Shown here: in pieces, positions 1 to 60,050 of the stretch
Numbering within the stretch: the stretch's first letter is position 1
How the letters are laid out: every line of letters starts with the position of its first letter
From: Myxococcales bacterium
GTDB lineage: Bacteria > Myxococcota_A > Polyangia > Palsa-1104 > JAEUJZ01
Direction: 5' to 3'
Assembly: GCA_016794465.1 (NCBI GenBank)
Contig: JAEUKA010000028.1
Location: forward strand, 64,001-124,050
DNA length: 60,050 nt
Translations under genes and position numbers: made by a program
Notes under the pieces: generated by a model
The model's database searches: none
The model's input: only the letters and a program-made list of their open reading frames with translations
Told to the model about the DNA's origin: nothing

Positions 1-2654
1 TTGCACAGACACTGGCCACCACCGCAGCGGTCCGCCGTCGAGCTACTGCAAGCCCCCATGCAGCCACCGCAGTGATTGAAGTCTGTCTGCGGATCGATAC
101 ACATCTTCAAGGTCGGGCAGCAGGTTCCCTTTCCGGAGTCTGCACCGGCTCCGCACTGCTCCATTCCGTCGTTCGCAGGAGTCATCGAGACATTCCCACT
201 CACGCACTTGTTGTCGAGGCTGTCACACAGCTCGGGAGCTCCATCACGGGCCTGCATGCTGGGCGGGGGAATCGCCGGCCAGACATTGCGATTGCTGTCG
301 TCACAGTCATTGCAGTACAGCAAGTTGGCGTCGAAAGCGAGAGGGTTGTCTGTATCCTTGCAGCCCGTGCACGACATGTATTTGTCGGTATCAGAGTCTT
401 TTTCATCAGCTGGCAGTGCGCCACTACAGTCGTCGTCAAAGCCATTGCAAAGCTCAGCGACTGGATCGGTCTGCGCGGTACAGACCAAGTACTTGTCCTT
501 CTCTGGGAAGCCCGGCACACGCAGCGCCCAGAATGGATTCTCTTTGGTGCGCACACATCCCAAGACGGTTCCGGCCTTGCACCGAGCACTCAGCGCAGAG
601 ACAGTCACACCACACGCGCGCCCCTTCTCTGCCAGGAATGTACCCGTAGCATCATCGAGGCTGCCGTTGCAGTCATCATCCACCGGATTCAGCGCATCAC
701 AGCTCTGCGGCTTGGGCTGATTGGCACCAAAGCAGCGCGCCGTAAACACCGAGCTGCCATCAAAAGCCGGACAAGCCTTCACCGCTTTCGGATCGATCGT
801 TGAAGTCGGAGTGGTTGAAGTACAGACACAGCGCCCCGAGAAAAATCCCGAGCCGTCCTTCTGTCCACACATGCCCACTGTCGAGTCCGCGCATGACGTA
901 GTCCGCTTCGAGCTATCGCTGCCCGTCTCGACCAGCCGCCCTCCCATCGAGTCCGGATTCAGCTCATCAATCAGACCATCACAGTCATCATCACGACCGT
1001 TGCACTTCTCGGTCGCGAACGGATGGACATCGAAGTTGGCATCATCACAGTCACTGGCAGAGTCGTAGCCATCCTTGTCGCGATCAAAGCTACAGACATC
1101 AACCATGCCATCGCAGTCGTGATCCTTTCCATCGCAGGCAATCGGTCCACCGGGAAACGCAGTCGGGTCAGAGTCATTGCAGTCAAACGGCTTCCCAATC
1201 ACCACGCAGCCGGGAAAGTTCCTTGGGAATCCGTCTCCATCTACATCGCAAGCTGCCGTCGGACAACCCGAGCGCGACAGCAGGGGATCGTTGTCACAGC
1301 TGGTGTTCTGCGCCATGCCACTCGGATCGTTGTTGCGACACAGACCACGCATCGCCGACAGGACATTGAAGCCCCGCGAGCTTGCATCCAGCACTCCGTA
1401 CTTGGTTGCTGTTCCGACGGTGGTGGCCGATCCTGGGAAGACTCCGCGATCGTTGTCATCGCAGTCCAGCGGTCGCCCCGACTTCTTGTAGTTGATGGTG
1501 GGGCAGGTCTGTCCGGCCAGGATTTCGGAGCGCTGAAAGCCATCTCCATCCAGATCGCAAGGAACACAGCCCGCCTGCGGACGACCATCACAGGCCCAGT
1601 CTTTGATCACACCATCATCTGGATCGCAGAGCTTCTGCGCGTTGGGATGCACGCGGGAGTCGGTGTCATCACAGTCGCGCAGCTTGGAGTCCGGATTGTT
1701 TGGCGAGTATCCATCACAGTCATCGTCGGTAAAGCAGTCGACATTCAGTCCGGTACAGTCAAAGTCAAACGTCGTGTCACAGCGCTTCGGCTGACAGAGT
1801 GACTCATCGGCCCGCTTGCTATGATTGGTCGCGCAGCTGGTGACATCGGTACACTGACAGCAGTTGCGCGGACGGGGGTTGCCATGGAAGCGGTTCTTAT
1901 CGGTGTCATCACAGTCACTTCCCTCCGGATCACCGTCGGCGTCTTTGTCTTCACAGGCGCGCGGCTCCCCAGCACAGGTCAGATCAAACAGCTCCAGCGG
2001 CGGCAGCATGGTGGTGCTGGGAGGATGCTCGGGACGGAGCCTTACGTTGCAAGAGGAGCTAGCCAACGGATGGATGTCAAAGCTGCGCAGCCGCACCGGC
2101 TCCAGATCCCCAGGAGGCGGATCACTGTCGACGCAGTCAAGAACCTCTGGCTGATCTCGGTACAGATCGGCGGCCTCTGCATTCTGCGCCGGCCACGCCA
2201 CTGCACTCGGAAAGTGATCGCCATCCTCATCAAAAGCAGGAGGAACCGCCAGCAGCTTGGCTTCCACTTCTTGATACGCACCGACCTCCAGAATTCGCGC
2301 AAAGAAGTACTGCGGCTCGGGATTCCCTTTCTGCGGCAGCGACTCGACATTGGCGACGTTGGCCGCCAGCACCTGCACAAGGTATCGACCATGCTGGGAA
2401 AACGGCAGCGCCACTCGCACCGGTTCCGTTGCCAGCAAGCGCTTTTCGCTCAGACTCTGGACTCCCGAAAGGAAGACGACCTTACGGGTTGCCCGATCCT
2501 GAATCTTGATGATGTAGCTCTGCAGTCGTACTCCATCAGGAGCGCGGATCGACAGCATCACACCGTCGGGAACACTGCATGAACCCAGCAGTAAAAGGAG
2601 AAGCAGCGCCCACAGACTGTGGAAAGTTCCCCTCCGATTGCGTAGCCAGCTCAT
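1..2654 (-). CDS. Large secreted lipoprotein with many Cys-rich MopE-like 'putative metal-binding' repeats. 5' partial: the ORF runs off the left edge of the window.
   Basis: I translated the minus strand by hand from the ATG at 2654, which sits 7 nt after an aggagg RBS. The N-terminus is MSWLRNRRGTFHSLWALLLLLLLGSCS, a signal peptide with a lipobox. Then come more than 15 tandem units of the form CDDxDxxxxPxAxExC(D/N)GxDxDCDG. No stop occurs before position 1, so the ORF is absent from the supplied track. It is the last gene of the T6SS/vgrG cargo operon. Confidence 0.6.
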   Translation of the reverse strand, partial: MSWLRNRRGTFHSLWALLLLLLLGSCSVPDGVMLSIRAPDGVRLQSYIIKIQDRATRKVVFLSGVQSLSEKRLLATEPVRVALPFSQHGRYLVQVLAANVANVESLPQKGNPEPQYFFARILEVGAYQEVEAKLLAVPPAFDEDGDHFPSAVAWPAQNAEAADLYRDQPEVLDCVDSDPPPGDLEPVRLRSFDIHPLASSSCNVRLRPEHPPSTTMLPPLELFDLTCAGEPRACEDKDADGDPEGSDCDDTDKNRFHGNPRPRNCCQCTDVTSCATNHSKRADESLCQPKRCDTTFDFDCTGLNVDCFTDDDCDGYSPNNPDSKLRDCDDTDSRVHPNAQKLCDPDDGVIKDWACDGRPQAGCVPCDLDGDGFQRSEILAGQTCPTINYKKSGRPLDCDDNDRGVFPGSATTVGTATKYGVLDASSRGFNVLSAMRGLCRNNDPSGMAQNTSCDNDPLLSRSGCPTAACDVDGDGFPRNFPGCVVIGKPFDCNDSDPTAFPGGPIACDGKDHDCDGMVDVCSFDRDKDGYDSASDCDDANFDVHPFATEKCNGRDDDCDGLIDELNPDSMGGRLVETGSDSSKRTTSCADSTVGMCGQKDGSGFFSGRCVCTSTTPTSTIDPKAVKACPAFDGSSVFTARCFGANQPKPQSCDALNPVDDDCNGSLDDATGTFLAEKGRACGVTVSALSARCKAGTVLGCVRTKENPFWALRVPGFPEKDKYLVCTAQTDPVAELCNGFDDDCSGALPADEKDSDTDKYMSCTGCKDTDNPLAFDANLLYCNDCDDSNRNVWPAIPPPSMQARDGAPELCDSLDNKCVSGNVSMTPANDGMEQCGAGADSGKGTCCPTLKMCIDPQTDFNHCGGCMGACSSSTADRCGGGQCLC

Positions 2655-2726
2655 GGACTCCTCCTAAGGATGAAGCGAAGCATTTAAAAAGAATGATTTC
2701 ATAGTCCTAATATCCGTACCGCTGCC

Positions 2727-3536
2727 CTATCTCGGACTCGTGCGCCGAGGAATCTTTCCTACCGCCGGCAGTGGATTGGTCGTTCGCTCAGCAGGCGGCA
2801 AGGCCACACTGCGAAGTCGCCGTAGCTCGGTCAGCAGGATCTGCTGCTCTACCTGCGCCAAGCTGCTGTCACGCGTTCGCTGGAGCCGGATCTCGACCAG
2901 CTCTGCCAGCAGCGGTGCCAACGCCGTCGACAGCTCTTTCTCTAACCCCGCTGCACTGACCGGCGCTTCGCTCGGTCTTTGGGGCAGCAGCGTGGCACTG
3001 ATGCCGCGTGAAAGAGAGGACAGCGTTGCCTCGATCCGTCCCAGCAGATCTTCCATCAGCTGCATCCGGTCTTGCATTCCCTGCACCTGCATCATCAGGC
3101 GATCGACATCATGCGACAGTCCAGAGACATTGCGCACCGTCTGAGACTGCGCCTTAAACAGCTCCTCCGAGAGCCTCTGTTGTCCATCCTGCAACTGCTT
3201 GAGCAGCTCTCCCAGCTTCTGTTCAATGTTCCCAGTGGCTGCAATCCCAGCCGGCTCTGGGATGACTGGCTGTGGTGCTGCGGGCTCGGGAGTCACCACC
3301 ACTGCGGGAGCAGGAGTCTCTGTCCGCTCTACGGCTGGGGACTCCTCTGCCTTTTCTACGGACTCGCCAAGAGGTGACTCTGTTCCCACCAAGATCCGCT
3401 GACTGCGAGAGGAGCTGGCCACCCGACGGGTAGCCGCCGTCCGACTGGTAGTCGCCCGTCTCCGCGTGGTTACGGCGGGCTCGGCGGGAGTCTCCGGTGG
3501 TGTCACTGCTGGTGTCTTGCGAACCCTGGTTGCCAA
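2727..3536 (-). CDS. Hypothetical protein with a Pro/Thr/Arg-rich N-terminus and a coiled-coil C-terminal half
   Basis: The ORF has a TTG start with aggag 8 nt upstream, immediately after the DUF4280 stop. The N-terminal third is low complexity and the rest is predicted helical (LGELLKQLQDGQQRLSEELF...). It is co-oriented with the T6SS operon. Confidence 0.4.
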   Translation of the reverse strand: MATRVRKTPAVTPPETPAEPAVTTRRRATTSRTAATRRVASSSRSQRILVGTESPLGESVEKAEESPAVERTETPAPAVVVTPEPAAPQPVIPEPAGIAATGNIEQKLGELLKQLQDGQQRLSEELFKAQSQTVRNVSGLSHDVDRLMMQVQGMQDRMQLMEDLLGRIEATLSSLSRGISATLLPQRPSEAPVSAAGLEKELSTALAPLLAELVEIRLQRTRDSSLAQVEQQILLTELRRLRSVALPPAERTTNPLPAVGKIPRRTSPR

Positions 3537-3545
3537 TTTGCGCTC

Positions 3546-3932
3546 CTAAGGAGTCATCACCGTGGGCACACCGGGAGGCAGAATCTCAATGACCCCCGCC
3601 CACATGCACATCAGCTTTGCACTATTATTCAAGATCGGCATATTGCCCAGCAGCACGGTCGGTGCGCCGACAATCCACGGTGCCGGAGTGTTGGGAATAC
3701 ACGGCATCGGAGTCAGCACGCCCAGCGCTGCCGCCGTCGCTGCGGCTACCATCGGATTGGCCAGAGACTGACACATTCCGAACGGCATAATGTTCATAAA
3801 TGGCTTGCTGTCCATGATGTTGGCAACCGGCTGCGGAGACATCACCCGATTCAGCGGCAACACCACCAGCGAGCTCGGCGCCACACCAAACGAACACTTG
3901 AGCATTGCTCCCATACAGACTGCGTTGGCCAT
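3546..3932 (-). CDS. DUF4280 family PAAR-like protein (T6SS spike-sharpening or cargo adaptor)
   Basis: The sequence MANAVCMGAMLKCSFGVAPSSLVVLP...IMPFGMCQSLANPMVAAATAAALGVLTPMPC...MCMWAGVIEI matches the DUF4280 signature. It lies two genes downstream of vgrG. Confidence 0.7.
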   Translation of the reverse strand: MANAVCMGAMLKCSFGVAPSSLVVLPLNRVMSPQPVANIMDSKPFMNIMPFGMCQSLANPMVAAATAAALGVLTPMPCIPNTPAPWIVGAPTVLLGNMPILNNSAKLMCMWAGVIEILPPGVPTVMTP

Positions 3933-5113
3933 TATTTGCCTCTTGAAGGAGTGTTCTGCGCGGTCGGCAGAGTGCCAATGTTGGGCGGCTCCAGGATCAT
4001 TCCGTGACGCGGTGGTGGCGGTGGCGGCGGACCCTTTTTCCCGCGCTTTCCAGACTCTGCTGCCGACGCTGCCTTGGCCGCAGCCGGCGCAGCTTCTGCT
4101 TTGGCCGCCAAGGCCTCTTTTACCTGCGGAGCTTCCGGGGGCTTAGGAATCTCTGGCGCTTGCGGAGCCTCTGGCGCTTGTGGAATCTCTGGAACCTGTG
4201 GAGCTTCCGGAGCTGTCGGCAGCTCTGGTGCAGCCGGCAGCTCGGGAGCCTTCCACATTGCGATCACCGCAGGCACTACCGCATCAACAGCCTTCTTCCG
4301 CGCAACATCCATCAGACCCCGCAGCGCCGACTGCTTCGCTGCTTGGGCCGCTTGCTGTTCCAGGCTCGGCGTCGACGGAGGCGTGGCACTCTGTAGCGGT
4401 CTTCCTTTGTCATCAAACTGCTCCGGCGTTCCCTGCGGCGCCCCCTCTTCATACCGAGCGCGCTTCTGCAGCTTGCCGTTTGGATGATAGCTCAGCGACT
4501 CTCCATGCAGCTTTCCGGCCTGATACAGACTGGCTTCCCGCAGCTTGCCATCCGGAAAGTACTCCTGCACCACGCCATGAAGCAGTCCGTCTTGATACAG
4601 CTCGCGACGAACAATCACGCCATGCTGGCCGAAATAGACAGCTTCTCCATGCCTCTTATCATTCTTATAGTTCGCAGAGAGAATCGGCGCACCGTCGGCA
4701 CCATAGATGATCCCGATGCCGTGCTTCTTGCCCTTCACATACTGCTGCTGGCTGACCATCTGACCGTTCTCATAGGTCACCATGTCGCCGGAAAGCTCAC
4801 CACCAACATAGGAAGCGAGCAGCTCCGATCGACCCTGCTCATCAAAGCGCCGCAGCAGTCCGCTTAACTTGCCGGCATGAAAGTGCGCTCTCTGCACGAC
4901 CTTTCCGCTCGGAAAGTACTCTATCGATTCCCCTTCCAGCTGGTCGTCCTGGAAGCTGGACTTTTGCGCGAGCTTGCCCGCGACAAAGAAGGAAAACTCC
5001 CCTTCCTTTTTGCCATCGCGCAGCACACCTCGCAGGCTGACGTTTCCGTCCTCATCATGCTCAACGTACTCGACTGCTTCCGGTGCTGCGGACTGTCTTG
5101 GCTGCTCGCTCAT
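3932..5113 (-). CDS. MORN-repeat (YwqK-like) protein with a C-terminal Pro-rich periodic tail and a PPPPPPP tract. Candidate T6SS cargo or adaptor.
   Basis: Repeated motifs of the form G.L.G....Y..NG.L......Y..GK.HG are MORN/YwqK repeats. The C-terminus reads APELPAAPELPTAPEAPQVPEIPQAPEAPQAPEIP, encoded by about 9-nt periodic DNA at roughly 4090-4270, followed by KKGPPPPPPPRHG. The track start is TTG at 5125, which overlaps the vgrG stop. An in-frame ATG at 5113 is more likely. Confidence 0.65.
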   Translation of the reverse strand: MSEQPRQSAAPEAVEYVEHDEDGNVSLRGVLRDGKKEGEFSFFVAGKLAQKSSFQDDQLEGESIEYFPSGKVVQRAHFHAGKLSGLLRRFDEQGRSELLASYVGGELSGDMVTYENGQMVSQQQYVKGKKHGIGIIYGADGAPILSANYKNDKRHGEAVYFGQHGVIVRRELYQDGLLHGVVQEYFPDGKLREASLYQAGKLHGESLSYHPNGKLQKRARYEEGAPQGTPEQFDDKGRPLQSATPPSTPSLEQQAAQAAKQSALRGLMDVARKKAVDAVVPAVIAMWKAPELPAAPELPTAPEAPQVPEIPQAPEAPQAPEIPKPPEAPQVKEALAAKAEAAPAAAKAASAAESGKRGKKGPPPPPPPRHGMILEPPNIGTLPTAQNTPSRGK

Positions 5114-5121
5114 GTGCTCTC

Positions 5122-7158
5122 TCAATTCAGCTTCACAAGGCCACCCTTGATCGCCGCCATTGCCCCACCTTCCAGCTTCGCCATCGCCGAAGCCTTCACA
5201 TCAATGTTGACACCTTCCAGCTTCATTCCGACCCCGGCCTTGAGATCGAAGTTCACGGCCCCTTCCTGCTTCATGTTGGCGCCCGCCTTCAGCTTCATAT
5301 CGGCGCCCGCCTTCAGATCCACAGCTGCTGCCGCCTCAGCCTTGATGCCCTTCTTCGACTTGATCTTGATGTCGCCATCGACCTCGATGGTGAGGTTTCC
5401 TTTGACGGTCAAGATGTAGTCCTTATCGACTGTGTGGCTGAACTTGGCCTTGTTCGCGTGCTTCTCATCCTTGTCAACAGAGACGGTCCGCTTGCCTTTT
5501 ACAGAGTGCTTTTCATCACCCTTATCGACCGAGATCGTGCGATTCCCCTTTTTGACCGTGAGCAGCTCATCACCCTCGGTCACTTCGACCTCGCGGTTCT
5601 TTTTGACCACAGTCTTGTCGTTGTTGTCGATCTTGGCGCTGCGGTCGTTCTTGATGTCAGTCTTGCAGTCGTTGTCGATCTTGGCGGTGCGGTCGTGCTT
5701 GACCTCGATGTTCATGTCCTTCTGGGCATGAATGTAGATCTCTTCGGAGTCCTTCTTGTCCTCCAGCCGGATCTCGTTGAAGCCACCGCCGCCCTTGCTG
5801 GTACGACTCTTGGTGGTGCTCTTGGTCTGGTTGTCGGGAAGCGGATAGGGAACGGTCTGCTCAGCGTTGTAGACCGCGCCGGTAATCAGTGGTCGATCCG
5901 GATTCCCATCGATGAACGTAATCACAACTTCCTGACCGATGCGCGGCAAAAAGAACGTTCCGTAGCCCTTCCCTGCCCAGTGCTGCGTGACCCGCACCCA
6001 GCACGAGCTGTTCTCATCTTTCTTGCCTTTGCGATCCCACGGAAACTGCACTTTGACGCGACCGTACTTGTCGGTCCAGATCTCCTCACCGGACTTCCCA
6101 ACCACCACCGCAGTCTGGCTTCCAATCGCCACTTGCCGTCGAGTCCGCCGCATAGGACGGAACACCACACTCGCTGGCAGCGCTTCGAGAGTGTTGCTGT
6201 AGTTGCCTCGATCCGCGCGATGACTGACCGAGCGAATCACGTACTCCTGATTGAGATCGGCTCGATCATGCTTGGTCAGCTTGAACTTGCCACCGGCCAC
6301 AAAGCCGCGACAGTTGCTACTGGCACGCAGCACTTTTTGAGCATGCTCCATCGCCTCAATGCGCAGCTTGACGAGCTTCTCTCCCTCGTTCTTTTTGGCG
6401 TAGTTGCCGGGATGATCGTAGACCACCAAGGCCGGACTCCCCCCACCGGTCTTGACGAACAGATCGGTCGAAGGAATCTCGAAGTTGTAGTCCGTCAGCG
6501 CATAACCAGTCGTCACCAGCGTCTCTTCAAACGAACAGTCACGCAGACAGTTGGGAGTGTCATTCAGTCCCATCTCCACCTCTGCCGAGCCGGTACACGT
6601 GGCATAACCATCGCTGTCATCCGCCAGCACCATCAGGTGCTTTCCGTCGCTGTGCTCGAAGTAGTAGAAGATTCCTTCGTCTTCCATGAGGCGACTGACA
6701 AAGTCGAAGCTCGACTCCTGATACTGCACGCAGTACTCGCGCTTGGCGTACGTTCCCTTCAGACTCTTTTTGAAGTCTTTGAGTCCCAGATCCGAAAAGA
6801 CCTCTTCGATGATCTCGGGCACACTCTTGTTCTGAAAGATTCGATTGTCGGCGTGCAGGGTCAACAGCCACAGCCACGGTCGCAGCTCCGCCACATAGAG
6901 AGTGTGCTTGGGATCATAGCCAGACTCGACAAAGCGCGTCACCAGTCCACAGATGTAGCGCTTCGACTTGTCGGGCAGCACGATCGTGATCGTGACCGCC
7001 TTTCCCATCAGCTTCTTGAAGTCGAGCTTGCGATCTTTCGATAGGAACTGAAGCGTGTATAGGAATGGCGAAGAGAGCTCTTCCTGTCCAGAAAAGGACT
7101 CCAGTTCCAACGCATCCGCAGCAGGAGTTGCTGCACTTAAAAAGTCATGATCGCTCAC
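5122..7158 (-). CDS. vgrG: Type VI secretion spike protein VgrG (TssI)
   Basis: 678 aa with gp27-like and gp5-like domains: FLPRIGQEVVITFIDGNPDRPLITGAVYN, then C-terminal beta-helix repeats. There is no C-terminal effector extension. Confidence 0.9.
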   Translation of the reverse strand: MSDHDFLSAATPAADALELESFSGQEELSSPFLYTLQFLSKDRKLDFKKLMGKAVTITIVLPDKSKRYICGLVTRFVESGYDPKHTLYVAELRPWLWLLTLHADNRIFQNKSVPEIIEEVFSDLGLKDFKKSLKGTYAKREYCVQYQESSFDFVSRLMEDEGIFYYFEHSDGKHLMVLADDSDGYATCTGSAEVEMGLNDTPNCLRDCSFEETLVTTGYALTDYNFEIPSTDLFVKTGGGSPALVVYDHPGNYAKKNEGEKLVKLRIEAMEHAQKVLRASSNCRGFVAGGKFKLTKHDRADLNQEYVIRSVSHRADRGNYSNTLEALPASVVFRPMRRTRRQVAIGSQTAVVVGKSGEEIWTDKYGRVKVQFPWDRKGKKDENSSCWVRVTQHWAGKGYGTFFLPRIGQEVVITFIDGNPDRPLITGAVYNAEQTVPYPLPDNQTKSTTKSRTSKGGGGFNEIRLEDKKDSEEIYIHAQKDMNIEVKHDRTAKIDNDCKTDIKNDRSAKIDNNDKTVVKKNREVEVTEGDELLTVKKGNRTISVDKGDEKHSVKGKRTVSVDKDEKHANKAKFSHTVDKDYILTVKGNLTIEVDGDIKIKSKKGIKAEAAAAVDLKAGADMKLKAGANMKQEGAVNFDLKAGVGMKLEGVNIDVKASAMAKLEGGAMAAIKGGLVKLN

Positions 7159-8246
7159 GGTGCAGCCCTCAGTGGTTCATCGCTGTACCTGGCCACTGCG
7201 CCCAGAGCAACCCTTGGCATGCCACGCAGCTTGGCGTTGGTGGTCAAAAAGGAAGTCAACCCGAGCACGGGCTGGGCCGACGCAGGGGACTTCGCAGCAG
7301 GAGTCGCAAACGACAAGCGCGCACGTGGAATTTCCTCTGCCTTGATCAGCAGAGAGACAAAGATGTCGTATTCCGGACCGACATAGTAGCGAGCCAGCTG
7401 AATCAGCGCCGTCAGTCCAGACTGTCCGGGCAGAAAGTCCAGATAGCGCTCCCAGGGCAGCGGCCCAATCTCTAGCTCGATTCCTGCTTGCGCATCCCAG
7501 ATCATGCTGCCGATCATCGCCTGTCCACCGAGCATCTGGTTCTGACCGGACAGACCGATCTTGGTCCACTGCTCTTCCTCAATCGGACGCATCGCCCCGC
7601 GCAGCTGATGACAGACAATCTTGACCTGAAAATGATCACTGAGCAGAGTCTCTAACCCGATCGCATCCCGAGGCTGCTTGCTCAAAAGTCCGGTGTAGCG
7701 CAGCAGGGCCCGATCGGGAATCTTGAGCCGATTCTGGAGTCCCTCGGTCAGCATTCCCGAGAGTCCATACAGAAAGCGCGTAAAGTAGTGTTCATCGGGG
7801 GAAGACCACTCTGTTCCCAGCCGACAGCTCCGCCGCACGCGATACAGCAAGGACACCAAGCGATGATCAAAAATGTCCAGGAAGTCACGCAGCGCAAAGT
7901 CCCGCTCAGCGCTGCGCTCTAGGACCCACTCCGTCAGCTCGTGCGGCAGGGGTCCATGGGCGCCACCGAGTCCGAGCATACTCACTGTCACCGTCGGAAC
8001 CGGCTTGTCCCCTGATGGCTTTTCAATTGCCACCACATCACTGGGTGGGAAGGCGAGTGAAAAGGAGGATCGGAAGCGAACCGCCTCGGCACTCGGATCT
8101 CCCCCTTCGCCTAACGGAACCGAGTCCGGAGCAAGCATCTCCAGCAGTCGGATCAGCTGGAAGAAGTTGAAGCGCTGCGGATCGGCGAGAAGTTCATCGA
8201 TTACAGAAGGCTGCGGGAGCCCGCTAGCGGTGGCCATTTCTTCCAC
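7155..8246 (-). CDS. tssG: T6SS baseplate subunit TssG
   Basis: The N-terminal RFNFFQLIRLLE signature is present. The gene sits between tssF and vgrG and overlaps both. Confidence 0.85.
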   Translation of the reverse strand: MEEMATASGLPQPSVIDELLADPQRFNFFQLIRLLEMLAPDSVPLGEGGDPSAEAVRFRSSFSLAFPPSDVVAIEKPSGDKPVPTVTVSMLGLGGAHGPLPHELTEWVLERSAERDFALRDFLDIFDHRLVSLLYRVRRSCRLGTEWSSPDEHYFTRFLYGLSGMLTEGLQNRLKIPDRALLRYTGLLSKQPRDAIGLETLLSDHFQVKIVCHQLRGAMRPIEEEQWTKIGLSGQNQMLGGQAMIGSMIWDAQAGIELEIGPLPWERYLDFLPGQSGLTALIQLARYYVGPEYDIFVSLLIKAEEIPRARLSFATPAAKSPASAQPVLGLTSFLTTNAKLRGMPRVALGAVARYSDEPLRAAP

Positions 8247-10009
8247 GCCTCCTGTCGCTGACGGCTACGCACCACCAGCATCGTAAAAGAGTTTACGGCC
8301 GTATACAGACCAAAGAAGCGACTCAAGACCGCCGACATCATGAGCGCGCTGTGACCGACATACAGTGCCTCATCGAACGTAATCTGGACTTCCTGACCAT
8401 GCACAAAGCCTCGCCACGCATCGCGTCCGGCTTGCAGCGTCTTGGGAACACACTGCAGCTCGGTGATTCCCAAGATCTGATTTTCCGTCGCTGTGGTCGG
8501 GCTCATTCGATACAGTCGGAGGATCTCGCGCAGGGCATCCCGACTCTCTCTGCCACCGATCAGGGACAAGTGATTCAGCGAAAGATGAGACACCAGCTGC
8601 CACAGCGCTGCGCCCCCAAGAGGTGGAGTGATCGGCTCGGTCGGCTTGGACAGACACGTCACCGCTTTGACCGGCGCGGCATCCTCCAGCTGTAGTCGCG
8701 CGCGGGCCGGCATCTGCGCGGCCAGATCGCGGTTGGTACAGAGCGTATGCGCAAACACCGTCTGCGTCGCTGGCTGGGTCGGCTTGAAGCGCAGATCGAC
8801 AAACGACAGATAGGTATCGCAGCCCGTCATATCAGACCGTCCGGTAGGCCGCCGCTGCGCGTAGTAGAACGCCTGATGGTCCGCACCACTTGCGGGATGG
8901 TTGAAGGAAAAGAACGGCGCGATGTTGTGGCTGCTGTTCGGATCGGCACTCATCGATACCTTGTCGATCGAGTGAATCTCGCAGGTCTTCTCTTCTCGCT
9001 TGTCGGCGACCAGCTGGTATTCCGGCAGCTTCTGGGTTAGGCGAATCGGCTCTGCGGTCTTGGGAAACAGGTTGATGATCGGCGCGCAGCCAAGCATGAA
9101 CGTACTGCGGTTGACAGCGATGGAGCGAGGCGGCACTTCGGACAGCAGAATCAGGATGTCCGCCGTCTTTTTGGCCAGCTGAATGCGCGGCAGCTCAATG
9201 TCAAAAAATAGGAACTTCTGCGGAAAGACAAAGTACTCCTGAAGCAGTCGATACGCTGGATGCGCATACTCTGGAGAGGTCAGAAGGGAGTCTTCCGGAT
9301 CGAGTCCTACCGGTCGCAGCGCCTGCGGACCTTGGTACTGAACCTCGGGTCGTCCATCGGGCAACAGAGCCACGCCCACCGTCGAGGAGATCAGCAGATC
9401 GTAGATCGCGGCAGCGACCTCTGCCGAGGAGTTGATGAACACCCGAATGCTGCGCAGATCCAGCTCGCCGAAGCTCTCTGCTTGGCACTCCAGCTTGATC
9501 CGCAGCATCGCAATCCCTTTGGGATACGCATCCAGATAGGGATACCGGTCCGTCGCTTCGATCTGGGCCGACACAATCGACACCGGCCACAGCGTGATCG
9601 GAGAGCCGGTGCGGAACCGGCACAGCGCGCCGGTATCCGTCTGGGTAAACAGCTTCGCTCCTTTGGGAACCGTGAAGCCACCCAGCGGAAGTCCTTGCTC
9701 GGAATCGACATCGAAGTGAGCAATCGACATCGACGGCACGGTCTGAAGCAGGTGCGGATACAGACAGTCCAAAATGGAGGTAGAGAGGAGCGGAAAGTCA
9801 GCGTCGAGTCGCTGCTGTAGCCGCGCCGTCAAAAACGCAAAGCTCTCGATCAGTCGCTCGACATGTGGATCGGCGCAGGCCTCTGCCGACAGATCCAGTC
9901 GTGCCGCAATCTTGGGATACTTGCGCGCAAACTCGGCGCCCATTCCGCGCAGATATTGTAGCTCGCGCTGGTAGGCGCGCAGCAGCTCGTCCTTGGCTTC
10001 ACTACTCAT
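8201..10009 (-). CDS. tssF: T6SS baseplate subunit TssF
   Basis: 602 aa starting ELLRAYQRELQYLRGMGAEFARKYPKIAARL, the typical TssF N-terminus. Confidence 0.9.
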   Translation of the reverse strand: MSSEAKDELLRAYQRELQYLRGMGAEFARKYPKIAARLDLSAEACADPHVERLIESFAFLTARLQQRLDADFPLLSTSILDCLYPHLLQTVPSMSIAHFDVDSEQGLPLGGFTVPKGAKLFTQTDTGALCRFRTGSPITLWPVSIVSAQIEATDRYPYLDAYPKGIAMLRIKLECQAESFGELDLRSIRVFINSSAEVAAAIYDLLISSTVGVALLPDGRPEVQYQGPQALRPVGLDPEDSLLTSPEYAHPAYRLLQEYFVFPQKFLFFDIELPRIQLAKKTADILILLSEVPPRSIAVNRSTFMLGCAPIINLFPKTAEPIRLTQKLPEYQLVADKREEKTCEIHSIDKVSMSADPNSSHNIAPFFSFNHPASGADHQAFYYAQRRPTGRSDMTGCDTYLSFVDLRFKPTQPATQTVFAHTLCTNRDLAAQMPARARLQLEDAAPVKAVTCLSKPTEPITPPLGGAALWQLVSHLSLNHLSLIGGRESRDALREILRLYRMSPTTATENQILGITELQCVPKTLQAGRDAWRGFVHGQEVQITFDEALYVGHSALMMSAVLSRFFGLYTAVNSFTMLVVRSRQRQEAWKKWPPLAGSRSLL

Positions 10010-10478
10010 CGCGCTGGTGCTCCAAAAGACGAGGGCTCGCAGTGACTCGGAATGACACCGGCTCGCGCAGCTGTTCCATCACCAAAGTTCCCGTGATGTT
10101 CAGAATCAGACGCGACTCCGTTTGGACAAACTGGACAATTGTGACGCGTGGATGATGCAGGCGTGGCTCAAACTGCTCGACGGTCTGAGTCAAGAGTGAA
10201 GTCAAGTGTCGCATCGACTGCGGATCGAACGGATTGACCCAGAGCAGATCGGTAGCCCCATAATCAATCACAGAGCGCTCCCGCCCGAGCAGCTCGTGAG
10301 AAGGCAGTCCAGTGCGGGTGTTCAGGAGTCGTGAGACTTCCTCGCGAACAGACTTCACCAGCTCTGGATAGGACAGAGTACGCAGCGGTACCGGCTCGCG
10401 CGGCTGCTCTGGCTTGCGATCAGAGAGACGCTCAAACAGGGGCACCGCAGCGACGTGCTGTCGTGATGGAAGCGGCAT
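10002..10478 (-). CDS. tssE: T6SS baseplate subunit TssE (gp25-like)
   Basis: 158 aa GPW/gp25-like protein (PLFERLSD...LLNTR). It is translationally coupled to tssF by an 8-nt overlap. Confidence 0.85.
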   Translation of the reverse strand: MPLPSRQHVAAVPLFERLSDRKPEQPREPVPLRTLSYPELVKSVREEVSRLLNTRTGLPSHELLGRERSVIDYGATDLLWVNPFDPQSMRHLTSLLTQTVEQFEPRLHHPRVTIVQFVQTESRLILNITGTLVMEQLREPVSFRVTASPRLLEHQRDE

Positions 10479-10502
10479 CTTCGGAATGCACCTCTTGGCA
10501 GA

Positions 10503-10991
10503 CTACCCGCCCTTGTTCTCTTCGATCGAGAAGAAGGCGGAGTTCTTGCCCTTGTTGCCACCCGGCTGCTTCTGCAGCTGCTGACCGTAATCCCAGGTGA
10601 TCTTCTTGTAGCTGAAGGTCACTGTCTCGATCGGCTGGTCACCACCACCACCGACACTCACGCTGGTGATGATGCAGCTGTCGAACGTATAGGTCAGGTA
10701 CTCCATCGGCGCGCCGGCAGCGTCTGCCTTCCAGACGTGGATCTTCATCGACTTGATGTCTTCGCCACCGCAGCACTTGAGGTTCAGCGTCGGCGAAGCC
10801 AGGTCAGCGTGCTTGCTCACCGTAAAGTCCTGATGAACACAGCGACCCGAGGCACGGCTGGTGTTCGAGGGTCCGCTCGTCAGCGGCATCGACACGCCAT
10901 GGTTATAGGACAAGAGCTCGATCATGTCCTTGCCCTGGGCAGAGGTCGACTCTCCCTTGATTCCTTCAATCTCCCAAAAGATGTTCTGCAT
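10503..10991 (-). CDS. hcp: Hcp (TssD) tube protein
   Basis: 162 aa. The sequence FWEIEGIKGEST...HGVSMP...SFSYKKITWDY...FSIEENKGG is the Hcp fold signature. Confidence 0.9.
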   Translation of the reverse strand: MQNIFWEIEGIKGESTSAQGKDMIELLSYNHGVSMPLTSGPSNTSRASGRCVHQDFTVSKHADLASPTLNLKCCGGEDIKSMKIHVWKADAAGAPMEYLTYTFDSCIITSVSVGGGGDQPIETVTFSYKKITWDYGQQLQKQPGGNKGKNSAFFSIEENKGG

Positions 10992-11051
10992 GTTCCGTTC
11001 CCCTTAAAGCCTCTGTCTCTATGTACAGAGGCGCTTCATAGCAGCCCGTTA

Positions 11052-12518
11052 TCAACCAGCGGCAGGCGGTGGAAGCTCTGCCACCAAGCGAATCGAAGCA
11101 GTCAGCTCGTTGAGCTGAAAGTGCGGCTTTAGGAATGCCACCGCACGGTACACACCCGGCTTGCCCGGAACATCGAACACATCGACGCGGGCCTCGCGCA
11201 GCGGGTACTTGGCCTTGGTATCCTGACCGGCATCATCACGCAGCAGGATGTAGCTACTCATCCAGTTGTTCAGAAAGTTCTGAACGTTCTCGCGTGTTTG
11301 GAAGCTACCGATCTTGTCGCGCATGATCGCCTTCAGGTAGTGCGCAAACCGCGACGAAGCGAGCAGGTACGGAAGCTGCGAAGACAGCGACGCGTTGGCA
11401 TTGGCCTGCGGCGTGTTGTAGGTCTTCGGCTTGTTGGTCGTCTGGCCACCAAAGAACGCGGCGTAGTCGGTGTCCTTGCAGTGACAGAGCGCGACAAAGC
11501 CCAGATCCGACAGCTCCTTTTCCCGACGATCCGTGATCGCGATCTCGGTCGGACACTTGAGGGCGATGTCTCCCTCATCGGTCTTGAAGGTGTGCGCCGG
11601 CAGGCCTTGCACGATGCCGCCTCCTTCCACACCTCGGATCGCCGCCGTCCACTTGTGCAGGGCAAACGCATTGGTGATGCGCTGACCGAGCACGTACGCG
11701 GCGTTGCTCCACAGATACTTTCCGTGATCTTTTCCGTCGGTGTCTTCCTCGAAGCGGAACTCCTCTACCGGCACCGTCTTGCTTCCGTACGGAAGTCGCC
11801 CCAGCACGCGCGGCAGCGTCAGCGCCACATAGCGGGAGTCCTCTGACTCACGGAACGAGCGCCAGGTGATCAGCTCCGAGCTCTCGAACAGCTTGGACAG
11901 ATCACGCGGATTGCCAAGATCGGTGAAGCTCTCGAGATCGAACAGCTTCGGACTGGCAGCGCTTAGGAACGGTGCATGCGCAGCGGCGGCAACATTGGAG
12001 ATCTTCCCGAGCAGCGCGATGTCCTGCGGATGGCGAGTGAACTCGTAGTCACCGACCAAGCAGCCATAGGGATGGCCACCGAACGTGCCGAACTCCTCTT
12101 CATACACCTTCTTGAACAGAGCGCTCTGATCAAACTCGGAAGCCTTCTCGAGATCGTTCAGCAGCTCCTTCTTGGTCGCGTGGATGACCCGCAGCTTCAG
12201 AGAGGTGCTCGTCTCGGTGTTCATCACCAGATAGTTCAGACCGCGCCACGATCCTTCCAGCTTCTGGAAGCGCTCGTCGTGCATGATCGCGTTGACCTGC
12301 TGCGTCAGCACTTCATCAATGTGCGCAATCTTGTCGAGTACTACCTTCGCAAGATCCGCGCTCGCAGACACCTTGTCCGGATCGACCTGATTCACAAACT
12401 CGCCGATGAGCGTACGAGAGTGCGCGATCTGCAGCTCATCACGCGCCATCTTGCCATCGCGGATCAGGTTGTCGAGGACATCCACTCCTGTCTTGGTAGT
12501 CGTTTCGTTTTCAGCCAC
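11052..12518 (-). CDS. tssC: T6SS contractile sheath large subunit TssC
   Basis: 488 aa of the VipB family, adjacent to tssB. Confidence 0.9.
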   Translation of the reverse strand: MAENETTTKTGVDVLDNLIRDGKMARDELQIAHSRTLIGEFVNQVDPDKVSASADLAKVVLDKIAHIDEVLTQQVNAIMHDERFQKLEGSWRGLNYLVMNTETSTSLKLRVIHATKKELLNDLEKASEFDQSALFKKVYEEEFGTFGGHPYGCLVGDYEFTRHPQDIALLGKISNVAAAAHAPFLSAASPKLFDLESFTDLGNPRDLSKLFESSELITWRSFRESEDSRYVALTLPRVLGRLPYGSKTVPVEEFRFEEDTDGKDHGKYLWSNAAYVLGQRITNAFALHKWTAAIRGVEGGGIVQGLPAHTFKTDEGDIALKCPTEIAITDRREKELSDLGFVALCHCKDTDYAAFFGGQTTNKPKTYNTPQANANASLSSQLPYLLASSRFAHYLKAIMRDKIGSFQTRENVQNFLNNWMSSYILLRDDAGQDTKAKYPLREARVDVFDVPGKPGVYRAVAFLKPHFQLNELTASIRLVAELPPPAAG

Positions 12519-12530
12519 GGCAACCTCCCC

Positions 12531-13034
12531 TTAATTTGCAGTCGCGCTCTTCGCGGCCAGCGCCTTGACGGCGCCAAACTTCTCTTTGTCCCCAAGCAGC
12601 TTCTGTAGCTGCCCCTGAAGATCTTCGTTTCCATCCAGCTTGGTCAGCAGATCGACCAGGCGCTGCCGCATCTCGAGCAGCTCGCGCAGCTGCGGAACCG
12701 CCTTCGCGATCGCAGTCGGATGGAAGTCATCAATGTGGCGGAAGGTAAGCTCAACGCCCAGGTTCCCTTCCTTCTTGATGTGATTGGGCACCGCGTACTT
12801 GAGCTTGGGCGCAATGTTCGCGAGCACTTGGTTGTAGTTGTCGCGATCAATCTGCGTAAACTTGCGCTCCTTGAACCTGGGCAGCGCATCCTGTTGCCCT
12901 GCCAGATCGGCGAGAATGCCAACGACGAAGGGCAACTCCTTCATCTGGATTGCGCCGCCAATTTCCACATCATAGGTGATCTGGACCCGTGGCGGCCTGA
13001 CACGGTCGAGTTTGTGCTGGGTACTCTCAGACAT
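12531..13034 (-). CDS. tssB: T6SS contractile sheath small subunit TssB
   Basis: 167 aa of the VipA family (RVQITYDVEIGGA...ELPFVVGILADL). Confidence 0.9.
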   Translation of the reverse strand: MSESTQHKLDRVRPPRVQITYDVEIGGAIQMKELPFVVGILADLAGQQDALPRFKERKFTQIDRDNYNQVLANIAPKLKYAVPNHIKKEGNLGVELTFRHIDDFHPTAIAKAVPQLRELLEMRQRLVDLLTKLDGNEDLQGQLQKLLGDKEKFGAVKALAAKSATAN

Positions 13035-13137
13035 CGTTCCCTCACGTCAGCCAGTGGGGCGTAAAGTCCCCGGTTTCATCCACAGACGCCAGGGCCAATC
13101 CTTGGCATCTCACGAGAATTCATTCCTACATTCCTGC

Positions 13138-14217
13138 CTATTGCGGCGACTTCACCCCCAGCAGTGCATAGATCCCCTGGCGATCGGCTCCCCCTGCCAC
13201 AAGCTCATTGAGGAGCTGGATCAGATCCATGTTACCCCAGGCGATGGCACGTTTTACAAGATACGGAACCGGACTGTGGGGCTCTGTACGCTGCAGGTAT
13301 TCTGCTGCTTCAGCAAGTCGTTGATATGCTTGGGTCCGACTGCGAATCGGACCGGTGACTGTCTCCTCTTTGGCGTTCATCGTGGCTTTCGCCTCCGCTT
13401 CATCCTGCACAGCTGAGCTGCTTACGCCCTCAAGCTGAGCCGCATCCGATCGCACTTGATCCGGGCTAACTTCCACCGGGGTGTACTGTGCAATCAGGGT
13501 CTTGATGTCATGAATCAAGCTGCGGAGCTGTCGCAGCATCGCAGGCTGATCAGGAAGCTGGGCAATGACTCCGTCCTCTAGCTCTTGTGTCGCAGCATCT
13601 AGCTCAGTCAGCTCATGAAACAGCGTGCTGTAGAAGTGCGGTCTGGTCGCTGCTGCGGCCCCGAGCACACTCGCGGGCAGAATCTCTCCACCACCACTTG
13701 GTACTTTCTCATTGCGAAGCGCGCGCTCCCAATCAATCCAGGTCAGCGCCGCCTTTTCTCCGATCGGATCGGTCAGCGGAATCTCTTTGAGCCGACCAGA
13801 GACACGATGCGACAAGTACTCCAGCGGAGCCAAGCGATAGGAAGACTCTCCCTCTTCGATCAGCGGATAGAGCGTGTTCCAGAATCGCACCATCAGCTGA
13901 TGACAGAGCCGGACTCCCAACGTAAGCCCAGGCACTCCGTACAGCTTCAGCCACGCCTCACAGAGCCAGACTGCGATCTGCAGATCTTTGCTCCGCTCGA
14001 CGAGCGCCTTCTGTCCAAGCTGCGCTACCTTGCTCCAGTCCGCACGCTTGAGCTTGGTCTGCCAGACCCCTTGCGGAAGACTCTCATCATCTTCCCGACG
14101 TGCCTCACCAATCGCATCGTACGTCCCTTCATAGCGAAGCCACTCGCCAGCCGGCTCGCGCTCCGAGATCGGTGCAAGGAGTGTCTCTAGATCGATGGGC
14201 GGCTGCTCAGACATCAC
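13138..14217 (-). CDS. tssA: T6SS protein TssA (ImpA N-terminal domain)
   Basis: ImpA_N motifs are present (EWLRYEGTYDAIGEARREDD...LPQGVWQ...KRADW). The gene is in cluster context. Confidence 0.8.
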   Translation of the reverse strand: MMSEQPPIDLETLLAPISEREPAGEWLRYEGTYDAIGEARREDDESLPQGVWQTKLKRADWSKVAQLGQKALVERSKDLQIAVWLCEAWLKLYGVPGLTLGVRLCHQLMVRFWNTLYPLIEEGESSYRLAPLEYLSHRVSGRLKEIPLTDPIGEKAALTWIDWERALRNEKVPSGGGEILPASVLGAAAATRPHFYSTLFHELTELDAATQELEDGVIAQLPDQPAMLRQLRSLIHDIKTLIAQYTPVEVSPDQVRSDAAQLEGVSSSAVQDEAEAKATMNAKEETVTGPIRSRTQAYQRLAEAAEYLQRTEPHSPVPYLVKRAIAWGNMDLIQLLNELVAGGADRQGIYALLGVKSPQ

Positions 14218-14223
14218 GACTCC

Positions 14224-17200
14224 TCACTGTCCATTCCGTCCCCGCGTCAGCGGAGCCAGCGTCGGCCAATCTGCCGGGATCACCAGCAGCTCTTTGCTCT
14301 CTGCCGGGTTGAGAACGAGCCGCACAAACACCACCGCCTTGTTGTAAAGGAACGACATCTTGGCGGCTCCACTGGGAGTGCTTCCTTTGTTGGTGTAATA
14401 GGAATCAGGCAGCAGGCGGACTCTGCCGGTGTGCTTCCGTTCGGTGATGTCGACCATAAACTTCAAGACGTGCGGCTGCCGATCGAGCGACTTCCGCAGA
14501 TCCGTTTGCGAGGCGCGGAACATCCGAATGATGCGAACCAGACCCCACACCCCGGCAAACTCAAACGAGATGGTGTCATTGGAATCAACAGTGGCACCGC
14601 GCGGCTGTCCCGTCGGAGCCGGAACATACGGACCGTCCTTGGCCCAGCGCATCGACAGCTTGACGCGATCCCCAAGCTGCCAGGACCCCTGACCATCCTC
14701 GACCTTCTGATCGCCGGTCGAGAATCCCCACTCTGCAATCTGCTGACCGTTGATCTCGTTGCCTTTGTTGATGCGGTAATCGACCACCACGTTGTAGCGG
14801 GCGAGATCACCGCGATCACCAAGCAGCGGCGCAAAGAACGGACGGACTTCCCGCAGGGCCTGTAGGAAGGTGTTGACCTCGCGTCCGACTTCCGCAGAGC
14901 CACCGAGTGTCTCGCGCCGTCCCACGTAGGCATCGTACTGGCGAATGAACTCGTCGTACTCTTGGAAGAAGCCCCGGATGTCACGCGGCAGCGCATCCGG
15001 ATCATCGAGTGACTGCGAGTTGCGCGTAAACGGAAACTTGCCCGCGAGATCTTGGTTGAAGCGTCGCGCCAGGTGATCGTAAAGCTCCAGAATTTTTTCG
15101 GCTGCGAACACCAAGCAGCGCTTGCGCACCGAGTCATGAAGTCGCGCCTTGGTCTGCAGGAAGAAGTCGGTGTTGTCACCAGTCTGTCGCGGCAGCTTGT
15201 CGAGACAGTTTTCCGGCGTCACAGTGAGCAGCGTGGTATCGAAAAAAGACTCCATCTCTTTGACAGAGTTGCCCGGAGTCATGCGCTCGAAGTACTCCAG
15301 CTGATTGACAATGTTGCGCCACTTTCCGACGAGCGGATCGTCACTCCGCGCGCTGGTAAGACCATCCAGCAGAGACACCGGAACCTTGGCATAGTCGCGA
15401 CCCCAGCCCTTGATGCGATTGCGCTGGGTCTTGATGTACTGCGACAGTGCATCAGCATCTTCGACATCAAACGCAGACAGGACGGGCGGCTTCTCTCCGC
15501 GCCAGCTCGCCAGCTTGCTGGAGACGCGATACATCTCTTCGCGCTCTGGAAGTAGATCGATGCGGCGCAAGATCTCGCGTGAGTCTTCCTGCAGCTGCTG
15601 ATACAGCTCGGAGTGCGGCGCTTTCAGGGACAGCCGATCGTACGTCTCCAGAATCTGCCGCAGTACCGTCGAGACACGCTTGAGATCTCCGACCTCACTG
15701 CTCAGCTCATCTTGCAGCGCGTTGACATCGCCGGTGAATCGCAGCACCCGCTCCTCGCGCCGCGCTTGGGAAACCAGCGCCGGCATATTCTGTCCCAGTC
15801 GCTCCAGCGCTGTACTCTTGACCACTTCACGAATGTGCCGATAGACCTGTCCCAGTCGGTCGCGGGTATAGGTGTCGTAGGACTCTGCAAACGCGGTGGC
15901 TTGTCGCAGCAGATCGTCATTCCAGACCACTCGATAGGAGCCTTCGGAGTTCGGCGCGTGCGACTTTTCTAGGCTCTGCTGCACAAAGGAAAGCGATAGG
16001 AATGTCTCTAGGTTGGCCTTCAGATCGACCACTGCCTGCGAGATCACCAGACGGTGTTTTTCATTGTCGCGCTGCAAGATCAATCCCATCGCTGGCAGCG
16101 CAACTTCCAGCAGACGCCGCCGCAGCTGCTGATGCGACTGTAGCCACTCCTGACGCAGCTCATCACTCATCCGGCCATCGGGAGAGAAGTGCCGCAGCGC
16201 CGCCAGAATCTCTGTCATCGGCTCGCCCAGATCGAGCGATTCCTTTGACAGCCACTGCAGCTCTGATCTTCCCAGATCACGCTCTAGGCGAATCAGAACA
16301 TCGCGCAGCTCCGTCAGTACCGGAAGGTCCGCGCCGCCTCCTTCGCTCTCTGCTTTGAGCCGACTGATGTGCGCCAAGATCTCATCTGTCTCGATCTGAA
16401 TCGCGTTGTCGATGAACAAGCGGCGATGCAGCGCTTTGGTGATCAGCTTGGCGCGCGCTTGGACTTTCGGATTGACCAGCGACATGTCAAAGGAGCGGCT
16501 GGTCGCGTTGGCCAGCGCCTCCTGATACAGCTCGGCATTGCGCAGGAAGACCGGCTGCAGCTCGACGCCAAAGACATACTTCACCAGCGGGACTACGGTA
16601 TCGAAGCGCTTGTGGTGTTCGCTGCCCAGGCGGTTGTAGGTATCGACGTTCTGCACAAACTCCAGGTACGCGCGCGACAGCTCACGCAGCTCCTGAAACT
16701 CTGGCATGTTCTGCAGCGCTTGAATTTGAACCGTTCTGGAGGTGAGTCGTTCACCACTTCCGGCGGTCGCAGGCCGTCCTGCCCAAGCCTCTCCAGCCGG
16801 TGGTGGCTCGTCGCTGGGTGGCGGCGCACTGAGATCCCCTTCCAGTCCCAAGACCTGCTTGGCTTTGAGCTGCAGACCCTCATGCAGACCGCCCAGCACC
16901 ACGCGCTCGAACGACCTCCGCATTGCTTCCTGAACATCATCATCGAGCGAGCTAAGCCAAGACGAAGGAAGCCGCAGACTGAGCAGCCGACTGCTCGAGA
17001 CATTCCCAATCGCGGCCAGCAGCTCCTGGGTCTGCTGCGCAAAGCGATCCTTGTCCTGCGCCACAGAGAGCGTGGTTTCTACCGGCACTTTGTCCAGGAA
17101 GCCCATCACCGCCCGAACATCGCGACTCAGGTTGGCGTACGCGGACCACAGCAATAGTACGCTCACCAAAACCGAGACGCCCAGACCGACCTTGATCAAA

Positions 17201-18336
17201 CGCAGGGCACGCTCCTGATTGAGGACTCCCTTCTTCAGGGGGCGCGCCAGTCCACTCTCTGGGAAGAGCTTCTTCGAGAACAGATCATGAATGAAGACCG
17301 GATGCTTTTTGTCTGCCTGATCCTCTTCCTTGCGAATCATGGCGCTGGCGATGGTGGCGTCGCCGCACATATACATTCCGCGCAGAAGATTGGACTCGCT
17401 GTAGACGTTGACCCGAAACAGCTGATCCAAAAACACCTTCATCGGCTCGCGCAGCGCTTGGGTATTGCGCGGCAGAAGGAACGCCGCGTCCTGTTCCTTG
17501 TCCGACAGCTTGGCGGTCGCGAGCAGATCGATCTGTAGCCCACACTGGGTCTTGTACAGCTCCGCGAACGCCTGCTCCACCCACGCCGGATCGTACGCAA
17601 CATTGAGCGGATACGGAGACGACCAGCCCGACAGCTGATCCCGCTGCGCCGGAGCGAGTCCCCCACAGAACGCCGTGAAGCCCGGCACCGCATCACTCTT
17701 GCTGATCAAGACATAGGTGGGAAGCCGCAGAGACACATCTTGCTGAAGCCGCTGCAGCCGCTGATACAGGACCTCGCTGTGGGCTTTGATCTGCTCTGTC
17801 GGCAGCTTGTCATCCCCAACCAGCGACGAGGCTCCAATCAAGATTAGGACTGCATCCAGGGGCCGTTTCGGACGCGCCGTCCGCAGGAGTCCGCAGAAGT
17901 GTACGAACAGTTCCTCTTCCTGCCAGATCTCTGCACCCAGATCGATCGCGACTCCTTTGTCATAAAAATAGAAGCGACAGTGCGCACTCTCAGCCAGCTG
18001 CTCACTCGCACCACGGAAAGGAATGTGCAGTCCGGTGTTCTGCAGAATCGTACTCTGTCCCGCGCCCTTTTCCCCCAGCACCAGGCACCACGGAATGGCG
18101 TACCGTCCCGGCATCCCACCGACGTTGGCATCGAGCTGGCGAAGCTCCTCTGTGACCAGGGCACTCAGACTTGCGCGAAGCTGCGCGACTCGCTTGGCAC
18201 GCTCTGGATCTTTGGGCGGAGTCGGAGGAGCAGCGTCTACTACGTCCTTCTTTTTCTTGCGAGCCCGCAAGAGTAGGAAGACGCCGGCAGCTATCACCGC
18301 CAACAGAAGAACTGCTATGAGAATGCGAATCAGCAC
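14224..18336 (-). CDS. tssM: T6SS membrane complex protein TssM (IcmF)
   Basis: 1370 aa with an N-terminal TM, a P-loop (LVLGEKGAGQST) and an IcmF-like C-terminal periplasmic domain. Confidence 0.9.
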   Translation of the reverse strand: MLIRILIAVLLLAVIAAGVFLLLRARKKKKDVVDAAPPTPPKDPERAKRVAQLRASLSALVTEELRQLDANVGGMPGRYAIPWCLVLGEKGAGQSTILQNTGLHIPFRGASEQLAESAHCRFYFYDKGVAIDLGAEIWQEEELFVHFCGLLRTARPKRPLDAVLILIGASSLVGDDKLPTEQIKAHSEVLYQRLQRLQQDVSLRLPTYVLISKSDAVPGFTAFCGGLAPAQRDQLSGWSSPYPLNVAYDPAWVEQAFAELYKTQCGLQIDLLATAKLSDKEQDAAFLLPRNTQALREPMKVFLDQLFRVNVYSESNLLRGMYMCGDATIASAMIRKEEDQADKKHPVFIHDLFSKKLFPESGLARPLKKGVLNQERALRLIKVGLGVSVLVSVLLLWSAYANLSRDVRAVMGFLDKVPVETTLSVAQDKDRFAQQTQELLAAIGNVSSSRLLSLRLPSSWLSSLDDDVQEAMRRSFERVVLGGLHEGLQLKAKQVLGLEGDLSAPPPSDEPPPAGEAWAGRPATAGSGERLTSRTVQIQALQNMPEFQELRELSRAYLEFVQNVDTYNRLGSEHHKRFDTVVPLVKYVFGVELQPVFLRNAELYQEALANATSRSFDMSLVNPKVQARAKLITKALHRRLFIDNAIQIETDEILAHISRLKAESEGGGADLPVLTELRDVLIRLERDLGRSELQWLSKESLDLGEPMTEILAALRHFSPDGRMSDELRQEWLQSHQQLRRRLLEVALPAMGLILQRDNEKHRLVISQAVVDLKANLETFLSLSFVQQSLEKSHAPNSEGSYRVVWNDDLLRQATAFAESYDTYTRDRLGQVYRHIREVVKSTALERLGQNMPALVSQARREERVLRFTGDVNALQDELSSEVGDLKRVSTVLRQILETYDRLSLKAPHSELYQQLQEDSREILRRIDLLPEREEMYRVSSKLASWRGEKPPVLSAFDVEDADALSQYIKTQRNRIKGWGRDYAKVPVSLLDGLTSARSDDPLVGKWRNIVNQLEYFERMTPGNSVKEMESFFDTTLLTVTPENCLDKLPRQTGDNTDFFLQTKARLHDSVRKRCLVFAAEKILELYDHLARRFNQDLAGKFPFTRNSQSLDDPDALPRDIRGFFQEYDEFIRQYDAYVGRRETLGGSAEVGREVNTFLQALREVRPFFAPLLGDRGDLARYNVVVDYRINKGNEINGQQIAEWGFSTGDQKVEDGQGSWQLGDRVKLSMRWAKDGPYVPAPTGQPRGATVDSNDTISFEFAGVWGLVRIIRMFRASQTDLRKSLDRQPHVLKFMVDITERKHTGRVRLLPDSYYTNKGSTPSGAAKMSFLYNKAVVFVRLVLNPAESKELLVIPADWPTLAPLTRGRNGQ

Positions 18337-18360
18337 GTGGCTCTTCCCATGGGCTCCGCG

Positions 18361-19812
18361 TTACATGTTGGCCGGGGTGTTCACGTACACGCCGCTTGCC
18401 ACATCGATCTTCCAGCGCTCCAGCAGCACCGGATCACGTCCGCCATCGGTCTGGAAGCGAATCGCTCCGGTGACTCCTAACAGCGTGAACGGATCGGTCG
18501 GCTGCTGCGCCAACTTCTGGACCGTTTCATTGAACAGACGTGGGGTCAAGGACAGCGAGTTGGCATTGCCGTTGAGCCGCCGCAGCACCGACAGAATCTG
18601 ATCGGGACGACTCGCTCCCTTGAACGTTGCCGACGCTGCGCCCAGCACAAACAGCGCATCATAGGTGTATCCCACCATGAAGTCCTGCTCCAGCGGCAGA
18701 CCGGGATTGGTGGCAACAAAGCTGCTCTTAAAGTCAGCGCCTTCCTGCGCATCAATGAAGCTTAGGGGGGCCACTCCGGTGATCCGCGACAGGTGATTCT
18801 TCATCTGATCATCTCCGCTGCGCGCCAGCTGGATCAGCTCTCCGGTACGGCCACTGGAAGCAACCAGAACCTGTGTACTGCTCTCAAAGGAGCCGGGATT
18901 CTTGGGATCGAAAGGAAGGCTCGCAAAGCCGCCCACCACCTGATGACTGTTCGATCCCGGAATCAGCACCACGAAGCTCGGCTTGGCATCGAGCAGCGTC
19001 TTGGTGGTGACGCTGAGCAGGTTGGCATCGTTGTCACGATAGGAAAAGAAGCGGTCGGTCTTGTTGTTGATCGGATCGCGGCGCTGCCACTCTGGAGTGA
19101 ACTTGCGCCGGATGTTTTCACCATAGGAATCGGTCACAGACAGCAGTCCCAGCTGCGCCGTACTCTTGCCGCCAGAGAGTGTCACCAGCTCGCGGACCAG
19201 CTGCAGACCCTGCTCTCTTTCGACCGGTGCCAAGCGATAGAACAGACCCTGACTGGCCGCATCGGCAATGCCACTGTCCATGATCGCAGGAGAGATGGTG
19301 GGAACTCCGGCGGCCTTGATACGACCGATCATGTTCGTCGCTGCGGATGCCGTGTTGGGTCCAATGATCGCCACCACATTCCGCTGCTCGATCAGGATCT
19401 TGGTGGCATTGTCGGCATCGACCGCAGACGTTCCGACGTTGCAGATATCGAGCGCAATCGGGCGCGAACCATCCAGCTGCACCAGCTCATTGATCTGGCG
19501 AACCCCCAGGTTCAGCGCAATCAGGCGGTGGGCCTCGTTGAGACGACCGGTGGTGGCATTGGTGCGCAGATCGAGCAGGACTCCGATGTGAACCGCATTC
19601 GGAGACGGACTGTTAGGAGCCGTCGCGGTACAGAGTCTTTCAAGCGGAGTGTTGGGAAGACAGAGCTGATCGGCAGAACAGAAGCCCTGCGTACCGTCGG
19701 TATTTTGGCACTCACTGTCCTCGGTACACTGGTTGTACTGCATGGTCAGCGTACAGCCGGCACTGGCGATCGAGAATGCGCAGAGCAGTGAAGAAAGCGT
19801 AGTCTTAAGCAT
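18361..19812 (-). CDS. Lipoprotein with a type-1 periplasmic binding protein fold (LivK/Peripla_BP_6-like), embedded in the T6SS cluster
   Basis: A signal peptide with lipobox (SIASAGC) is followed by a PBP type-1 fold. The gene sits between tssM and the TPR gene and is not a core T6SS component. Confidence 0.65.
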   Translation of the reverse strand: MLKTTLSSLLCAFSIASAGCTLTMQYNQCTEDSECQNTDGTQGFCSADQLCLPNTPLERLCTATAPNSPSPNAVHIGVLLDLRTNATTGRLNEAHRLIALNLGVRQINELVQLDGSRPIALDICNVGTSAVDADNATKILIEQRNVVAIIGPNTASAATNMIGRIKAAGVPTISPAIMDSGIADAASQGLFYRLAPVEREQGLQLVRELVTLSGGKSTAQLGLLSVTDSYGENIRRKFTPEWQRRDPINNKTDRFFSYRDNDANLLSVTTKTLLDAKPSFVVLIPGSNSHQVVGGFASLPFDPKNPGSFESSTQVLVASSGRTGELIQLARSGDDQMKNHLSRITGVAPLSFIDAQEGADFKSSFVATNPGLPLEQDFMVGYTYDALFVLGAASATFKGASRPDQILSVLRRLNGNANSLSLTPRLFNETVQKLAQQPTDPFTLLGVTGAIRFQTDGGRDPVLLERWKIDVASGVYVNTPANM

Positions 19813-20876
19813 CAGTAGTTCCCTCCAAAAGACAGACCAAAACCACCGGGAAGCGGCGCCAGAGAGCCAGTCAGCGTCCGTTTGGGAGTCGCTCTCGGAG
19901 TCGTCTTCTGTTCCTCGTTCTTCTGACGGATTCCCTTCTTCAGTGCGACGATTGCGAACACGCCAGCGCCCGCGAGCAGTGCCCCACCAGCGGCATACGC
20001 AGCAGTCGAGCCGATCGACAGACCCGTTCCTTTGTCGCGAAGATCCCGCTTCTTCTGCTCGTCCGACTCACTTGTAAACTGCTGAAAGTTGTTGTCTGAC
20101 TGCACAAACAGACCCACTCCGGTCAGGACTCCGGCCAGGCCCGGAATCGCCAGCGCCAGACTTGGCCACAGATACTTCTGCCCAGGGGGAGCCGGCGTCA
20201 GGAGGGCAATGCGCTCAAACGCACGACGGCGCAGGCGTGGATCAGCAGTCTCAATCGCAACAAAGCGCCGATAATACTCCAGCGCATCGCGGCGCCTGCG
20301 AACTTGATCGAAGCCATTTGCGATATGATAAATCAAAATTGGATCGCGACGGCTGGCAAGAACCTGCTTCATCTGATCCATGATTTCATTGGCAACGGCC
20401 TGATTTCCGGCACGATAGTCGCGAACGTATTGAGCAATCAGTTCCTCGGCATCCGCCGCTTCTTCCGCCGCAAGCAGCGGTGCGGGCTCGGCAGCCTCAG
20501 CACTGACCCGAGGTCGACTGCTGCCCTTTTCTTGCGAGACATAGTACTGATCAATATACGTTGTCAGATCTGCATAAATCGTTGGATCAATCTTCTTTTC
20601 GTCATGAAGATATCGCTGATAGTACTCTGTCGCTTCAGCGGCCAGGCCAAGCTTGCGATATGATTGACCAATATTAAACAGATATTGCGGCTTTGGATCT
20701 AAGCGATAAGCCAAATTAAATTGCTTAATAGCGCCTTCATAACTCTTGCTTAGAAAGAGTCGTGCTCCCTCTTCTTCATAGATCGCTGCGCTCTCCTCCT
20801 CACAGTGAGCAGGATGTGCTTGCAGGATCAAGACCGATACGATGAGTACCAGCCAGCTGAGCACACGATTCACCAC
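19812..20876 (-). CDS. Membrane-anchored TPR-repeat protein (T6SS accessory?)
   Basis: A signal peptide is followed by TPR-like helices (YLFNIGQSYRKLGLAAEATEYYQRYL) and two C-terminal TM helices. The gene sits between tssL and the PBP gene. Confidence 0.55.
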   Translation of the reverse strand: MVNRVLSWLVLIVSVLILQAHPAHCEEESAAIYEEEGARLFLSKSYEGAIKQFNLAYRLDPKPQYLFNIGQSYRKLGLAAEATEYYQRYLHDEKKIDPTIYADLTTYIDQYYVSQEKGSSRPRVSAEAAEPAPLLAAEEAADAEELIAQYVRDYRAGNQAVANEIMDQMKQVLASRRDPILIYHIANGFDQVRRRRDALEYYRRFVAIETADPRLRRRAFERIALLTPAPPGQKYLWPSLALAIPGLAGVLTGVGLFVQSDNNFQQFTSESDEQKKRDLRDKGTGLSIGSTAAYAAGGALLAGAGVFAIVALKKGIRQKNEEQKTTPRATPKRTLTGSLAPLPGGFGLSFGGNY

Positions 20877-20965
20877 TTTTCCCCCACTTGCTCCTGCCTT
20901 GTCGGCAGTTCACTTCTCTTGGCTACTGTAAGGTTTGCTTTACACCCCTGTAAAGCTCTCTTTAC

Positions 20966-21925
20966 CTAGGAACGCTTCCCCAAAGCTTCATTGCTTGCCG
21001 ACGCTGAACGAATGTCCGGTTTGCTGGTGGAGGCCGGCGGTCCACCCGATTTTCCACCCGGAGCCGGCATGCTCTCAGAGCGGCCTCCTGGCTTCTTGCT
21101 GACCGCTTCCTGATTCGCCTCTTCTTTGTGCTGCAGGATCTCTTCCAGGCGATTGCTGACCGAAGTCGAGCGCCGATCCCAGATCAGGTGCGCGACCAGG
21201 ATGTACATCACCGCCACGCCCACCAGCGACAGCAGCCAGGGTCGCAGCTGTGGCAGCCAGCTGGGAGTCTGTCCGTCCAAGGTATGTGCGTAGGCCTGCG
21301 GAAACAGCGGCGTGCTCTCTGGCAGCGCCGGACTGCGCTGAAACAGCGTGACGTAGGCTTGGTTGCGATAGTGCGCAATCTGGGGTGCGCTGGCGACGCT
21401 GCGATGCTTGCCCTTGAAGCCCAAAGAGACAGCGAGCAGATAGACCGCCAGGACATCGGCGCGAGTCGCATCGCGGTGCTGCAGGAGTCCGTCCAGGTTG
21501 TCGAAGAAGCGAGTACCCGCGTCGTGCGTGCCGAAGTGACGCTCTTCTAATAGATGCGTGCTCCAGTATTCTTTTCCGATCCACTCGATGCTCAGGAAGA
21601 CCTCATCGGCCATTGCTGCCATCACGTACTGGATCTCATGAAAGCGCTTCTGTTCGCGCGGATCACCACGCCGCAGGATGGTCTGCTGCTGCGACTCCAT
21701 CAGATCGACAAGGTGCGCTTGCACCAAGTCAGGAGCGATCTGCGACGGCTCTTCCCCCGGCATCCGCTCCTCGGCCAAGATGTCTGTCTCGCGGATTTCA
21801 ATGCTGTCCTCTTCCGCAGCGGGAGCCATCGAGCGCTCGATCTGCATGCGATGCTGGAGGGTCGCCGCATAAAACTCGCGGAAATAGTCCACCAGAAACA
21901 GCTGCTCGGAGGACTCAGTTGCCAT
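20966..21925 (-). CDS. tssL: T6SS membrane protein TssL (DotU family)
   Basis: A DotU-like motif (DVLAVYLLAVSLGFKGKH) lies just before a single TM helix. The gene is adjacent to tssK. Confidence 0.75.
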   Translation of the reverse strand: MATESSEQLFLVDYFREFYAATLQHRMQIERSMAPAAEEDSIEIRETDILAEERMPGEEPSQIAPDLVQAHLVDLMESQQQTILRRGDPREQKRFHEIQYVMAAMADEVFLSIEWIGKEYWSTHLLEERHFGTHDAGTRFFDNLDGLLQHRDATRADVLAVYLLAVSLGFKGKHRSVASAPQIAHYRNQAYVTLFQRSPALPESTPLFPQAYAHTLDGQTPSWLPQLRPWLLSLVGVAVMYILVAHLIWDRRSTSVSNRLEEILQHKEEANQEAVSKKPGGRSESMPAPGGKSGGPPASTSKPDIRSASASNEALGKRS

Positions 21926-21939
21926 GGCTCACCCGAGGC

Positions 21940-23280
21940 TTACTCTTTGTTGGCCACATAGAGATAGGCCTCCGCAGGACGTATTCCTGGTGGTTTCTCG
22001 ACGGAATTTCCGATCACCAGTGGCTCATTGGGAACAATGAACTCTGGGTTCATCTGCAGCTGAAACAGCAGCATTCCTCGGGTCGCCACCAGTCCTTCCA
22101 GCTTGTCGATTCCGGTGCGGACTGCCCCCAGCAAGCGACGCTCGCGCAGGACTTTGAAGCGACTGGCGGTTCCGATCAAGCTGCTCGCCACCCATTCGTT
22201 GATCTGCTGATCGGTCGCTCCGGGGGCCCCCTTAAAGCCAACAACCACCGTGCGGCGCGTCCACTCTCGCTCGAACTGTAGCGCAAACAGACCGTTTTCA
22301 TTTCGGAACGGAAGCGCGGTAAAGGCCTCCGAGATTCCGTCGCTGAGCGACTGATGAACAAACTGCACCACTTCCGCAAAGGAGCGCCGCAGGTTCAGGT
22401 GATCGTAGGCCGGAAAGACCGGTGGCATCAGCTGATTCCCAACCCCCGCGACACTCCCTGCCACTGCTGTCAGCGCGACATAGAGTGCATAGGGATGACT
22501 GGTTCCGGTCGCCAGCAGCGCTTCAAACGGCGGCAGATTCAGCACCAGCTGGGACAGCAGTCGCCGATTCTCTTCAATCGCAGCGGGCTTGGTGGTAATC
22601 GCTGGAGAGCGAATCACTTCCAGCAGATACGTCGCCTTGGCGCGGATCAGACTGCTCACCTGCGCACACAGCTCACCGAGAGGAGAATCGACCTCTACCC
22701 GAACCAGTGGCGGAACGTAATCGGAAGGAACAAACGCGCCATTTTTGAATACCACCGCCAGCAGTGGCAGAGCGACAAAGCGCGGGGGTGGGGCCTCTGT
22801 TCCAGCAATCAGTCGCAGTCGCGGCTTCATGCGCGGAATGCGCAGCGGCCTCCCTCCGCTGACTTCATCATCGACTTCATCACCGGGAATCGACAGATAG
22901 CGCCCGAGATCTCCGTCTCCCTTGCTGCCGCTCGTGCGCTCGGTGGGAACCACCAAATAGACCGGAACCGGAGTGTGTTTGGCGCTCTCTGCATGGCCTT
23001 TGAGATCGACCTGCAGCTCAGCGGCAGGACCGGTCCGAAACGCCACCACCAGACCATCAGGAAGGACTGCTTCTAGCTCGGTAATGCGGAGCGTTCCCGT
23101 GAACAGCTGCGTCGATTCATAGCGCAGCCTGGTCACTCCAAACTGATAGGGAAGACCCAGACTCAGGTGGTAGGTCAGGAGCTTGTCTCCACGCTGTACC
23201 AGCTGCTGGAAGTGCTGCGGAGCGAGGAGCATTCCCTCGTGCCACTGAATCGCTTGCGGAAGATCGTGCGCGCTTGGCAT
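21940..23280 (-). CDS. tssK: T6SS baseplate protein TssK
   Basis: The N-terminus IQWHEGMLLAPQHFQQ is the canonical TssK start. 446 aa. Confidence 0.9.
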   Translation of the reverse strand: MPSAHDLPQAIQWHEGMLLAPQHFQQLVQRGDKLLTYHLSLGLPYQFGVTRLRYESTQLFTGTLRITELEAVLPDGLVVAFRTGPAAELQVDLKGHAESAKHTPVPVYLVVPTERTSGSKGDGDLGRYLSIPGDEVDDEVSGGRPLRIPRMKPRLRLIAGTEAPPPRFVALPLLAVVFKNGAFVPSDYVPPLVRVEVDSPLGELCAQVSSLIRAKATYLLEVIRSPAITTKPAAIEENRRLLSQLVLNLPPFEALLATGTSHPYALYVALTAVAGSVAGVGNQLMPPVFPAYDHLNLRRSFAEVVQFVHQSLSDGISEAFTALPFRNENGLFALQFEREWTRRTVVVGFKGAPGATDQQINEWVASSLIGTASRFKVLRERRLLGAVRTGIDKLEGLVATRGMLLFQLQMNPEFIVPNEPLVIGNSVEKPPGIRPAEAYLYVANKE

Positions 23281-23298
23281 TCCGATTCCTACTTCCCA

Positions 23299-23760
23299 TC
23301 ACTGGCTCAAGTTCACGCTCTGCTGTGCAAAGCCAATCTTGAGCGGCTGGTTGATGTCAAAGGTGTACCGATGTGAGCCGGGCGTCTGATAGTTCACGAA
23401 CAGAATCCCTTGCGGCACTTTGTTTGGCACCTTGCGATTGATCTCGGGCACTTGCTGACCAGGGATAAATTCGTAGTACGTCTCTTCCAGCTCGCGACGG
23501 TAGTCCCGAAGCAGCTGCTCGCGCTGCGCAAACCACTGCTTGGCAGTCATGTCGATCAGCTTTTTAAACAGCGTCTGATTCTTAGGAATCACGACCGATA
23601 GCAGCACTGGCGAGTTGTTGTTTGCGTCGGTGGAGATCGTCATGGCCACCTTGAGGGGATGGGTTGCGCAGGCGGCCTGAAACAGACAAAAGAACAGCAG
23701 CCAGAGTCCTACCAATGGCGTGACATTCGGCGAGCCGAGGTGGAGCCGCAGACGACCCAA
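23299..23760 (-). CDS. tssJ: T6SS outer-membrane lipoprotein TssJ
   Basis: 153 aa with a lipobox (LFQAAC). It is the first gene of the cluster and lies upstream of tssK. Confidence 0.7.
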   Translation of the reverse strand: MGRLRLHLGSPNVTPLVGLWLLFFCLFQAACATHPLKVAMTISTDANNNSPVLLSVVIPKNQTLFKKLIDMTAKQWFAQREQLLRDYRRELEETYYEFIPGQQVPEINRKVPNKVPQGILFVNYQTPGSHRYTFDINQPLKIGFAQQSVNLSQ

Positions 23761-23991
23761 AGAGAATCTCCCCTTAGAGCAAGTATAGCGCAGAATCCGT
23801 CGCGGATGGAAGGCCGAACTTTGTGTCTATGCACGCAGGATTGTTTGCGTTCAGCGGTCAAGTTGGGAACTCACAGTGTGCACTCCGCCAGCGCAGCAGA
23901 TGTCAGACCCCAGAGCACAGGAGTACAGTAGGAATGCGAGGAAGCGCTGTTAGGAGTCGGAACAGGAGGAGTACGGAAAGAGAGGCACTGT

Positions 23992-24405
23992 TTAGCGGCC
24001 CAGGTATTCCATGGAGTAGCCCTCTTCCGGAAGGAGTCCGGGGACCTGGAACTTGCCGTCCGCATCGCTGACCACGTCCGGCCCGTCGGAAAACAACAGC
24101 TCCCAATCGATCGGAACCTTGGCCGAGTCGTTCTTGCTCTCTCTAGTCTTGCGCTCCTCGGGCGGCGGCTCGTCCTTCGACTCGTTTTGGGCACTGCCTT
24201 TGTAGAAAAACACCGGGAACAGCGGTGCTGGCGAAGACGGCACCAGCGTCAGGCGACCCGCCACGATCTGCCCGGCCACCAAGCGAATCACTTCCTCGTC
24301 GCGCAGCTGGTGTGTCTGAGTGATCGCATCGGTGCAGCGCAGCGCCTCTCGCAGAGTCGACATCGCCGCCCGATCGATGTAGTGCCGGCGCAGCGGCAGC
24401 TCCAC
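23992..24405 (-). CDS. Hypothetical protein
   Basis: 137-aa ORF upstream of tssJ on the same strand. It has no recognisable motif. Confidence 0.3.
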   Translation of the reverse strand: MELPLRRHYIDRAAMSTLREALRCTDAITQTHQLRDEEVIRLVAGQIVAGRLTLVPSSPAPLFPVFFYKGSAQNESKDEPPPEERKTRESKNDSAKVPIDWELLFSDGPDVVSDADGKFQVPGLLPEEGYSMEYLGR

Positions 24406-24607
24406 GTCCGCAACGCAGCTCCCTCGGCCTACCGCACATCTGCCACTATCCTGCTCGCTCCGCCCTTGACCGATCGGTCAACACATCGCTTGTCGTCGAA
24501 CAGCCCTGGTTACGGTCGCCACGGAGGCTTCTTGCTCAGCAGGTCGGTCTTCTTGGCCGGCTCTTTGGCGCTGCCCGCACTGCCCCCTGCACCCGACACC
24601 GCCCCCT

Positions 24608-26725
24608 TCACGCTGCCAGAGCCCGTCGCGGCGCCCGTTCCTGCTCCACTTCCCGTCGCTGGAGGAGACCGGGAACTCCGGCCTTTTTCGCTTCCGCTCC
24701 GGGCGCGGCATCCTTCTTGGCATCCCCAGCCGCGTCTTTCTTCGCGTCCCCAGCCGCACCGTCTTTTTTGCCATCGGCCTTGGCCTGCTGCTCTTGCTGC
24801 TTCTTTTCCACCGCGTCGGGATTCGTCGAGTCTGCTTGCGCCTGCTTGGCGTTCTTTTCCGCGTCGCCGGCTTCTTTCTGCGCCTTGGCCGTCTCTTGCG
24901 CTGCGTCGGCTGCTTTCTGCTCGACATCCGACGCCGCTTGCTGGGCCCCCGCAGAATCCCCGCTGGCGATCTTGTCGGTGGCCTTGGCCGCGTCCTCAAT
25001 CGCCTTCATCGACGACTTCACCGCATCGAGCGCCGTGTCACACGCCTTCGCCGCCTGTTTGCGAGCGTTTTCGTCAAACACTCCGACGGCGCTCTTGGCC
25101 GTCGCCATGACCCCCTGTCCCGCCGCCAGCGCCGACTTGCTGGCATTGAGCGCACTCTGGGCCAGGCTGCTGCCCGCCGAGATCCCCATCTGCACCGTCG
25201 CCGAGGTCGTACAGCTGGCCAGATCAGTCAGCTTGCTGGCACTCGCCATCACGTTCTTGAACTCGCTCGCCGCAGTGGCCATCGTCGTGTTGGCCTCGCC
25301 GAGCAGCTTCTCCGACGCTGACTTGACCAGCCCCGCGACCTCTTGCGGCGCCGAGATCGTGCTCTGAAACGCCTCGCTGGCCTGACTGACCAGGCCACCC
25401 GCCTGACCGACGACGCCATCGACCGTCTCTTTGACCGACATCACCAGCGCTTTGACACGCTCGAAGTGACCCCGCGCCGTCTCCCAGCTCTGCTTGCCCG
25501 TCTCGAACAGCTTCTTGCCCTTGACCACCACGTCCATCGCGCCGCTGACATCGAGGTTCTTGGCCTTCTCGACGGCATCTTTGACGCTCTGCACCAAGTC
25601 GTCGACGGACTTTTTCAGATCATCGATGCACTTTTGAGCATCCTTGATGATGGCGTCGACCTTGGCCTTGATCTCGTCGACGTGCTTTTTGACCTTGTCC
25701 TTGGTTTCGTTAAACAGCTTCATCGCCGACTCGCCGACGCCCTTCCACTGATCGACGCGCTGCGTGATCGCCGTGGTCACGTCGGTGCCAAGCTGCGACA
25801 CCGTGTTTTTCACCGAGCTGGCAAAGTTTCGCGCCGAGTCGAGCGTCCGCTGCCCCGCACCGACGATCTTGCCGACCTCTGCCTGGACTTCCTGACCGAT
25901 CGCGCCCAGCTCGCCCCACGACAGACCGGCCAGCTTCCCCTGCAGCTGTTTGATCTTCTGCAGCTTCAGCCGCGCGTCGTCTTGCTGCGCCATTGCACCG
26001 TCGACGGTCTGCTGCAGCTCGGCCACCTCCGGACCCGGCACATCGAGCTGATGCGCGGTCTGGCTGACCTTGCCCATCGTGTCGAGCGCAATGCCGCGCA
26101 GCCCGTTCGAGGTGCTCTCGATCTCCGCAACAATGCTGCGCGCGGTGTCGACGGCTTGCTTGGCCGCCGCGCTCGCCGTCACCGTCACGATCTTCGCCAG
26201 CTTCTGGGTCGTCGCCTGCGTTGCCGTCACGATCTCGCTTGCGCTCGCGTCGACCGCCCCACGAATCTCCGTCGCTCCTTGCTTGGCCTCCGAGACCACG
26301 CCCATCATGTCTTGACGCGTCGCTGCCACCGCTTCCTTCGCTGCCGACTGCGCCGCCTCGAGGTGTCGCTTGAGACTGCTCGTCTGTCCATCCGCCGCCA
26401 CCGCCAGCCCACCGATCAGCTGCTTGATCGCTGTAAAGCAGTGCTCTCCCTCGGAGATCACCGACATCGCCGCTTTCTGAGCATCACCCGCCCGACTCGC
26501 CGTCAGCTGAAAGTCCCGCTTCGCCGCTGCCTGCGCTGCCTCGCGAGCCGCCGCAATCGCCAGCTTGGCATGCTCAAACGCCGCCGGCCCGCTTGTGGCC
26601 AGGACATCGAAGCAGGTGCTCACGTCGCTGATGACCTCTTCGACCTTGGCCTTGATGTCGTTAAAGGCCGCCATCGCCATCTCGACCAGCTGCCGCAGCC
26701 GCGCCTCCGACGGCACCCTTGGCAT
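24608..26725 (-). CDS. Large all-alpha-helical Ala/Lys/Gln-rich protein (apolipoprotein or phasin-like). The N-terminus is probably continued by a frameshifted ORF at 26661..26903.
   Basis: 705 aa of helical low-complexity repeats, with a Lys/Ala/Asp-rich C-terminal tail (KKDGAAGDAKKDAAGDAKKD). An upstream ORF in another frame has the same composition. Confidence 0.6.
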   Translation of the reverse strand: MPRVPSEARLRQLVEMAMAAFNDIKAKVEEVISDVSTCFDVLATSGPAAFEHAKLAIAAAREAAQAAAKRDFQLTASRAGDAQKAAMSVISEGEHCFTAIKQLIGGLAVAADGQTSSLKRHLEAAQSAAKEAVAATRQDMMGVVSEAKQGATEIRGAVDASASEIVTATQATTQKLAKIVTVTASAAAKQAVDTARSIVAEIESTSNGLRGIALDTMGKVSQTAHQLDVPGPEVAELQQTVDGAMAQQDDARLKLQKIKQLQGKLAGLSWGELGAIGQEVQAEVGKIVGAGQRTLDSARNFASSVKNTVSQLGTDVTTAITQRVDQWKGVGESAMKLFNETKDKVKKHVDEIKAKVDAIIKDAQKCIDDLKKSVDDLVQSVKDAVEKAKNLDVSGAMDVVVKGKKLFETGKQSWETARGHFERVKALVMSVKETVDGVVGQAGGLVSQASEAFQSTISAPQEVAGLVKSASEKLLGEANTTMATAASEFKNVMASASKLTDLASCTTSATVQMGISAGSSLAQSALNASKSALAAGQGVMATAKSAVGVFDENARKQAAKACDTALDAVKSSMKAIEDAAKATDKIASGDSAGAQQAASDVEQKAADAAQETAKAQKEAGDAEKNAKQAQADSTNPDAVEKKQQEQQAKADGKKDGAAGDAKKDAAGDAKKDAAPGAEAKKAGVPGLLQRREVEQERAPRRALAA

Positions 26726-26903
26726 CCGCCAGCGCGCTTTTGGCGTCGGCGGCGACTTTGCCTTGGACCTTCTCGACGCCGGCGGTGACGCTCTGGACCG
26801 ACTTCAGCCCATCGAGTGCAACCTTGTTCAGCTCGTCGATGGTCTTCTTGCTGAGCTGATCGACCTCGGAGCGCACCGTAGCAAGCTGCTGATTCACATC
26901 CAT
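26661..26903 (-). CDS. Probable N-terminal fragment of the helical protein above, separated by a frameshift
   Basis: The sequence MDVNQQLATVRSEVDQLSKKTIDELNKVALDGLKSVQSVTAGVEKVQGKVAADAKSALADAKGAV has the same helical Ala/Lys character. The two frames overlap at about 26700-26725. Confidence 0.4.
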   Translation of the reverse strand: MDVNQQLATVRSEVDQLSKKTIDELNKVALDGLKSVQSVTAGVEKVQGKVAADAKSALADAKGAVGGAAAAAGRDGDGGL

Positions 26904-26941
26904 CGCGATTCCCCGCTTCTAAATCGTAATGAAGACTACGT

Positions 26942-27148
26942 TCAGGGTGTGCTACTGGCGGCTGTTGTACTACTTGTGGTCGAAGATGCGCTCGTCGCAG
27001 ATGTCGATGGCGGTGCCTGGGTTGCAGCATCGATGATCACGGCTGAGACAGCCTTGAAGACATCGCCGAGCCCACTCATCAGGTTTTCGGCGATTCCGAC
27101 CGCTTGCTCTGCCCCGTCTTTGGCCGCGCCATAGGCATCTTTAGACAT
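26942..27148 (-). CDS. Small protein (about 68 aa) with a Ser/Thr-rich tail, translationally coupled to the upstream gene
   Basis: MSKDAYGAAKDGAEQAVGIAENLMSGLGDVFKAVSAVIIDAATQAPPSTSATSASSTTSSTTAASSTP. The ATG at 27148 overlaps the stop of 27141..27488. The 156-aa track ORF in this frame is an over-extension. Confidence 0.4.
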   Translation of the reverse strand: MSKDAYGAAKDGAEQAVGIAENLMSGLGDVFKAVSAVIIDAATQAPPSTSATSASSTTSSTTAASSTP

Positions 27149-27488
27149 CGGCATCCGCGTCTTTGGCATCCTCGGCGGCGCGAAGGGCAAATTCCTTGGC
27201 ATCAGAGACGGCCTTGGCGATGTCGCGAGCAGCGGTGCGGGTGGCATCGAGCTTGCCCTGCGCCGCACTGGCATCGGCTCGCATGGCGTCGTCGCGCGCT
27301 TGCTCTGGCTCGACGAGCAGCTTGTGAATGGCACCAATCTGCGACTCTGCCAGCGCGAGGGACTTTTCGGCATTGACGACATCGACCCGGACATTGGGCC
27401 GCTTGAGCACAAACGTGTATTTGTTGCCCGCCGTCAGCCCAGACCTACGCTGTCCCAACGTACGGATCTCGCGCTTGATATCGGCCAT
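27141..27488 (-). CDS. Small helical hypothetical protein
   Basis: 115 aa with a ggggggA RBS before the ATG. Its stop overlaps the next gene's start (ATGTCTAA), which suggests translational coupling. Confidence 0.5.
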   Translation of the reverse strand: MADIKREIRTLGQRRSGLTAGNKYTFVLKRPNVRVDVVNAEKSLALAESQIGAIHKLLVEPEQARDDAMRADASAAQGKLDATRTAARDIAKAVSDAKEFALRAAEDAKDADADV

Positions 27489-27661
27489 CAGTCCCCCCGC
27501 GCCCTACTTGTGCAGGCTCTCGTCGAGACATCAGAGAAATATTCAGTAAATTCGCCTACAAATTGAAATTCGATAAGCCGACAAGTGGAGCGCGCCGTCA
27601 GGCACGATGGCCCGCCAACAGCCTTGTCGCCGTCCCGCTGCCCGTGACAAAATGAAGCGGA

Positions 27662-28531
27662 ATGCAATCCTGCTTACGCACAGTCGGAGAGGTGCTCTCG
27701 CTGCTGACGAGTCTCCGCAGGACGGGGTGGGTTGCGATCCTCGCAGTGCTGGGGATGCTGATGGCCGCACCGAGCGGGCGGGCAGAGTCCGATGGCGACG
27801 AGCCACCTCCAGCCAACCGGCGCGAGCAAGCTTCAGCGGAAGGTGGAGCCCCGGTGCCAGCGACGGCCAAGCTCAACGAAACGGCCTTTGCCTTGCTGGG
27901 TGCTCCGCCGCGAGCTGAGGTTCGTCTCGACGGCAAGCTGATCGGAGTCACGCCACTGCCGCCGCGAACTGCCGTCGAGCCAGGGCCACACCAGCTGACG
28001 ATCACGCGCCGAGGCTTTTCGACCTTCTCGTCGGACTTCACCGCCATCAGTGGCCGTCTGGTCGCCGTCGAGGTTGAGCTGACTCCGCTCTTGGCCGTGC
28101 TCCGCATCCGCGCCAACACGCCCGCAGCCCAGGTATTCGTCGACGAGGACCTCCGAGGCGAGACGCCCCTGGAGCTGGAGCTGCGGCCCGGTCCGCACGT
28201 GGTTCGCGTCCGTCGCATCGGCTACTTCGAGCAGACTTGGTCCGTCTCGACCGTTCCCGGCGAAGAATATGAGCGCGATCTCATCCTCGAGATCCAGCCG
28301 GAGCAGAAAAGGCGGGAAGAAGCGGTCTTTAAGACCGAGAAGCGCTGGTATTCGCGCTGGTGGGTGTGGACGCTCGCCGCCGTCGGAGCCAGTGGTGTCG
28401 CAGCGGCCATCGTCACCCCGATTGTGCTGTCGCGTCGCTCTGACTGTGAAAAGCTCTCCGGCGAGGTCTGCTTCCCAATCAGCCTACAGCCCGCTGCCTT
28501 GCAGGTCGGCCTCACCATCCCTCTGCGATAA
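27662..28531 (+). CDS. Secreted PEGA-domain protein
   Basis: A signal peptide is followed by two PEGA-like units (RLDGKLIGVTPLPP...GPHQLTITRRGF; VFVDEDLRGETPLELELRPGPHVVRVRRIGY) and a C-terminal TM helix. Confidence 0.7.
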   Translation: MQSCLRTVGEVLSLLTSLRRTGWVAILAVLGMLMAAPSGRAESDGDEPPPANRREQASAEGGAPVPATAKLNETAFALLGAPPRAEVRLDGKLIGVTPLPPRTAVEPGPHQLTITRRGFSTFSSDFTAISGRLVAVEVELTPLLAVLRIRANTPAAQVFVDEDLRGETPLELELRPGPHVVRVRRIGYFEQTWSVSTVPGEEYERDLILEIQPEQKRREEAVFKTEKRWYSRWWVWTLAAVGASGVAAAIVTPIVLSRRSDCEKLSGEVCFPISLQPAALQVGLTIPLR

Positions 28532-28636
28532 GTCCGTCGCCACCGTCTCGACGAAAACCGACTCGACCGCAGCGACGTTTGGGCGCTCACTTTCGCTCGA
28601 ACGACCGCGTTTACACGCCTGGGGTCGGCTGCTAGG

Positions 28637-30511
28637 ATGCGCCCACTTTCTTTTGCCTGGTCGGAGTTTACGTGCATGCGGCGACGAGCGGTGAAAAGGC
28701 ATCTTGGGATTCGGACAAGTGAGCGGCTTCTTTCGGTGGACCGCCCGCTGCTGCCGACGGTTGCTCTCTGTCTCCTCGGAGCATCGGCCCCAAGCCTGGT
28801 GAATGCCGAAGAGCCTCCGTCACAACCCCCTGCCCCAGTGCCCGCACCGACAGTGGTCGAGCAAAGGCCACTGGAGGTATCGGTCATCCTCGGTGGGCAC
28901 TTCTTTTCCTCGACGGCAGCACTTGGCCGCAGCGACTACGCGGCACCGGGTAGCGACCTTCGACACACCGTCGCTCTCGGCGCGCGGATCGGCTACGGAC
29001 TGAGCCGCCACTTCATGCTCGAAGGCGAGTTCGTCGCGATGCCGACGCAGCTGAGCGAGAAGCCGGCCCAGGTCCTGGTCTACTCGGGACGCGCGCACCT
29101 TATGTTTCGTTGGCCATTTGGCAAAGACGAGCGCTTTCAGCCGTTCATCCTCGCCGGTGGTGGTGCGATTGGCGTGCGACCCGACCCCGGCCTGCCACTG
29201 CGCAGCGAAGTCCTCGGGGCGTTCCACACCGGCCTCGGCATGCGCTTTCACCTCAACCGCTGGGTGGGACTGCGCGTCGACGGGCGCTTGGTGCTGCTGC
29301 CCGAGGTCCGCACGCCGAGCTTCACCCAAGACTACGAGGCCCTGGCCAGCCTCTATGGACGCTTCGGCTACGGCCCCGACAAGCCCGCCGAGCCCCCGAA
29401 GCCGCTCGACATCGACCAGGACGGCGTCCCCGACAAGGAAGACCGCTGCCCGAGCGAAAAAGGCCCGACCGAAAATGGCGGCTGTCCGGACCGTGATACA
29501 GACGGTGACAGCCTGGTCGATCGCCTCGACAAGTGCCCAGCGCAAGCGGGTCCGACTGAAAATGGCGGCTGTCCGGATATCGACACCGACAGCGACGGCG
29601 TGGTCGATCGCCTCGACAAGTGCCCGAGCGAGATCGGTCCCCAGGTCAACGTCGGCTGCCCAGATGTCGACAACGACGGTGATGGCATCGTCGATCGCCT
29701 CGACAAGTGTCCGCAGCAAGCCGAGACGGTGAACAACTTCCAGGATCAAGACGGCTGCCCTGACGAGGTGCCGGCCAACCTGGCGCGCTTCGTCGATAAG
29801 AAGATCGAAGGCGTGCAGTTCCTGCCCAACAAGGCCGAGCTGCTGCCGTCGTCGTCGGCGATCCTCGACCAAGCGGTGGCCGCGCTCCAGGAAGTCCCGA
29901 CGGTGCGACTGGAAGTTCAGGGTCACACCGATAACGTCGGCAACCCGAATGACAACCTGGCGCTGTCGCAGCTGCGCGCCGATGCGGTGAAGACCTACCT
30001 CATCGGCAAGGGCATCGATCCGGCGCGCCTGCAAGCGGTCGGGTACGGCTCGACTCGTCCCATCGCTGACAACAGCCTGCCAGCCGGTCGGGCCCAAAAC
30101 CGCCGCGTCGAGTTCAAGCTTTTGCCGCCGGCTCGTCCGACGGTCATTCGCAAGCCACTGCCGGCGCCGCTGAGCCCGACGACTGCGCCCGCTGCCGTGC
30201 CTCAAGACGCCGCGCCACAGGTAGTTCCCGTCGCTCCGGCCCCGATTACCCCCGGCAAAACGCTGGCGGCTCCGACTCCTCCAGCCGTTCCGGCGGCTCC
30301 GACTCCTCCGGCGGCTCCGACTCCTCCGGCGACTCCGGCGGCTCCGACTCCTCCGGCGACTCCGGCGGCTCCGACTCCTCCGGCGGCTCCGGCGGCTCCG
30401 ACTCCTCCGGCGACTCCAACTGTTCCGGCGGCTCCGACTCCTCCGACTCCTCCGGCGGCTCCGAGCGAGGTCGTTCCACCCGCCGTCCTCGTCCCTCCGC
30501 CACCCGCTTAG
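28637..30511 (+). CDS. OmpA-family outer-membrane protein with thrombospondin type-3 repeats and a Pro/Thr/Ala-rich tandem-repeat tail
   Basis: An N-terminal beta-barrel-like region is followed by 4-5 TSP3 units (DxDxDGVxDxxDxCP) and an OmpA peptidoglycan-binding domain (GHTDNVGNPNDNLALSQLRADAV...NRRVEF). The tail is (APTPPA[TA]) repeated. An alternative start is ATG 28676 (MRRRAVKRHLG...). Confidence 0.8.
   Translation: MRPLSFAWSEFTCMRRRAVKRHLGIRTSERLLSVDRPLLPTVALCLLGASAPSLVNAEEPPSQPPAPVPAPTVVEQRPLEVSVILGGHFFSSTAALGRSDYAAPGSDLRHTVALGARIGYGLSRHFMLEGEFVAMPTQLSEKPAQVLVYSGRAHLMFRWPFGKDERFQPFILAGGGAIGVRPDPGLPLRSEVLGAFHTGLGMRFHLNRWVGLRVDGRLVLLPEVRTPSFTQDYEALASLYGRFGYGPDKPAEPPKPLDIDQDGVPDKEDRCPSEKGPTENGGCPDRDTDGDSLVDRLDKCPAQAGPTENGGCPDIDTDSDGVVDRLDKCPSEIGPQVNVGCPDVDNDGDGIVDRLDKCPQQAETVNNFQDQDGCPDEVPANLARFVDKKIEGVQFLPNKAELLPSSSAILDQAVAALQEVPTVRLEVQGHTDNVGNPNDNLALSQLRADAVKTYLIGKGIDPARLQAVGYGSTRPIADNSLPAGRAQNRRVEFKLLPPARPTVIRKPLPAPLSPTTAPAAVPQDAAPQVVPVAPAPITPGKTLAAPTPPAVPAAPTPPAAPTPPATPAAPTPPATPAAPTPPAAPAAPTPPATPTVPAAPTPPTPPAAPSEVVPPAVLVPPPPA
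30265..30470 (+). repeat. Coding tandem repeat with a 15/30-bp period (gctccgactcctccggcgRctccggcg), encoding the APTPPAT/A tail of the OmpA-like protein
   Basis: Tandem units are directly visible in the sequence. They also generate a spurious minus-strand 'ESEPPE' ORF. Confidence 0.8.
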
Positions 30512-30572
30512 TCATCGCCGCCACTTCCCTCTCATTGAACGGCCCGTCCCGCAAGCGATATGATGGCGCAGG

Positions 30573-31211
30573 GTGGTGGCTAAGCTTTCGCAACCACGTC
30601 AGCCTGCGGGCATGACGGAGCCGACGCCGCGAGTCTGTCCGGCGTGCAAGCGTCCGAGCCAGACTGCGGGGGAGCAGTTTTGTCCGCATGATGGCGCGAT
30701 CCTGATCGAGGCGTCCGACCTCCGCAACGCACAGGACGACCCGCTGCTGGGACGACGCATCGAGAGCTTTGCCATTGTGGCGCGCCTCGGTGAAGGCGGA
30801 ATGGGAACCGTGTACCGCGCCATTCAGATCGGAATGGATCGCGATGTCGCACTCAAGATCTTGCGCTCGGATCTGGCCCATGACGGTCGAGTGGTGCAGC
30901 GCTTTCATCAAGAGGCGCGCGCCACCGCTCGGCTGTCACATCGCAACCTGGCGACGGTCTACACCAGTGGCAGTACCAGCGATGGCATCTATTACATCGC
31001 GATGGAGCACCTCAACGGTCCGTCGCTAGAGCAGCTGATCGCGAGCGCCTGGCACAGTGTCGCCGGACATCCGACCTACAACCTGGAGCGACTCCGCGTG
31101 ATGCGTCTGTGGTGCCAGATCGTCGCGGCTCTGGCGCACGCGCACCGCTTGGGAATCGTTCACAGGGCACACAAGCGGAAGCGCTCTGCAACGATCCGGT
31201 ACGACTCCTAA
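30573..31211 (+). pseudogene. Hanks-type Ser/Thr protein kinase with an N-terminal zinc ribbon, truncated inside the catalytic loop
   Basis: CPACKRP...CPHDG, then GEGGMGTVYRA, VALKIL, HRNL and YIAMEHL are present. The protein ends GIVHRAHKRKRSATIRYDS* where HRDLKPEN is expected. DFG and APE motifs are absent from all three downstream frames. Confidence 0.6.
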
Positions 31212-31395
31212 GCGCCTGCGGAATGCCTGCGGAATGCACGCCGAACAGCTGGGTGATGCGGAACTTGGGCGATCTTCTCGTCGGAGCTTTCCGAACCCTG
31301 CAGCCAGGACTTCCCGGCAAGTCGGCAAACCGGATATGATCAGGAGTGGTGTCGCAGTGCTGTGCGCAGGTGACCGACACCAGTAGGGGGACAGC

Positions 31396-32460
31396 GTGGA
31401 CATTGATGCTCATCATGCAGGGACGTACGTCGTCGCAAGACTGGCAGGAATGCCGCACCAGCAGGCCGAAGTGGTCGCCTACTGTGCGCAGTATGTAGAC
31501 GATGCGACCAACGAAGGAGTGATCCGCTTTCACAACGGAGCGCTCTATCGCCGCATCTGCTCTGCGCACAAAATGCTGGACTACCGCAACACCGAAGCGC
31601 TGGCGAGTGCGCGAGTATGGGTTCCGTTTCACTTCCTACCTGGCAATGAAGGCCTGCCCGCAGGCCAAGAGCCACCCGGATCTTTCGTCGACAAGATGAT
31701 CTGTCGGCCAGACAGTGCGGTGGCGCAAGAGATGGTTCGCGATGCGATCCTGGCGCAGTCCTCTCCCTATTCGCTGCATCGCTTGGGAATCACCGCTCAC
31801 GTCTATGCAGACACCTGGACCCATCAGGGATTCACCGGTACCAACGACGTAGTCAACAGAGCCAAAGATCTGGTAGGTCCAAGCGGAGAGCCGGATCTCA
31901 CGATGATGGAGCGGCTGAAAGGATTCTTCGTCAGCAGTACCTTTCCTCTCGGTCACGGAGCGGTGCTGGGACATCCAGATCGGCCCTACCTAATCTGGGG
32001 CTATACCAACGGAAGAGGCCAGAAGATCGCTCGCAACAATCCAGCGGACTTTATGGCCGCGTTCGATGCGATGTACCGGATGTTCCGCCGCTATCTGCTG
32101 TCGGACCCCCACGCGAATGTCCCGGGCATTCCAGAACCAGATCGGACCCTCATTCTGTCGCTGTTTCGGACCCTGACTGATCCAGATGGATATGTGCGGC
32201 ATAAGCAGTGGCTAAACGCACTCGCGCAAGGCTACTTCAGCTTCGGAAAAGTAGAGCTCTCCTACCTTCCGAAAGGAGTCGGATCTTGGAAACATACTGC
32301 GCTGGGAACCGAGAAGGAAACCGATGATGAGGATGAGATCTTTCAGTACTCCTCAGCCTTTCTGAAGAGTGACTGGAAGCTGTTTCATGATGCCTTGCAA
32401 GCCCACCGCTTCCATGTCGTACACGAGCTCCTGCCTCGCTACGGAATCTGCACGGCGTAG
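31396..32460 (+). CDS. Hypothetical His-rich protein (possible metal-dependent hydrolase)
   Basis: 354 aa with a GTG start after agggggA. His/Asp-rich motifs are conserved-looking (DAHHAGTY, AHVYADTWTHQGF, GHGAVLGHPDRPY). No firm family assignment is possible. Confidence 0.55.
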   Translation: MDIDAHHAGTYVVARLAGMPHQQAEVVAYCAQYVDDATNEGVIRFHNGALYRRICSAHKMLDYRNTEALASARVWVPFHFLPGNEGLPAGQEPPGSFVDKMICRPDSAVAQEMVRDAILAQSSPYSLHRLGITAHVYADTWTHQGFTGTNDVVNRAKDLVGPSGEPDLTMMERLKGFFVSSTFPLGHGAVLGHPDRPYLIWGYTNGRGQKIARNNPADFMAAFDAMYRMFRRYLLSDPHANVPGIPEPDRTLILSLFRTLTDPDGYVRHKQWLNALAQGYFSFGKVELSYLPKGVGSWKHTALGTEKETDDEDEIFQYSSAFLKSDWKLFHDALQAHRFHVVHELLPRYGICTA

Positions 32461-32461
32461 C

Positions 32462-33229
32462 TTGCAGAGTCCACCCACCACGATCGATCGCGTCCTGACG
32501 CTGGCTGCGCTCCTCCTTCTGGCGATCCAGGCGGCGCTTGATGCCAAAATCTCAGGGGAAGCCAGCGCAGGAGTCGCCGTCCTGACGCTTCTGATGACCC
32601 TGCTAGCGCGGCACGTGGGAAGCAGAGAGTGTCAGACCGTTCCGACGCTGGTGTGCTCGCTGGTGCTGGCCCAGCAGGGCGGGACGCCGTGGCCACTCGC
32701 GATGATCCTGGCACTGCTCCTGTTTGTGGGAATCGCTCGCTTGCGCTCCGATGTTCCCTTAGAGAAGGACTGGACTGCGTTCGGAAAGACACCTCTGGTT
32801 TGGATACTACTCGTCGGAGGAGTGACTCCCTTTGCGCTGACCAGCTGGCTTCTGTGGACGACCCCCGACCTGAGCGATCTCACCCAGTCGCCACTGCTGA
32901 AGGTGCCGAAGCTGTGGTTGGTGATAGGAAGTCTGCTGTTCTCTGTCATCAATCCGGCGCTCGAAGAGCTGATCTGGCGCGGGGTGCTACAGACTCAGCT
33001 ACGCAAACAGTGGGGTCTTGAGGTGACTCTGCTCCTGCAAGCGCTGTCGTTTGGACTTCAGCACCTACACGGCCTCCCACGCGGAGTCATTGGCGTGGTG
33101 CTGGCGACGCTGTGGGCGATTCCGCTCGGACTCCTTCGCCACTACACCAGCGGACTGGCAGCCCCCTATTTGGCGCACGTGGTGGCGGATGCGACCATCG
33201 CTCTGCTCGTCATGTTCTATGTGCTGTAG
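32462..33229 (+). CDS. CPBP family intramembrane glutamic endopeptidase (CAAX protease/Abi-like)
   Basis: Multi-TM protein with EELIWRG (EExxxR), FGLQHLH (FxxxH) and a later His motif. The start is uncertain: TTG 32462 or an internal Met. Confidence 0.65.
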   Translation: MQSPPTTIDRVLTLAALLLLAIQAALDAKISGEASAGVAVLTLLMTLLARHVGSRECQTVPTLVCSLVLAQQGGTPWPLAMILALLLFVGIARLRSDVPLEKDWTAFGKTPLVWILLVGGVTPFALTSWLLWTTPDLSDLTQSPLLKVPKLWLVIGSLLFSVINPALEELIWRGVLQTQLRKQWGLEVTLLLQALSFGLQHLHGLPRGVIGVVLATLWAIPLGLLRHYTSGLAAPYLAHVVADATIALLVMFYVL

Positions 33230-33234
33230 CACCC

Positions 33235-34656
33235 CTACGGTCGCAGTCCGGCTCGCGCAAACAACCACAACAAAAGAGAGCAGAGCCAGATCCGCAGCAG
33301 CGCCAGCATCCCCCGAGGAGTCAAGAGCGGCTTCGACTCTGGGAGACTCCACAGCTGCTCAAAGTGGGCTGCATAGGCGGCAATCACGACGGAAGAGTGC
33401 GTCTCGATGTCTGTCTCTAGGTACGCTCCGCTAAAGGAGTTGGGCGTAAAGTTGGCCTGCCCGGCAATCAGCAACGGACGCTGTCCCAGCCGTGCCACCG
33501 ACTTCAGGTGCATCATCGCGCCGGCGTGCGACTGATGAATCCGCAGCTGAAACAGATCTCGGTAACGCTGTTGCAAGCTCTGCGCTTCACAGAGCACCGC
33601 ATGATTGACCAAGCTACAGGTCAGCCACGACGGCAAAGTCGGCAGTGGCAGCGCATGTAAGGAGTCGATCAGCACGCGAACCCGGACTCCGCGTGACAGC
33701 GCAGACTCCAGTGCCGACAGCATTGGCAGATCCGAAAAATACGCGGTGGCCAGCAGCAGCTCATCGCCGATTGCAGCCGTCCTGATCAGTGTCTCGATCC
33801 GCCCGCGAATGGCACGCGTCTCCAGCAACGCGCAGTCCGGATCAGCTGTCAGTGCCGGCTGCACTGGAGGAAGCGGAAGTGGATAGTTAGGAATCGGCCT
33901 GCCCGACGGAGAAATTGGCTCTTTGCGCTGTGCGGATGCAGGCTCTACAGAGTCCGCGATCAGCCCGGAAAGGAGTCCTCTGTCTGTCTCTGTAAGCCGC
34001 TGCGGAAGCAGCAGCGCGGCACGAATCGCCACCATCGCTTGCTGCCACAGCTGCTCGGCTACTTTCCCCCCCAGCCAGAACATGTTTTCGTGCCAGTCGA
34101 ACGCCGGATCAAACAGGTTGTGACTGGTCAGCAGCCCCGCCCGTCCGCCATCAATGATCAGATTCTTGCGATGATCTTCGACGTTGTGAAGTGCCTGCCA
34201 GCGATTCTGATGTTCCACCCAGTCCGACTCTGCAACCTGCTGGTGATGCAGATGAAAGTTCATTGCCGACAGCCAGCGCGGACGCCGATCAAACTCGGTA
34301 TCAAACAGATTGGCAGACAAGACCAGGACTCCTGCTTGTTGCAGTCGCTGCCGAATCAGGACTCCTTTGCGCCGGGTTAGCTGTGGATTGGCCGGCGTAT
34401 TGGTATCCAGCAGCACCACGACCGTGAGCTGCGGACAGCGCTGCTTTTTTTCCACAAGCCAGTCAGCCACCGTATCCGCGTAGGGAAAGGCGCCCTCGCG
34501 CGGCAGCAGCAGCGTCTGGTCGCCGTTGGCAGCAAACAAGTACATCTGCAGGACGATGCTCTGCTCGGCCTGCTCAATCAGATCGCGCAGCGCTGACAAG
34601 ATCGCGTGCTGATTTCCCAGATAGCAGAGCATCGAAGAGGAAGGCCGACTGTGCAT
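33235..34656 (-). CDS. Phospholipase D family protein (two HKD motifs)
   Basis: HRKNLIID (HxKxxxxD) and HLKSVARLGQRPLLIAGQANFTPNS (second HKD with GxxN) are present. It is the last gene of a four-gene operon. Confidence 0.7.
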   Translation of the reverse strand: MHSRPSSSMLCYLGNQHAILSALRDLIEQAEQSIVLQMYLFAANGDQTLLLPREGAFPYADTVADWLVEKKQRCPQLTVVVLLDTNTPANPQLTRRKGVLIRQRLQQAGVLVLSANLFDTEFDRRPRWLSAMNFHLHHQQVAESDWVEHQNRWQALHNVEDHRKNLIIDGGRAGLLTSHNLFDPAFDWHENMFWLGGKVAEQLWQQAMVAIRAALLLPQRLTETDRGLLSGLIADSVEPASAQRKEPISPSGRPIPNYPLPLPPVQPALTADPDCALLETRAIRGRIETLIRTAAIGDELLLATAYFSDLPMLSALESALSRGVRVRVLIDSLHALPLPTLPSWLTCSLVNHAVLCEAQSLQQRYRDLFQLRIHQSHAGAMMHLKSVARLGQRPLLIAGQANFTPNSFSGAYLETDIETHSSVVIAAYAAHFEQLWSLPESKPLLTPRGMLALLRIWLCSLLLWLFARAGLRP

Positions 34657-34659
34657 CGG

Positions 34660-35571
34660 TCACAGGGGCGCCAGACTGCGAAGCTGTAGTCGCAGAATCC
34701 ACGCCAAAAATGAGGCAGCGGGAATGGTGGTTTTGTCTACTTTGTCCGCAAAGCTCGCCATTCCCATGCGATCGGACTGACTGGGCCCGCGATGCAGGAG
34801 CAGGTGCCGCTGCAGCGGAGTCAGCCCAAACTCCATCTCTGCCAGTGCCAGCACTTGCAGCCAGCCCGTTCGCGCTCGACCATCCGCATACGCCAGCAGC
34901 GGCAAGGTCAGGAGTGTCTCGGCAGAGGTCAGCAGCCAGGACTGCTCTTTGCTCTTGTGAAGCAGTACCCGGGTATCGAGCGCGACGTGGGGCTGCTCCT
35001 CCTTGGCATGAAGCCGCATGACCTCTGCCAGCAGCGGTGCACACTGCTCAGGATGCTGATCGAGCGCGATCGGAACGAATAGCGTGATCTCCTCAAACAG
35101 CCAGGCAAGCAGAAAAAACGAGCCGACCGGAGACAGCGCAACCACCAGCTCATCCTTGAGATTCCAGTGCATAAAGCGCAGTCCGGTGGTGGCAGAGTGG
35201 CGCTCGGAATACAGGTCCGGACGCAGCTTACAGAGCAGCCGATAAAAGGCTTCGGAGTGGACTTTCTCCTCGGCAACAAAGCGATCGATCGCCGGCTGCG
35301 GAAGTGCGGTGACCTCCTGACCTCGGTGTTCCAGAAACTCGATCACGTAGCGCTCAAAGTGAATGAACAGCTCGCAGGTGAAGCACGCAAACAAGCGATT
35401 GAGCTGCTGACGTGCCGACTCTGTGAGCCGCAGCCGATCGACATTCATGTAATGCGCTTCGGTCACCACCAGCTTTCCGCTGGGCAGTGGTGACTTCCAA
35501 TCGAGCTTGTCCCAGCGACGGCGAACTAGATCATATAAGCGACCATGACCATCCTGTTGTTCAGACTGCAT
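34660..35571 (-). CDS. Ferritin-like diiron oxygenase (AurF/CmlI-like N-oxygenase family, tentative)
   Basis: Repeated ExxH carboxylate/His ligand motifs (EAHYMN, EEKVHSEAF, EEITLF, AKEEQPHV) in an all-helical protein of about 300 aa. Confidence 0.5.
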   Translation of the reverse strand: MQSEQQDGHGRLYDLVRRRWDKLDWKSPLPSGKLVVTEAHYMNVDRLRLTESARQQLNRLFACFTCELFIHFERYVIEFLEHRGQEVTALPQPAIDRFVAEEKVHSEAFYRLLCKLRPDLYSERHSATTGLRFMHWNLKDELVVALSPVGSFFLLAWLFEEITLFVPIALDQHPEQCAPLLAEVMRLHAKEEQPHVALDTRVLLHKSKEQSWLLTSAETLLTLPLLAYADGRARTGWLQVLALAEMEFGLTPLQRHLLLHRGPSQSDRMGMASFADKVDKTTIPAASFLAWILRLQLRSLAPL

Positions 35572-37543
35572 GTTCTTGTCCTACTGCTGCAAAGTGACTC
35601 GCACTGGAAGGTACATTCGGGGACCAGCTCGGCAGCTCGCACAGTCCTCCGCCCAAAAACAGGTGATGCCACAGCTGAGTCATCACCATTGTTGTGTAGC
35701 TGCCATCCACCACAAATCGCCTGGGCAGCGCGGCTGGCAGAAGCTGCTGCAGGCGCTGCTCATGCGCGACCTTCTCGACGGAAAAATAGCCTGTCTTACG
35801 CAGGGAATCCGGACTCGTAAGCTGCGCAATCCAGCGCGGCTGCGGGGTCAGAAGACACAGGGAGTTGGCCTTGAACATACTCTTGGGAAGCTCGGCCAGT
35901 GGACTGGGCAGAACCTGCGCCGCCACCTCACGCAGCAGCCACTTTTCCCGCATTCCGCGCAGCTTGTAGCGCGGCGACAGCTGCCGGGTCAGATCGATGA
36001 ACTCTTCATCCAAAAAGGGATAGCGAGTCTCGACGGAAGAGTGCATCGCCACCCGATCTCCCTTTCCCAGCAAGAGATGTCCCGGCAGCATCAGCTTATA
36101 TTCCAGATACAGAGACTGGTGCAGAGGGTCCCAGCGCTCCATCTTGGCCGGTGAAATGTCTAGCGCCGCAAACGGATTGTGCTCCCGAACAGAGTCCGCC
36201 ATGGCATCGGAATACAGCAGCCAGCGCGCCCGTGACAGCGGCTCATACAGATCGAGCAGACTTGGCCGCAGCACGCCAAAGTAACGGTCAAAGTGCGGCA
36301 CAGGAGTGCCCGGAGTTGCGAGCCACGACAGTCCGCTGCGCAGCCACGAAGGAAGAGCAGGATGCACAGCGGACAGAGTCCGTAGCGCCCGCGCCGACTT
36401 GTGCCAGACATAGCCGCCCATCGCTTCGTCAGCGCCTTCTCCGGTCAGGACCACTTTGAAGCCCCGGGCGGAAACCTGCTCTGCCAGCAAGAGCAGACAG
36501 GCGTTGGCAGTGTCCATCACCGGACCTTCCACAGCCTCAATCACCCTCGGCAAAGCAGAGAGAATCTCCGCTCCGCTGGGAACCAGAGTCACAAGCTCTG
36601 TTGCCAGCAGCTCGGCGGTCCGGGTCGATCGGGATCGCTCATCGGGCCCCGCTCCGTCAAATCCAACCGTAAAGGAAGTCAGCTTTCGCTGCGGACTGTG
36701 GGCGCGCGCCAGTCCCAAGATTAGGGTCGAGTCGAGTCCTCCGCTCAGGTACGTCGCCACCGGACCATCCGAGGCAAAGCGCCGCGCCACCGCGTCGGAC
36801 AGACAGCTCTGTAGCTCCTCGGTGAGGAGAGACTCGGACGCCACCACTCGCTCTTCCCCGGCGTTTGGGAAGTCGAGATCCCAGTATCTGTGCACGGAGA
36901 TCTCACCGCGCTGGACCCGCAAAAAGTGACCCGGCCACAGCGAAGAGATATTGCGAAAGGCAGTCCGCTGGGTTCCCGCAGCAAACAAGGAAAATACCTG
37001 ATCAATGCCGGCGTGATCGGCCTCTGCCGGAACCAGACCAGAGGCCAGCAGGCCCTTGATCTCCGACGACCAGAGCAGCATTCCGTCCACCACTGCATAG
37101 TACAAAGGACAGATTCCGATCCGATCCCGCGCAAGCAAGAGTGTCCGCTCTGCACTGTCCCACAAGGCCACCGCAAACTGCCCGTGTGCTAGCTCAAATG
37201 CGGCGACTCCTTTCGATAGATACAGCGCCGGCCAGATCTCTGTATCGCAGCGGGTTCGCAGCTGGTGTCCCTGCGCTGTCAGCTCGCGGTGAAGGGAGGG
37301 AGCATTGTAGATCTCTCCGTTACAGGACACCCAGACTCGCCCTTTTTCGTCGGAGAGCGGCTGTCTGCCATGCTCCACATCCATGATCGCGAGCCGCTGG
37401 GTAGCCATCGCAATGCCGCGACCCACAAAGGCCGCTGCATCATCTGGACCCCGGTGGCGCAGACTCGCCGCCATCCGCCACAGCTCACCATGAGACAGAG
37501 TCCTCTGTCCGCGCAGACAGACCGCCCCAACGATTCCACACAT
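35561..37543 (-). CDS. Asparagine synthetase B-like glutamine amidotransferase
   Basis: The N-terminal MCGIVG (Ntn Cys2) and PP-loop SGGLDS are present, in a 660-aa protein. The gene overlaps its neighbours by 11 and 7 nt. Confidence 0.85.
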   Translation of the reverse strand: MCGIVGAVCLRGQRTLSHGELWRMAASLRHRGPDDAAAFVGRGIAMATQRLAIMDVEHGRQPLSDEKGRVWVSCNGEIYNAPSLHRELTAQGHQLRTRCDTEIWPALYLSKGVAAFELAHGQFAVALWDSAERTLLLARDRIGICPLYYAVVDGMLLWSSEIKGLLASGLVPAEADHAGIDQVFSLFAAGTQRTAFRNISSLWPGHFLRVQRGEISVHRYWDLDFPNAGEERVVASESLLTEELQSCLSDAVARRFASDGPVATYLSGGLDSTLILGLARAHSPQRKLTSFTVGFDGAGPDERSRSTRTAELLATELVTLVPSGAEILSALPRVIEAVEGPVMDTANACLLLLAEQVSARGFKVVLTGEGADEAMGGYVWHKSARALRTLSAVHPALPSWLRSGLSWLATPGTPVPHFDRYFGVLRPSLLDLYEPLSRARWLLYSDAMADSVREHNPFAALDISPAKMERWDPLHQSLYLEYKLMLPGHLLLGKGDRVAMHSSVETRYPFLDEEFIDLTRQLSPRYKLRGMREKWLLREVAAQVLPSPLAELPKSMFKANSLCLLTPQPRWIAQLTSPDSLRKTGYFSVEKVAHEQRLQQLLPAALPRRFVVDGSYTTMVMTQLWHHLFLGGGLCELPSWSPNVPSSASHFAAVGQEHAV

Positions 37544-37549
37544 GCGGAT

Positions 37550-39697
37550 CTAGCTCGCCTCCACAGCTGGGATTCCCAGCGTCTTTGCGCGCAGCCAGCG
37601 CAGCCCCAGGGACGGAAAGAGCCGCAGCGCAATCGCCCGCAGCATGGGTGCGCTGGCCCGATCATGTGCTGCGTAGCCTTGCCAGATTCGCTGCCATGCT
37701 CGCGCCACCAGCGCTGGATCGGCACACTGCGCTAGCTCTTCCAGATAGAGCTTGATCGCCCGTACGGACCACGCAGTGTGACCGGAAGCACCGTTGTCGA
37801 TCGTGTTGTGAAGGACAAAAAAGTACGGATCAATGTGATGGTGTCGCAACAGTGCGCTGGCGCGGCTGTACATCTGTCCAACCCCGGCCAGCTCGACGGC
37901 AAGATTCAATCCCAGGAGCTCTGGGTAGAACTCTCTGCTGTGATAGGAGATCGCCAGCCACTGCACCGGAGTCGCAAAGGAATCGGGCAGAAATCCTGGC
38001 CAGCGGACAAAGTCCAGCGTGTCACAGGAAGGCAGCACAACTCCCTGCTCGGCCAAGACGGCTCTCATGATGTTGCCGTGATGTTGATGCGGAATACCGG
38101 CACCTAGCTCATCGCGGTAGATCCGAAACAGCAGACTCGAAGACTCCGCACAAGAGCAGTCTGGAGACGCCACCCCTTGTAGCCAAGCACCGTCGATGAG
38201 CGCGGCTGGCGTCAGCTGACAGAGCAGCCACAAGACTTGATCCCGCCGCAGATGTCGCTCGATTCCCAGCAGCTCGGAGTCGATCGCTGTCCCTGCCGCG
38301 ACCTGCTCCCTTAGTCGTGCATCCACCCAGTCTGTAAGTCGCTGCGCCGACCACGGCCACAGACCTTGTCTGTGAAGCACTTCGACTCGCGCTGCGGACT
38401 CCACTGCGTGCAAGCGCTGCGTCAAAAACTGGTGGGCCAGTGAAGCGGAATCGGCGCGATGAGGCGCAGTCAGCAAGCGATGGTAGATTATCGGCAGCGA
38501 CGGAAGTTGACTCTGTATCGCCGCTTCTTTAGGACTCTGTGTCAAAAGTATTGATACATCATGTAGAGCGGACGAAGCGGGCTCCGAAGCACTCAGCTCG
38601 GACGGTGGCGCAGTCGCAGAGTCCGGCAGAGCAGCAATCCAGTCGTGCAGGACCGCAAGCTCCGCATCATCAAAGACTCCGAACATCGATCCACCAAACT
38701 GGGTGGTGCGCTGCAGCAGCGGACTGTGTTCCGGATGTCCGGGAACCACCCAAGGAGAGCGCGCCAGCGTCGCGAGAAATCCCGCCAGATTGGGCTTACT
38801 GGGATCAAACCAGGCATCTAACGATCGGCCTTGCAGCTGCACATTCCGATGAAATCCAAAGCCATGGCGGCACTTCGATTCGACCAGAGTCATCATCGCC
38901 TGCCACGCAGTCTGCTTCCGTTTGGGACGAAGGGAAGCCAGCCACTTTCGTCGCTGATGATGTAGCGCTGCTGCTGCCGCATACAGACGATCCCAAGCGG
39001 GAGTACCGAGCGCGGCATAGGCCAGCAGACTCCGCTTTGCTAGCTGCTCGGCACAGCGCTGCTCCTTTTGATCGCGCTGATGCACGGCCAGATACTGACT
39101 CTGCACTTGCTCTGCCAGGGCGCTTCGGACCCGCAAAGGAGGCCCCCACAGTGTCATCGCCACGTGCATCCCAAGCACTTCTGGAAGCGCACTGGGTGAA
39201 GCCCGACCGATCCGCAGACCGAGGAGCGCCAGCGCAAAGTCCTCCTCTGTCAAGCGATCATCCTGACAGAGCGCATCACTCTGTGGTGAAGCCACCGCGA
39301 TTCCCTGCGCCGCGAGCGCCGCCCGATAGAGATTGCCGTGATGTTGCGTTGCACTTCCCGATCCGGTTTCCAGATAAAACGCATCGAGCAGAATCTGTCC
39401 GAGCAGACTATCTGTTCGATCTACTTGCACACTCCGTAGCAGCCAACATCCGTCGAGAAGTGCAGTGGGAGCATAGGCGATCAGCACCGTGGGTTGCGAG
39501 TCCGCTGGGAGCGCCGGTTGCTCGGCTTCCTCACGCAGGCCCAGCTCGCGAATGGCCGTCCACAGTTCCTCTGAACCTTCACAGCGCGGCAGCTGTCTAT
39601 CCAGCAGTACGGAAGGGAGTACCGGTTCGATCGACTCCTGAGGTCGCTGCACCAGCTGATAATAGGCAGATCGAATGCTTCCTTTCTGTCCAGGCAC
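37550..39697 (-). CDS. Tandem-domain 'iron-containing redox enzyme' (heme-oxygenase-like/PqqC-CADD-like fold, two copies)
   Basis: The motif LLDGcWL...LLqIl.DE.G.G....HHGN.....LA.QG occurs twice, at about aa 85-135 and about aa 510-560, in a 715-aa protein. It is the first gene of the operon. Confidence 0.5.
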   Translation of the reverse strand: MPGQKGSIRSAYYQLVQRPQESIEPVLPSVLLDRQLPRCEGSEELWTAIRELGLREEAEQPALPADSQPTVLIAYAPTALLDGCWLLRSVQVDRTDSLLGQILLDAFYLETGSGSATQHHGNLYRAALAAQGIAVASPQSDALCQDDRLTEEDFALALLGLRIGRASPSALPEVLGMHVAMTLWGPPLRVRSALAEQVQSQYLAVHQRDQKEQRCAEQLAKRSLLAYAALGTPAWDRLYAAAAALHHQRRKWLASLRPKRKQTAWQAMMTLVESKCRHGFGFHRNVQLQGRSLDAWFDPSKPNLAGFLATLARSPWVVPGHPEHSPLLQRTTQFGGSMFGVFDDAELAVLHDWIAALPDSATAPPSELSASEPASSALHDVSILLTQSPKEAAIQSQLPSLPIIYHRLLTAPHRADSASLAHQFLTQRLHAVESAARVEVLHRQGLWPWSAQRLTDWVDARLREQVAAGTAIDSELLGIERHLRRDQVLWLLCQLTPAALIDGAWLQGVASPDCSCAESSSLLFRIYRDELGAGIPHQHHGNIMRAVLAEQGVVLPSCDTLDFVRWPGFLPDSFATPVQWLAISYHSREFYPELLGLNLAVELAGVGQMYSRASALLRHHHIDPYFFVLHNTIDNGASGHTAWSVRAIKLYLEELAQCADPALVARAWQRIWQGYAAHDRASAPMLRAIALRLFPSLGLRWLRAKTLGIPAVEAS

Positions 39698-40055
39698 TGC
39701 GCAGCCGCCCCCCTCACATGGCCCTGCTCAGTCGCATACGAGCCGGGCGCTTCCTTTATCGTGCTTGGAACCACAGCCTCCTGTCAACTCGGCGGACCTT
39801 GGCTCACAAAAGAGCTGCGCACACATCGAAGGGAAGTGGCGTCGTACGTAGGATGCTCGCGCCTAAGGTGGCAGTATCTATGCAGCGTTGCGAGAGCCCT
39901 GTGCTTCCGCTGTTTCGCGACGAAGAGGAAACACCCATCCCGCCCTTCCCGACGGGGGTTGAGTTCACCGCGAACTATTTAAGTAACTTCTCTGACGAGA
40001 AATTTCATGGTCAAAAATCGCGGAAACGCTTGGGGAACGGGGGAGTGTAGGCAGG

Positions 40056-41267
40056 TCAGCGACGATAACCGATGGCGGAGCAGACTTGATCACGCTGCGC
40101 TGTAGAGAGCGCTAGGAGGGTCGCGATCAAGTCGTCTAGCGTTCCTCGCAGCGTTTCACAGACGCGAGCGCTGCGGGCTCCATCGAGCGCGCTCTGGCTG
40201 ATGTAGTGGCGCTTCGTCACTTCGTCCGAACCATGCCCCAGCGCCTGCGCCACGTAGCTCGAGCTTGCCCCTGCCTGCACTGCCAGCGAGGAATGCAGAC
40301 CACGCAGCGAGTGCGGGCAGACGACCGGCAGTTCGGCTTGATGGCAGTACTTCGTCAGCGCCTTGTGCAGACACGTCGCCGAAAGGACCGTCGAGCCATT
40401 GAGGGAGAAAATCAGCGCATCGGGCTTCAAGCTTGCCGCACGCCTGCGCAGTAGTTCCTTCACGATCGGCGCATCGAGCGCAAGCCGACGCTTGGCGTTC
40501 TTCGTCTTGGTCCCATCCACCACAATCACGCTAGCGTCGCAGTCGAGATCGCGCTTCTTGAGCTTGAGCACTTCGCTACTACGCAAGCCGAGAAACAACT
40601 GCGTCAGCAGTGCCAGCGCTCGCCACTCACCAAGCGATGCACGCTCTGTCAGATAGTCGCTTAGCCGCTTCGCTTCATCCGTCCGAAGCTGTAGCTTCCC
40701 TTTGTTCGCTCTGCCGATTGACTGCACATCATCAAAAGGATTCTTGGCGACAAGCTTCTTTTTCACCGCAAAGCGATACACCGCCTTCACTGCTCTCAGC
40801 GCGATTGCATGCGATGCCACAGCATACTTATCAACTGCCAGCAGATAGAGTGCTTCGGCCTTCTCTGGCGACATATGGGCAGGTTTGTCGAGCTTGGGAA
40901 CGATGCGCATGATCATGTGCTTCACATGAAGCAGCGAACGATCTAGACAGCCACGCTGTCGCTTATACTCGATAAACTGCGCAAGCAAATCACCCACTGT
41001 CAGCTTTGCAGAGTCGTCGAAGCTGGCAAGTAGGTTGCTTTTGGCCGTCTCGGCTTGCTGGACTGAGTCGAATACCAGAGACTTGCGCTTGTCGCCACTC
41101 TTGACGACAAGTCGCCACTTGTCATTGTTCGCGTACGGTCCTAGCACCTTGGGTGCCTCTTGTGGTTCGTCGGCTTGCGTCGCATCCTTCGTCTCTACTC
41201 TCTTGCGTGAGAGCTTGCGCTTTAGACTGCTACGTGGTGCGGTGTATAGATCATTGAGTGCGTTCAT
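40056..41267 (-). mobile_element. int: Tyrosine site-specific recombinase (phage-type integrase), left end of a lower-GC integrative element
   Basis: R...H..R...Y catalytic residues are present (LRSSEVLKLK, HSLRGLHSS, HGSDEVTKRHY). GC drops from this point rightwards. Confidence 0.85.
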
Positions 41268-41575
41268 CGCTTACTCTCCTTCGCTCGCTTGCGGTTTATG
41301 GTGCGTATCGCGTCTGTTGCCTTTTTGATGTACATGCACATAAGCGAGTAGTGCCCACCGATTCCACCTAGACCGAACCACACATCAAGTCGCTGAAAGT
41401 GATTCACTTTGTCTGGGGCAAGGAAATCGCGGATCGGTGTTACTCGGCAAACGATCTCACGCTCACCGATGAAGACAGAGCACTTGCCTGTTACTTGATA
41501 CTGCACTTGTGAGGCGCAAGGCGTTGCCTCATATGTGAATACAAGACGGAATGGCGTTAGGCGTGGCTCGCTCAT
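41264..41575 (-). CDS. Hypothetical small protein
   Basis: 103-aa ORF overlapping the integrase start by 4 nt. Confidence 0.35.
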   Translation of the reverse strand: MSEPRLTPFRLVFTYEATPCASQVQYQVTGKCSVFIGEREIVCRVTPIRDFLAPDKVNHFQRLDVWFGLGGIGGHYSLMCMYIKKATDAIRTINRKRAKESKR

Positions 41576-41576
41576 G

Positions 41577-41810
41577 TTAAAGTACCTTTCCCACTCGACG
41601 AAAGCACGCCTTACAGCGCATAGAACGCCTGACGCGCTCTATGCCGCTAAAGACCTCTCGACGAACGATCGTCCTGTCACCGAGTAGCAAGATGCTCTCG
41701 GCGTAGGTGCCGATCTGGTAGGCGCTGACGACGGCACGACAGACTGTTCTGCCGTCGGTAAGCTGATGATCTAACAGATGGACTTTGGATTTTTTCTCGA
41801 TGGATGACAT
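41577..41810 (-). CDS. Hypothetical small protein (possible excisionase or regulator)
   Basis: 77 aa, basic, divergent from the repressor gene across an operator-containing spacer. Confidence 0.3.
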   Translation of the reverse strand: MSSIEKKSKVHLLDHQLTDGRTVCRAVVSAYQIGTYAESILLLGDRTIVRREVFSGIERVRRSMRCKACFRRVGKVL

Positions 41811-41827
41811 GAGATTTTGCCTCGAAT

Positions 41828-41992
41828 TACCCCAAAGGGTATTTCCCTAAAGGGTAACAGTCAAGTGGAATAGCGATCTCGACGGCATCGGTGACAAGTG
41901 TGGGCTTGCGGAAGGCCAATTCGCATCAAGCTTCCGTCAGTAGCTTCAGGGTCTATCGCGAATGTTTACTGACGGTATTACCCTATAGGGTT
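41828..41992. promoter_or_regulatory. Three ACCCTnnAGGGT-type palindromic operator-like sites in the divergent promoter region
   Basis: tACCCcaaAGGGTa (41828-41841), tCCCTaaAGGGTa (41844-41858) and tACCCTatAGGGTt (41978-41992) lie between divergent genes next to an XRE/cI-like repressor gene. Confidence 0.45.
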
Positions 41993-42031
41993 TTTCATCG
42001 CTATCGTCGCTGACTGTGGTAGATCACGACG

Positions 42032-42277
42032 ATGACCACTGAAACTGGGCGTCTGGCATCGCTGAACATCGGCGTGCGCCTGGCTGAAGCGCGTTCGCGT
42101 CGCGCTTTGACGCTCGTGCAGCTCGCGAAAAAGTCAGGCGTGGGCGTCACGACGATCGCCAGCATCGAGAAGCTAGAGAAACAGCCTCGCAGTGATACCG
42201 TGGAAAAACTAGCGCGAGCGCTGGATGTTCCGCGCTGCTGGCTGTTCTGTGGAGATGGCAAGAAGCCTGTTTGGTAG
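42032..42277 (+). CDS. XRE-family HTH transcriptional regulator (cI/Cro-like repressor)
   Basis: LAEARSRRALTLVQLAKKSGVGVTTIASIEKLEKQPRSDTVEKLARAL is a classic HTH_3 sequence. Confidence 0.75.
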   Translation: MTTETGRLASLNIGVRLAEARSRRALTLVQLAKKSGVGVTTIASIEKLEKQPRSDTVEKLARALDVPRCWLFCGDGKKPVW

Positions 42278-42295
42278 GCCGTCAGACGTGGTGGG

Positions 42296-42574
42296 TTAGC
42301 CCGTCTTGGTTTCGGTAGGCGCGGCTTTCTTCGGCTTGGCGGTCTTCTTGGCCTTGCTGGTCTTCGGCTTTGCCTTCGGCTTGGCTTTGCTGGCCTTCGG
42401 CTTCTTGGGCTTGCTGGCCTTTGGTTTCTCCTCGGACTTGCTCGCTTTGGCTTCGGACTTGGGGTGGTACTCCATGACCGTGTAGACGGTCAGCCACTTG
42501 CGCGTGCCTGCCTTGTTCCAGCGGATGCGATCTTCCTTGGCTCCCGGTTCGTTGAACTTCTTTACGCGTGCCAT
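42296..42574 (-). CDS. Lys-rich histone-H1-like small DNA-binding protein
   Basis: The C-terminal tail is KPKASKPKKPKASKAKPKAKPKTSKAKKTAKPKK. Confidence 0.5.
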   Translation of the reverse strand: MARVKKFNEPGAKEDRIRWNKAGTRKWLTVYTVMEYHPKSEAKASKSEEKPKASKPKKPKASKAKPKAKPKTSKAKKTAKPKKAAPTETKTG

Positions 42575-42585
42575 TCGTTCCCCCT

Positions 42586-43095
42586 TTAAGCGACCTTTGG
42601 TTTCTTTCGATGGCTGAGTGTGTCGCTTCTGTCGATTCGATACACAGTTTCCTTGCCGGAAAATCCCAGCTTGCTACCATATTCTGTTGCAATGTCAAAA
42701 GGTTCATATCCTGGCTTGCGGATCTTCTTTTTATCGCCTCTGAAGCGTCCGCCCGTGTCTACAAGCCGAAATACATAATCTGGATACGCACCGAAGTAGA
42801 TTCGTGTACCATATGGAACCGTAAAACCACGCAGCTCTAGGTCGCCGGACACACTGACGTATGGATATTTGCTCTTATCTGCGATATGATTCTGCACAGT
42901 AATGACCGGATTCCCAATTCTATCGTTTGGACCACCTTCCATTGCTCGCAGATGAGGTGGTGCATCCGGGTGATATTCAGTAAAGATTGCACTTCTCCAT
43001 TCGCGGTCAATCGCATCGCTTGTTTGTGCTCCGCGCTGCTTCGATAATAACCATAGCGCCAGCGCCCCACCGACTAGCAATAGACCATCATTCAT
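42586..43095 (-). CDS. 3D-domain (MltA-like) peptidoglycan hydrolase with an N-terminal TM anchor. Putative endolysin.
   Basis: MNDGLLLVGGALALWLL is a TM helix. A 3D-domain signature follows (RFRLVDTGGRFRG...EPFDIATEY). The RBS gagga lies before ATG 43095. Confidence 0.6.
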   Translation of the reverse strand: MNDGLLLVGGALALWLLSKQRGAQTSDAIDREWRSAIFTEYHPDAPPHLRAMEGGPNDRIGNPVITVQNHIADKSKYPYVSVSGDLELRGFTVPYGTRIYFGAYPDYVFRLVDTGGRFRGDKKKIRKPGYEPFDIATEYGSKLGFSGKETVYRIDRSDTLSHRKKPKVA

Positions 43096-43097
43096 CG

Positions 43098-43637
43098 CTA
43101 TTTCCTCGTCTGATTGAGTAGCAGAACGACGAGCCCAAGGCCAAGGCCCCATTTGATTGCACTGGCGACGTTCTCGCCTAGCTCATTAGCACCAGCGACG
43201 ATGGTATTCTTTGCCTGCGTCACTGTGTTATTCACGCTTTTGGCAACGTCACCGGCTACGGTTGCATAGCTTGTGTTTCCGATGGAAAACTCTTTGTGCA
43301 GCTCCTCGGAAATTTGCCGTGATTGCTGCCAAGCGTCTAAGTAGGATTTTCGCTTATCGTTATCAGTAACAGCCGAGTCACCTTCTTTCATCAAGATTTC
43401 TGTCTTCTTGATCTTGTCCAGATAGGGACCGAAGCGCTGATGATTCTTCCAACGAACATAAAGACCCTCATACCACGCGACTTCCGACGCCATTTCAAAT
43501 GACTCTTTGGTCAGTTTGATCTGCTTCTCGGCGATCTCGCGGATCTTCGGGACTGGCCACGCTGAGACGGTGGCCAGATCGGTTTTCGGTGGCATAGGAA
43601 CGGCTGCTTGTGCTCTCGCCCAGACGCTCATATTCAT
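43098..43637 (-). CDS. Hypothetical protein with a C-terminal TM helix (lysis-cassette member?)
   Basis: ATG 43637 is preceded by ggggaggaa. The C-terminus WGLGLGLVVLLLN is hydrophobic. Confidence 0.45.
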   Translation of the reverse strand: MNMSVWARAQAAVPMPPKTDLATVSAWPVPKIREIAEKQIKLTKESFEMASEVAWYEGLYVRWKNHQRFGPYLDKIKKTEILMKEGDSAVTDNDKRKSYLDAWQQSRQISEELHKEFSIGNTSYATVAGDVAKSVNNTVTQAKNTIVAGANELGENVASAIKWGLGLGLVVLLLNQTRK

Positions 43638-43674
43638 TTCCTCCCCGTGAGTAGATCCCACACTGATGACGACT

Positions 43675-43953
43675 TCATGGCGGCGACTCCTGACCGCCCG
43701 GCCTAGCGTGCTGGGCGCGCAGCTTGTGCAGCTCGCGCAGCTCGGCCAGACCGGGCGCAAACAAGGCGCGCTCGATCAAGCGACGTTCCCGCCACTCCAT
43801 CACCTGCCGTCGTCCCCACAGACAGAGCAGAATCACCGGCAGCCCGCACGCCAGCAGCGCGACCACACAACCGGCCAGCGCAACCAGGAGCAGCGCGAGC
43901 GGCACCGCCAAGACCCGTGGCAGGCGATACAGCAGACCAAGAAGCGTCGGCAT
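43675..43953 (-). CDS. Small two-TM membrane protein (holin-like)
   Basis: 92 aa with two hydrophobic helices and a basic C-terminus. Confidence 0.4.
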   Translation of the reverse strand: MPTLLGLLYRLPRVLAVPLALLLVALAGCVVALLACGLPVILLCLWGRRQVMEWRERRLIERALFAPGLAELRELHKLRAQHARPGGQESPP

Positions 43954-43967
43954 GACTTGCGCCCCTC

Positions 43968-44321
43968 TCAGATGAACAGAGCGATTGTGGCCTCACCCTT
44001 GTTGGTGATCTCGACGGTGAGGTTGATGTCGTCGGCGCTCTGGATGTCGATTTCGCTGCACGCCTTGAAGCCGCGAATCACCCAGGTACGCGGCTTGACC
44101 GGCCTACCGTCGGAGTCTCGCATTCCGTGCGCGACTACCTGTTTTGCGCCGGTTCCCGTCACGGTGATGACGCTGTGTGGAGTCGCCAAGTCTGGACGTG
44201 CGCCGATGATGTCGATCGCCACTGCCGCCACATCCGCACCGATGAGTAAGGTGTACTTGCGGACGGCTGCGCGGACGCTTTCGTAGAGGGTTTTTCCGTC
44301 GTAAGGGTCTGTGAACTTCAT
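43968..44321 (-). CDS. Hypothetical protein
   Basis: 117-aa ORF in a co-oriented gene string. Confidence 0.45.
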   Translation of the reverse strand: MKFTDPYDGKTLYESVRAAVRKYTLLIGADVAAVAIDIIGARPDLATPHSVITVTGTGAKQVVAHGMRDSDGRPVKPRTWVIRGFKACSEIDIQSADDINLTVEITNKGEATIALFI

Positions 44322-44332
44322 GATTTGGGCTC

Positions 44333-45097
44333 CTACTTCACTTGGTCGATCTGCTCTTTGACAAACACGCCAAACTCGTACGTTCCCGTCTGCACTCCGC
44401 CCTGGGCGCTGAGCGTGTAGCCGGTGACTTGATTGCCGCTCACATTCGCTGTCACCGTCAGCAGCATCGAGGCGCTGAAGTTGTCTTCCGGTTGGATTGC
44501 AATCTGCGGGCGCGCTTCCGTCGCCAGTGGCCGAGGAAACCGCAGCGTAAAGAGTGGCCCTGGTGGAATCAGCGCCGAGACGGTGACGCGCACACGGTGA
44601 TGGCGGACACGCGGATCTTCGTCGGTGTTGCTGACGATGGCGGCGGTTGCGTTGGTGGCAAAGCCCGACAGATCCGCCGAAGTCACCTTTTCGCTCTCGG
44701 CATCCGTCAGCGTCTCCGACAGACGAGTCCAGCGCTTGTCACGGGTCGGACGAGTCCCGACGGGTAGCGTCGGCGCATCCAAGATGTAGACCCCGCCCAG
44801 GAACGTCACCACCTGATCGGCGTAATAGGTCGTGTTGTCGTTGTACCCCGTTGGAAGTGACCGCCCACGACACGCCAAGATCCAGCGCGGCGCACCTGGC
44901 GTCAGCGGCGACGAGACTTCGACGGGCGGCACCACGCCTGCACCGACTCCACCCCGTGCGACGTATTGCGAGCCGTTGAACGTGACGATCTGACCGTCGG
45001 AGTATGCGGTATTGCTACTCCACTCTGCGACACGAGGCTGGCTCGTCGAGCCCGTGGCCCCGCTGACGACGACATTATCGGCAGTAAAGATGCTCAT
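44333..45097 (-). CDS. Hypothetical protein with tail-fibre-like beta repeats
   Basis: Repeats YSDGQIVTFNGSQYVA and YYADQVVTFLGGVYIL are present. Confidence 0.45.
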   Translation of the reverse strand: MSIFTADNVVVSGATGSTSQPRVAEWSSNTAYSDGQIVTFNGSQYVARGGVGAGVVPPVEVSSPLTPGAPRWILACRGRSLPTGYNDNTTYYADQVVTFLGGVYILDAPTLPVGTRPTRDKRWTRLSETLTDAESEKVTSADLSGFATNATAAIVSNTDEDPRVRHHRVRVTVSALIPPGPLFTLRFPRPLATEARPQIAIQPEDNFSASMLLTVTANVSGNQVTGYTLSAQGGVQTGTYEFGVFVKEQIDQVK

Positions 45098-45103
45098 GGT
45101 CTG

Positions 45104-45439
45104 CTAACTCCTTCGGGGCGGCGGCGCGTAGACCGGCGCACGACTTCCGCCCTGATTTGGCTGGGGTTGGGGGCTATACCGAGTCGCCACGGGGAACGAG
45201 CCTTGCGGCGGTCCTCCCGTCGGTGAGTTGTTGACCGGCGGCGCAAGCACGATGCTCGAGCCGGGCCGGTTCGGAGCGCTGACCACCATTCCCCCCTGAC
45301 CGCTCGCACGGCTGTAGAGGTACTGTTCCCACTGGTCAATCAGGTTGGCGGCGTCGCTGTCGGAGATCGGCGTGTTCTCGGTGATTCCCAGGCTCGCGAA
45401 AAACTGCTGTCGGAGTCCCTCAATAATTGGCGACGGCAT
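45104..45439 (-). CDS. Hypothetical protein
   Basis: 111-aa ORF whose stop overlaps the next gene. Confidence 0.4.
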   Translation of the reverse strand: MPSPIIEGLRQQFFASLGITENTPISDSDAANLIDQWEQYLYSRASGQGGMVVSAPNRPGSSIVLAPPVNNSPTGGPPQGSFPVATRYSPQPQPNQGGSRAPVYAPPPRRS

Positions 45440-45442
45440 GGG

Positions 45443-46012
45443 TTACTCGACGGCAATTTCGCCGGTCTGGGGGTTGAAGTAGACCGCTTGCGCACGCATG
45501 AAGGTTCCGCTCGGCGCTCCGATCGCGCCTTGCCGCAGCACCTGCCCAGCCGTGCGCGTTACCATCGTCTGCGTCCCGGCCATCTGCGGTAGTGTTCCGA
45601 CAGGAACCGGCTGCGTGATGACCGTAGTGCTTGCGGTAGTCCCTTTGTTGAGCAGCGACATCATCAGCGCTTGCTGCACCGCGCTCGGACGCATGAACTC
45701 AAGGATCGCATCGGCTACACCGTTCACCACCGCGACCCAGAACGCTTCCCGCTTGCCTTCCTCGAAGCTGGCTTGGATCTGCTTCGACAGCGCTTCATTC
45801 GTGAAGACCGGCGCGCCCGACGAGTCAACCGGCGCAGGCATGCCCCGCAAAAAGAAGACGCCCGTCGTGATGATTGCGGCCAGCGACTTGAGCATCTTCG
45901 ACCAGCGCTCAAAGCTATCCTTCTGTGCGTCTTGCAGCGCTTGGATGAATTGAGGGTTAATCGCGCTATTTCCCCCCATCATCGCCAGCATAAAAAGCAA
46001 TGTACTGTTCAT
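45443..46012 (-). CDS. Hypothetical protein (N-terminal hydrophobic segment)
   Basis: 189-aa ORF. Confidence 0.45.
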   Translation of the reverse strand: MNSTLLFMLAMMGGNSAINPQFIQALQDAQKDSFERWSKMLKSLAAIITTGVFFLRGMPAPVDSSGAPVFTNEALSKQIQASFEEGKREAFWVAVVNGVADAILEFMRPSAVQQALMMSLLNKGTTASTTVITQPVPVGTLPQMAGTQTMVTRTAGQVLRQGAIGAPSGTFMRAQAVYFNPQTGEIAVE

Positions 46013-46015
46013 GAT

Positions 46016-46834
46016 CTACCCTTTCGGAATGCGAGCTTTCAAGGCTTTGTTTTCTTCTGCCAATGCGTCAATCTGTTTCTGTAGCTTCTCTAGGTCTGTG
46101 CTTGATGATTTATCCTCCTTGGCTTTCGCCTTATTGGCTTTGTCTTGCTCGGCTGCTTGCTTCAGTAGCGCGGCAGCGCGTTGTTCCTTCTGCTTGGCCG
46201 TGCGCGCCCAGTCGGGCAGCTCGTCGGCTTCGACCTCCGCCAACTGGTCGGCAAGGTCGCCTTGTCCGAAGATGCGCAGCACCTTGTCACCGACGAAATG
46301 AACGCCCCCCAGTAGCTCGTTGTACCATTCCGCTTGGGCTCTCTGTAGGCTGATATCGCTTTTTCCCGTGCGCACTGGAGGCTGAATGACTAGCGGAATA
46401 GGCATATCCGTGATTGCATCCAATGGTCGAATCGCCGGGAAGACGTGTCTTTGAAGTCCGACTTTCGTATCGTAAATGTGAAATTCCAATGGCCATGAAT
46501 TGCAGAACGCAACACCGAGAAGATGACCCACCGCTTCCCAGCAGTTTAGGCCGTCATCCGGCCATATTCTCGATCGCTGTGCAGGCCAACAACCGGGCGT
46601 CTTCGGCCCATCACCCAAGTCGAGCTTCACCGGCTGTTTCCATAGCCAAGAAATGATCTGATCAGGAGATCTGAATCCATAGGTATGCTTATTTGTAGCT
46701 ATTCGAGAGGCATACTCCACAAGACCCTCTAAGCACTGCGCTTGCTGTCCTGAGTGTTGATGTAGAACCACTCGCGGCAGACGGTAGCACGTCACTTCAT
46801 CCCAGACAGATACCGGGCCTTGTGGCTTGGTCAT
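46016..46834 (-). CDS. Hypothetical protein with a C-terminal coiled coil
   Basis: 272 aa with a Lys/Ala/Glu-rich heptad C-terminus. Confidence 0.45.
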   Translation of the reverse strand: MTKPQGPVSVWDEVTCYRLPRVVLHQHSGQQAQCLEGLVEYASRIATNKHTYGFRSPDQIISWLWKQPVKLDLGDGPKTPGCWPAQRSRIWPDDGLNCWEAVGHLLGVAFCNSWPLEFHIYDTKVGLQRHVFPAIRPLDAITDMPIPLVIQPPVRTGKSDISLQRAQAEWYNELLGGVHFVGDKVLRIFGQGDLADQLAEVEADELPDWARTAKQKEQRAAALLKQAAEQDKANKAKAKEDKSSSTDLEKLQKQIDALAEENKALKARIPKG

Positions 46835-46846
46835 GGTTCGACTCCA

Positions 46847-47506
46847 CTACGCTGCAAATTTCTGCACTACACTCTTCAGCGAATCACGCATTCCTGCGTA
46901 GATTTGATCGGCTTCTTGTTGGCTAAACTCTCGCCCTGCGCACTGCGCCAATTCAGGGCCAAAGATGAGCAGTTGCTCTTTGACCAAACCGTCAATCAGT
47001 GCATCGTTCGTGACAAGCGCTTGCGCAAAAGCCGATACCTCATCTGGCGAGTAACCCTGTGCCGTCTCAAACCGCACCCAGCGCGCATCCTTCCCCGGCT
47101 CGGCTTGTGGCTTGGCTGGAATGTCCTTGTCGGCTCGGTAATACTGATTGGAGTAGATCACCACGTCGCCAGCACCATAAGCTGTCTCGGGCTTCCACTT
47201 CCCCCACCCAACCAGCGCCCGCACAATGAGCCACAGATCGTTGCCCACGAATCCGGCCATTCCGGCTGCCAGCTCCTTGATCACGCGGTCGTAGCCGGAT
47301 TCGCGGCGCGCATACCAACGAAGGCCCATGGAGACGATGAACACACCAATCGTACCTGCGCCTTTGTACGCTGGTGCAGCCCCGGCGAGAATGCCACGGA
47401 CTCGTCCCGCGAACATTCCACCCAAAGCGTTGACACCAGCTACCGCCGCAATTCCTAAGATGCTCTGCGCTTTCGGAATGCTTTTGATCTCATCGAATGC
47501 GTCCAT
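46847..47506 (-). CDS. Hypothetical membrane-associated protein (Gly-zipper helices)
   Basis: 219-aa ORF. Confidence 0.45.
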   Translation of the reverse strand: MDAFDEIKSIPKAQSILGIAAVAGVNALGGMFAGRVRGILAGAAPAYKGAGTIGVFIVSMGLRWYARRESGYDRVIKELAAGMAGFVGNDLWLIVRALVGWGKWKPETAYGAGDVVIYSNQYYRADKDIPAKPQAEPGKDARWVRFETAQGYSPDEVSAFAQALVTNDALIDGLVKEQLLIFGPELAQCAGREFSQQEADQIYAGMRDSLKSVVQKFAA

Positions 47507-47512
47507 GATGCT

Positions 47513-48277
47513 TCACCCCTTTAGTGAGAATTTTCCCAGTCCCTCGGCAAGCTGCACAATGCCTTTTGCCGCACCAATCCAGTCATCCGGCGATCCCGTC
47601 CATGACTTTCCCTCTGCGCTTGCGTTTAACTGGCGGATGCACGCATCAGTCGCCTTGTTTGCGCGTAGCGTTTCACCGGAAGTGTACTTTTCAATCATGG
47701 ACAATTGCTGTTTCATCGGCTCCATGATTGAATGAAGAATTTTGGCCGACTCTTGCGTGCTAGCCTGGACCGTGACACGGCCATTTTCCGATACTTCCTT
47801 AAAAAGCTTCGTAATCATTTCGGGCAGCGCTCTCTGCTGCTCAATGAGCACTTCCGCCATTCTTCCCAACAGCAGTACCGTTTGATCTGGCTCCGTCTTG
47901 GCACGGATATTGCGGTGAAAGTCCCACGGCTCTGAGCATGTGAAGCTCGTTGCCCCCGAGCCGGAGTCAAGGATCGCGTGGCTGCCATCTTGGTTGATGA
48001 ACACAACCGTCACCCGCAGCCGGATGGACCCGGTTTCGGGATCGTGGTTCGCGACGTAGATCCGACCGTTCTTGAGCTGAACGCCGACCCACTCCCAGAA
48101 GCGCTCATCCTGGCTGACTTGATCGATGATGCTGTCCTCGGTGAGCGTGTAGTTGTTCTCCGCTTCGTCGAGAGGACCACGAAAGATCGTCCGGAACCGG
48201 CCCGGCCCGTTGGTGTGGGCTCGCAGTTCCACCAACCGCGCACCGTCCGGCACTTTGCAACCAAACAAGATTCGCAT
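47513..48277 (-). CDS. Hypothetical protein
   Basis: 254-aa ORF with no motif. Confidence 0.45.
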   Translation of the reverse strand: MRILFGCKVPDGARLVELRAHTNGPGRFRTIFRGPLDEAENNYTLTEDSIIDQVSQDERFWEWVGVQLKNGRIYVANHDPETGSIRLRVTVVFINQDGSHAILDSGSGATSFTCSEPWDFHRNIRAKTEPDQTVLLLGRMAEVLIEQQRALPEMITKLFKEVSENGRVTVQASTQESAKILHSIMEPMKQQLSMIEKYTSGETLRANKATDACIRQLNASAEGKSWTGSPDDWIGAAKGIVQLAEGLGKFSLKG

Positions 48278-48384
48278 GAAGCCAATTTAACCCCGCTGTA
48301 CTCATGTAGATTTTCTAGGCAACGATTTTCTTACTTGTCACGAAGACGAATTGCGATGGAATGTAACGATGCGTAGGGGGCACC

Positions 48385-48738
48385 ATGCACCATCGGAATT
48401 GCAACTCATGCGGGAAGAAGCTGGCGAACCGAGCGCCAGAGAAGACGCTGTTCTGTTCAATGCCTTGCAGAGTCAGAATGTGGCGCTATCTTCGCAGAAG
48501 AAGCCTCTCAGCCAATGTACGATGCCGCCGGACATTCCGCCGGACGTGCAGTTCATGCGGAGAGCAGCTAGCGCGGTACTCTCCAGCACAAAAGCTATTC
48601 TGTTCAATATCTTGCAGAGTCCGCAAATGGCGCTACCTTCGTAAAATAGGACTTGCTACATGCTGTGGAAACATCAGTCAAAAGCCATTGACATCGCTCG
48701 GCAGTGTGTGCTTGACAAAGACACCGGAAAGTTCTTGA
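48385..48738 (+). CDS. Small protein with two duplicated C4 zinc-ribbon units
   Basis: CNSCGKKLANRAPEKTLFCSMPCRVRMWRYLRRR and CSSCGEQLARYSPAQKLFCSISCRVRKWRYLRK correspond to an internal DNA duplication. The 3' end overlaps the helicase gene. Confidence 0.4.
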   Translation: MHHRNCNSCGKKLANRAPEKTLFCSMPCRVRMWRYLRRRSLSANVRCRRTFRRTCSSCGEQLARYSPAQKLFCSISCRVRKWRYLRKIGLATCCGNISQKPLTSLGSVCLTKTPESS

Positions 48739-49589
48739 TCCAGATCCCGCCTGGCACTGGCAAGACCGAGATCGCCGCAAGACTGGCGATCAGTTGGAGT
48801 ACGTCCAAGAACATGCGTAAGGCATTGATCTGTGTGCCAAATACGCGAATTCTTGGACAGTTTTACGACCGATTGGTAGCGCTCACTCCGCACGCAATAG
48901 GCGTTGATCAGGCAGGCCGGGCAGCCGATCCGCGTGCGCGCATTGTCATTGCAAGTCAGATGAGCTTGCTTGGACGACTGGCCAAGTATCCTCACGATGT
49001 ACTGTGCATCATCGACGAGGCTCACCACTCCAACTTTGATGCGCCGGAGTTTCTTCGAGTGGCTCGCTCCTTTGCGCGTGTCATCGGCTTGACGGCAACG
49101 CCATGGAGCAACGGATGCGACACGATCTTTGGTGGAGCGCAGCGCTACTTCCTGTCGCTGTCTGAAGCCACCGCCGCAGGGCTGGTTTGCGACTTCGACG
49201 TGTTGCCGTGGACGCCTCCCAGAGGGCCGTACGCCCTGGTCTTCTGTGAGTCAAACCGAGACTGTCAGTTCCACAGCGACAAGACGCCTGACTCTGACTG
49301 GATCGGCGTCACTCGCCCAGCGCCGAAAAACCTCTCGGCGATCATGCGCTGGCAAGCAAGAAAAATCGGAATCCTCTTTGTCAACAGGATGTTGCTAGAG
49401 GGCTTTGATAGCAAGGCCTGTGATGCCGTCTGGCTCAATCGTGTCACCCAGAGTGACATCTTGCTGGTTCAGATGTGCGGTCGTGCGTTGCGTCATCAGC
49501 CAGGCAAGCGAGCACGCATCATTTGTTCATGTCATGAGATGGTCGAGCGAGTCTTACACGCCTTAAAACGGCTTGATTCGCCAAGCTAG
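48660..49589 (+). CDS. SF2 DEAD/DEAH-box helicase (replication module of the element)
   Basis: Walker A PPGTGKT, DEAH IIDEAHH and motif III TATP are present. Confidence 0.75.
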   Translation: MLWKHQSKAIDIARQCVLDKDTGKFLIQIPPGTGKTEIAARLAISWSTSKNMRKALICVPNTRILGQFYDRLVALTPHAIGVDQAGRAADPRARIVIASQMSLLGRLAKYPHDVLCIIDEAHHSNFDAPEFLRVARSFARVIGLTATPWSNGCDTIFGGAQRYFLSLSEATAAGLVCDFDVLPWTPPRGPYALVFCESNRDCQFHSDKTPDSDWIGVTRPAPKNLSAIMRWQARKIGILFVNRMLLEGFDSKACDAVWLNRVTQSDILLVQMCGRALRHQPGKRARIICSCHEMVERVLHALKRLDSPS

Positions 49590-49791
49590 CTTCCTAGCAA
49601 ATCGCCAAGTCAATCCGAAGGCTTATGCCCGTTCTCTGAGCGCTGGTGTCTGCTCATGACTGGGAGATAGCCATTGCCTTAGATCTCGCTTCTTCAGACG
49701 AGACATGGTAGCGGCTTCGTCGGAAACAAAGACCAGTCTGTGTCTACGGAATGAGAAACAAAGACCACGCAATTTTTCATTTTCCAGCCTA

Positions 49792-49999
49792 TTTAAATCG
49801 CCAAACCAGATCATAGACTTACGCGAGAAACCGAAAATACGATGATGACCCAATCTTCGCAATTCGGTATTCAAAGATGCGCGATGTAACCTCAATTCAG
49901 ACAGCACCTACACAACATCGTTCAAGCTTGCCGTCGGAGTCGCGGATTGGTCCTGTCTGTCGCTGGATTTTAATCGCCAAACCATATCATGGACTTAGT
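49792..49999. repeat. Pair of about 28-bp imperfect direct repeats (ttaaatcgccaaaccaKatcatRgactta) about 177 bp apart, in an AT-richer non-coding spacer
   Basis: Copies at 49792-49820 and 49969-49999 are visible in the sequence. They lie downstream of the helicase and upstream of the HTH-MTase. Confidence 0.6.
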
Positions 50000-50218
50000 C
50001 ATGTCCAATTTGGGAACCTATCTTATATGTGAGCCTATCCTCTCGCGACAGTCTCGTCGAGATGCGCCAATGCAGTTGAGAAGTTAGGCTAATTGTACTG
50101 AAAAGATTGTGCTGGCATTCCAGCGAGTTGCGGACATTGTGTCGGTAGCCTCCCAGGATGGAGGCGATGGTTTCTCAATTGGCAGTCGGTTGCGTTGTCC
50201 GCATGTCCCTGTCTAGCA

Positions 50219-51739
50219 CTACTGCTTCTGCAAGAGCATCAGCGCCAGGGTCTTTTTGCCGTCGGGGCCGTAGTCGATTCGTTCGATGGTCTTCCAGCCT
50301 AGCTCGGCGAGGCTGTCACTGAGCAGCTTTGGGTCGTAGCGACGGACTCGCCACATGAGGAAGCGGCGATCGGGTCTGCCGTCGCGCATCTTGACGCGGG
50401 CGATGGCGTCGAAGCCGTAGCTGCCGGGGACGCCGCCGGGTGGGGCCAGCTCCCAGCGCAGCTCGATGTCCTCGGCACCTTGGCAGTAGCGACGAATCGG
50501 CCCGCTCAGCCAGTTCACATGCGTGGGTCGCAGCTTGCCGTTGCCGATGGGGTCCACTTTGAGGATCTTCTGTCGCTCGCTCGCCGGGGCACGCGCGATC
50601 TGGAGGTCGAACAGAAACAGCTCGCCCGGCTCGCAGCAGCTCAGCGTGTCACGGAAAAAGCGCAGCTCGTCGCTCAGGTTGACGAGCGTGTATCCCAGCA
50701 TCGCGAACAGCCGCGTCCGCCCTCGCAGCGGATTGACCATCATTGGCAGCTTCGGCAAGTCGAGGAAGCTGCCGTGGATGGTGTAGGTGCGAATGTCGGG
50801 CAGCGTCTCGCAGCAGTGACGATAGGCGGCATTCAGCAGCGAGTGGCTCACGTCGAGCAAGAACAGCTCCGTCTGCTTGGGCATGCGAAGCTGCATCTGA
50901 AGATGCTTGACGAGCATCGATTCCGTCTTGCCGTCGCCGCAGCCGAGCGCATCCACGGTGAGCGCCTGTTCTCCAATCAGGTCGGCGACTCGACGAGAAA
51001 CCGTCGCCAGCGGCAGCGTCTCTCGAAACTCAGAGCCATACTCGGGCGACGAACAGGTGGTCAGCCAGTCCTTCGCGCTGTGATGGTCGATGTACACCAG
51101 CGTCTGCTCGAGCTGACCACTCGGACCATTCAGCGTGTCCGCCAGCTCGGTGATCATGCTCACCGGGTCATAGGTCATGCCGAGCCACGAAGTCGGCGTG
51201 TGACGGTAGCCCGCGCTCATCTCGGCGGACAGCTCGATGTCGCTCACGCGCAGGTTTAGCTCGGGCACAGCGAGGAGCTTCAGCATCAAGCTCCGTCGAG
51301 CCTTCCGAGTGTGATGCTCCAACTGGCGAATCGTCGTCGCTGTCACGCCGACGCGATCGGCCAGCCACTCTTGCGTAAGCGCGGCGGCAGTCCGTCGCTG
51401 AAGCAGCCGCTCGCCAAACTTCACCCAGTCAATCGGCCCAATCGCCTCGCTGTCGTCGGTGTCTCCAACCAGCGTCAGCGCCTCCTGAATCGCTCGCACC
51501 GCTCGGTTGTGGTCCTTGACGAGGTGCGGCGGCAAGAGCTGAAGCGAGTGCAGCGTATCAACGAGCTTGCTCTGTACTCGCGAGAGCTGACTAACAGAGT
51601 CCTCTAGCGCCGAGTCCTGCGTCGGCAACTCGGGCGGCATGACGTGCTCTGCATCCGTCTCGAAACTGTCGTGTTCGCCGCTCTTGACCGCTGTCTGTTC
51701 GTGCATGACCGATGCCTCCATTTCGGCCACAGATAGCAC
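50219..51739 (-). CDS. HTH (XRE) domain fused to an EgtD/Methyltransf_33-like SAM-dependent methyltransferase
   Basis: The HTH is LTQEWLADRVGVTATTIRQLE. LGCGDGKT is the SAM-binding loop, and EgtD-like blocks follow (FAMLGYTLVNLSDEL, LFLFDLQIA). Confidence 0.6.
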   Translation of the reverse strand: MLSVAEMEASVMHEQTAVKSGEHDSFETDAEHVMPPELPTQDSALEDSVSQLSRVQSKLVDTLHSLQLLPPHLVKDHNRAVRAIQEALTLVGDTDDSEAIGPIDWVKFGERLLQRRTAAALTQEWLADRVGVTATTIRQLEHHTRKARRSLMLKLLAVPELNLRVSDIELSAEMSAGYRHTPTSWLGMTYDPVSMITELADTLNGPSGQLEQTLVYIDHHSAKDWLTTCSSPEYGSEFRETLPLATVSRRVADLIGEQALTVDALGCGDGKTESMLVKHLQMQLRMPKQTELFLLDVSHSLLNAAYRHCCETLPDIRTYTIHGSFLDLPKLPMMVNPLRGRTRLFAMLGYTLVNLSDELRFFRDTLSCCEPGELFLFDLQIARAPASERQKILKVDPIGNGKLRPTHVNWLSGPIRRYCQGAEDIELRWELAPPGGVPGSYGFDAIARVKMRDGRPDRRFLMWRVRRYDPKLLSDSLAELGWKTIERIDYGPDGKKTLALMLLQKQ

Positions 51740-51919
51740 ACCTAACGCATGCCGGAAGTCCTTTCAGCGACGGAAGCGCGGCAAGGTCACTTGTTCGTTT
51801 TGGTTCGGTTGCCAGTTCGGATCACAGCCGTTTTAGAGGGACTCCGAACTACCCCTTGATGACCTCTGTTCACCCTCCGTTACCAAACCCGAACAGCCAG
51901 ATTCTGAGAGGAAACCGCC

Positions 51920-52249
51920 ATGCAAGAGTCACCAGCCCAGATCGCCACTACTACCGCTGAAACCACCACGACTCTCCCGAAGCAGCGACGAGGCTTCGCG
52001 GTGATGGACCCAGACAAGCTACGTGTGGTCTGTGCTCGCGGCGGACAGACCGCCCACGCGCTAGGCCGGGCACACCGCTTCGACACCGAGAAGGCATCGC
52101 AAGCCGGAAAGAAGGGCGGAGCGACGGTGAGCGCAGATCGCTCCCACATGGCCGAGATCGGCAGCCGAGGCGGCAAAGCCAAGAAGGGCTACCGAGAGAG
52201 GCAAGCCGCACGATGCCAAGCCGAGGCAGAGACGACCCAGATCGGCTGA
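51920..52249 (+). CDS. KGG-repeat general stress protein
   Basis: KGG-type repeats are present: ARGGQTAHALGRAHRF, GKKGGATVSADRSHMAEIGSRGGKAK. Confidence 0.55.
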   Translation: MQESPAQIATTTAETTTTLPKQRRGFAVMDPDKLRVVCARGGQTAHALGRAHRFDTEKASQAGKKGGATVSADRSHMAEIGSRGGKAKKGYRERQAARCQAEAETTQIG

Positions 52250-52440
52250 CCCCGATTTGAGCGCAGATCGCTTGACCCCGATCTGAGCGCAGAGTGCCGT
52301 ACCGCTCGCTCGACCCTGATCGCCAAGCCCCGAGCGGCATGCAGATCGCTTGAGTCCGAGCGCGGCGCCTGTTCGATTGAGCGCCACGTTCCCCGGACAT
52401 CACAACCCTGGCTCGACTGCCGAACCATCCACGCAGATCG
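52250..52440. repeat. Cluster of short direct repeats (gaccccgatYtgagcgcaga x2; gcagatcgcttga x3)
   Basis: The repeats are visible in the intergenic DNA between the KGG gene and the FRG operon. Confidence 0.55.
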
Positions 52441-52540
52441 CTACTTGACCCACATTCCCCGCTGCGGTACGCAAGGCGTTGTAACGGCGCAACCCGCCGT
52501 GCGACCGAGACGATCCTTAAGAACAACAGAGATTGATCCA

Positions 52541-53383
52541 ATGGCATCGATTGAATACAGCTTATTTCGAGCAAAGTTCATCAAGCATCCCCAGAGAGTC
52601 CTATTACATCCAGATTGGACCCCGATGCAGATATTTCTAAGTGCAATAAATGATCGACCTTCCGCTGAGATCCGCCGTGGGTATATTTGGCACGTTGGGA
52701 ACGTTCAGCATTTCACTGAGAGTTCCGGGTATTTTGCAATTGGCCGCACCACGACCTCTACTATTGAAAAATTTGACAGCTCGACTGGTAATTTTGTGGT
52801 TGAGGAACTCGAAGAAAGCCCATACACGCACTGCGTTTTTGATGCACAAATCGGATTTGTCGGAATTGCAAGAAAATCCAGTTTGGCTCAGACTGCGAAG
52901 GGTGTTGCTACGCGCCTAGAGCAGCTATTGAGTCTATCGAAGTCCGTCGCAGACCACAATTGTTCTGTCGAAGTTGCACCGATTCCAGACCCGGAGGGTT
53001 TCCTGCGCGCACTCCACTCCGCCTATCGAGTGACGCGCTTCTCAGCTACGTTCCATGGTCCCAATCCATTTGATGCGGATGAGCATTTTCAAAAACCTCT
53101 GTCCGTCTATCTGTCATCTGCCAATGGCAGAAAAGGCAGGGCACAGATCCAGGGCGAGGACCTTAATCGAGAAGTGCTTCACGCGGTTACTAAGAGCACG
53201 GCTTCTACTGGCAACGAAGCTTCAGCCCGAATATCAAAAACTAAGTCTCAGCGGCCAATAACCATCAACCTCAAAGGCGATCCACTCAAACGCCGTTACA
53301 CAGAAGATGAGCATGAACCCAGAGTAGTCTTGGCTGACCTGACACAGGTGTACCACCGGGTAAGAAGTGATGACCAACGTTGA
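52541..53383 (+). CDS. Hypothetical protein of about 280 aa. First gene of a two-gene low-GC operon whose second gene encodes an FRG-domain protein.
   Basis: ATG 52541 is the likely start (track ORF begins at 52445). GC is about 45-50% against about 60% in the surroundings. The stop overlaps the next start (GTGATGA). Confidence 0.55.
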   Translation: MASIEYSLFRAKFIKHPQRVLLHPDWTPMQIFLSAINDRPSAEIRRGYIWHVGNVQHFTESSGYFAIGRTTTSTIEKFDSSTGNFVVEELEESPYTHCVFDAQIGFVGIARKSSLAQTAKGVATRLEQLLSLSKSVADHNCSVEVAPIPDPEGFLRALHSAYRVTRFSATFHGPNPFDADEHFQKPLSVYLSSANGRKGRAQIQGEDLNREVLHAVTKSTASTGNEASARISKTKSQRPITINLKGDPLKRRYTEDEHEPRVVLADLTQVYHRVRSDDQR

Positions 53384-54164
53384 GATAGTTTCCATCGAAG
53401 ACCTAATCAGGCGCTTTAATGAGTTACCCAATCATTTTTTGTATCGCGGCCAGGCAAATGCGGAATGGTTGCTCACGTCTTCACTGGAACGAGTTGTCGG
53501 TGCCAAGTGGTCGGCAGACCAAGCAAAGAAATTTGAAGATTTCTCACTGCATCAATTTCAATCCAAATTTCATTTGTATGATCGAGAAAATGTGAAGCCT
53601 GATTCGAGATTAGCTTGGTTATCGATCATGCAACATTACGGAGTTCCGACACGGCTTCTGGATTTTACGGAAAGTTCATACGTCGCACTCTATTTCGCGC
53701 TTGAATCCTACAACCCACAGAGTGGGGAGGACTTCTCTGTCTATGCTATTGATTATAGCGGCATAATGGATCGTTCGATTGCCCACATACGTTCCAAGGA
53801 CGGTGGATTCAGCGAAACAAGACAGTCCATGTTCGACAAGCAAGATATGATATTCGACACAGTTGTGGACCGATTTTCTTACGATATTGCATGGAGCGCC
53901 GAACCAAAACAGCTTAATGCCCGCTTGGATCGTCAAGCTGGTTCGTTCTTGCTCTCAGGAAATCGTGGGTTGCGTATTCAGGATGTCCTCGATTCAGCAT
54001 TGTACTCAGAGGTTGCTATGTACAAATTTCGTATTTCTCACGAACTATACCCTAACGTATTTGCCCTTCTTCGGAAAATGAACATCACGAGTAAGAGTCT
54101 CTATGGTGATCTGGAAGGGCTTGCGCGTTCCGTCAAAATGCAGTTGCAGGTCTACTCAATCTAG
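53367..54164 (+). CDS. FRG-domain protein
   Basis: FLYRGQANAEWLLTSSLER ... LSIMQHYGVPTRLLDFTESSYVALYFA matches the FRG domain signature (F-R-G, QHYG.PTRLLD, ALYFA). Confidence 0.7.
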   Translation: MMTNVEIVSIEDLIRRFNELPNHFLYRGQANAEWLLTSSLERVVGAKWSADQAKKFEDFSLHQFQSKFHLYDRENVKPDSRLAWLSIMQHYGVPTRLLDFTESSYVALYFALESYNPQSGEDFSVYAIDYSGIMDRSIAHIRSKDGGFSETRQSMFDKQDMIFDTVVDRFSYDIAWSAEPKQLNARLDRQAGSFLLSGNRGLRIQDVLDSALYSEVAMYKFRISHELYPNVFALLRKMNITSKSLYGDLEGLARSVKMQLQVYSI

Positions 54165-54710
54165 CAGCATATCCAACAACCCCACGCTGCCCGCCCCTTC
54201 CGTCCCGCGCAACTGTAGGCGGTGGCCTCACCTGAACGGCACCGTTGGGAGTTGATCGGTACCCTTCGGCCCCCGTTGTACTAACCGAGCCTCTTGCGTA
54301 TTTTCCGCGATGTGCTAGAGCAGGCGCCGTGCTGCACAAGCTTGCGGCCATTTGATCGTGCTGGCTGGTTCCTGCCATGGAGCAAAGATTGCACGCCCCC
54401 AAAGCAGGATTGTGCGATCATCGGTTTGGGCGCTGTCTGGCTAAAGAAATTAGTGGCAGCCGAGGCTTCCTCTCACATCTCATCAGATGGGAGAGGGGAA
54501 CTCCCAACAGCTTTCTCGATGGGTGGGATGTCATGAGCCCGAACAAACGTCGGTATCGGCAAGGTCCTGAGCCATCCGAGGGCAGTAGTTGTTCGAGAGT
54601 ACTTCAGTTTTCGGTGACCCGAGTGGAGCGACCAACTCTTGCCATCGAGATGCTTGCCGGCCGCTACGAAACTGTGTAAGCGTCCCACCTTCAATAGGAG
54701 TGAGACGATC

Positions 54711-57700
54711 ATGGACTCGCGCCAGAGGGAGATCCCCCGGCTGCTCAATCAGACAGCTACTCACGAAAGTCCGACAGCAATGCCGGCTCCGGCGCCCCAG
54801 TCTCCGCCGCTCAACCTCGACGGATTAATTCGTTCGATGGGGGTCAACCGGCCCTGCCGACACATGCTGCTACTTGGTGCCGGCGCCAGTATTACCTCGG
54901 GGATTCCGTCGGGCTGGCAGTGCATTTGGCAGTGGAAGGCCGAAATTTACATCTCGAATCAGCCTCACGTTTCACAGGCACTCCTTGGCGATCCGACTCT
55001 GCCGCATGTTCAAGATCGCATCCAGGCATGGCTTGATGCGACCGGCGGATTTCCCAAGAATGGTGCCCCTGACGAGTACCAGTTTTTTGCTGAACGTTGT
55101 TACCAGGAAGCTCGTGATCGGCAGAGGTTCTTTGAAAAAATCATCACTGACGGCACACCGAGCCTCGGCTACAAGCTGCTGGCCCTCCTCATCGAAGCCA
55201 GTCACTTCCGATGGATCTGGACGACGAACTTCGACAACATGCTAGGGCGAGCCCGCGACAGCGGACACAAGCGGATCATTCGCGAAGTGGGAATGGATAG
55301 CCGTGATCGAGCGCTCGCGGCTGAGCCGGATGACCAGGCGCTCCAACATATTTTTCTGCACGGTGACTTCCGCTACGACCGGCTCCGCAATACCGCGACG
55401 GAGCTGCAAGCAATGCACGAGGAATTCCGCGGCCAGTTGAGCCAGCAGTGTCTGCACTATCCACTCGTCGTGGTTGGGTACAGCGGCAGAGACGACAGCG
55501 TGATGACAGCGCTCGAGGCCGCCTATGCCCAGCGGGGAGAAGGAGGACTCTACTGGCTCGGCATGCGGGGAAGTAGCCCGCATCCTCGGGTCCAGGCACT
55601 GATCGAGAAAGCGACTGCTCAGGGCCGTCGGGCAGAGTATATCGAATGCGATGGCTTCGATGCTCTCATGCACCAACTGGCCAGGTATCTACTTCGGGAC
55701 GAGCCATGGGCCGGGCGAGCGCACGAACTGATCAAGAGCAGCCCATCGCCAAGGAGAGCCTTTTCCTTGGCCGACTATCACCCGACTGGCCGGATTATCA
55801 AGAGTAACTCGTGGCCAGTCGTTGCGCCGACCCACCTCTATCAGCTGCGCTCCCCAGCCGAGATCCAAAGCTGGGAGGATCTCCGCGAACGAACGGCCAA
55901 GGCAGGTGGACGGATCTGTGCCGGCCTCACCAGCGGCAAGATCATCGCCATGGGCCTTCAGGCAGATATCCTGTCCTGCTTCGGCAGGGAGGCGAGTGAG
56001 CCCATCGAGCAAATCCCGGTCTCGCCGAAAGAACTCTTTTTTGAGGATGGAGTTGTGCTGTCCATTCTTCGGGAGGGACTGGTACGAAGTCTCGCAACAG
56101 GAGGACTTCGCGCTGCCACGGAGCATCGCAGATGGTACCTGTACGATCCGTCCCAGCGACGGACATATCGATGGCAGCATGAAACCGCCGTATTCTATCA
56201 AGCGGTGCTGGTGCGCCTCGAGCAGCGTGCCGGGCAACTCTATCTCTCGCTGATTCCTGAACCATACATACCCGCGGACGAACAGCCGGCTGCGTTTGCC
56301 AAAGGCAGCCTGGCGCCGCTCAAAGCTGCTCTCGTTGGGCGGCAATGGAACCGAGCATTTAATGACGAGCTGAACGAGTGGCGATCCCGTCTTAAGCTCA
56401 ACGCCAAGCTCCAGTCGGTTGCGACGATCTTTCCAGCCGGACATGAAACCGGCTTCCGCTACACCATCCAAGCTGGTCCTCTCTTCATAGAGAAGCACGC
56501 TCGAGATCGTCCTAATCGAGCAGCAGCCCGGCCAGGACCCGCGGCACTGTATCGCTTCAAGGGGTTTGAGCTACGTGAGCCGGAACTCCGGTTCGCTTGT
56601 GGCACCGATTTCCATCCGATCCGCGGATTGACGCAGGGCGGACCAATTGAACTGTCGGCCGGAATTACTTCTCCAAGGCGAGAATTGCGCGTCGGTGTCA
56701 TCTGTCCTGACAGTGCGACCCGGCAGCTCGGTCCTTTTCTCAGGGCTCTTCACAATCCCCATCTCACGGTCGAGACAAAGGAAGAGTACCTGCCGACCTA
56801 TCCTGGCTTCGAGTCGGCCTTCCGTCTGCCGTTACATACTCCACTCGTGTCGGAAGATGGCTGGGTAACAATCCCAAGCCAAACCAGTACTGGCGTGCGC
56901 GAGCAAGCGTTTCAAGAGCTGTGTGGACGTGTGACCTCATCCATCGATCGGCTAGCCGCAGGAGCTGGCGTTGATGTAGTACTCATTTTCATCCCTCGCT
57001 CATGGGCACCGTTTGAGTCGGTAGAAACTGAGACGATGGATCTCGATCTTCACGACCAAATCAAGGCGTACTGTGCCGTGCGCGGTATCCGGACGCAGTT
57101 CCTTCGTGAACATACCCTCGAAAAGCCGCAGCGGGCGGAGGTGCTTTGGTGGTTGGCACTGGCGCTCTATGCCAAGTCCATGCGCACCCCCTGGATCTTG
57201 GCTCGGCCGCAAGAGAACGTCGCCTATGTTGGGATTGGCTATGCCGTCGACCGACGAAACCGAGACCGGCCAATCGTCCTCGGATGCAGCCACATCTTCC
57301 AGTCGAACGGGCTGGGGCTTCGCTTTAACTTGAGCAAGGTTCAGGAGCCAATCTGGCGCGGAAAAAATCCTTACCTGGGACGGGATGATGCCCTTCGCGT
57401 CGGGCTCCAAACCCGCCAGCTCTTTCTTGAATCGCTGGTCAGGCTGCCCTCTCGAGTTCTGATCTGCAAGCGCACCCCGTTCATCAAGGAAGAACTTGAT
57501 GGTCTGCGCGCTGGGCTGACGGGAATCTCATCCCTGGACTTCTTGACCATCGAATATGAGCCGGCCTGGAGATGCCTGGCATGTATCACCAAGGACCAGC
57601 AAATTCTGCCGGCACCCTTTCCGGTTCGTCGGGGTACCGGTGTGTTACTCGATGATGAGAGCTTCTATCTCTGGCTGCATGGCAGCGTCGAACGGATCAA

Positions 57701-57953
57701 TAGCGCGGGCAAGACCTATTACCAAGGCAAGACCCGGATTCCGGCACCAGTACGCGTCCGCCGCTATGGCGGCTCCTCGACCATCGAGCAGCTTGCTCAG
57801 GACCTTCTGGGCCTGTCAAAAATGGATTGGAATACCTTCGACCTCTATGAACAGATGCCAGCCCATGTGACCACTCCGGGGCGCATCGCACGTATTGGCC
57901 GGCTCCTGCAACGACTTGCGCCGGAGTGCTTTGACTACCGCTTGTTCATGTGA
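54711..57953 (+). CDS. Single-polypeptide short prokaryotic Argonaute: SIR2 - APAZ - MID - catalytically inactive PIWI (SPARSA-like fused clade)
   Basis: Sirtuin motifs are GAGASITSGIPSGW (compare GAGISxxxGIPDFR), TTNFDNML and FLHGD. PIWI hallmarks are VLWWLALALYAKSMRTPWIL (compare ALKINAKLGGIPW), VGIGYAVDRR (an inactive counterpart of the GIDVSH strand) and C-terminal RIPAPVRVRRYGG (compare PAPVYYA). ATG 54711 follows aggagtga. Confidence 0.75.
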   Translation: MDSRQREIPRLLNQTATHESPTAMPAPAPQSPPLNLDGLIRSMGVNRPCRHMLLLGAGASITSGIPSGWQCIWQWKAEIYISNQPHVSQALLGDPTLPHVQDRIQAWLDATGGFPKNGAPDEYQFFAERCYQEARDRQRFFEKIITDGTPSLGYKLLALLIEASHFRWIWTTNFDNMLGRARDSGHKRIIREVGMDSRDRALAAEPDDQALQHIFLHGDFRYDRLRNTATELQAMHEEFRGQLSQQCLHYPLVVVGYSGRDDSVMTALEAAYAQRGEGGLYWLGMRGSSPHPRVQALIEKATAQGRRAEYIECDGFDALMHQLARYLLRDEPWAGRAHELIKSSPSPRRAFSLADYHPTGRIIKSNSWPVVAPTHLYQLRSPAEIQSWEDLRERTAKAGGRICAGLTSGKIIAMGLQADILSCFGREASEPIEQIPVSPKELFFEDGVVLSILREGLVRSLATGGLRAATEHRRWYLYDPSQRRTYRWQHETAVFYQAVLVRLEQRAGQLYLSLIPEPYIPADEQPAAFAKGSLAPLKAALVGRQWNRAFNDELNEWRSRLKLNAKLQSVATIFPAGHETGFRYTIQAGPLFIEKHARDRPNRAAARPGPAALYRFKGFELREPELRFACGTDFHPIRGLTQGGPIELSAGITSPRRELRVGVICPDSATRQLGPFLRALHNPHLTVETKEEYLPTYPGFESAFRLPLHTPLVSEDGWVTIPSQTSTGVREQAFQELCGRVTSSIDRLAAGAGVDVVLIFIPRSWAPFESVETETMDLDLHDQIKAYCAVRGIRTQFLREHTLEKPQRAEVLWWLALALYAKSMRTPWILARPQENVAYVGIGYAVDRRNRDRPIVLGCSHIFQSNGLGLRFNLSKVQEPIWRGKNPYLGRDDALRVGLQTRQLFLESLVRLPSRVLICKRTPFIKEELDGLRAGLTGISSLDFLTIEYEPAWRCLACITKDQQILPAPFPVRRGTGVLLDDESFYLWLHGSVERINSAGKTYYQGKTRIPAPVRVRRYGGSSTIEQLAQDLLGLSKMDWNTFDLYEQMPAHVTTPGRIARIGRLLQRLAPECFDYRLFM

Positions 57954-58014
57954 CCCGAGCGACAGAAGCAGTTATTATATCCGGGAAACACTCCAGGAAG
58001 AACGTAGCGGCTAC

Positions 58015-59403
58015 CTAGCGGATCGAACTTGATAGCTCAATACCTTTGAGCCGCCGGAACAGAGCAGAAGCAAAGCTATCTGCCATACCCGCAACATAGT
58101 CAGTTGCCTTCAGTATTTTCTGATAAGCAGTTTCCGAATCTCGAACCACTATTCCTGAAGCCTTCAGTACCATCTTTTGCCTGTGAGTTCTTTCGTTCGA
58201 GTGAGCAATCACCGCAGGAATTAGTTCATCGAGAAGTCCAGCTATAATATTGTAGCCTGCGACTTGCATTTCCACGACGAACTGATGCTGATAGCAATGC
58301 TGCTTGGTGAATTCGATGATCTTCTCGAGTTCTGTGTTAGATTCAATAACTTTGATAATTTCCTTCTTATACGTGCCTTCCATGATTTCGGGAAATGTTT
58401 CTTTGTCGAGAAATACCTCGCAGACTTCAGTTCTTAATCTCTGAATTGCTCGCCCTCGTAAGTGAACGATATCATTTGCTTTTTTCGGATCAAAACCATT
58501 GGCTTTCTTAGCAATTTTCCTGATTAGCTCGAGAGCTTCTTTCTTATTTACATATTTTAATCGGATTCCGTCTTCTAAGTCTAATATTGTGTAGCTGATG
58601 TTGTCTGCCGCTTCCACTAAAAATGAGAGAGGATGTCTAGCATGTACTATATCAGCATCTACCTCTTTAGGCAATTTGATCCTATTTAATCCAACATGTC
58701 TTGCAATCATCGCTAAAGCAGATTTGTCCTCCTGAAAGCAGCCATGCTTCTTGGCAGCAATATTATCATGCTGGCAGATCTTAATGTCGTCTCCAGATTC
58801 ACGGGGGTACTTGCAGAACGCAGCTAGGGTTGCCGCTGTCAATTGGAGACCGCCGGTATCAGCATTTTGTAACCGAGTCAGTAACCGGAAGCCCTGAGCA
58901 TTCCCTTCAAACTTGGTTAGATCGCTCTTCTGCCGACGGGTCAACTCACTAGCCAGCAAGGGATTTCTTTCAAAGAAACTGACAAAATATTTGGCGATTG
59001 CATCTTCCCCGGCATGACCAAAAGGAGGGTTGCCGATATCATGCGCTAGGCAGGCAGCATGGATAACATCCCCGATATCGGCTGCAAAGCGCGGAAATTT
59101 CGAGCGTATGGCATTGTCACGCTCAGCCAGTATTGATCCTACGGTATGACCGAGTGACCTGCCAACCGAGGCTACTTCAATGCTATGGGTTAACCGAGAA
59201 TGCACATGATCATTCTCTGGCATTGGAAAAACTTGAGTTTTGTCGTGCATCCGACGAAATGCAGATGAAAATAGGACTCTATCCGAATCTCGATAATAAT
59301 CTGAACGATGTTCTTCCTTACGCTCGGATAAGAATTTATACTGTTCGCTCATGGCATCAAAGGCCAGGCGTCGATTTGATAGTAGCTTCCTCCATTCGTA
59401 CAT
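58015..59403 (-). CDS. dGTPase-family dNTP triphosphohydrolase (HD domain). Putative anti-phage nucleotide-depletion enzyme.
   Basis: RSDYYRDSDRVLFSSAFRRMHDKTQVF...RLTHSIEVASVGRSLG...AACLAHDIGNPPFGH match Dgt motifs. ATG 59403 is preceded by ggggg. The low-GC extension to 59646 is rejected. Confidence 0.7.
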   Translation of the reverse strand: MYEWRKLLSNRRLAFDAMSEQYKFLSERKEEHRSDYYRDSDRVLFSSAFRRMHDKTQVFPMPENDHVHSRLTHSIEVASVGRSLGHTVGSILAERDNAIRSKFPRFAADIGDVIHAACLAHDIGNPPFGHAGEDAIAKYFVSFFERNPLLASELTRRQKSDLTKFEGNAQGFRLLTRLQNADTGGLQLTAATLAAFCKYPRESGDDIKICQHDNIAAKKHGCFQEDKSALAMIARHVGLNRIKLPKEVDADIVHARHPLSFLVEAADNISYTILDLEDGIRLKYVNKKEALELIRKIAKKANGFDPKKANDIVHLRGRAIQRLRTEVCEVFLDKETFPEIMEGTYKKEIIKVIESNTELEKIIEFTKQHCYQHQFVVEMQVAGYNIIAGLLDELIPAVIAHSNERTHRQKMVLKASGIVVRDSETAYQKILKATDYVAGMADSFASALFRRLKGIELSSSIR

Positions 59404-59670
59404 GACACCCCCAAGTAGTGAAGCTGGATACACTAGAAACTTTGGATTTTCGCCCCCCCTAGGCGCAGCATCGTCCAGCAAGTGAGCGCCTGGTGCCTGT
59501 CTAGACAAGCTACCCCAGGATACTGCCAATTTCGTATCTAGAATTACATTATTTGTCACAATTAGTCGATGAACTGACAGGCTGGCGGGTCGTACATCCA
59601 AACGCGGTTTCGGCTGGATGGTCCCGGAACGGTGCGCCTGGACCATGCCGGGTTAGGCGACGGCACCAGA

Positions 59671-59926
59671 CTGCCTGATACAGATTGCTCGCCTCGTTGC
59701 CGACTGGGAACGCTGACAAACCCGAGTTTGGACCACAAGCGCGGCGCGTGCGAGTGTTGGAGTGGATTTTTCAGGGTCTGGGATTTGTTCGCTTGGCTAC
59801 GCCTCCGCAGCGTAGCGCTTGCGGGGGTTTGGGCGAGTTTCCGACTTCCGTGCTTTTCTGTATCGGAGGCGGGGAAGTTTTGGCGATTTTCTCGACGGGA
59901 GAAACTGTCTGATACAGACAGTCGCC
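59671..59926. repeat. Two related sites about 235 bp apart (ctgcctgatacagattgctcgcc; CTGTCTGatACAGACAGtcgcc, a perfect 7-bp-arm palindrome), plus a hairpin gctacgc-N7-gcgtagc at 59796-59816. These lie at the right edge of the low-GC island.
   Basis: Visible directly in the sequence. Function unknown (operator, att or terminus). Confidence 0.5.
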
Positions 59927-60050
59927 GATGCGTGAACGAAACTGCGCACGGCTTACCCTTCGGCAACAATTGCACTCAAAAAACGCTTGCCTATTTTTGC
60001 TCGGTGTTCCGGGCATCCGCGCTGTGTTGAGGCCAGGCGAAGCAGGGCTC

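Follow-up and report, generated by a model that had tools for sequence, protein, structure and literature searches.

The genes for VgrG, a MORN_2-repeat protein and a DUF4280 protein, which lie next to each other in a 60,050-nucleotide (60-kb) stretch of DNA from an uncultured member of the Polyangia (Myxococcota), hereafter the window, are best explained as the spike assembly genes of an H3-T6SS-type system, in which the MORN protein is a spike-borne passenger of the TseF family whose extended arm is of the polyproline-II type and has a docking motif at its end. Taken as a whole, we regard this explanation as likely. It builds on observed homologies, synteny, protein architecture, selection, and a restricted distribution of the tail. 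The new element is the proline-rich tail on the MORN protein; the remainder is a standard H3-type spike set.

The minus strand carries, in this order, vgrG, the MORN_2 gene, and the genes for the 128-aa DUF4280 protein, a 269-aa protein, and a MopE-repeat lipoprotein (Table 1). The same strand carries, upstream of vgrG, the genes tssK, tssL, tssM, tssA, tssB, tssC, hcp, tssE, tssF, and tssG, with minimal spacing or overlaps; there is a 4-nt overlap between vgrG and the tssG stop, and no terminator-like sites above chance were found among the upstream tss genes and the module. These tss and hcp genes bear out the proposal of an earlier note on this DNA that the module is part of a T6SS spike locus. 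The features it described (vgrG, the MORN, DUF4280, and MopE proteins, and the Pro-rich tail) were all confirmed on the minus strand.

Table 1. Positions of the module genes and of the segments of the MORN protein in the window.
Feature	Position	Strand	Remarks
vgrG (tssI), 678 aa	5122..7158	-	spike trimer gene; protein ends GGLVKLN
TseF-family MORN_2 protein, 393 aa	3932..5113	-	start is the ATG at 5113 (MSEQ...)
MORN domain, residues about 10-240	4394..5086	-	single-layer beta sheet, about 20 strands
post-MORN helix, residues 251-286, core KQSALRGLMDVARKKAV	4256..4363	-	AF2 helix, pLDDT about 60
X-Pro-Z tract, 14 triplets, residues 289-330, (A/V/I/L)P(E/Q/K/A/T)	4124..4249	-	9/18/36-nt periodic DNA
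Ala/Lys/Glu-rich segment, residues 331-361	4031..4123	-	most variable between species in length and sequence
Pro7 tract, residues 362-368	4010..4030	-	mixed CCG/CCA codons
terminal motif RHGMILEPPNIGTLP, residues 369-383, then short variable stretch and PSRGK end	3935..4009	-	
stand-alone DUF4280 PAAR-like spike cap, 128 aa	3546..3932	-	PF14107 E 6.7e-33
269-aa clade-specific protein	2727..3536	-	Arg-rich N-terminus, PEPA repeats, helical C-terminal half
MopE-repeat Cys-rich lipoprotein	3..2654, runs off window	-	PF11617 E 6e-24

VgrG consists of Phage_GPD (Pfam, E 4e-94), Phage_base_V, and Gp5_trimer_C domains, matches TIGR03361 with 621 bits, and lacks a C-terminal effector extension. Because PF14107 spans residues 5-120 of its 128 residues, the DUF4280 protein has no extension either and, as had been proposed, is a stand-alone PAAR-like cap. 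It is 72-89% identical across phyla; over 40 homologues, C6, C13, C54, and C109 never vary and C78 hardly does. Its gene shows a pN of 0 against 13-16 synonymous changes. The protein also matches the IglG model NF041248 (E 3e-17), below the cut-off of that model. Francisella IglG, a DUF4280 PAAR-like protein as well, shares PF14107 and four conserved cysteines, is predicted to cap VgrG, and is associated with a partner protein, as in the window (PMC5014421). However, IglG uses an N-terminal helical extension to bind IglF in the atypical Francisella T6SS, whereas the window cap is bare and is accompanied by a canonical TssA-M set. The cap gene is closely coupled to the MORN gene: the MORN stop and the DUF4280 start overlap (TAATG at 3932), and AGAGG within the RG codons of the PSRGK end provides the Shine-Dalgarno sequence of the DUF4280 gene. 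In most loci checked, GAGG lies inside RG codons ahead of the DUF4280 ATG.

The start of the MORN gene is preceded by GAGAG, and its orthologues all begin with MSE. A TTG start at 5125 is probably wrong, as the orthologues and all gene calls use the ATG at 5113; the previously described overlap with the vgrG stop exists for the TTG only, and the ATG leaves an 8-nt gap to the vgrG TGA at 5122-5124. The protein has no signal peptide, and MORN_2 (E 1.1e-20) is its only Pfam domain. AF2 models the MORN sheet with pLDDT above 90 over residues 10-240, and the best Foldseek matches of this model are the MORN1 structures 6t4d, 6t69, and 6t68, plus junctophilin. The domain matches TseF (PA2374) of Pseudomonas aeruginosa by BLASTP (E 4e-18, 30% identity) and hhalign (probability 99.5%), although MORN repeats align in several registers, so that this identity partly reflects the repeat motif itself. 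Orthology to TseF therefore rests largely on synteny. The TseF sequence used here was recovered via both published primers, and an annotated record for P. aeruginosa confirmed it.

In the H3-T6SS of P. aeruginosa the same three families are adjacent, as TseF, VgrG3 (PA2373; 42% identical to the window VgrG over its full length), and PA2375 (61% identical to the window DUF4280 protein), the last being the DUF4280 protein of the H3 locus (PMC7376260). The tseF-vgrG-PAAR synteny was already described in 2017 (PMC5379069, Supplementary Fig. 2). The same study detected TseF in supernatants, with H3-T6SS-dependent release, found that GST-TseF retains VgrG3, and reported the Pseudomonas quinolone signal (PQS) as a TseF ligand (PMC5379069); its functional conclusions were termed contentious in a 2025 review. 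By analogy with this one study, the window MORN protein would bind VgrG and be secreted. Both MORN proteins lack a signal peptide and have an amphipathic helix after the MORN domain, but TseF, with 178 aa, is built of about six hairpins and its end is rich in Trp (RWRWWW), whereas the window protein has about ten hairpins and a 150-residue Pro-rich tail. The loci differ too: the DUF4280 gene is convergent to tseF in P. aeruginosa but overlapping and coupled in the window, and the clpV and M91 peptidase genes that adjoin vgrG3 are absent at the window locus.

The three genes, which the earlier note regarded as the start of an unusual cargo set, turn out to be a conserved trio homologous to vgrG3-tseF-PA2375. 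In 35 of the best 80 genome loci (of 362), vgrG is directly upstream of a close DUF4280 homologue, and in 32 of these 35 a TseF-like MORN gene lies between the two; the MORN and DUF4280 pair downstream of vgrG thus recurs in other genomes. In all four diverse contexts considered, vgrG is followed by a 200-450-aa gene and DUF4280, and the genes in between (Duganella, Minicystis, and Blastocatellia loci) can be aligned with the MORN domain. The trio is present in Myxococcota, Burkholderiales, Melioribacteraceae, Pyrinomonadaceae, and Blastocatellia. Since about half of the close DUF4280 loci among these best 80 of 362 (Acidobacteriota, Firmicutes) have no MORN gene, the MORN protein is dispensable for DUF4280 function.

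The tail of about 150 residues, whose sequence had been quoted exactly, KKGPPPPPPPRHG included, comprises a helix, 14 X-Pro-Z triplets, an Ala/Lys-rich stretch, Pro7, and a conserved terminal motif. The helix was aligned over AILDRLHKLVR, SFFDKVVNKLA, and ARWRWWWTRLA of TseF (alignment A4) and corresponds to the amphipathic C-terminal helix, 16-20 residues long, with which most shorter family members checked end. Beyond it, Pro occupies every third residue through the 14 triplets. The 9-nt periodicity noted earlier is real, as TRF (periods 9, 18, and 36 at 4122-4228) and autocorrelation show (DNA self-identity of 0.49, 0.65, and 0.66 for lags of 9, 18, and 36, compared with about 0.3 in MORN-domain DNA), but the basic unit is an 18-nt hexapeptide (xPE-xPQ), of which 9 nt is a sub-period. 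AF2 gives the tail a pLDDT below 50, and in NCBIfam the X-Pro-Z tract weakly matches the proline-rich region of BAC, an IgA-binding protein of streptococci. In the rods of group B streptococcal Bac and of TonB, as in this tract, every third residue is Pro and polar or charged residues alternate, and such rods are thought to form extended polyproline-II spacers. The window tract probably forms a polyproline-II rod, for which 3.1 Å per residue would give a length of about 13 nm. Unlike the Bac and TonB rods, which cross the cell wall or periplasm in surface and envelope proteins, it belongs to a T6SS-associated protein that is made in the cytoplasm, and Pro7 and a conserved peptide come after it. 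Comparable tracts serve as linkers in lipoprotein P0158 and in an OmpA-family protein of the same window.

The tail is under purifying selection, with a pN/pS of 0.17-0.19 that equals that of the MORN domain. The suggestion that the repeat could be length-variable did not hold among strains: the protein has 393 aa in five of five (94-98.6% DNA identity), and repeat copy number and the Ala-rich segment differ between species only. Pro7 is the sole run of at least five Pro in the long ORFs of the window; six to eight Pro are kept in all clade members, at a shifted position in L010. The motif RxxΦΦLEPPxΦG(T/S)LP is retained in L010 and L137 despite 45-50% overall identity. The tail architecture is conserved in L131-L137, L010, and P0002, and a search of 1.84 billion proteins detected the full tail in just two further cluster representatives, each of them a close orthologue. 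It is confined to one clade of uncultured Polyangia.

The tail is always accompanied by the 269-aa helical protein and the MopE lipoprotein, a co-occurrence that is inseparable from shared ancestry in one clade. The 269-aa gene, which begins 9 nt beyond the DUF4280 gene, occurs in every tail-bearing locus checked (L001-L006, L010, L131-L137) and in no tail-less locus. Its product matched no Pfam, PHROG, or PADLOC family, has weak matches to spectrin-repeat and coiled-coil segments, and is a candidate partner or cargo. The MopE-repeat protein co-occurs with the tail-bearing clade only and has 1348 aa at full length in sister contigs (L001). The gene is present as had been described, but because its N-terminus has a signal with an LLGSC lipobox-like site, the product is probably a Sec-exported envelope protein, and a role as T6SS cargo is unlikely.

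Several other explanations were weighed. The TseF-like protein could be a non-secreted adaptor or chaperone that remains in the producer cell and only helps to load the DUF4280 cap, or a cargo, onto VgrG or to stabilise it there, like the DUF4123, DUF1795, and DUF2169 adaptors. Chaperone/PAAR-like pairs have been described (PMC13584744), and DUF2169 with DUF4150 (PIPY) caps embodies the same concept of a conserved accessory and a non-canonical cap beside vgrG (PMC11883445, PMC13584744), but in unrelated folds and families, and the chaperone role of the window protein is hypothetical. Tight linkage across phyla and translational coupling to the cap gene suit a machine accessory better than a niche-specific effector. 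To our knowledge, PQS is essentially Pseudomonas-specific, most trio-bearing taxa are not producers, and it is not known from myxobacteria; therefore, PQS binding is unlikely as a general function of the family, and the PQS/OMV/iron role reported for TseF is unlikely to transfer to the window protein. However, TseF is found in supernatants in an H3-T6SS-dependent manner, many DUF4280 loci have no MORN gene, and an extended arm of 150 residues makes more sense on a protein that is delivered than on a chaperone in the cytoplasm, so that we consider this alternative unlikely. A toxin-paired antitoxin or immunity protein of the YwqK type is barely credible. YwqK of the YwqJK module (COG2849/MORN_2) does share the repeat architecture, P. 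aeruginosa TseF is named 'toxin-antitoxin system YwqK family antitoxin' by PGAP, and JGI gives generic MORN_2 matches the same name, but that name is carried over from the repeat family and not from function; no toxin gene, of the YwqJ type or any other, is adjacent, vgrG and DUF4280 flank the gene instead, and TseF itself is a VgrG3-binding protein whose release depends on the T6SS.

As for the tail, delivery into a protist or another eukaryotic cell, where Pro6-8 and the PxxPxR-like PPPPPPPRK would bind profilin, SH3, or EVH1-type domains and the X-Pro-Z rod would be FH1-like, is possible but seems to us improbable. The 6-8 Pro followed by R(K/H/Q) are conserved clade-wide even where other tail parts have diverged, no second poly-Pro run occurs in the long ORFs of the window, the tail is under purifying selection, and two related MAGs come, according to their record titles, from membrane bioreactors, which are rich in protists. 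However, Pfam finds in the protein no actin- or membrane-directed or eukaryote-type partner domain (WH2, FH2, etc.), and the KQSALRGLMDVARKKAV helix lacks the WH2 spacing and LKKV and matches the helix of tail-less relatives. Moreover, the most conserved element, LEPPxΦG(T/S)LP, is no known eukaryotic ligand motif, and in envelope proteins encoded by the same genome, as well as in a lipoprotein, X-Pro-Z tracts act as simple spacers. Even less probable is a neutral low-complexity tail that arose by repeat expansion and is tolerated as disorder, which would agree with the low AF2 confidence, the free variation of repeat number and Ala-rich segment between species, and the evidently functional tail-less relatives, but not with a pN/pS like that of a folded domain, the constant length in five strains, or the retention of Pro6-8 and the LEPP motif in distant relatives.

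Under the preferred explanation, that of a spike-borne passenger, the VgrG trimer would form the spike, and the DUF4280 protein, with its putative Cys4 metal site, would cap and sharpen it. The MORN protein would bind VgrG via its sheet and/or the short amphipathic helix after it and exit the cell on the spike upon sheath contraction, while coupling through TAATG and a Shine-Dalgarno sequence in the last codons may keep its synthesis linked to that of the cap. In this clade, the TseF-like protein would have gained about 125 residues beyond the family helix, namely a 42-residue X-Pro-Z rod, predicted from its sequence to be polyproline-II, the variable Ala/Lys-rich segment, Pro6-8, and the RxxΦΦLEPPxΦG(T/S)LP motif. 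The tail may be an extended, non-globular arm with which a short docking motif is held out at a distance from the spike, and the partner of this arm may be a clade-specific protein, most obviously the co-occurring helical protein of 269 aa, or a protein of the target cell.

The vgrG, MORN and DUF4280 genes are preceded by a canonical set of T6SS core genes, recognized with Pfam models and all located on the minus strand. The last core gene, tssG, overlaps vgrG by 4 nt, the MORN gene follows vgrG after 8 nt, and its stop codon overlaps the start of the DUF4280 gene by 1 nt (TAATG). A 269-aa protein gene then follows after 9 nt and a MopE-repeat protein gene after a further 72 nt, and no terminator-like site above chance was detected between the genes of the module. 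The VgrG protein scored 621 bits against TIGR03361, the TssI model (cut-off 186), and contains gp27/gp5-like domains. Among the open reading frames listed for the module region and for the window past 10 kb, none has the size of ClpV/TssH; in Duganella and Pseudomonas aeruginosa, tssH lies between tssG and vgrG. We also observed that the succession of tssL and tssM is interrupted by two genes, one encoding a TPR protein and one a periplasmic-binding-protein-like (ANF-receptor-like) protein (18361-20876, minus strand).

Genes of the T6SS locus and of the module downstream of it, with positions in the window
Gene	Position	Strand	Assignment
tssK	21940-23280	-	Pfam
tssL	20966-21925	-	Pfam
TPR gene	19812-20876	-	Pfam
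periplasmic-binding-protein-like (ANF-receptor-like) gene	18361-19812	-	Pfam
tssM	14224-18336	-	Pfam
tssA	13138-14217	-	Pfam
tssB	12531-13034	-	Pfam
tssC	11052-12518	-	Pfam
hcp	10503-10991	-	Pfam
tssE	10002-10478	-	Pfam
tssF	8201-10009	-	Pfam
tssG	7155-8246	-	Pfam
vgrG	5122-7158	-	Phage_GPD E 4e-94; Phage_base_V; Gp5_trimer_C; TIGR03361
MORN_2 gene	3932-5113	-	Pfam MORN_2 E 1.1e-20
DUF4280 gene, 128 aa	3546-3932	-	PF14107 E 6.7e-33
269-aa protein gene	2727-3536	-	no family
MopE-repeat protein gene	begins 2654, runs off window	-	signal/lipobox-like N-terminus

Elsewhere in the window, a 705-aa Ala/Lys/Gln-rich protein (24608-26725, minus strand) is apparently all-helical and matches no Pfam family; in the stretch around it, G+C content is raised (0.63-0.65) and the AT skew is strong (-0.2 to -0.3). 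A phage-type integrase (40056-41267), a 1104-aa SIR2_2-domain protein (54639-57953) and a 543-aa HD-domain protein (58015-59646) are also encoded, with DNA of low G+C content (0.43-0.52) nearby at 53-54 kb and 58-60 kb. These genes may belong to a mobile or defence island that has no connection with the T6SS.

The earlier note had the MORN gene overlap the stop codon of vgrG, which would require a TTG start at 5125. All gene calls instead start at the ATG at 5113, which has GAGAG upstream and gives an MSE... N-terminus conserved in all orthologues; the MORN protein is therefore 393 aa long. MORN_2 repeats make up its bulk according to Pfam, AF2 and Foldseek. In the AF2 model, residues 10-240 form a β-hairpin sheet of about 20 strands with pLDDT above 90, a helix follows at residues 251-286 with pLDDT of about 60, and the remainder is below 50; Foldseek matched the model to MORN1 and junctophilin. 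The similarity to TseF (PA2374) of P. aeruginosa is clear by BLASTP (E 4e-18, 30% identity over 154 residues, with several repeat registers aligning) and by hhalign (probability 99.5%, E 2e-22). The TseF sequence was taken from a metagenome contig containing both published primers and was confirmed in an annotated P. aeruginosa record. The 18-mer tseF primer found at least 120 stretches in metagenomes, mostly by chance, and the second primer identified one of them (L023) as the true tseF locus. Those shorter relatives that were checked mostly consist of a MORN domain and an amphipathic helix of 16-20 residues, e.g., AILDRLHKLVRGS and SFFDKVVNKLAGG, or ARWRWWWTRLAEP in TseF, and the equivalent helix in the MORN protein is KQSALRGLMDVARKK. 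The family was not enlarged by protein searches, as the whole MORN protein gave 8 matches, and an alignment of TseF-like proteins returned predominantly generic long MORN_2 proteins, with the low-complexity tail probably governing the word index. Scanning the MORN, DUF4280 and 269-aa proteins against PHROG and PADLOC, and the MopE protein against PADLOC, gave nothing useful.

In P. aeruginosa, TseF is a 178-aa protein with MORN motifs whose gene adjoins vgrG3; its release depends on the H3-T6SS, and it is retained with VgrG3 in a GST pull-down (PMC5379069). The same locus contains PA2375, a DUF4280 protein (PMC7376260). Binding to PQS and OMVs and a role in iron uptake have been reported for P. 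aeruginosa TseF, which a review calls contentious. The VgrG of the window is 42% identical to VgrG3 over its full length, and its DUF4280 protein is 61% identical to PA2375. One P. aeruginosa record, NZ_CP137515.1 (L211, 8994-10061), contains H3-T6SS genes that look chromosomal, namely tssH, an M91 peptidase gene, vgrG3, tseF and the DUF4280 gene. Although its deposition is as a 91-kb 'plasmid', it is probably a chromosomal fragment.

The arrangement is by no means limited to these two organisms. Six metagenome contigs (L001-L006) encode a DUF4280 protein identical to that of the window, with DNA 94-98.6% identical over 10 kb, and the closest genome loci, one genome per species, belong to uncultured Myxococcales/Polyangia MAGs with DUF4280 proteins 88-93% identical; two of these MAGs come from membrane bioreactors, by their record titles. 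These matches place the window in an uncultured bacterium of the Polyangia. Further away, DUF4280 proteins 72-89% identical occur in Polyangium, Minicystis, Duganella, Blastocatellia, Desulfobacterales and others. The order vgrG, a gene of 200-450 aa, then the DUF4280 gene was seen in Duganella and Minicystis, and also in a Blastocatellia MAG and in a metagenome relative at a greater distance; the proteins encoded in the middle can be aligned, at 30-50% identity, to residues 1-245 of the MORN protein. We took a census of 362 genome loci, of which the best 80 were kept; 65 of these have at least 3 kb of sequence upstream of the DUF4280 gene. Within this best-80 set, a co-directional vgrG lies immediately upstream in 35 of the 65 loci, and in 32 of these 35 a TseF-like gene stands between the two. 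The 32 loci represent four phyla (14 Myxococcota, 16 Burkholderiales and relatives, one Melioribacteraceae and one Pyrinomonadaceae). In the remaining 30 loci, mainly from Acidobacteriota with some from Firmicutes, the DUF4280 gene adjoins neither vgrG nor a MORN gene. The pairing of MORN and DUF4280 genes downstream of vgrG is thus recurrent, and since the trio is conserved and has known counterparts in P. aeruginosa, the earlier note's description of an unusual cargo set does not hold for its first three genes. We are highly confident that the window module is an H3-type spike trio.

The DUF4280 protein, encoded within the T6SS locus and separated from vgrG by the MORN gene, was correctly described as a stand-alone protein with no toxin extension, as PF14107 covers residues 5-120 of its 128. 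In an alignment of 40 DUF4280 homologues, C6, C13, C54 and C109 are invariant and C78 is nearly so; four highly conserved cysteines, forming a metal site, are a criterion for DUF4280 PAAR-like proteins (PMC5014421). A DUF4280-family profile gave no match to solved PAAR structures among PDB sequences, and the AF2 model, built from a too-uniform alignment, has a mean pLDDT of 34, so the assignment of a PAAR-like fold draws on the literature. The protein shows no nonsynonymous change (pN = 0) against 13-16 synonymous ones. At most loci checked (3932-3950 in the window; L132-L187), the GAGG Shine-Dalgarno sequence of the DUF4280 gene coincides with the codons for the RG(x) end of the MORN protein, and the two genes overlap or lie a few bases apart, indicating that the two genes are widely coupled in translation. 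The RG(x) end that recurs in TseF-like proteins is conserved largely as a nucleotide constraint. In P. aeruginosa, by contrast, the cap gene is convergent with tseF. As a separate observation, DUF4280 proteins 67-72% identical to that of the window occur at six loci (L153, L206, L146, L175, L200 and L181) in Firmicutes (Herbivorax, Wukongibacter and Syntrophomonadaceae MAGs) and in one archaeal MAG labelled Methanoperedens, and no vgrG lies near any of the six. The Firmicutes cases echo a published puzzle, the presence of DUF4280 in Gram-positives (PMC5349215), and the Methanoperedens case may be a binning error.

What sets the MORN protein apart is a tail of about 125 extra residues after the helix KQSALRGLMDVARKK. 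It consists of an X-Pro-Z tract, an Ala/Lys-rich segment, a run of seven prolines (Pro7), RHGMILEPPNIGTLP, and a short end, PSRGK. The proline-rich repeat and the 9-nt periodicity of its DNA reported in the earlier note were borne out, with TRF periods of 9, 18 and 36 nt. The X-Pro-Z tract has proline at every third residue in 14 triplets (residues 289-330; 4124-4249, minus strand), and its DNA self-identity is 0.49 at lag 9, 0.65 at lag 18 and 0.66 at lag 36, compared with about 0.3 in the MORN domain. The earlier suggestion that the repeat could vary in length found no support among strains: the protein is 393 aa long in L001, L002, L005 and L006, at 94-98.6% DNA identity, as it is in the window, and the number of hexapeptides varies (4-8) between species only, so the tract is not a fast, contingency-type repeat. 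The architecture is common to the clade loci L131-L136 and the database orthologue P0002. In the diverged loci L137 and L010, Ala/Gly-rich sequence replaces the X-Pro-Z tract, and the Pro-runs, the motif R-x-x-Φ-Φ-LEPP-x-Φ-G-(T/S)-LP and PRGK are kept. A search with the tail against 1.84 billion representative proteins returned only two true orthologues, all other matches being to proline repeats of a generic kind, for example in the linker of a lipoprotein. The pN/pS ratio of the tail (0.17-0.19) matches that of the MORN domain (0.15-0.17). The last 32 codons of the MORN gene have one synonymous change where about four are expected, which is not significant (Poisson about 0.09), and we do not claim an RNA-level constraint there. 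A PEP-CTERM/MYXO-CTERM or sortase-like signal was rejected, as LEPPNIGTLP is followed by ten polar residues (TAQNTPSRGK) and no hydrophobic segment. Consecutive proline codons stall ribosomes and need EF-P. With Pro7 (4010-4030, minus strand; mixed CCG and CCA codons) positioned 25 codons ahead of the start of the coupled DUF4280 gene, EF-P activity and cap expression could be linked. A second tract with proline at every third residue (APTPPAVPAAPTPP..., 66 residues; 30269-30466, plus strand) occupies the C-terminal part of an OmpA/TSP_3 protein (28637-30511), so tracts of this type serve as spacers elsewhere in this genome.

The two genes beyond the trio accompany the tail: the 269-aa and MopE proteins are encoded in every tail-bearing locus checked and in no tail-less one. 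As this co-occurrence is confined to one clade, it may be due to shared descent and not to function. The 269-aa protein lacks a signal peptide; its N-terminus is rich in Arg and its C-terminal half is helical, and a profile search against the PDB gave weak spectrin-repeat-type matches only. Of the proteins encoded locally, it is the best candidate cargo or partner. The MopE protein (1348 aa in the sister contigs) appears to be exported by Sec, and a role as T6SS cargo is unlikely. Among these neighbours it is the 269-aa gene, not the MORN tail, that is length-variable. Its 24-nt PEPAVVVT unit (3219-3350, minus strand) has one good copy in the window and in L005, three in L002 and L006, and four in L003, among strains with 1.4-6% DNA divergence. 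TRF did not detect this repeat in the window, where one good copy is present, and the variation was seen by strain comparison.

How these proteins might work together can be outlined from the P. aeruginosa system. VgrG would form the spike and the DUF4280 protein its cap, and the TseF-like protein would bind the spike and be carried out with it, as TseF is with VgrG3; by this analogy we have moderate confidence that the MORN protein is spike-bound and secreted. An alternative is that it is a YwqK-type antitoxin, a label that PGAP attaches even to P. aeruginosa TseF ('toxin-antitoxin system YwqK family antitoxin'). This reading fails because there is no toxin partner: the MORN gene is flanked by vgrG and the DUF4280 gene, no YwqJ-type toxin gene adjoins it, and no toxin domain was found in the flanking genes. 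In the Polyangia clade, the TseF-like protein would have acquired an extended arm, its X-Pro-Z tract being of the kind that forms polyproline-II rods. At 3.1 Å per residue, the 42 residues would span about 13 nm. The arm would end in a selected short linear motif, which we take as a docking peptide; our confidence in such a docking-arm role is low to moderate.

A possible but less likely reading is that the tail is a eukaryote-directed ligand whose Pro-run would bind proline-recognition modules. The one feature that speaks for it is the conserved PPPPPPPR(H/K), a run of at least six prolines in a PxxPxR-type context, which is a sequence-level match and not specific. However, Pfam found no WH2, FH2, GBD-ligand or similar module in the MORN protein to go with the tail, and we rejected KQSALRGLMDVARKKAV as a WH2 motif, since the spacing is wrong, LKKV is lacking and the helix is family-wide, being present in tail-less relatives. 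In its most elaborate form, this idea would place a MORN protein on each face of the VgrG trimer, giving up to three copies per spike, each with a polyproline-II rod of roughly 13 nm that ends in Pro7 and LEPPxΦG(T/S)LP. After injection, the arms would engage proline-recognition domains (profilin, SH3, EVH1-like) of protist grazers or prey, or some other conserved target there. We regard this combination as improbable. If true, it would make the MORN protein the first of the TseF family with a bona fide effector extension, comparable to 'evolved' VgrG and PAAR proteins, and would imply an anti-eukaryotic role for myxobacterial T6SSs. As matters stand, known biology accounts for most of the locus, with the tail as its one clade-specific, unexplained elaboration.

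On the basis of the census, with a TseF-like gene in 32 of 35 vgrG-linked loci, across four phyla, and with the Shine-Dalgarno sequence of the cap gene placed in its last codons in most loci checked, we argue that MORN proteins of the TseF type widely accompany the VgrG/DUF4280 spike. This argues against a Pseudomonas-specific iron effector and bears on the disputed function of TseF. PQS would not be expected in Polyangia. The census suggests that these proteins have a structural role on the spike. The Polyangia clade shows that long C-terminal extensions, as found on VgrG, PAAR and Hcp, can also be gained by such a spike accessory. The tail, a proline rod that is non-globular, under selection and tipped by a short linear motif, is an unusual type of extension for a T6SS component. 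A partner of the tail motif, if found, would define a new mode of cargo recruitment or a new class of target.

Follow-up and report, generated by a model that had tools for sequence, protein, structure and literature searches.

Near the right-hand end of the window (the whole stretch of DNA that was analysed, 60,050 nt), a single open reading frame combines sirtuin-like with Argonaute-like motifs, which raises the question of whether one gene encodes a complete immune system here and whether the genes and repeats around it belong to that system. A sequence-only reading had described the frame as a fused SIR2-APAZ-MID-PIWI short Argonaute with an inactive PIWI domain. As analysed here, the gene very probably encodes a functional single-chain immune protein of the SPARSA-A type (clade S1A), referred to below as pAgo.

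Gene and domain architecture

The SIR2-APAZ-MID-PIWI fusion gene (SPARSA-A / clade S1A short pAgo) occupies positions 54711..57953 on the forward strand. The sequence-only reading was right about the frame, but its length of 1081 aa included the stop codon and the product has 1080 aa. The longest frame in the open reading frame listing runs from 54639 to 57953 (+), opens with TTG and would give 1104 aa; the ATG at 54711 is its codon 25. A Shine-Dalgarno sequence read from the DNA (AGGAG, 54696..54700, +) stands 10 nt before this ATG, the start and the 40 nt upstream of it are kept in a homologous locus with 90% nucleotide identity (L001), and gene callers picked the same 1080-aa start on public contigs.

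The order SIR2-APAZ-MID-PIWI in a single polypeptide is supported in agreement by PADLOC profiles, by PDB matches and by an AlphaFold (AF2) model searched with Foldseek, and the SIR2 and MID-PIWI folds that had been read from motifs were both recovered by the profiles and by the model. The full-length fused pAgo model of PADLOC, PDLC02384, scores 1020 bits (E = 0) and the fused Aga_SIR2-PNTD model 654 bits; the fused models overall cover aa 34-1080, and the Aga_SIR2-PNTD1-PNTD2 models span aa 38-1080 and 47-569. SPARSA chains in the PDB map onto aa 50-524 and 622-1080, with the N-terminal half matching Geobacter SPARSA chain 8in8_B (E 2.3e-39) and the C-terminal half 8in8_C (E 2.6e-54). The AF2 model (pLDDT 84.2, pTM 0.73) has its best Foldseek matches in the SPARSA Ago (TMt 0.88, rmsd 2.7) and the SPARSA Sir2-APAZ protein (TMt 0.65; 595 columns aligned to chain 8y80_E). 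By these PDB and Foldseek matches, of all solved and characterised systems Geobacter SPARSA stands nearest to pAgo; it is the system that the sequence-only reading had named for comparison. Judged by the PADLOC, PDB and homologue matches together, the sequence similarity is far beyond chance.

The N-terminal ~33 aa are disordered in the model (pLDDT <50). They are followed by a predicted SIR2 NADase domain at aa ~35-330 (54813..55700, +), which carries GAGAS (aa 56-60), TTNFD (N173, D175), an HGD loop (H217) and GYSGRD (D261), and by a beta-rich APAZ region at aa ~345-600 (55743..56510, +), placed by the PADLOC PNTD models and by the Foldseek alignment to 8y80_E. The junction between the APAZ and pAgo parts lies near aa 600-620, with a dip in pLDDT near aa 600-610. 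Beyond it are the MID domain, aligned to the Geobacter Argonaute GsAgo, at aa ~622-830 (56574..57200, +), and the PIWI domain at aa ~831-1080 (57201..57950, +), apparently catalytically dead. Among the scored candidates 1456 homologues were found at E <= 1e-3, fused homologues number in the hundreds, and conservation was read from an alignment of 44 fused homologues with 37-77% identity. SIR2-APAZ-pAgo fusions were named as clade S1A / SPARSA-A in 2022 (PMC9097488). On its sequence and predicted structure the gene is an intact single-gene immune system of this clade, of a kind already described, and adds another sequence to a large family.

Conserved residues and proposed mechanism

All motifs quoted in the sequence-only reading were located in the protein: GAGASITSGIPSGW at aa 56-69, TTNFD at aa 171-175, LHGDFRY at aa 216-222, ALYAKSMRTPWIL at aa 818-830, GIGYAVD at aa 841-847 and PAPVRVRR at aa 1011-1018. 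The use of the last of these (as PAPV...RR) as a PIWI hallmark was mistaken. It is a family-conserved strand, in which R1009, I1010, P1011 and P1013 are invariant among the fused homologues, and not the counterpart of the PIWI 'PAPAYYAH' helix, to which MPAHVTTPGRIARIG at aa 1049-1063 corresponds by register.

The SIR2 part aligns to residues 18-404 of the Geobacter protein GsSir2, with N173, D175, H217 and D261 opposite N142, D144, H186 and D230. The sirtuin-type N/D/H residues are thus retained on alignment, and N173, D175, H217, G218, D219 and D261 are invariant in the 44 fused homologues. Mutation of N142, H186 or D230 in GsSir2 abolishes NADase activity or defence (PMC10781750; bioRxiv 10.1101/2021.12.14.472599).

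In the MID domain the 5'-phosphate pocket would be formed by H781, K785, Q796 and K822. Three of these (H781, K785, K822) align with H166, K170 and K207 of GsAgo; the fused homologues all have K785, Q796 and K822, and at least 90% conservation is seen at H781. The metal ligands N434 and M473 of GsAgo correspond to N1041 and the C-terminal M1080. A predicted PIWI sensor loop of the GsAgo type is present by alignment at aa 876-890, its tip N886-P887-Y888 corresponding to N272-P-Y274 and P887 being at least 90% conserved among the fused homologues. In all, GsAgo residues D164, H166, K170, K207, N434, M473, N272 and Y274 have identical counterparts in pAgo; the functions of the GsAgo pocket, metal-ligand and sensor residues are taken from PMC11452484. 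The residues that read the guide are a different matter. The GsAgo readers of the guide 2'-OH groups, Y240, H310 and K396, are replaced by I855, P923 and Q1005, the A1 reader F158 by V771 and the U2 reader R190 by K805, with only D164 kept (D779). Because these readers are not conserved, pAgo may favour guides of another chemistry or with another 5' end than GsAgo does, and a preference for 5'-AU RNA guides cannot be taken for granted.

The catalytic slots of the PIWI domain, placed by the GsAgo register and by strands beta1 and beta4 in the model, hold G843, R921 and G1057. The first catalytic Asp thus appears to be replaced within GIGYAVD, as the sequence-only reading had it, and so does the Asp at R921, on the strength of register, secondary structure and the literature, according to which all short pAgos lack the DEDX residues (PMC9097488; bioRxiv 10.1101/2021.12.14.472599). 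In the fused homologues G843 is at least 90% conserved, G841 conserved and K920 invariant. Comparison of the family profile with the hAgo2 PIWI domain (PDB 4ola residues 590-859) by hhalign gave no meaningful alignment, and a local hmmsearch gave a non-significant one of 19 residues (RVVIHKRT / RIIFYRDG) that sets R921 opposite D669.

Domain order, fold and the conservation of mutationally validated residues are observed; how the protein may load a guide, oligomerise on a target, hydrolyse NAD+ and affect the cell can be pictured from them. By homology with Geobacter SPARSA, the MID/PIWI half would hold a short 5'-phosphorylated guide. The 5' end of this guide would be bound in the pocket formed by H781, K785, Q796 and K822, together with a metal ion liganded by N1041 and by the carboxylate at the C-terminus (M1080). 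Once complementary single-stranded DNA of an invader is bound, the nuclease-dead PIWI domain and the APAZ region would cradle the guide-target duplex, which would be sensed by the PIWI loop (aa 876-890, with its N886-P-Y888 tip) and lead to oligomerisation. This in turn would shift H217 in the SIR2 domain and permit NAD+ hydrolysis by N173, H217 and D261, and the resulting NAD+ depletion would halt the infected or plasmid-carrying cell in an abortive infection. The range of targets is uncertain, because the tested fused relative PgSir2-Ago gave no plasmid interference.

Two quite different readings of the gene were weighed against this one. Database labels would make it a housekeeping sirtuin-type deacetylase or regulator. 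SIR2_2 (PF13289; aa 169-288, E 2.9e-11) is the only Pfam family recognised in the protein, with no match at E 0.1 to the Pfam Piwi model or to PAZ and ArgoN (APAZ stands in their place), no NCBIfam family is matched, near-identical copies carry only the NCBI label 'SIR2 family protein', and NCBI/JGI names of cluster members and homologues include 'NAD-dependent SIR2 family protein deacetylase'. However, the SIR2 domain accounts for ~300 of 1080 residues, the remainder being APAZ-MID-PIWI with high confidence, and PF13289 is itself the domain named in the PADLOC models of SIR2-APAZ defence proteins. Moreover, the Zn-binding Cys4 module of two CxxC pairs is absent, the sole CxxC of the protein being at aa 955 and the cysteines of aa 1-340 at 49, 71, 130, 247 and 313, and the neighbouring genes match defence-gene models (PDC-S15, a candidate system, and a dGTPase). 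A deacetylase is therefore scarcely credible. With SIR2 or deacetylase as the NCBI and JGI name of pAgo and its close relatives, with SIR2_2 as its only Pfam match and with no NCBIfam model to recognise it, pAgo will be missed by censuses of defence systems that rely on such labels.

It is also very improbable that the gene has fallen silent or is decaying, being unexpressed or beyond activation, as might be supposed from the patchwork region around it, in which at least one gene appears truncated (a 309-aa ResIII helicase fragment), and from a scan for promoter and terminator consensus sequences that told little and showed no strong sigma-70 promoter upstream. Against this, the 3.2-kb frame is unbroken behind a good ribosome-binding site and every invariant residue of the family is kept. 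Copies 99-100% identical occur in many samples, 12 contigs, which stem from several sequencing runs, encode the identical protein, and a 90% nucleotide-identical orthologue (P0122, MBL9007480.1) is full-length, with a listed product of 1081 aa. A functional SPARSA-A protein thus remains by far the preferred reading.

The dGTPase neighbour and the exchange of defence blocks

Downstream of pAgo, and convergent with it, lies a predicted dGTP triphosphohydrolase gene (58015..59403, reverse strand; 462 aa from MYEWRK), recognised by the PADLOC dGTPase model (E 6.4e-70) and by NCBIfam TIGR01353 (319 bits vs a cut-off of 152). The 61-nt gap between the two genes folds no better than shuffled sequences. 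The two might be thought to work together as a single two-gene system, say by depleting both NAD+ and dNTPs or by one controlling the other. They are adjacent, only 61 nt apart, and always paired in the near-identical copies (L007, L036-L040; 12 contigs with identical pAgo), and their common block has the same repeat element at both ends. However, tblastn of homologous loci placed a dGTPase next to pAgo only in L007 and L036-L041; it is missing beside all the more distant pAgo homologues examined, namely L001 (with a 90% nucleotide-identical pAgo), L002-L006 and L031-L035. The GC content of the dGTPase gene (44%, vs 58.5% for pAgo) argues for separate origins, the convergent orientation means that the genes are not an operon, and the dGTPase matches a stand-alone PADLOC defence model. 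In addition, Koopal et al. found only APAZ, and no other protein, to be specifically associated with short pAgos (PMC9097488). Cooperation is accordingly improbable, and the dGTPase gene most likely works in defence on its own, having been transferred along with pAgo without being its partner.

Together the two genes make up a 5.7-kb block between two direct copies of an element of ~100 nt. The left copy (54253..54355, +; nhmmer E 9.7e-25), at which the block starts, has its core, TACCCTTCGGCCCCCGTTGTACT, at 54260-54282; the right copy (59948..60044, +; nhmmer E 9.4e-16), with its core at 59954-59976, marks the end of the block just before the window stops. The core reads TACCCTTCGGCnnCnnTTGyACT in consensus, and a TGAAC box lies 21-37 nt before it; the pattern occurs twice in the window vs 0.01 times expected; neither a search allowing up to 3 mismatches nor nhmmer found further copies there. 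Homology with locus L007 runs from 54254 to 59962, and the block is found in at least 3 different left contexts. Genes seen beside the element include SPARSA, dGTPase, FRG/PDC-S15, PD-Lambda-5, CHAT and type I RM-like genes. A variable hotspot holding defence genes is thus demonstrated, and to this extent the 'mobile island' of the sequence-only reading stands. Mobility itself is only partly shown, and the sole recombinase in the window, 13 kb from the pAgo gene, is a tyrosine recombinase of the phage type.

An integron cassette was considered and rejected: no IntI was found, the recombinase 13 kb away scoring 25 bits vs the 265-bit cut-off of TIGR02249, and the integron crossover, at G|TT in the R' box of attC, does not fit either, since the window and L007 differ from base 2 of the right core, 15 nt before GTT. 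Because they diverge at this base, the exchange point is placed at the left edge of the core. A structured RNA was likewise discarded for the element, with no consensus pairs from RNAalifold in 14 copies, no Rfam match over 39000-60050 and inconsistent single-sequence folds of the junctions. In a search for att sites of the tyrosine recombinase, no long direct repeat flanking 39.5-60 kb was convincing. A prophage at 41.3-48.3 kb was dismissed on a single weak PHROG tail-fibre match among 10 ORFs, and neither viral contigs nor PLSDB plasmids contained a match to the junction element or the pAgo leader. It is possible, though doubtful, that the pAgo and dGTPase genes form a discrete 5.7-kb cassette moved by an undescribed recombination at the left edge of the element, which would then define a non-integron cassette array or a hotspot collecting defence genes in a Myxococcales-like lineage. 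The mode of block exchange is the only possibly new aspect of the locus, and the genomic context outweighs the gene. Entire blocks of a defence hotspot are exchanged here at a repeat with sharp limits, and if this exchange is site-specific it would offer a new route for shuffling immune genes.

Relation to known systems

For Argonaute biology the locus extends clade S1A by an intact sequence from a Myxococcales-like lineage. As no fused SPARSA structure is among the PDB matches, pAgo may be of use as a single-chain structural candidate; one-protein nucleic-acid detection reagents are a use to which it could be suited, and its MID/PIWI guide contacts, unlike those of GsAgo, point to a possibly different guide preference. 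The earlier remark that the fused architecture is less studied holds for structures, since every PDB match is two-chain, but not otherwise, since the clade is named and has two tested members and hundreds of sequenced relatives. Plasmid-borne relatives of the protein are mostly distant two-gene systems (<=33% identity), and the phage-borne ones are partial matches, all below 30% identity.

The two tested members, PgSir2-Ago from Paraburkholderia graminis and JomSIR2-APAZ-pAgo from Joostella marina, have the same one-chain SIR2-APAZ-MID-PIWI order and belong to clade S1A, a comparison made by architecture and clade definition. PgSir2-Ago protects E. coli ~500-fold against lambda-vir and ~400-fold against SECphi27, with no plasmid interference (bioRxiv 10.1101/2021.12.14.472599), and JomSIR2-APAZ-pAgo lowers NAD in E. 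coli (PMC9097488). The protein described here differs from both in its Myxococcales-like lineage and in its disordered N-terminal extension of ~33 aa. The GsSir2/Ago system of Geobacter sulfurreducens (SPARSA, clade S1B; PDB 8in8, 8jkz, 8y7z, 8y80) aligns with both halves of pAgo at 23-28% identity (TMt 0.65-0.88) and has in common with it the residues for catalysis and NAD binding, the MID pocket, the sensor-loop tip and the Mg ligands. However, that system is a heterodimer encoded by two overlapping genes, whereas here one chain is joined by a linker near aa 600-620, and the 2'-OH readers (Y240, H310, K396) and A1/U2 readers (F158, R190) are not kept.

More remote are SPARTA (TIR-APAZ with a short pAgo, S2A) and SPARDA/SPARHA (nuclease-APAZ with a short pAgo, S2B), which have the same MID-PIWI fold (Foldseek TMt ~0.8) and in which the recognition of a target through the guide likewise leads to oligomerisation and so activates a toxic effector (PMC9097488). 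Their effector is a TIR domain or a nuclease, in contrast to the SIR2 domain here, and the sequence similarity is confined to the Ago half and far weaker (E 1e-10 to 1e-20). ThsA of Thoeris (to which the PADLOC match of pAgo is marginal, E 0.046) and DSR2 likewise employ a SIR2-type NADase with an Asn-His pair and cause abortive infection through NAD+ depletion (PMC10781750), but their triggers are signalling nucleotides or phage proteins and not an Argonaute.

Gene and fold of the fused Argonaute

The Argonaute (pAgo) gene occupies a single long ORF on the forward strand (window 54639-57953), in which AGGAG (54696-54700) stands before an ATG at 54711. On public contigs, independent gene callers chose the identical start and a product of 1080 aa, and at the orthologous locus of the public contig L001 (90% identical) homology starts just 40 nt 5' of this ATG. 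The coordinates assigned in the sequence-only reading (54711-57953) are exact, borne out by the ORF listing, the ribosome-binding site and the public gene calls, and every motif it listed was found (aa 56-69, 171-175, 216-222, 818-830, 841-847 and 1011-1018). The gene is an intact, ordinary member of SPARSA-A (clade S1A).

SIR2_2 is the sole Pfam match on the protein (aa 169-288, E 2.9e-11), and a search of NCBIfam returned no family match. The PADLOC full-length fused model PDLC02384 covers aa 34-1080 with 1020 bits, and another fused model, 1010 positions long (Aga_SIR2-PNTD1-PNTD2), scores 654 bits; the PADLOC models of separate Sir2-APAZ and pAgo proteins match one half each at approximately 345 bits. 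In the PDB sequence search, each of the two chains of Geobacter sulfurreducens SPARSA matches one part of the protein, Sir2-APAZ at aa 50-437 (E 2.3e-39) and Ago at aa 622-1080 (E 2.6e-54), with the Agos of SPARDA, SPARHA and SPARTA ranking next (E 1e-20 to 1e-10). An AlphaFold2 model built from 44 homologues (mean pLDDT 84.2, pTM 0.73) shows disorder confined to the first 30 residues. Its top Foldseek match in the PDB is the SPARSA Ago 8jkz_B (TMt 0.88, rmsd 2.7 A), followed by the SPARSA Sir2-APAZ chain 8y80_E (E 4.5e-29, TMt 0.65). The long, inactive RsAgo aligns with the model across approximately 800 columns, as expected if APAZ replaces the N-terminal lobe. Both SIR2 and PIWI folds are therefore recovered by PADLOC, PDB sequences and AlphaFold2/Foldseek, and the earlier identification of a fused SIR2-APAZ-MID-PIWI short Argonaute is correct.

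Conserved residues and the PIWI domain

Conservation was read from an alignment of 44 fused homologues with only 37-77% identity to the query, and residues were mapped to the Geobacter chains, GsSir2 and GsAgo, by HMMER alignment. Invariant columns in the SIR2 part include G56, G58, S60, N173, F174, D175, H217, G218, D219 and D261, so that the sirtuin N/D/H residues named in the sequence-only reading are kept on alignment. N173 and H217 correspond to GsSir2 N142 and H186, alanine mutants of which lose NADase activity (PMC10781750), and D261 corresponds to D230, whose mutant D230A neither binds NAD+ nor gives defence (bioRxiv 10.1101/2021.12.14.472599). In the Ago part, invariant columns include K785, Q796, K822, N1041 and the C-terminal R-L-F, and conservation is at least 90% for H781 and P887. 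H781 aligns with GsAgo H166, which contacts the 5'-phosphate; N1041 and M1080 with N434 and M473, which hold a divalent cation; D779 with D164, which reads guide base A1; and N886 and Y888 with N272 and Y274, the sensor-loop tip required for activation (PMC11452484). GsAgo F158 and R190 are replaced by V771 and K805, and the 2'-OH readers Y240, H310 and K396 by I855, P923 and Q1005. Since these residues are not conserved, the preference of Geobacter SPARSA for 5'-AU RNA guides is not transferable.

The PIWI domain very likely lacks a catalytic tetrad. When placed in register with GsAgo and with strands beta1 and beta4 of the model, G843 (GIGYAV) and R921 (CKRTPF) appear to occupy the two catalytic Asp slots, and G1057 the fourth tetrad slot. 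Conservation across the aligned family is at least 90% for G841 and G843 and complete for K920. Compared with the human Ago2 PIWI sequence, checked against PDB 4ola, the family profile gave a non-significant match whose sole aligned stretch (RVVIHKRT / RIIFYRDG) sets R921 opposite D669, in agreement with the GsAgo register. The DEDX tetrad is absent from all short pAgos (Zaremba et al., bioRxiv 10.1101/2021.12.14.472599; Koopal et al., PMC9097488).

Genomic setting and exchange of blocks

The immediate neighbours of the pAgo gene match defence-system models. An FRG-domain protein (53367-54164, forward strand) matches the PADLOC candidate system PDC-S15 (E 8.5e-46) and is overlapped by a gene for a 280-aa protein with no family match (52541-53383, forward strand); this pair has low GC (45-49%) and fills the slot just before the pAgo block. 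On the reverse strand, a dGTP triphosphohydrolase (dGTPase) gene (58015-59403) matches the PADLOC anti-phage dGTPase (6.4e-70) and TIGR01353 (319 bits). Gene callers on several contigs give a 462-aa form, and the longer listed ORF of 543 aa probably starts too early. The dGTPase has 44% GC, compared with 58.5% for the pAgo gene and 58-60% for the surrounding region, and was found only beside near-identical pAgo copies and beside no more distant homologue examined. On these two grounds, it is taken to be an independent defence gene that was transferred together with the pAgo gene.

The two genes form a block bracketed exactly by two copies of a direct repeat of approximately 100 nt, the junction element (54253-54355 and 59948-60044, both forward strand). 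The Logan contig L007 matches window 54254-59962 at 99.2% identity with unrelated DNA on both sides, and contigs L036 and L040 carry the same block in a third left context, whereas L001 shares the pAgo gene alone with the window. The core of the element is TACCCTTCGGCnnCnnTTGyACT, of which the window has two occurrences (0.01 expected). A metagenome scan with this core retrieved 23 contigs, in 21 of which similarity runs well past it (nhmmer E 1e-15 to 1e-26); these fall into four sequence classes to its right. To its left lies unrelated cargo, including PD-Lambda-5_A, a CHAT protease, type I RM-like genes, kinases and a transporter. In 8 of 17 distinct flanks (0.64 expected), a TGAAC box precedes the core by 21-37 nt. 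In contigs L019 and L023, synteny with the window spans 52002-52473, including a KGG-repeat protein and a promoter-like TTGACC-N17-TACGCA; past 52473 they have a 717-aa ORF where the window has the 280-aa ORF and the FRG gene, followed by the element. Because the genes past 52473 differ and the same block recurs in different contexts, window 52.47-60.05 kb is a variable hotspot of exchangeable blocks.

At the left hotspot border (52250-52540; L019 1490-1620, L023 1-130 and contig L010) the promoter-like sequence is conserved and ends at approximately 52473. Just upstream (52233-52368), a 58-nt repeat unit is present in three degenerate copies, at spacings of 26 and 52 nt. Also conserved beside the hotspot in L019 is a 506-aa protein with an unusual domain combination, an Xre-type HTH with Methyltransf_33 (EgtD-like histidine methyltransferase; 50219-51739, reverse strand, GC3 81%).

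Sequence comparison places the exchange point at the left edge of the core, since in the right-hand copy base 2 of the core is already different between the window and L007. This position and the lack of an IntI argue against an integron, and the element is not an integron attC; the phage-type tyrosine recombinase in the window (403 aa, 40056-41267) is likewise not an integron integrase. Site-specific recombination is one possible route of exchange; another is that tandem integrative elements, each carrying one target copy, exchange the blocks. A third is homologous recombination between promoter-like regions that are repeated. The element itself gave no consensus RNA fold, no match in Rfam and no match in the viral contigs and plasmids searched. 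The "mobile island" of the sequence-only reading is borne out in part, as a variable hotspot with a block found in different contexts. The window is chromosomal.

Elsewhere, the window carries a type VI secretion cluster (3932-23280, reverse strand; VgrG to TssK at approximately 5-23 kb) encoding a MORN-repeat protein, VgrG, TssG, TssF, a TssE-like protein, Hcp, TssC, TssB, TssA, TssM (1370 aa), DotU and TssK; the interval between TssM and DotU is interrupted by a TPR gene and one for a periplasmic-binding-protein-like product. The region at 24000-31000 differs from this flank in composition (GC 63-68%, strong negative AT skew) and holds a 705-aa ORF without a solid family match and a 624-aa OmpA/thrombospondin-repeat protein. 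A co-oriented run (33235-39697, reverse strand) looks like a small natural-product biosynthesis cluster, with a PLD-like protein, an AurF-like di-iron oxygenase (weak match), an asparagine synthase-like amidotransferase and a 715-aa protein with a haem-oxygenase-like iron redox domain. Beyond the recombinase GC is patchy. Two 71-nt direct repeats (48436-48506 and 48583-48653, 75% identical) precede a 309-aa ResIII/DEAD helicase ORF (within 48436-49589), which looks truncated because its matches span only parts of much longer restriction/helicase models.

Relation to known SPARSA systems

Among the candidates scored, the homologue search gave 1456 matches (E <= 1e-3), and the best 120 are nearly all approximately 1040-1090 aa long with 94-99% query coverage. 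In the genome collection, members occur in Myxococcales, Actinomycetota, Acidobacteriaceae and Latescibacterota MAGs. An identical protein is already present on 12 public Logan contigs, and its 90% cluster holds two NCBI entries (MBL9007480.1 and MBL9041543.1) labelled merely "SIR2 family protein [Myxococcales bacterium]". One homologue (P0008, 1321 aa, 53% identical) has an extra N-terminal region of approximately 250 aa with a PNP_UDP_1 (nucleoside phosphorylase) Pfam match before the SIR2-APAZ-MID-PIWI body, which could represent either a second effector or two genes joined by the gene caller. On contigs L033 and L034, a 52%-identical fused pAgo (P0009) adjoins a phage large-terminase gene (Terminase_6N) and scaffold-like genes, a setting that points to carriage of some S1A genes at the ends of prophages.

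The fused architecture had been described as less studied than the two-polypeptide one; among PDB sequence and Foldseek matches, solved structures cover two-chain systems only, and a literature search found no paper on an S1A structure. Clade S1A was defined as "SIR2-APAZ-pAgo fusions (SPARSA-A)", and its Joostella marina member lowered NAD in E. coli (Koopal et al. 2022, PMC9097488). The fused PgSir2-Ago of Paraburkholderia graminis protected against lambda-vir (approximately 500-fold) and SECphi27 (approximately 400-fold), without plasmid interference (Zaremba et al., bioRxiv 10.1101/2021.12.14.472599). Given the strength of the homology, the protein described here would with high probability act by the mechanism proposed for it from Geobacter SPARSA. 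As the clade is named, fused members have been tested and the family is large, it is not a new kind of protein but another member of the known SPARSA-A family, and what is novel, if anything, may be its cassette-like context.
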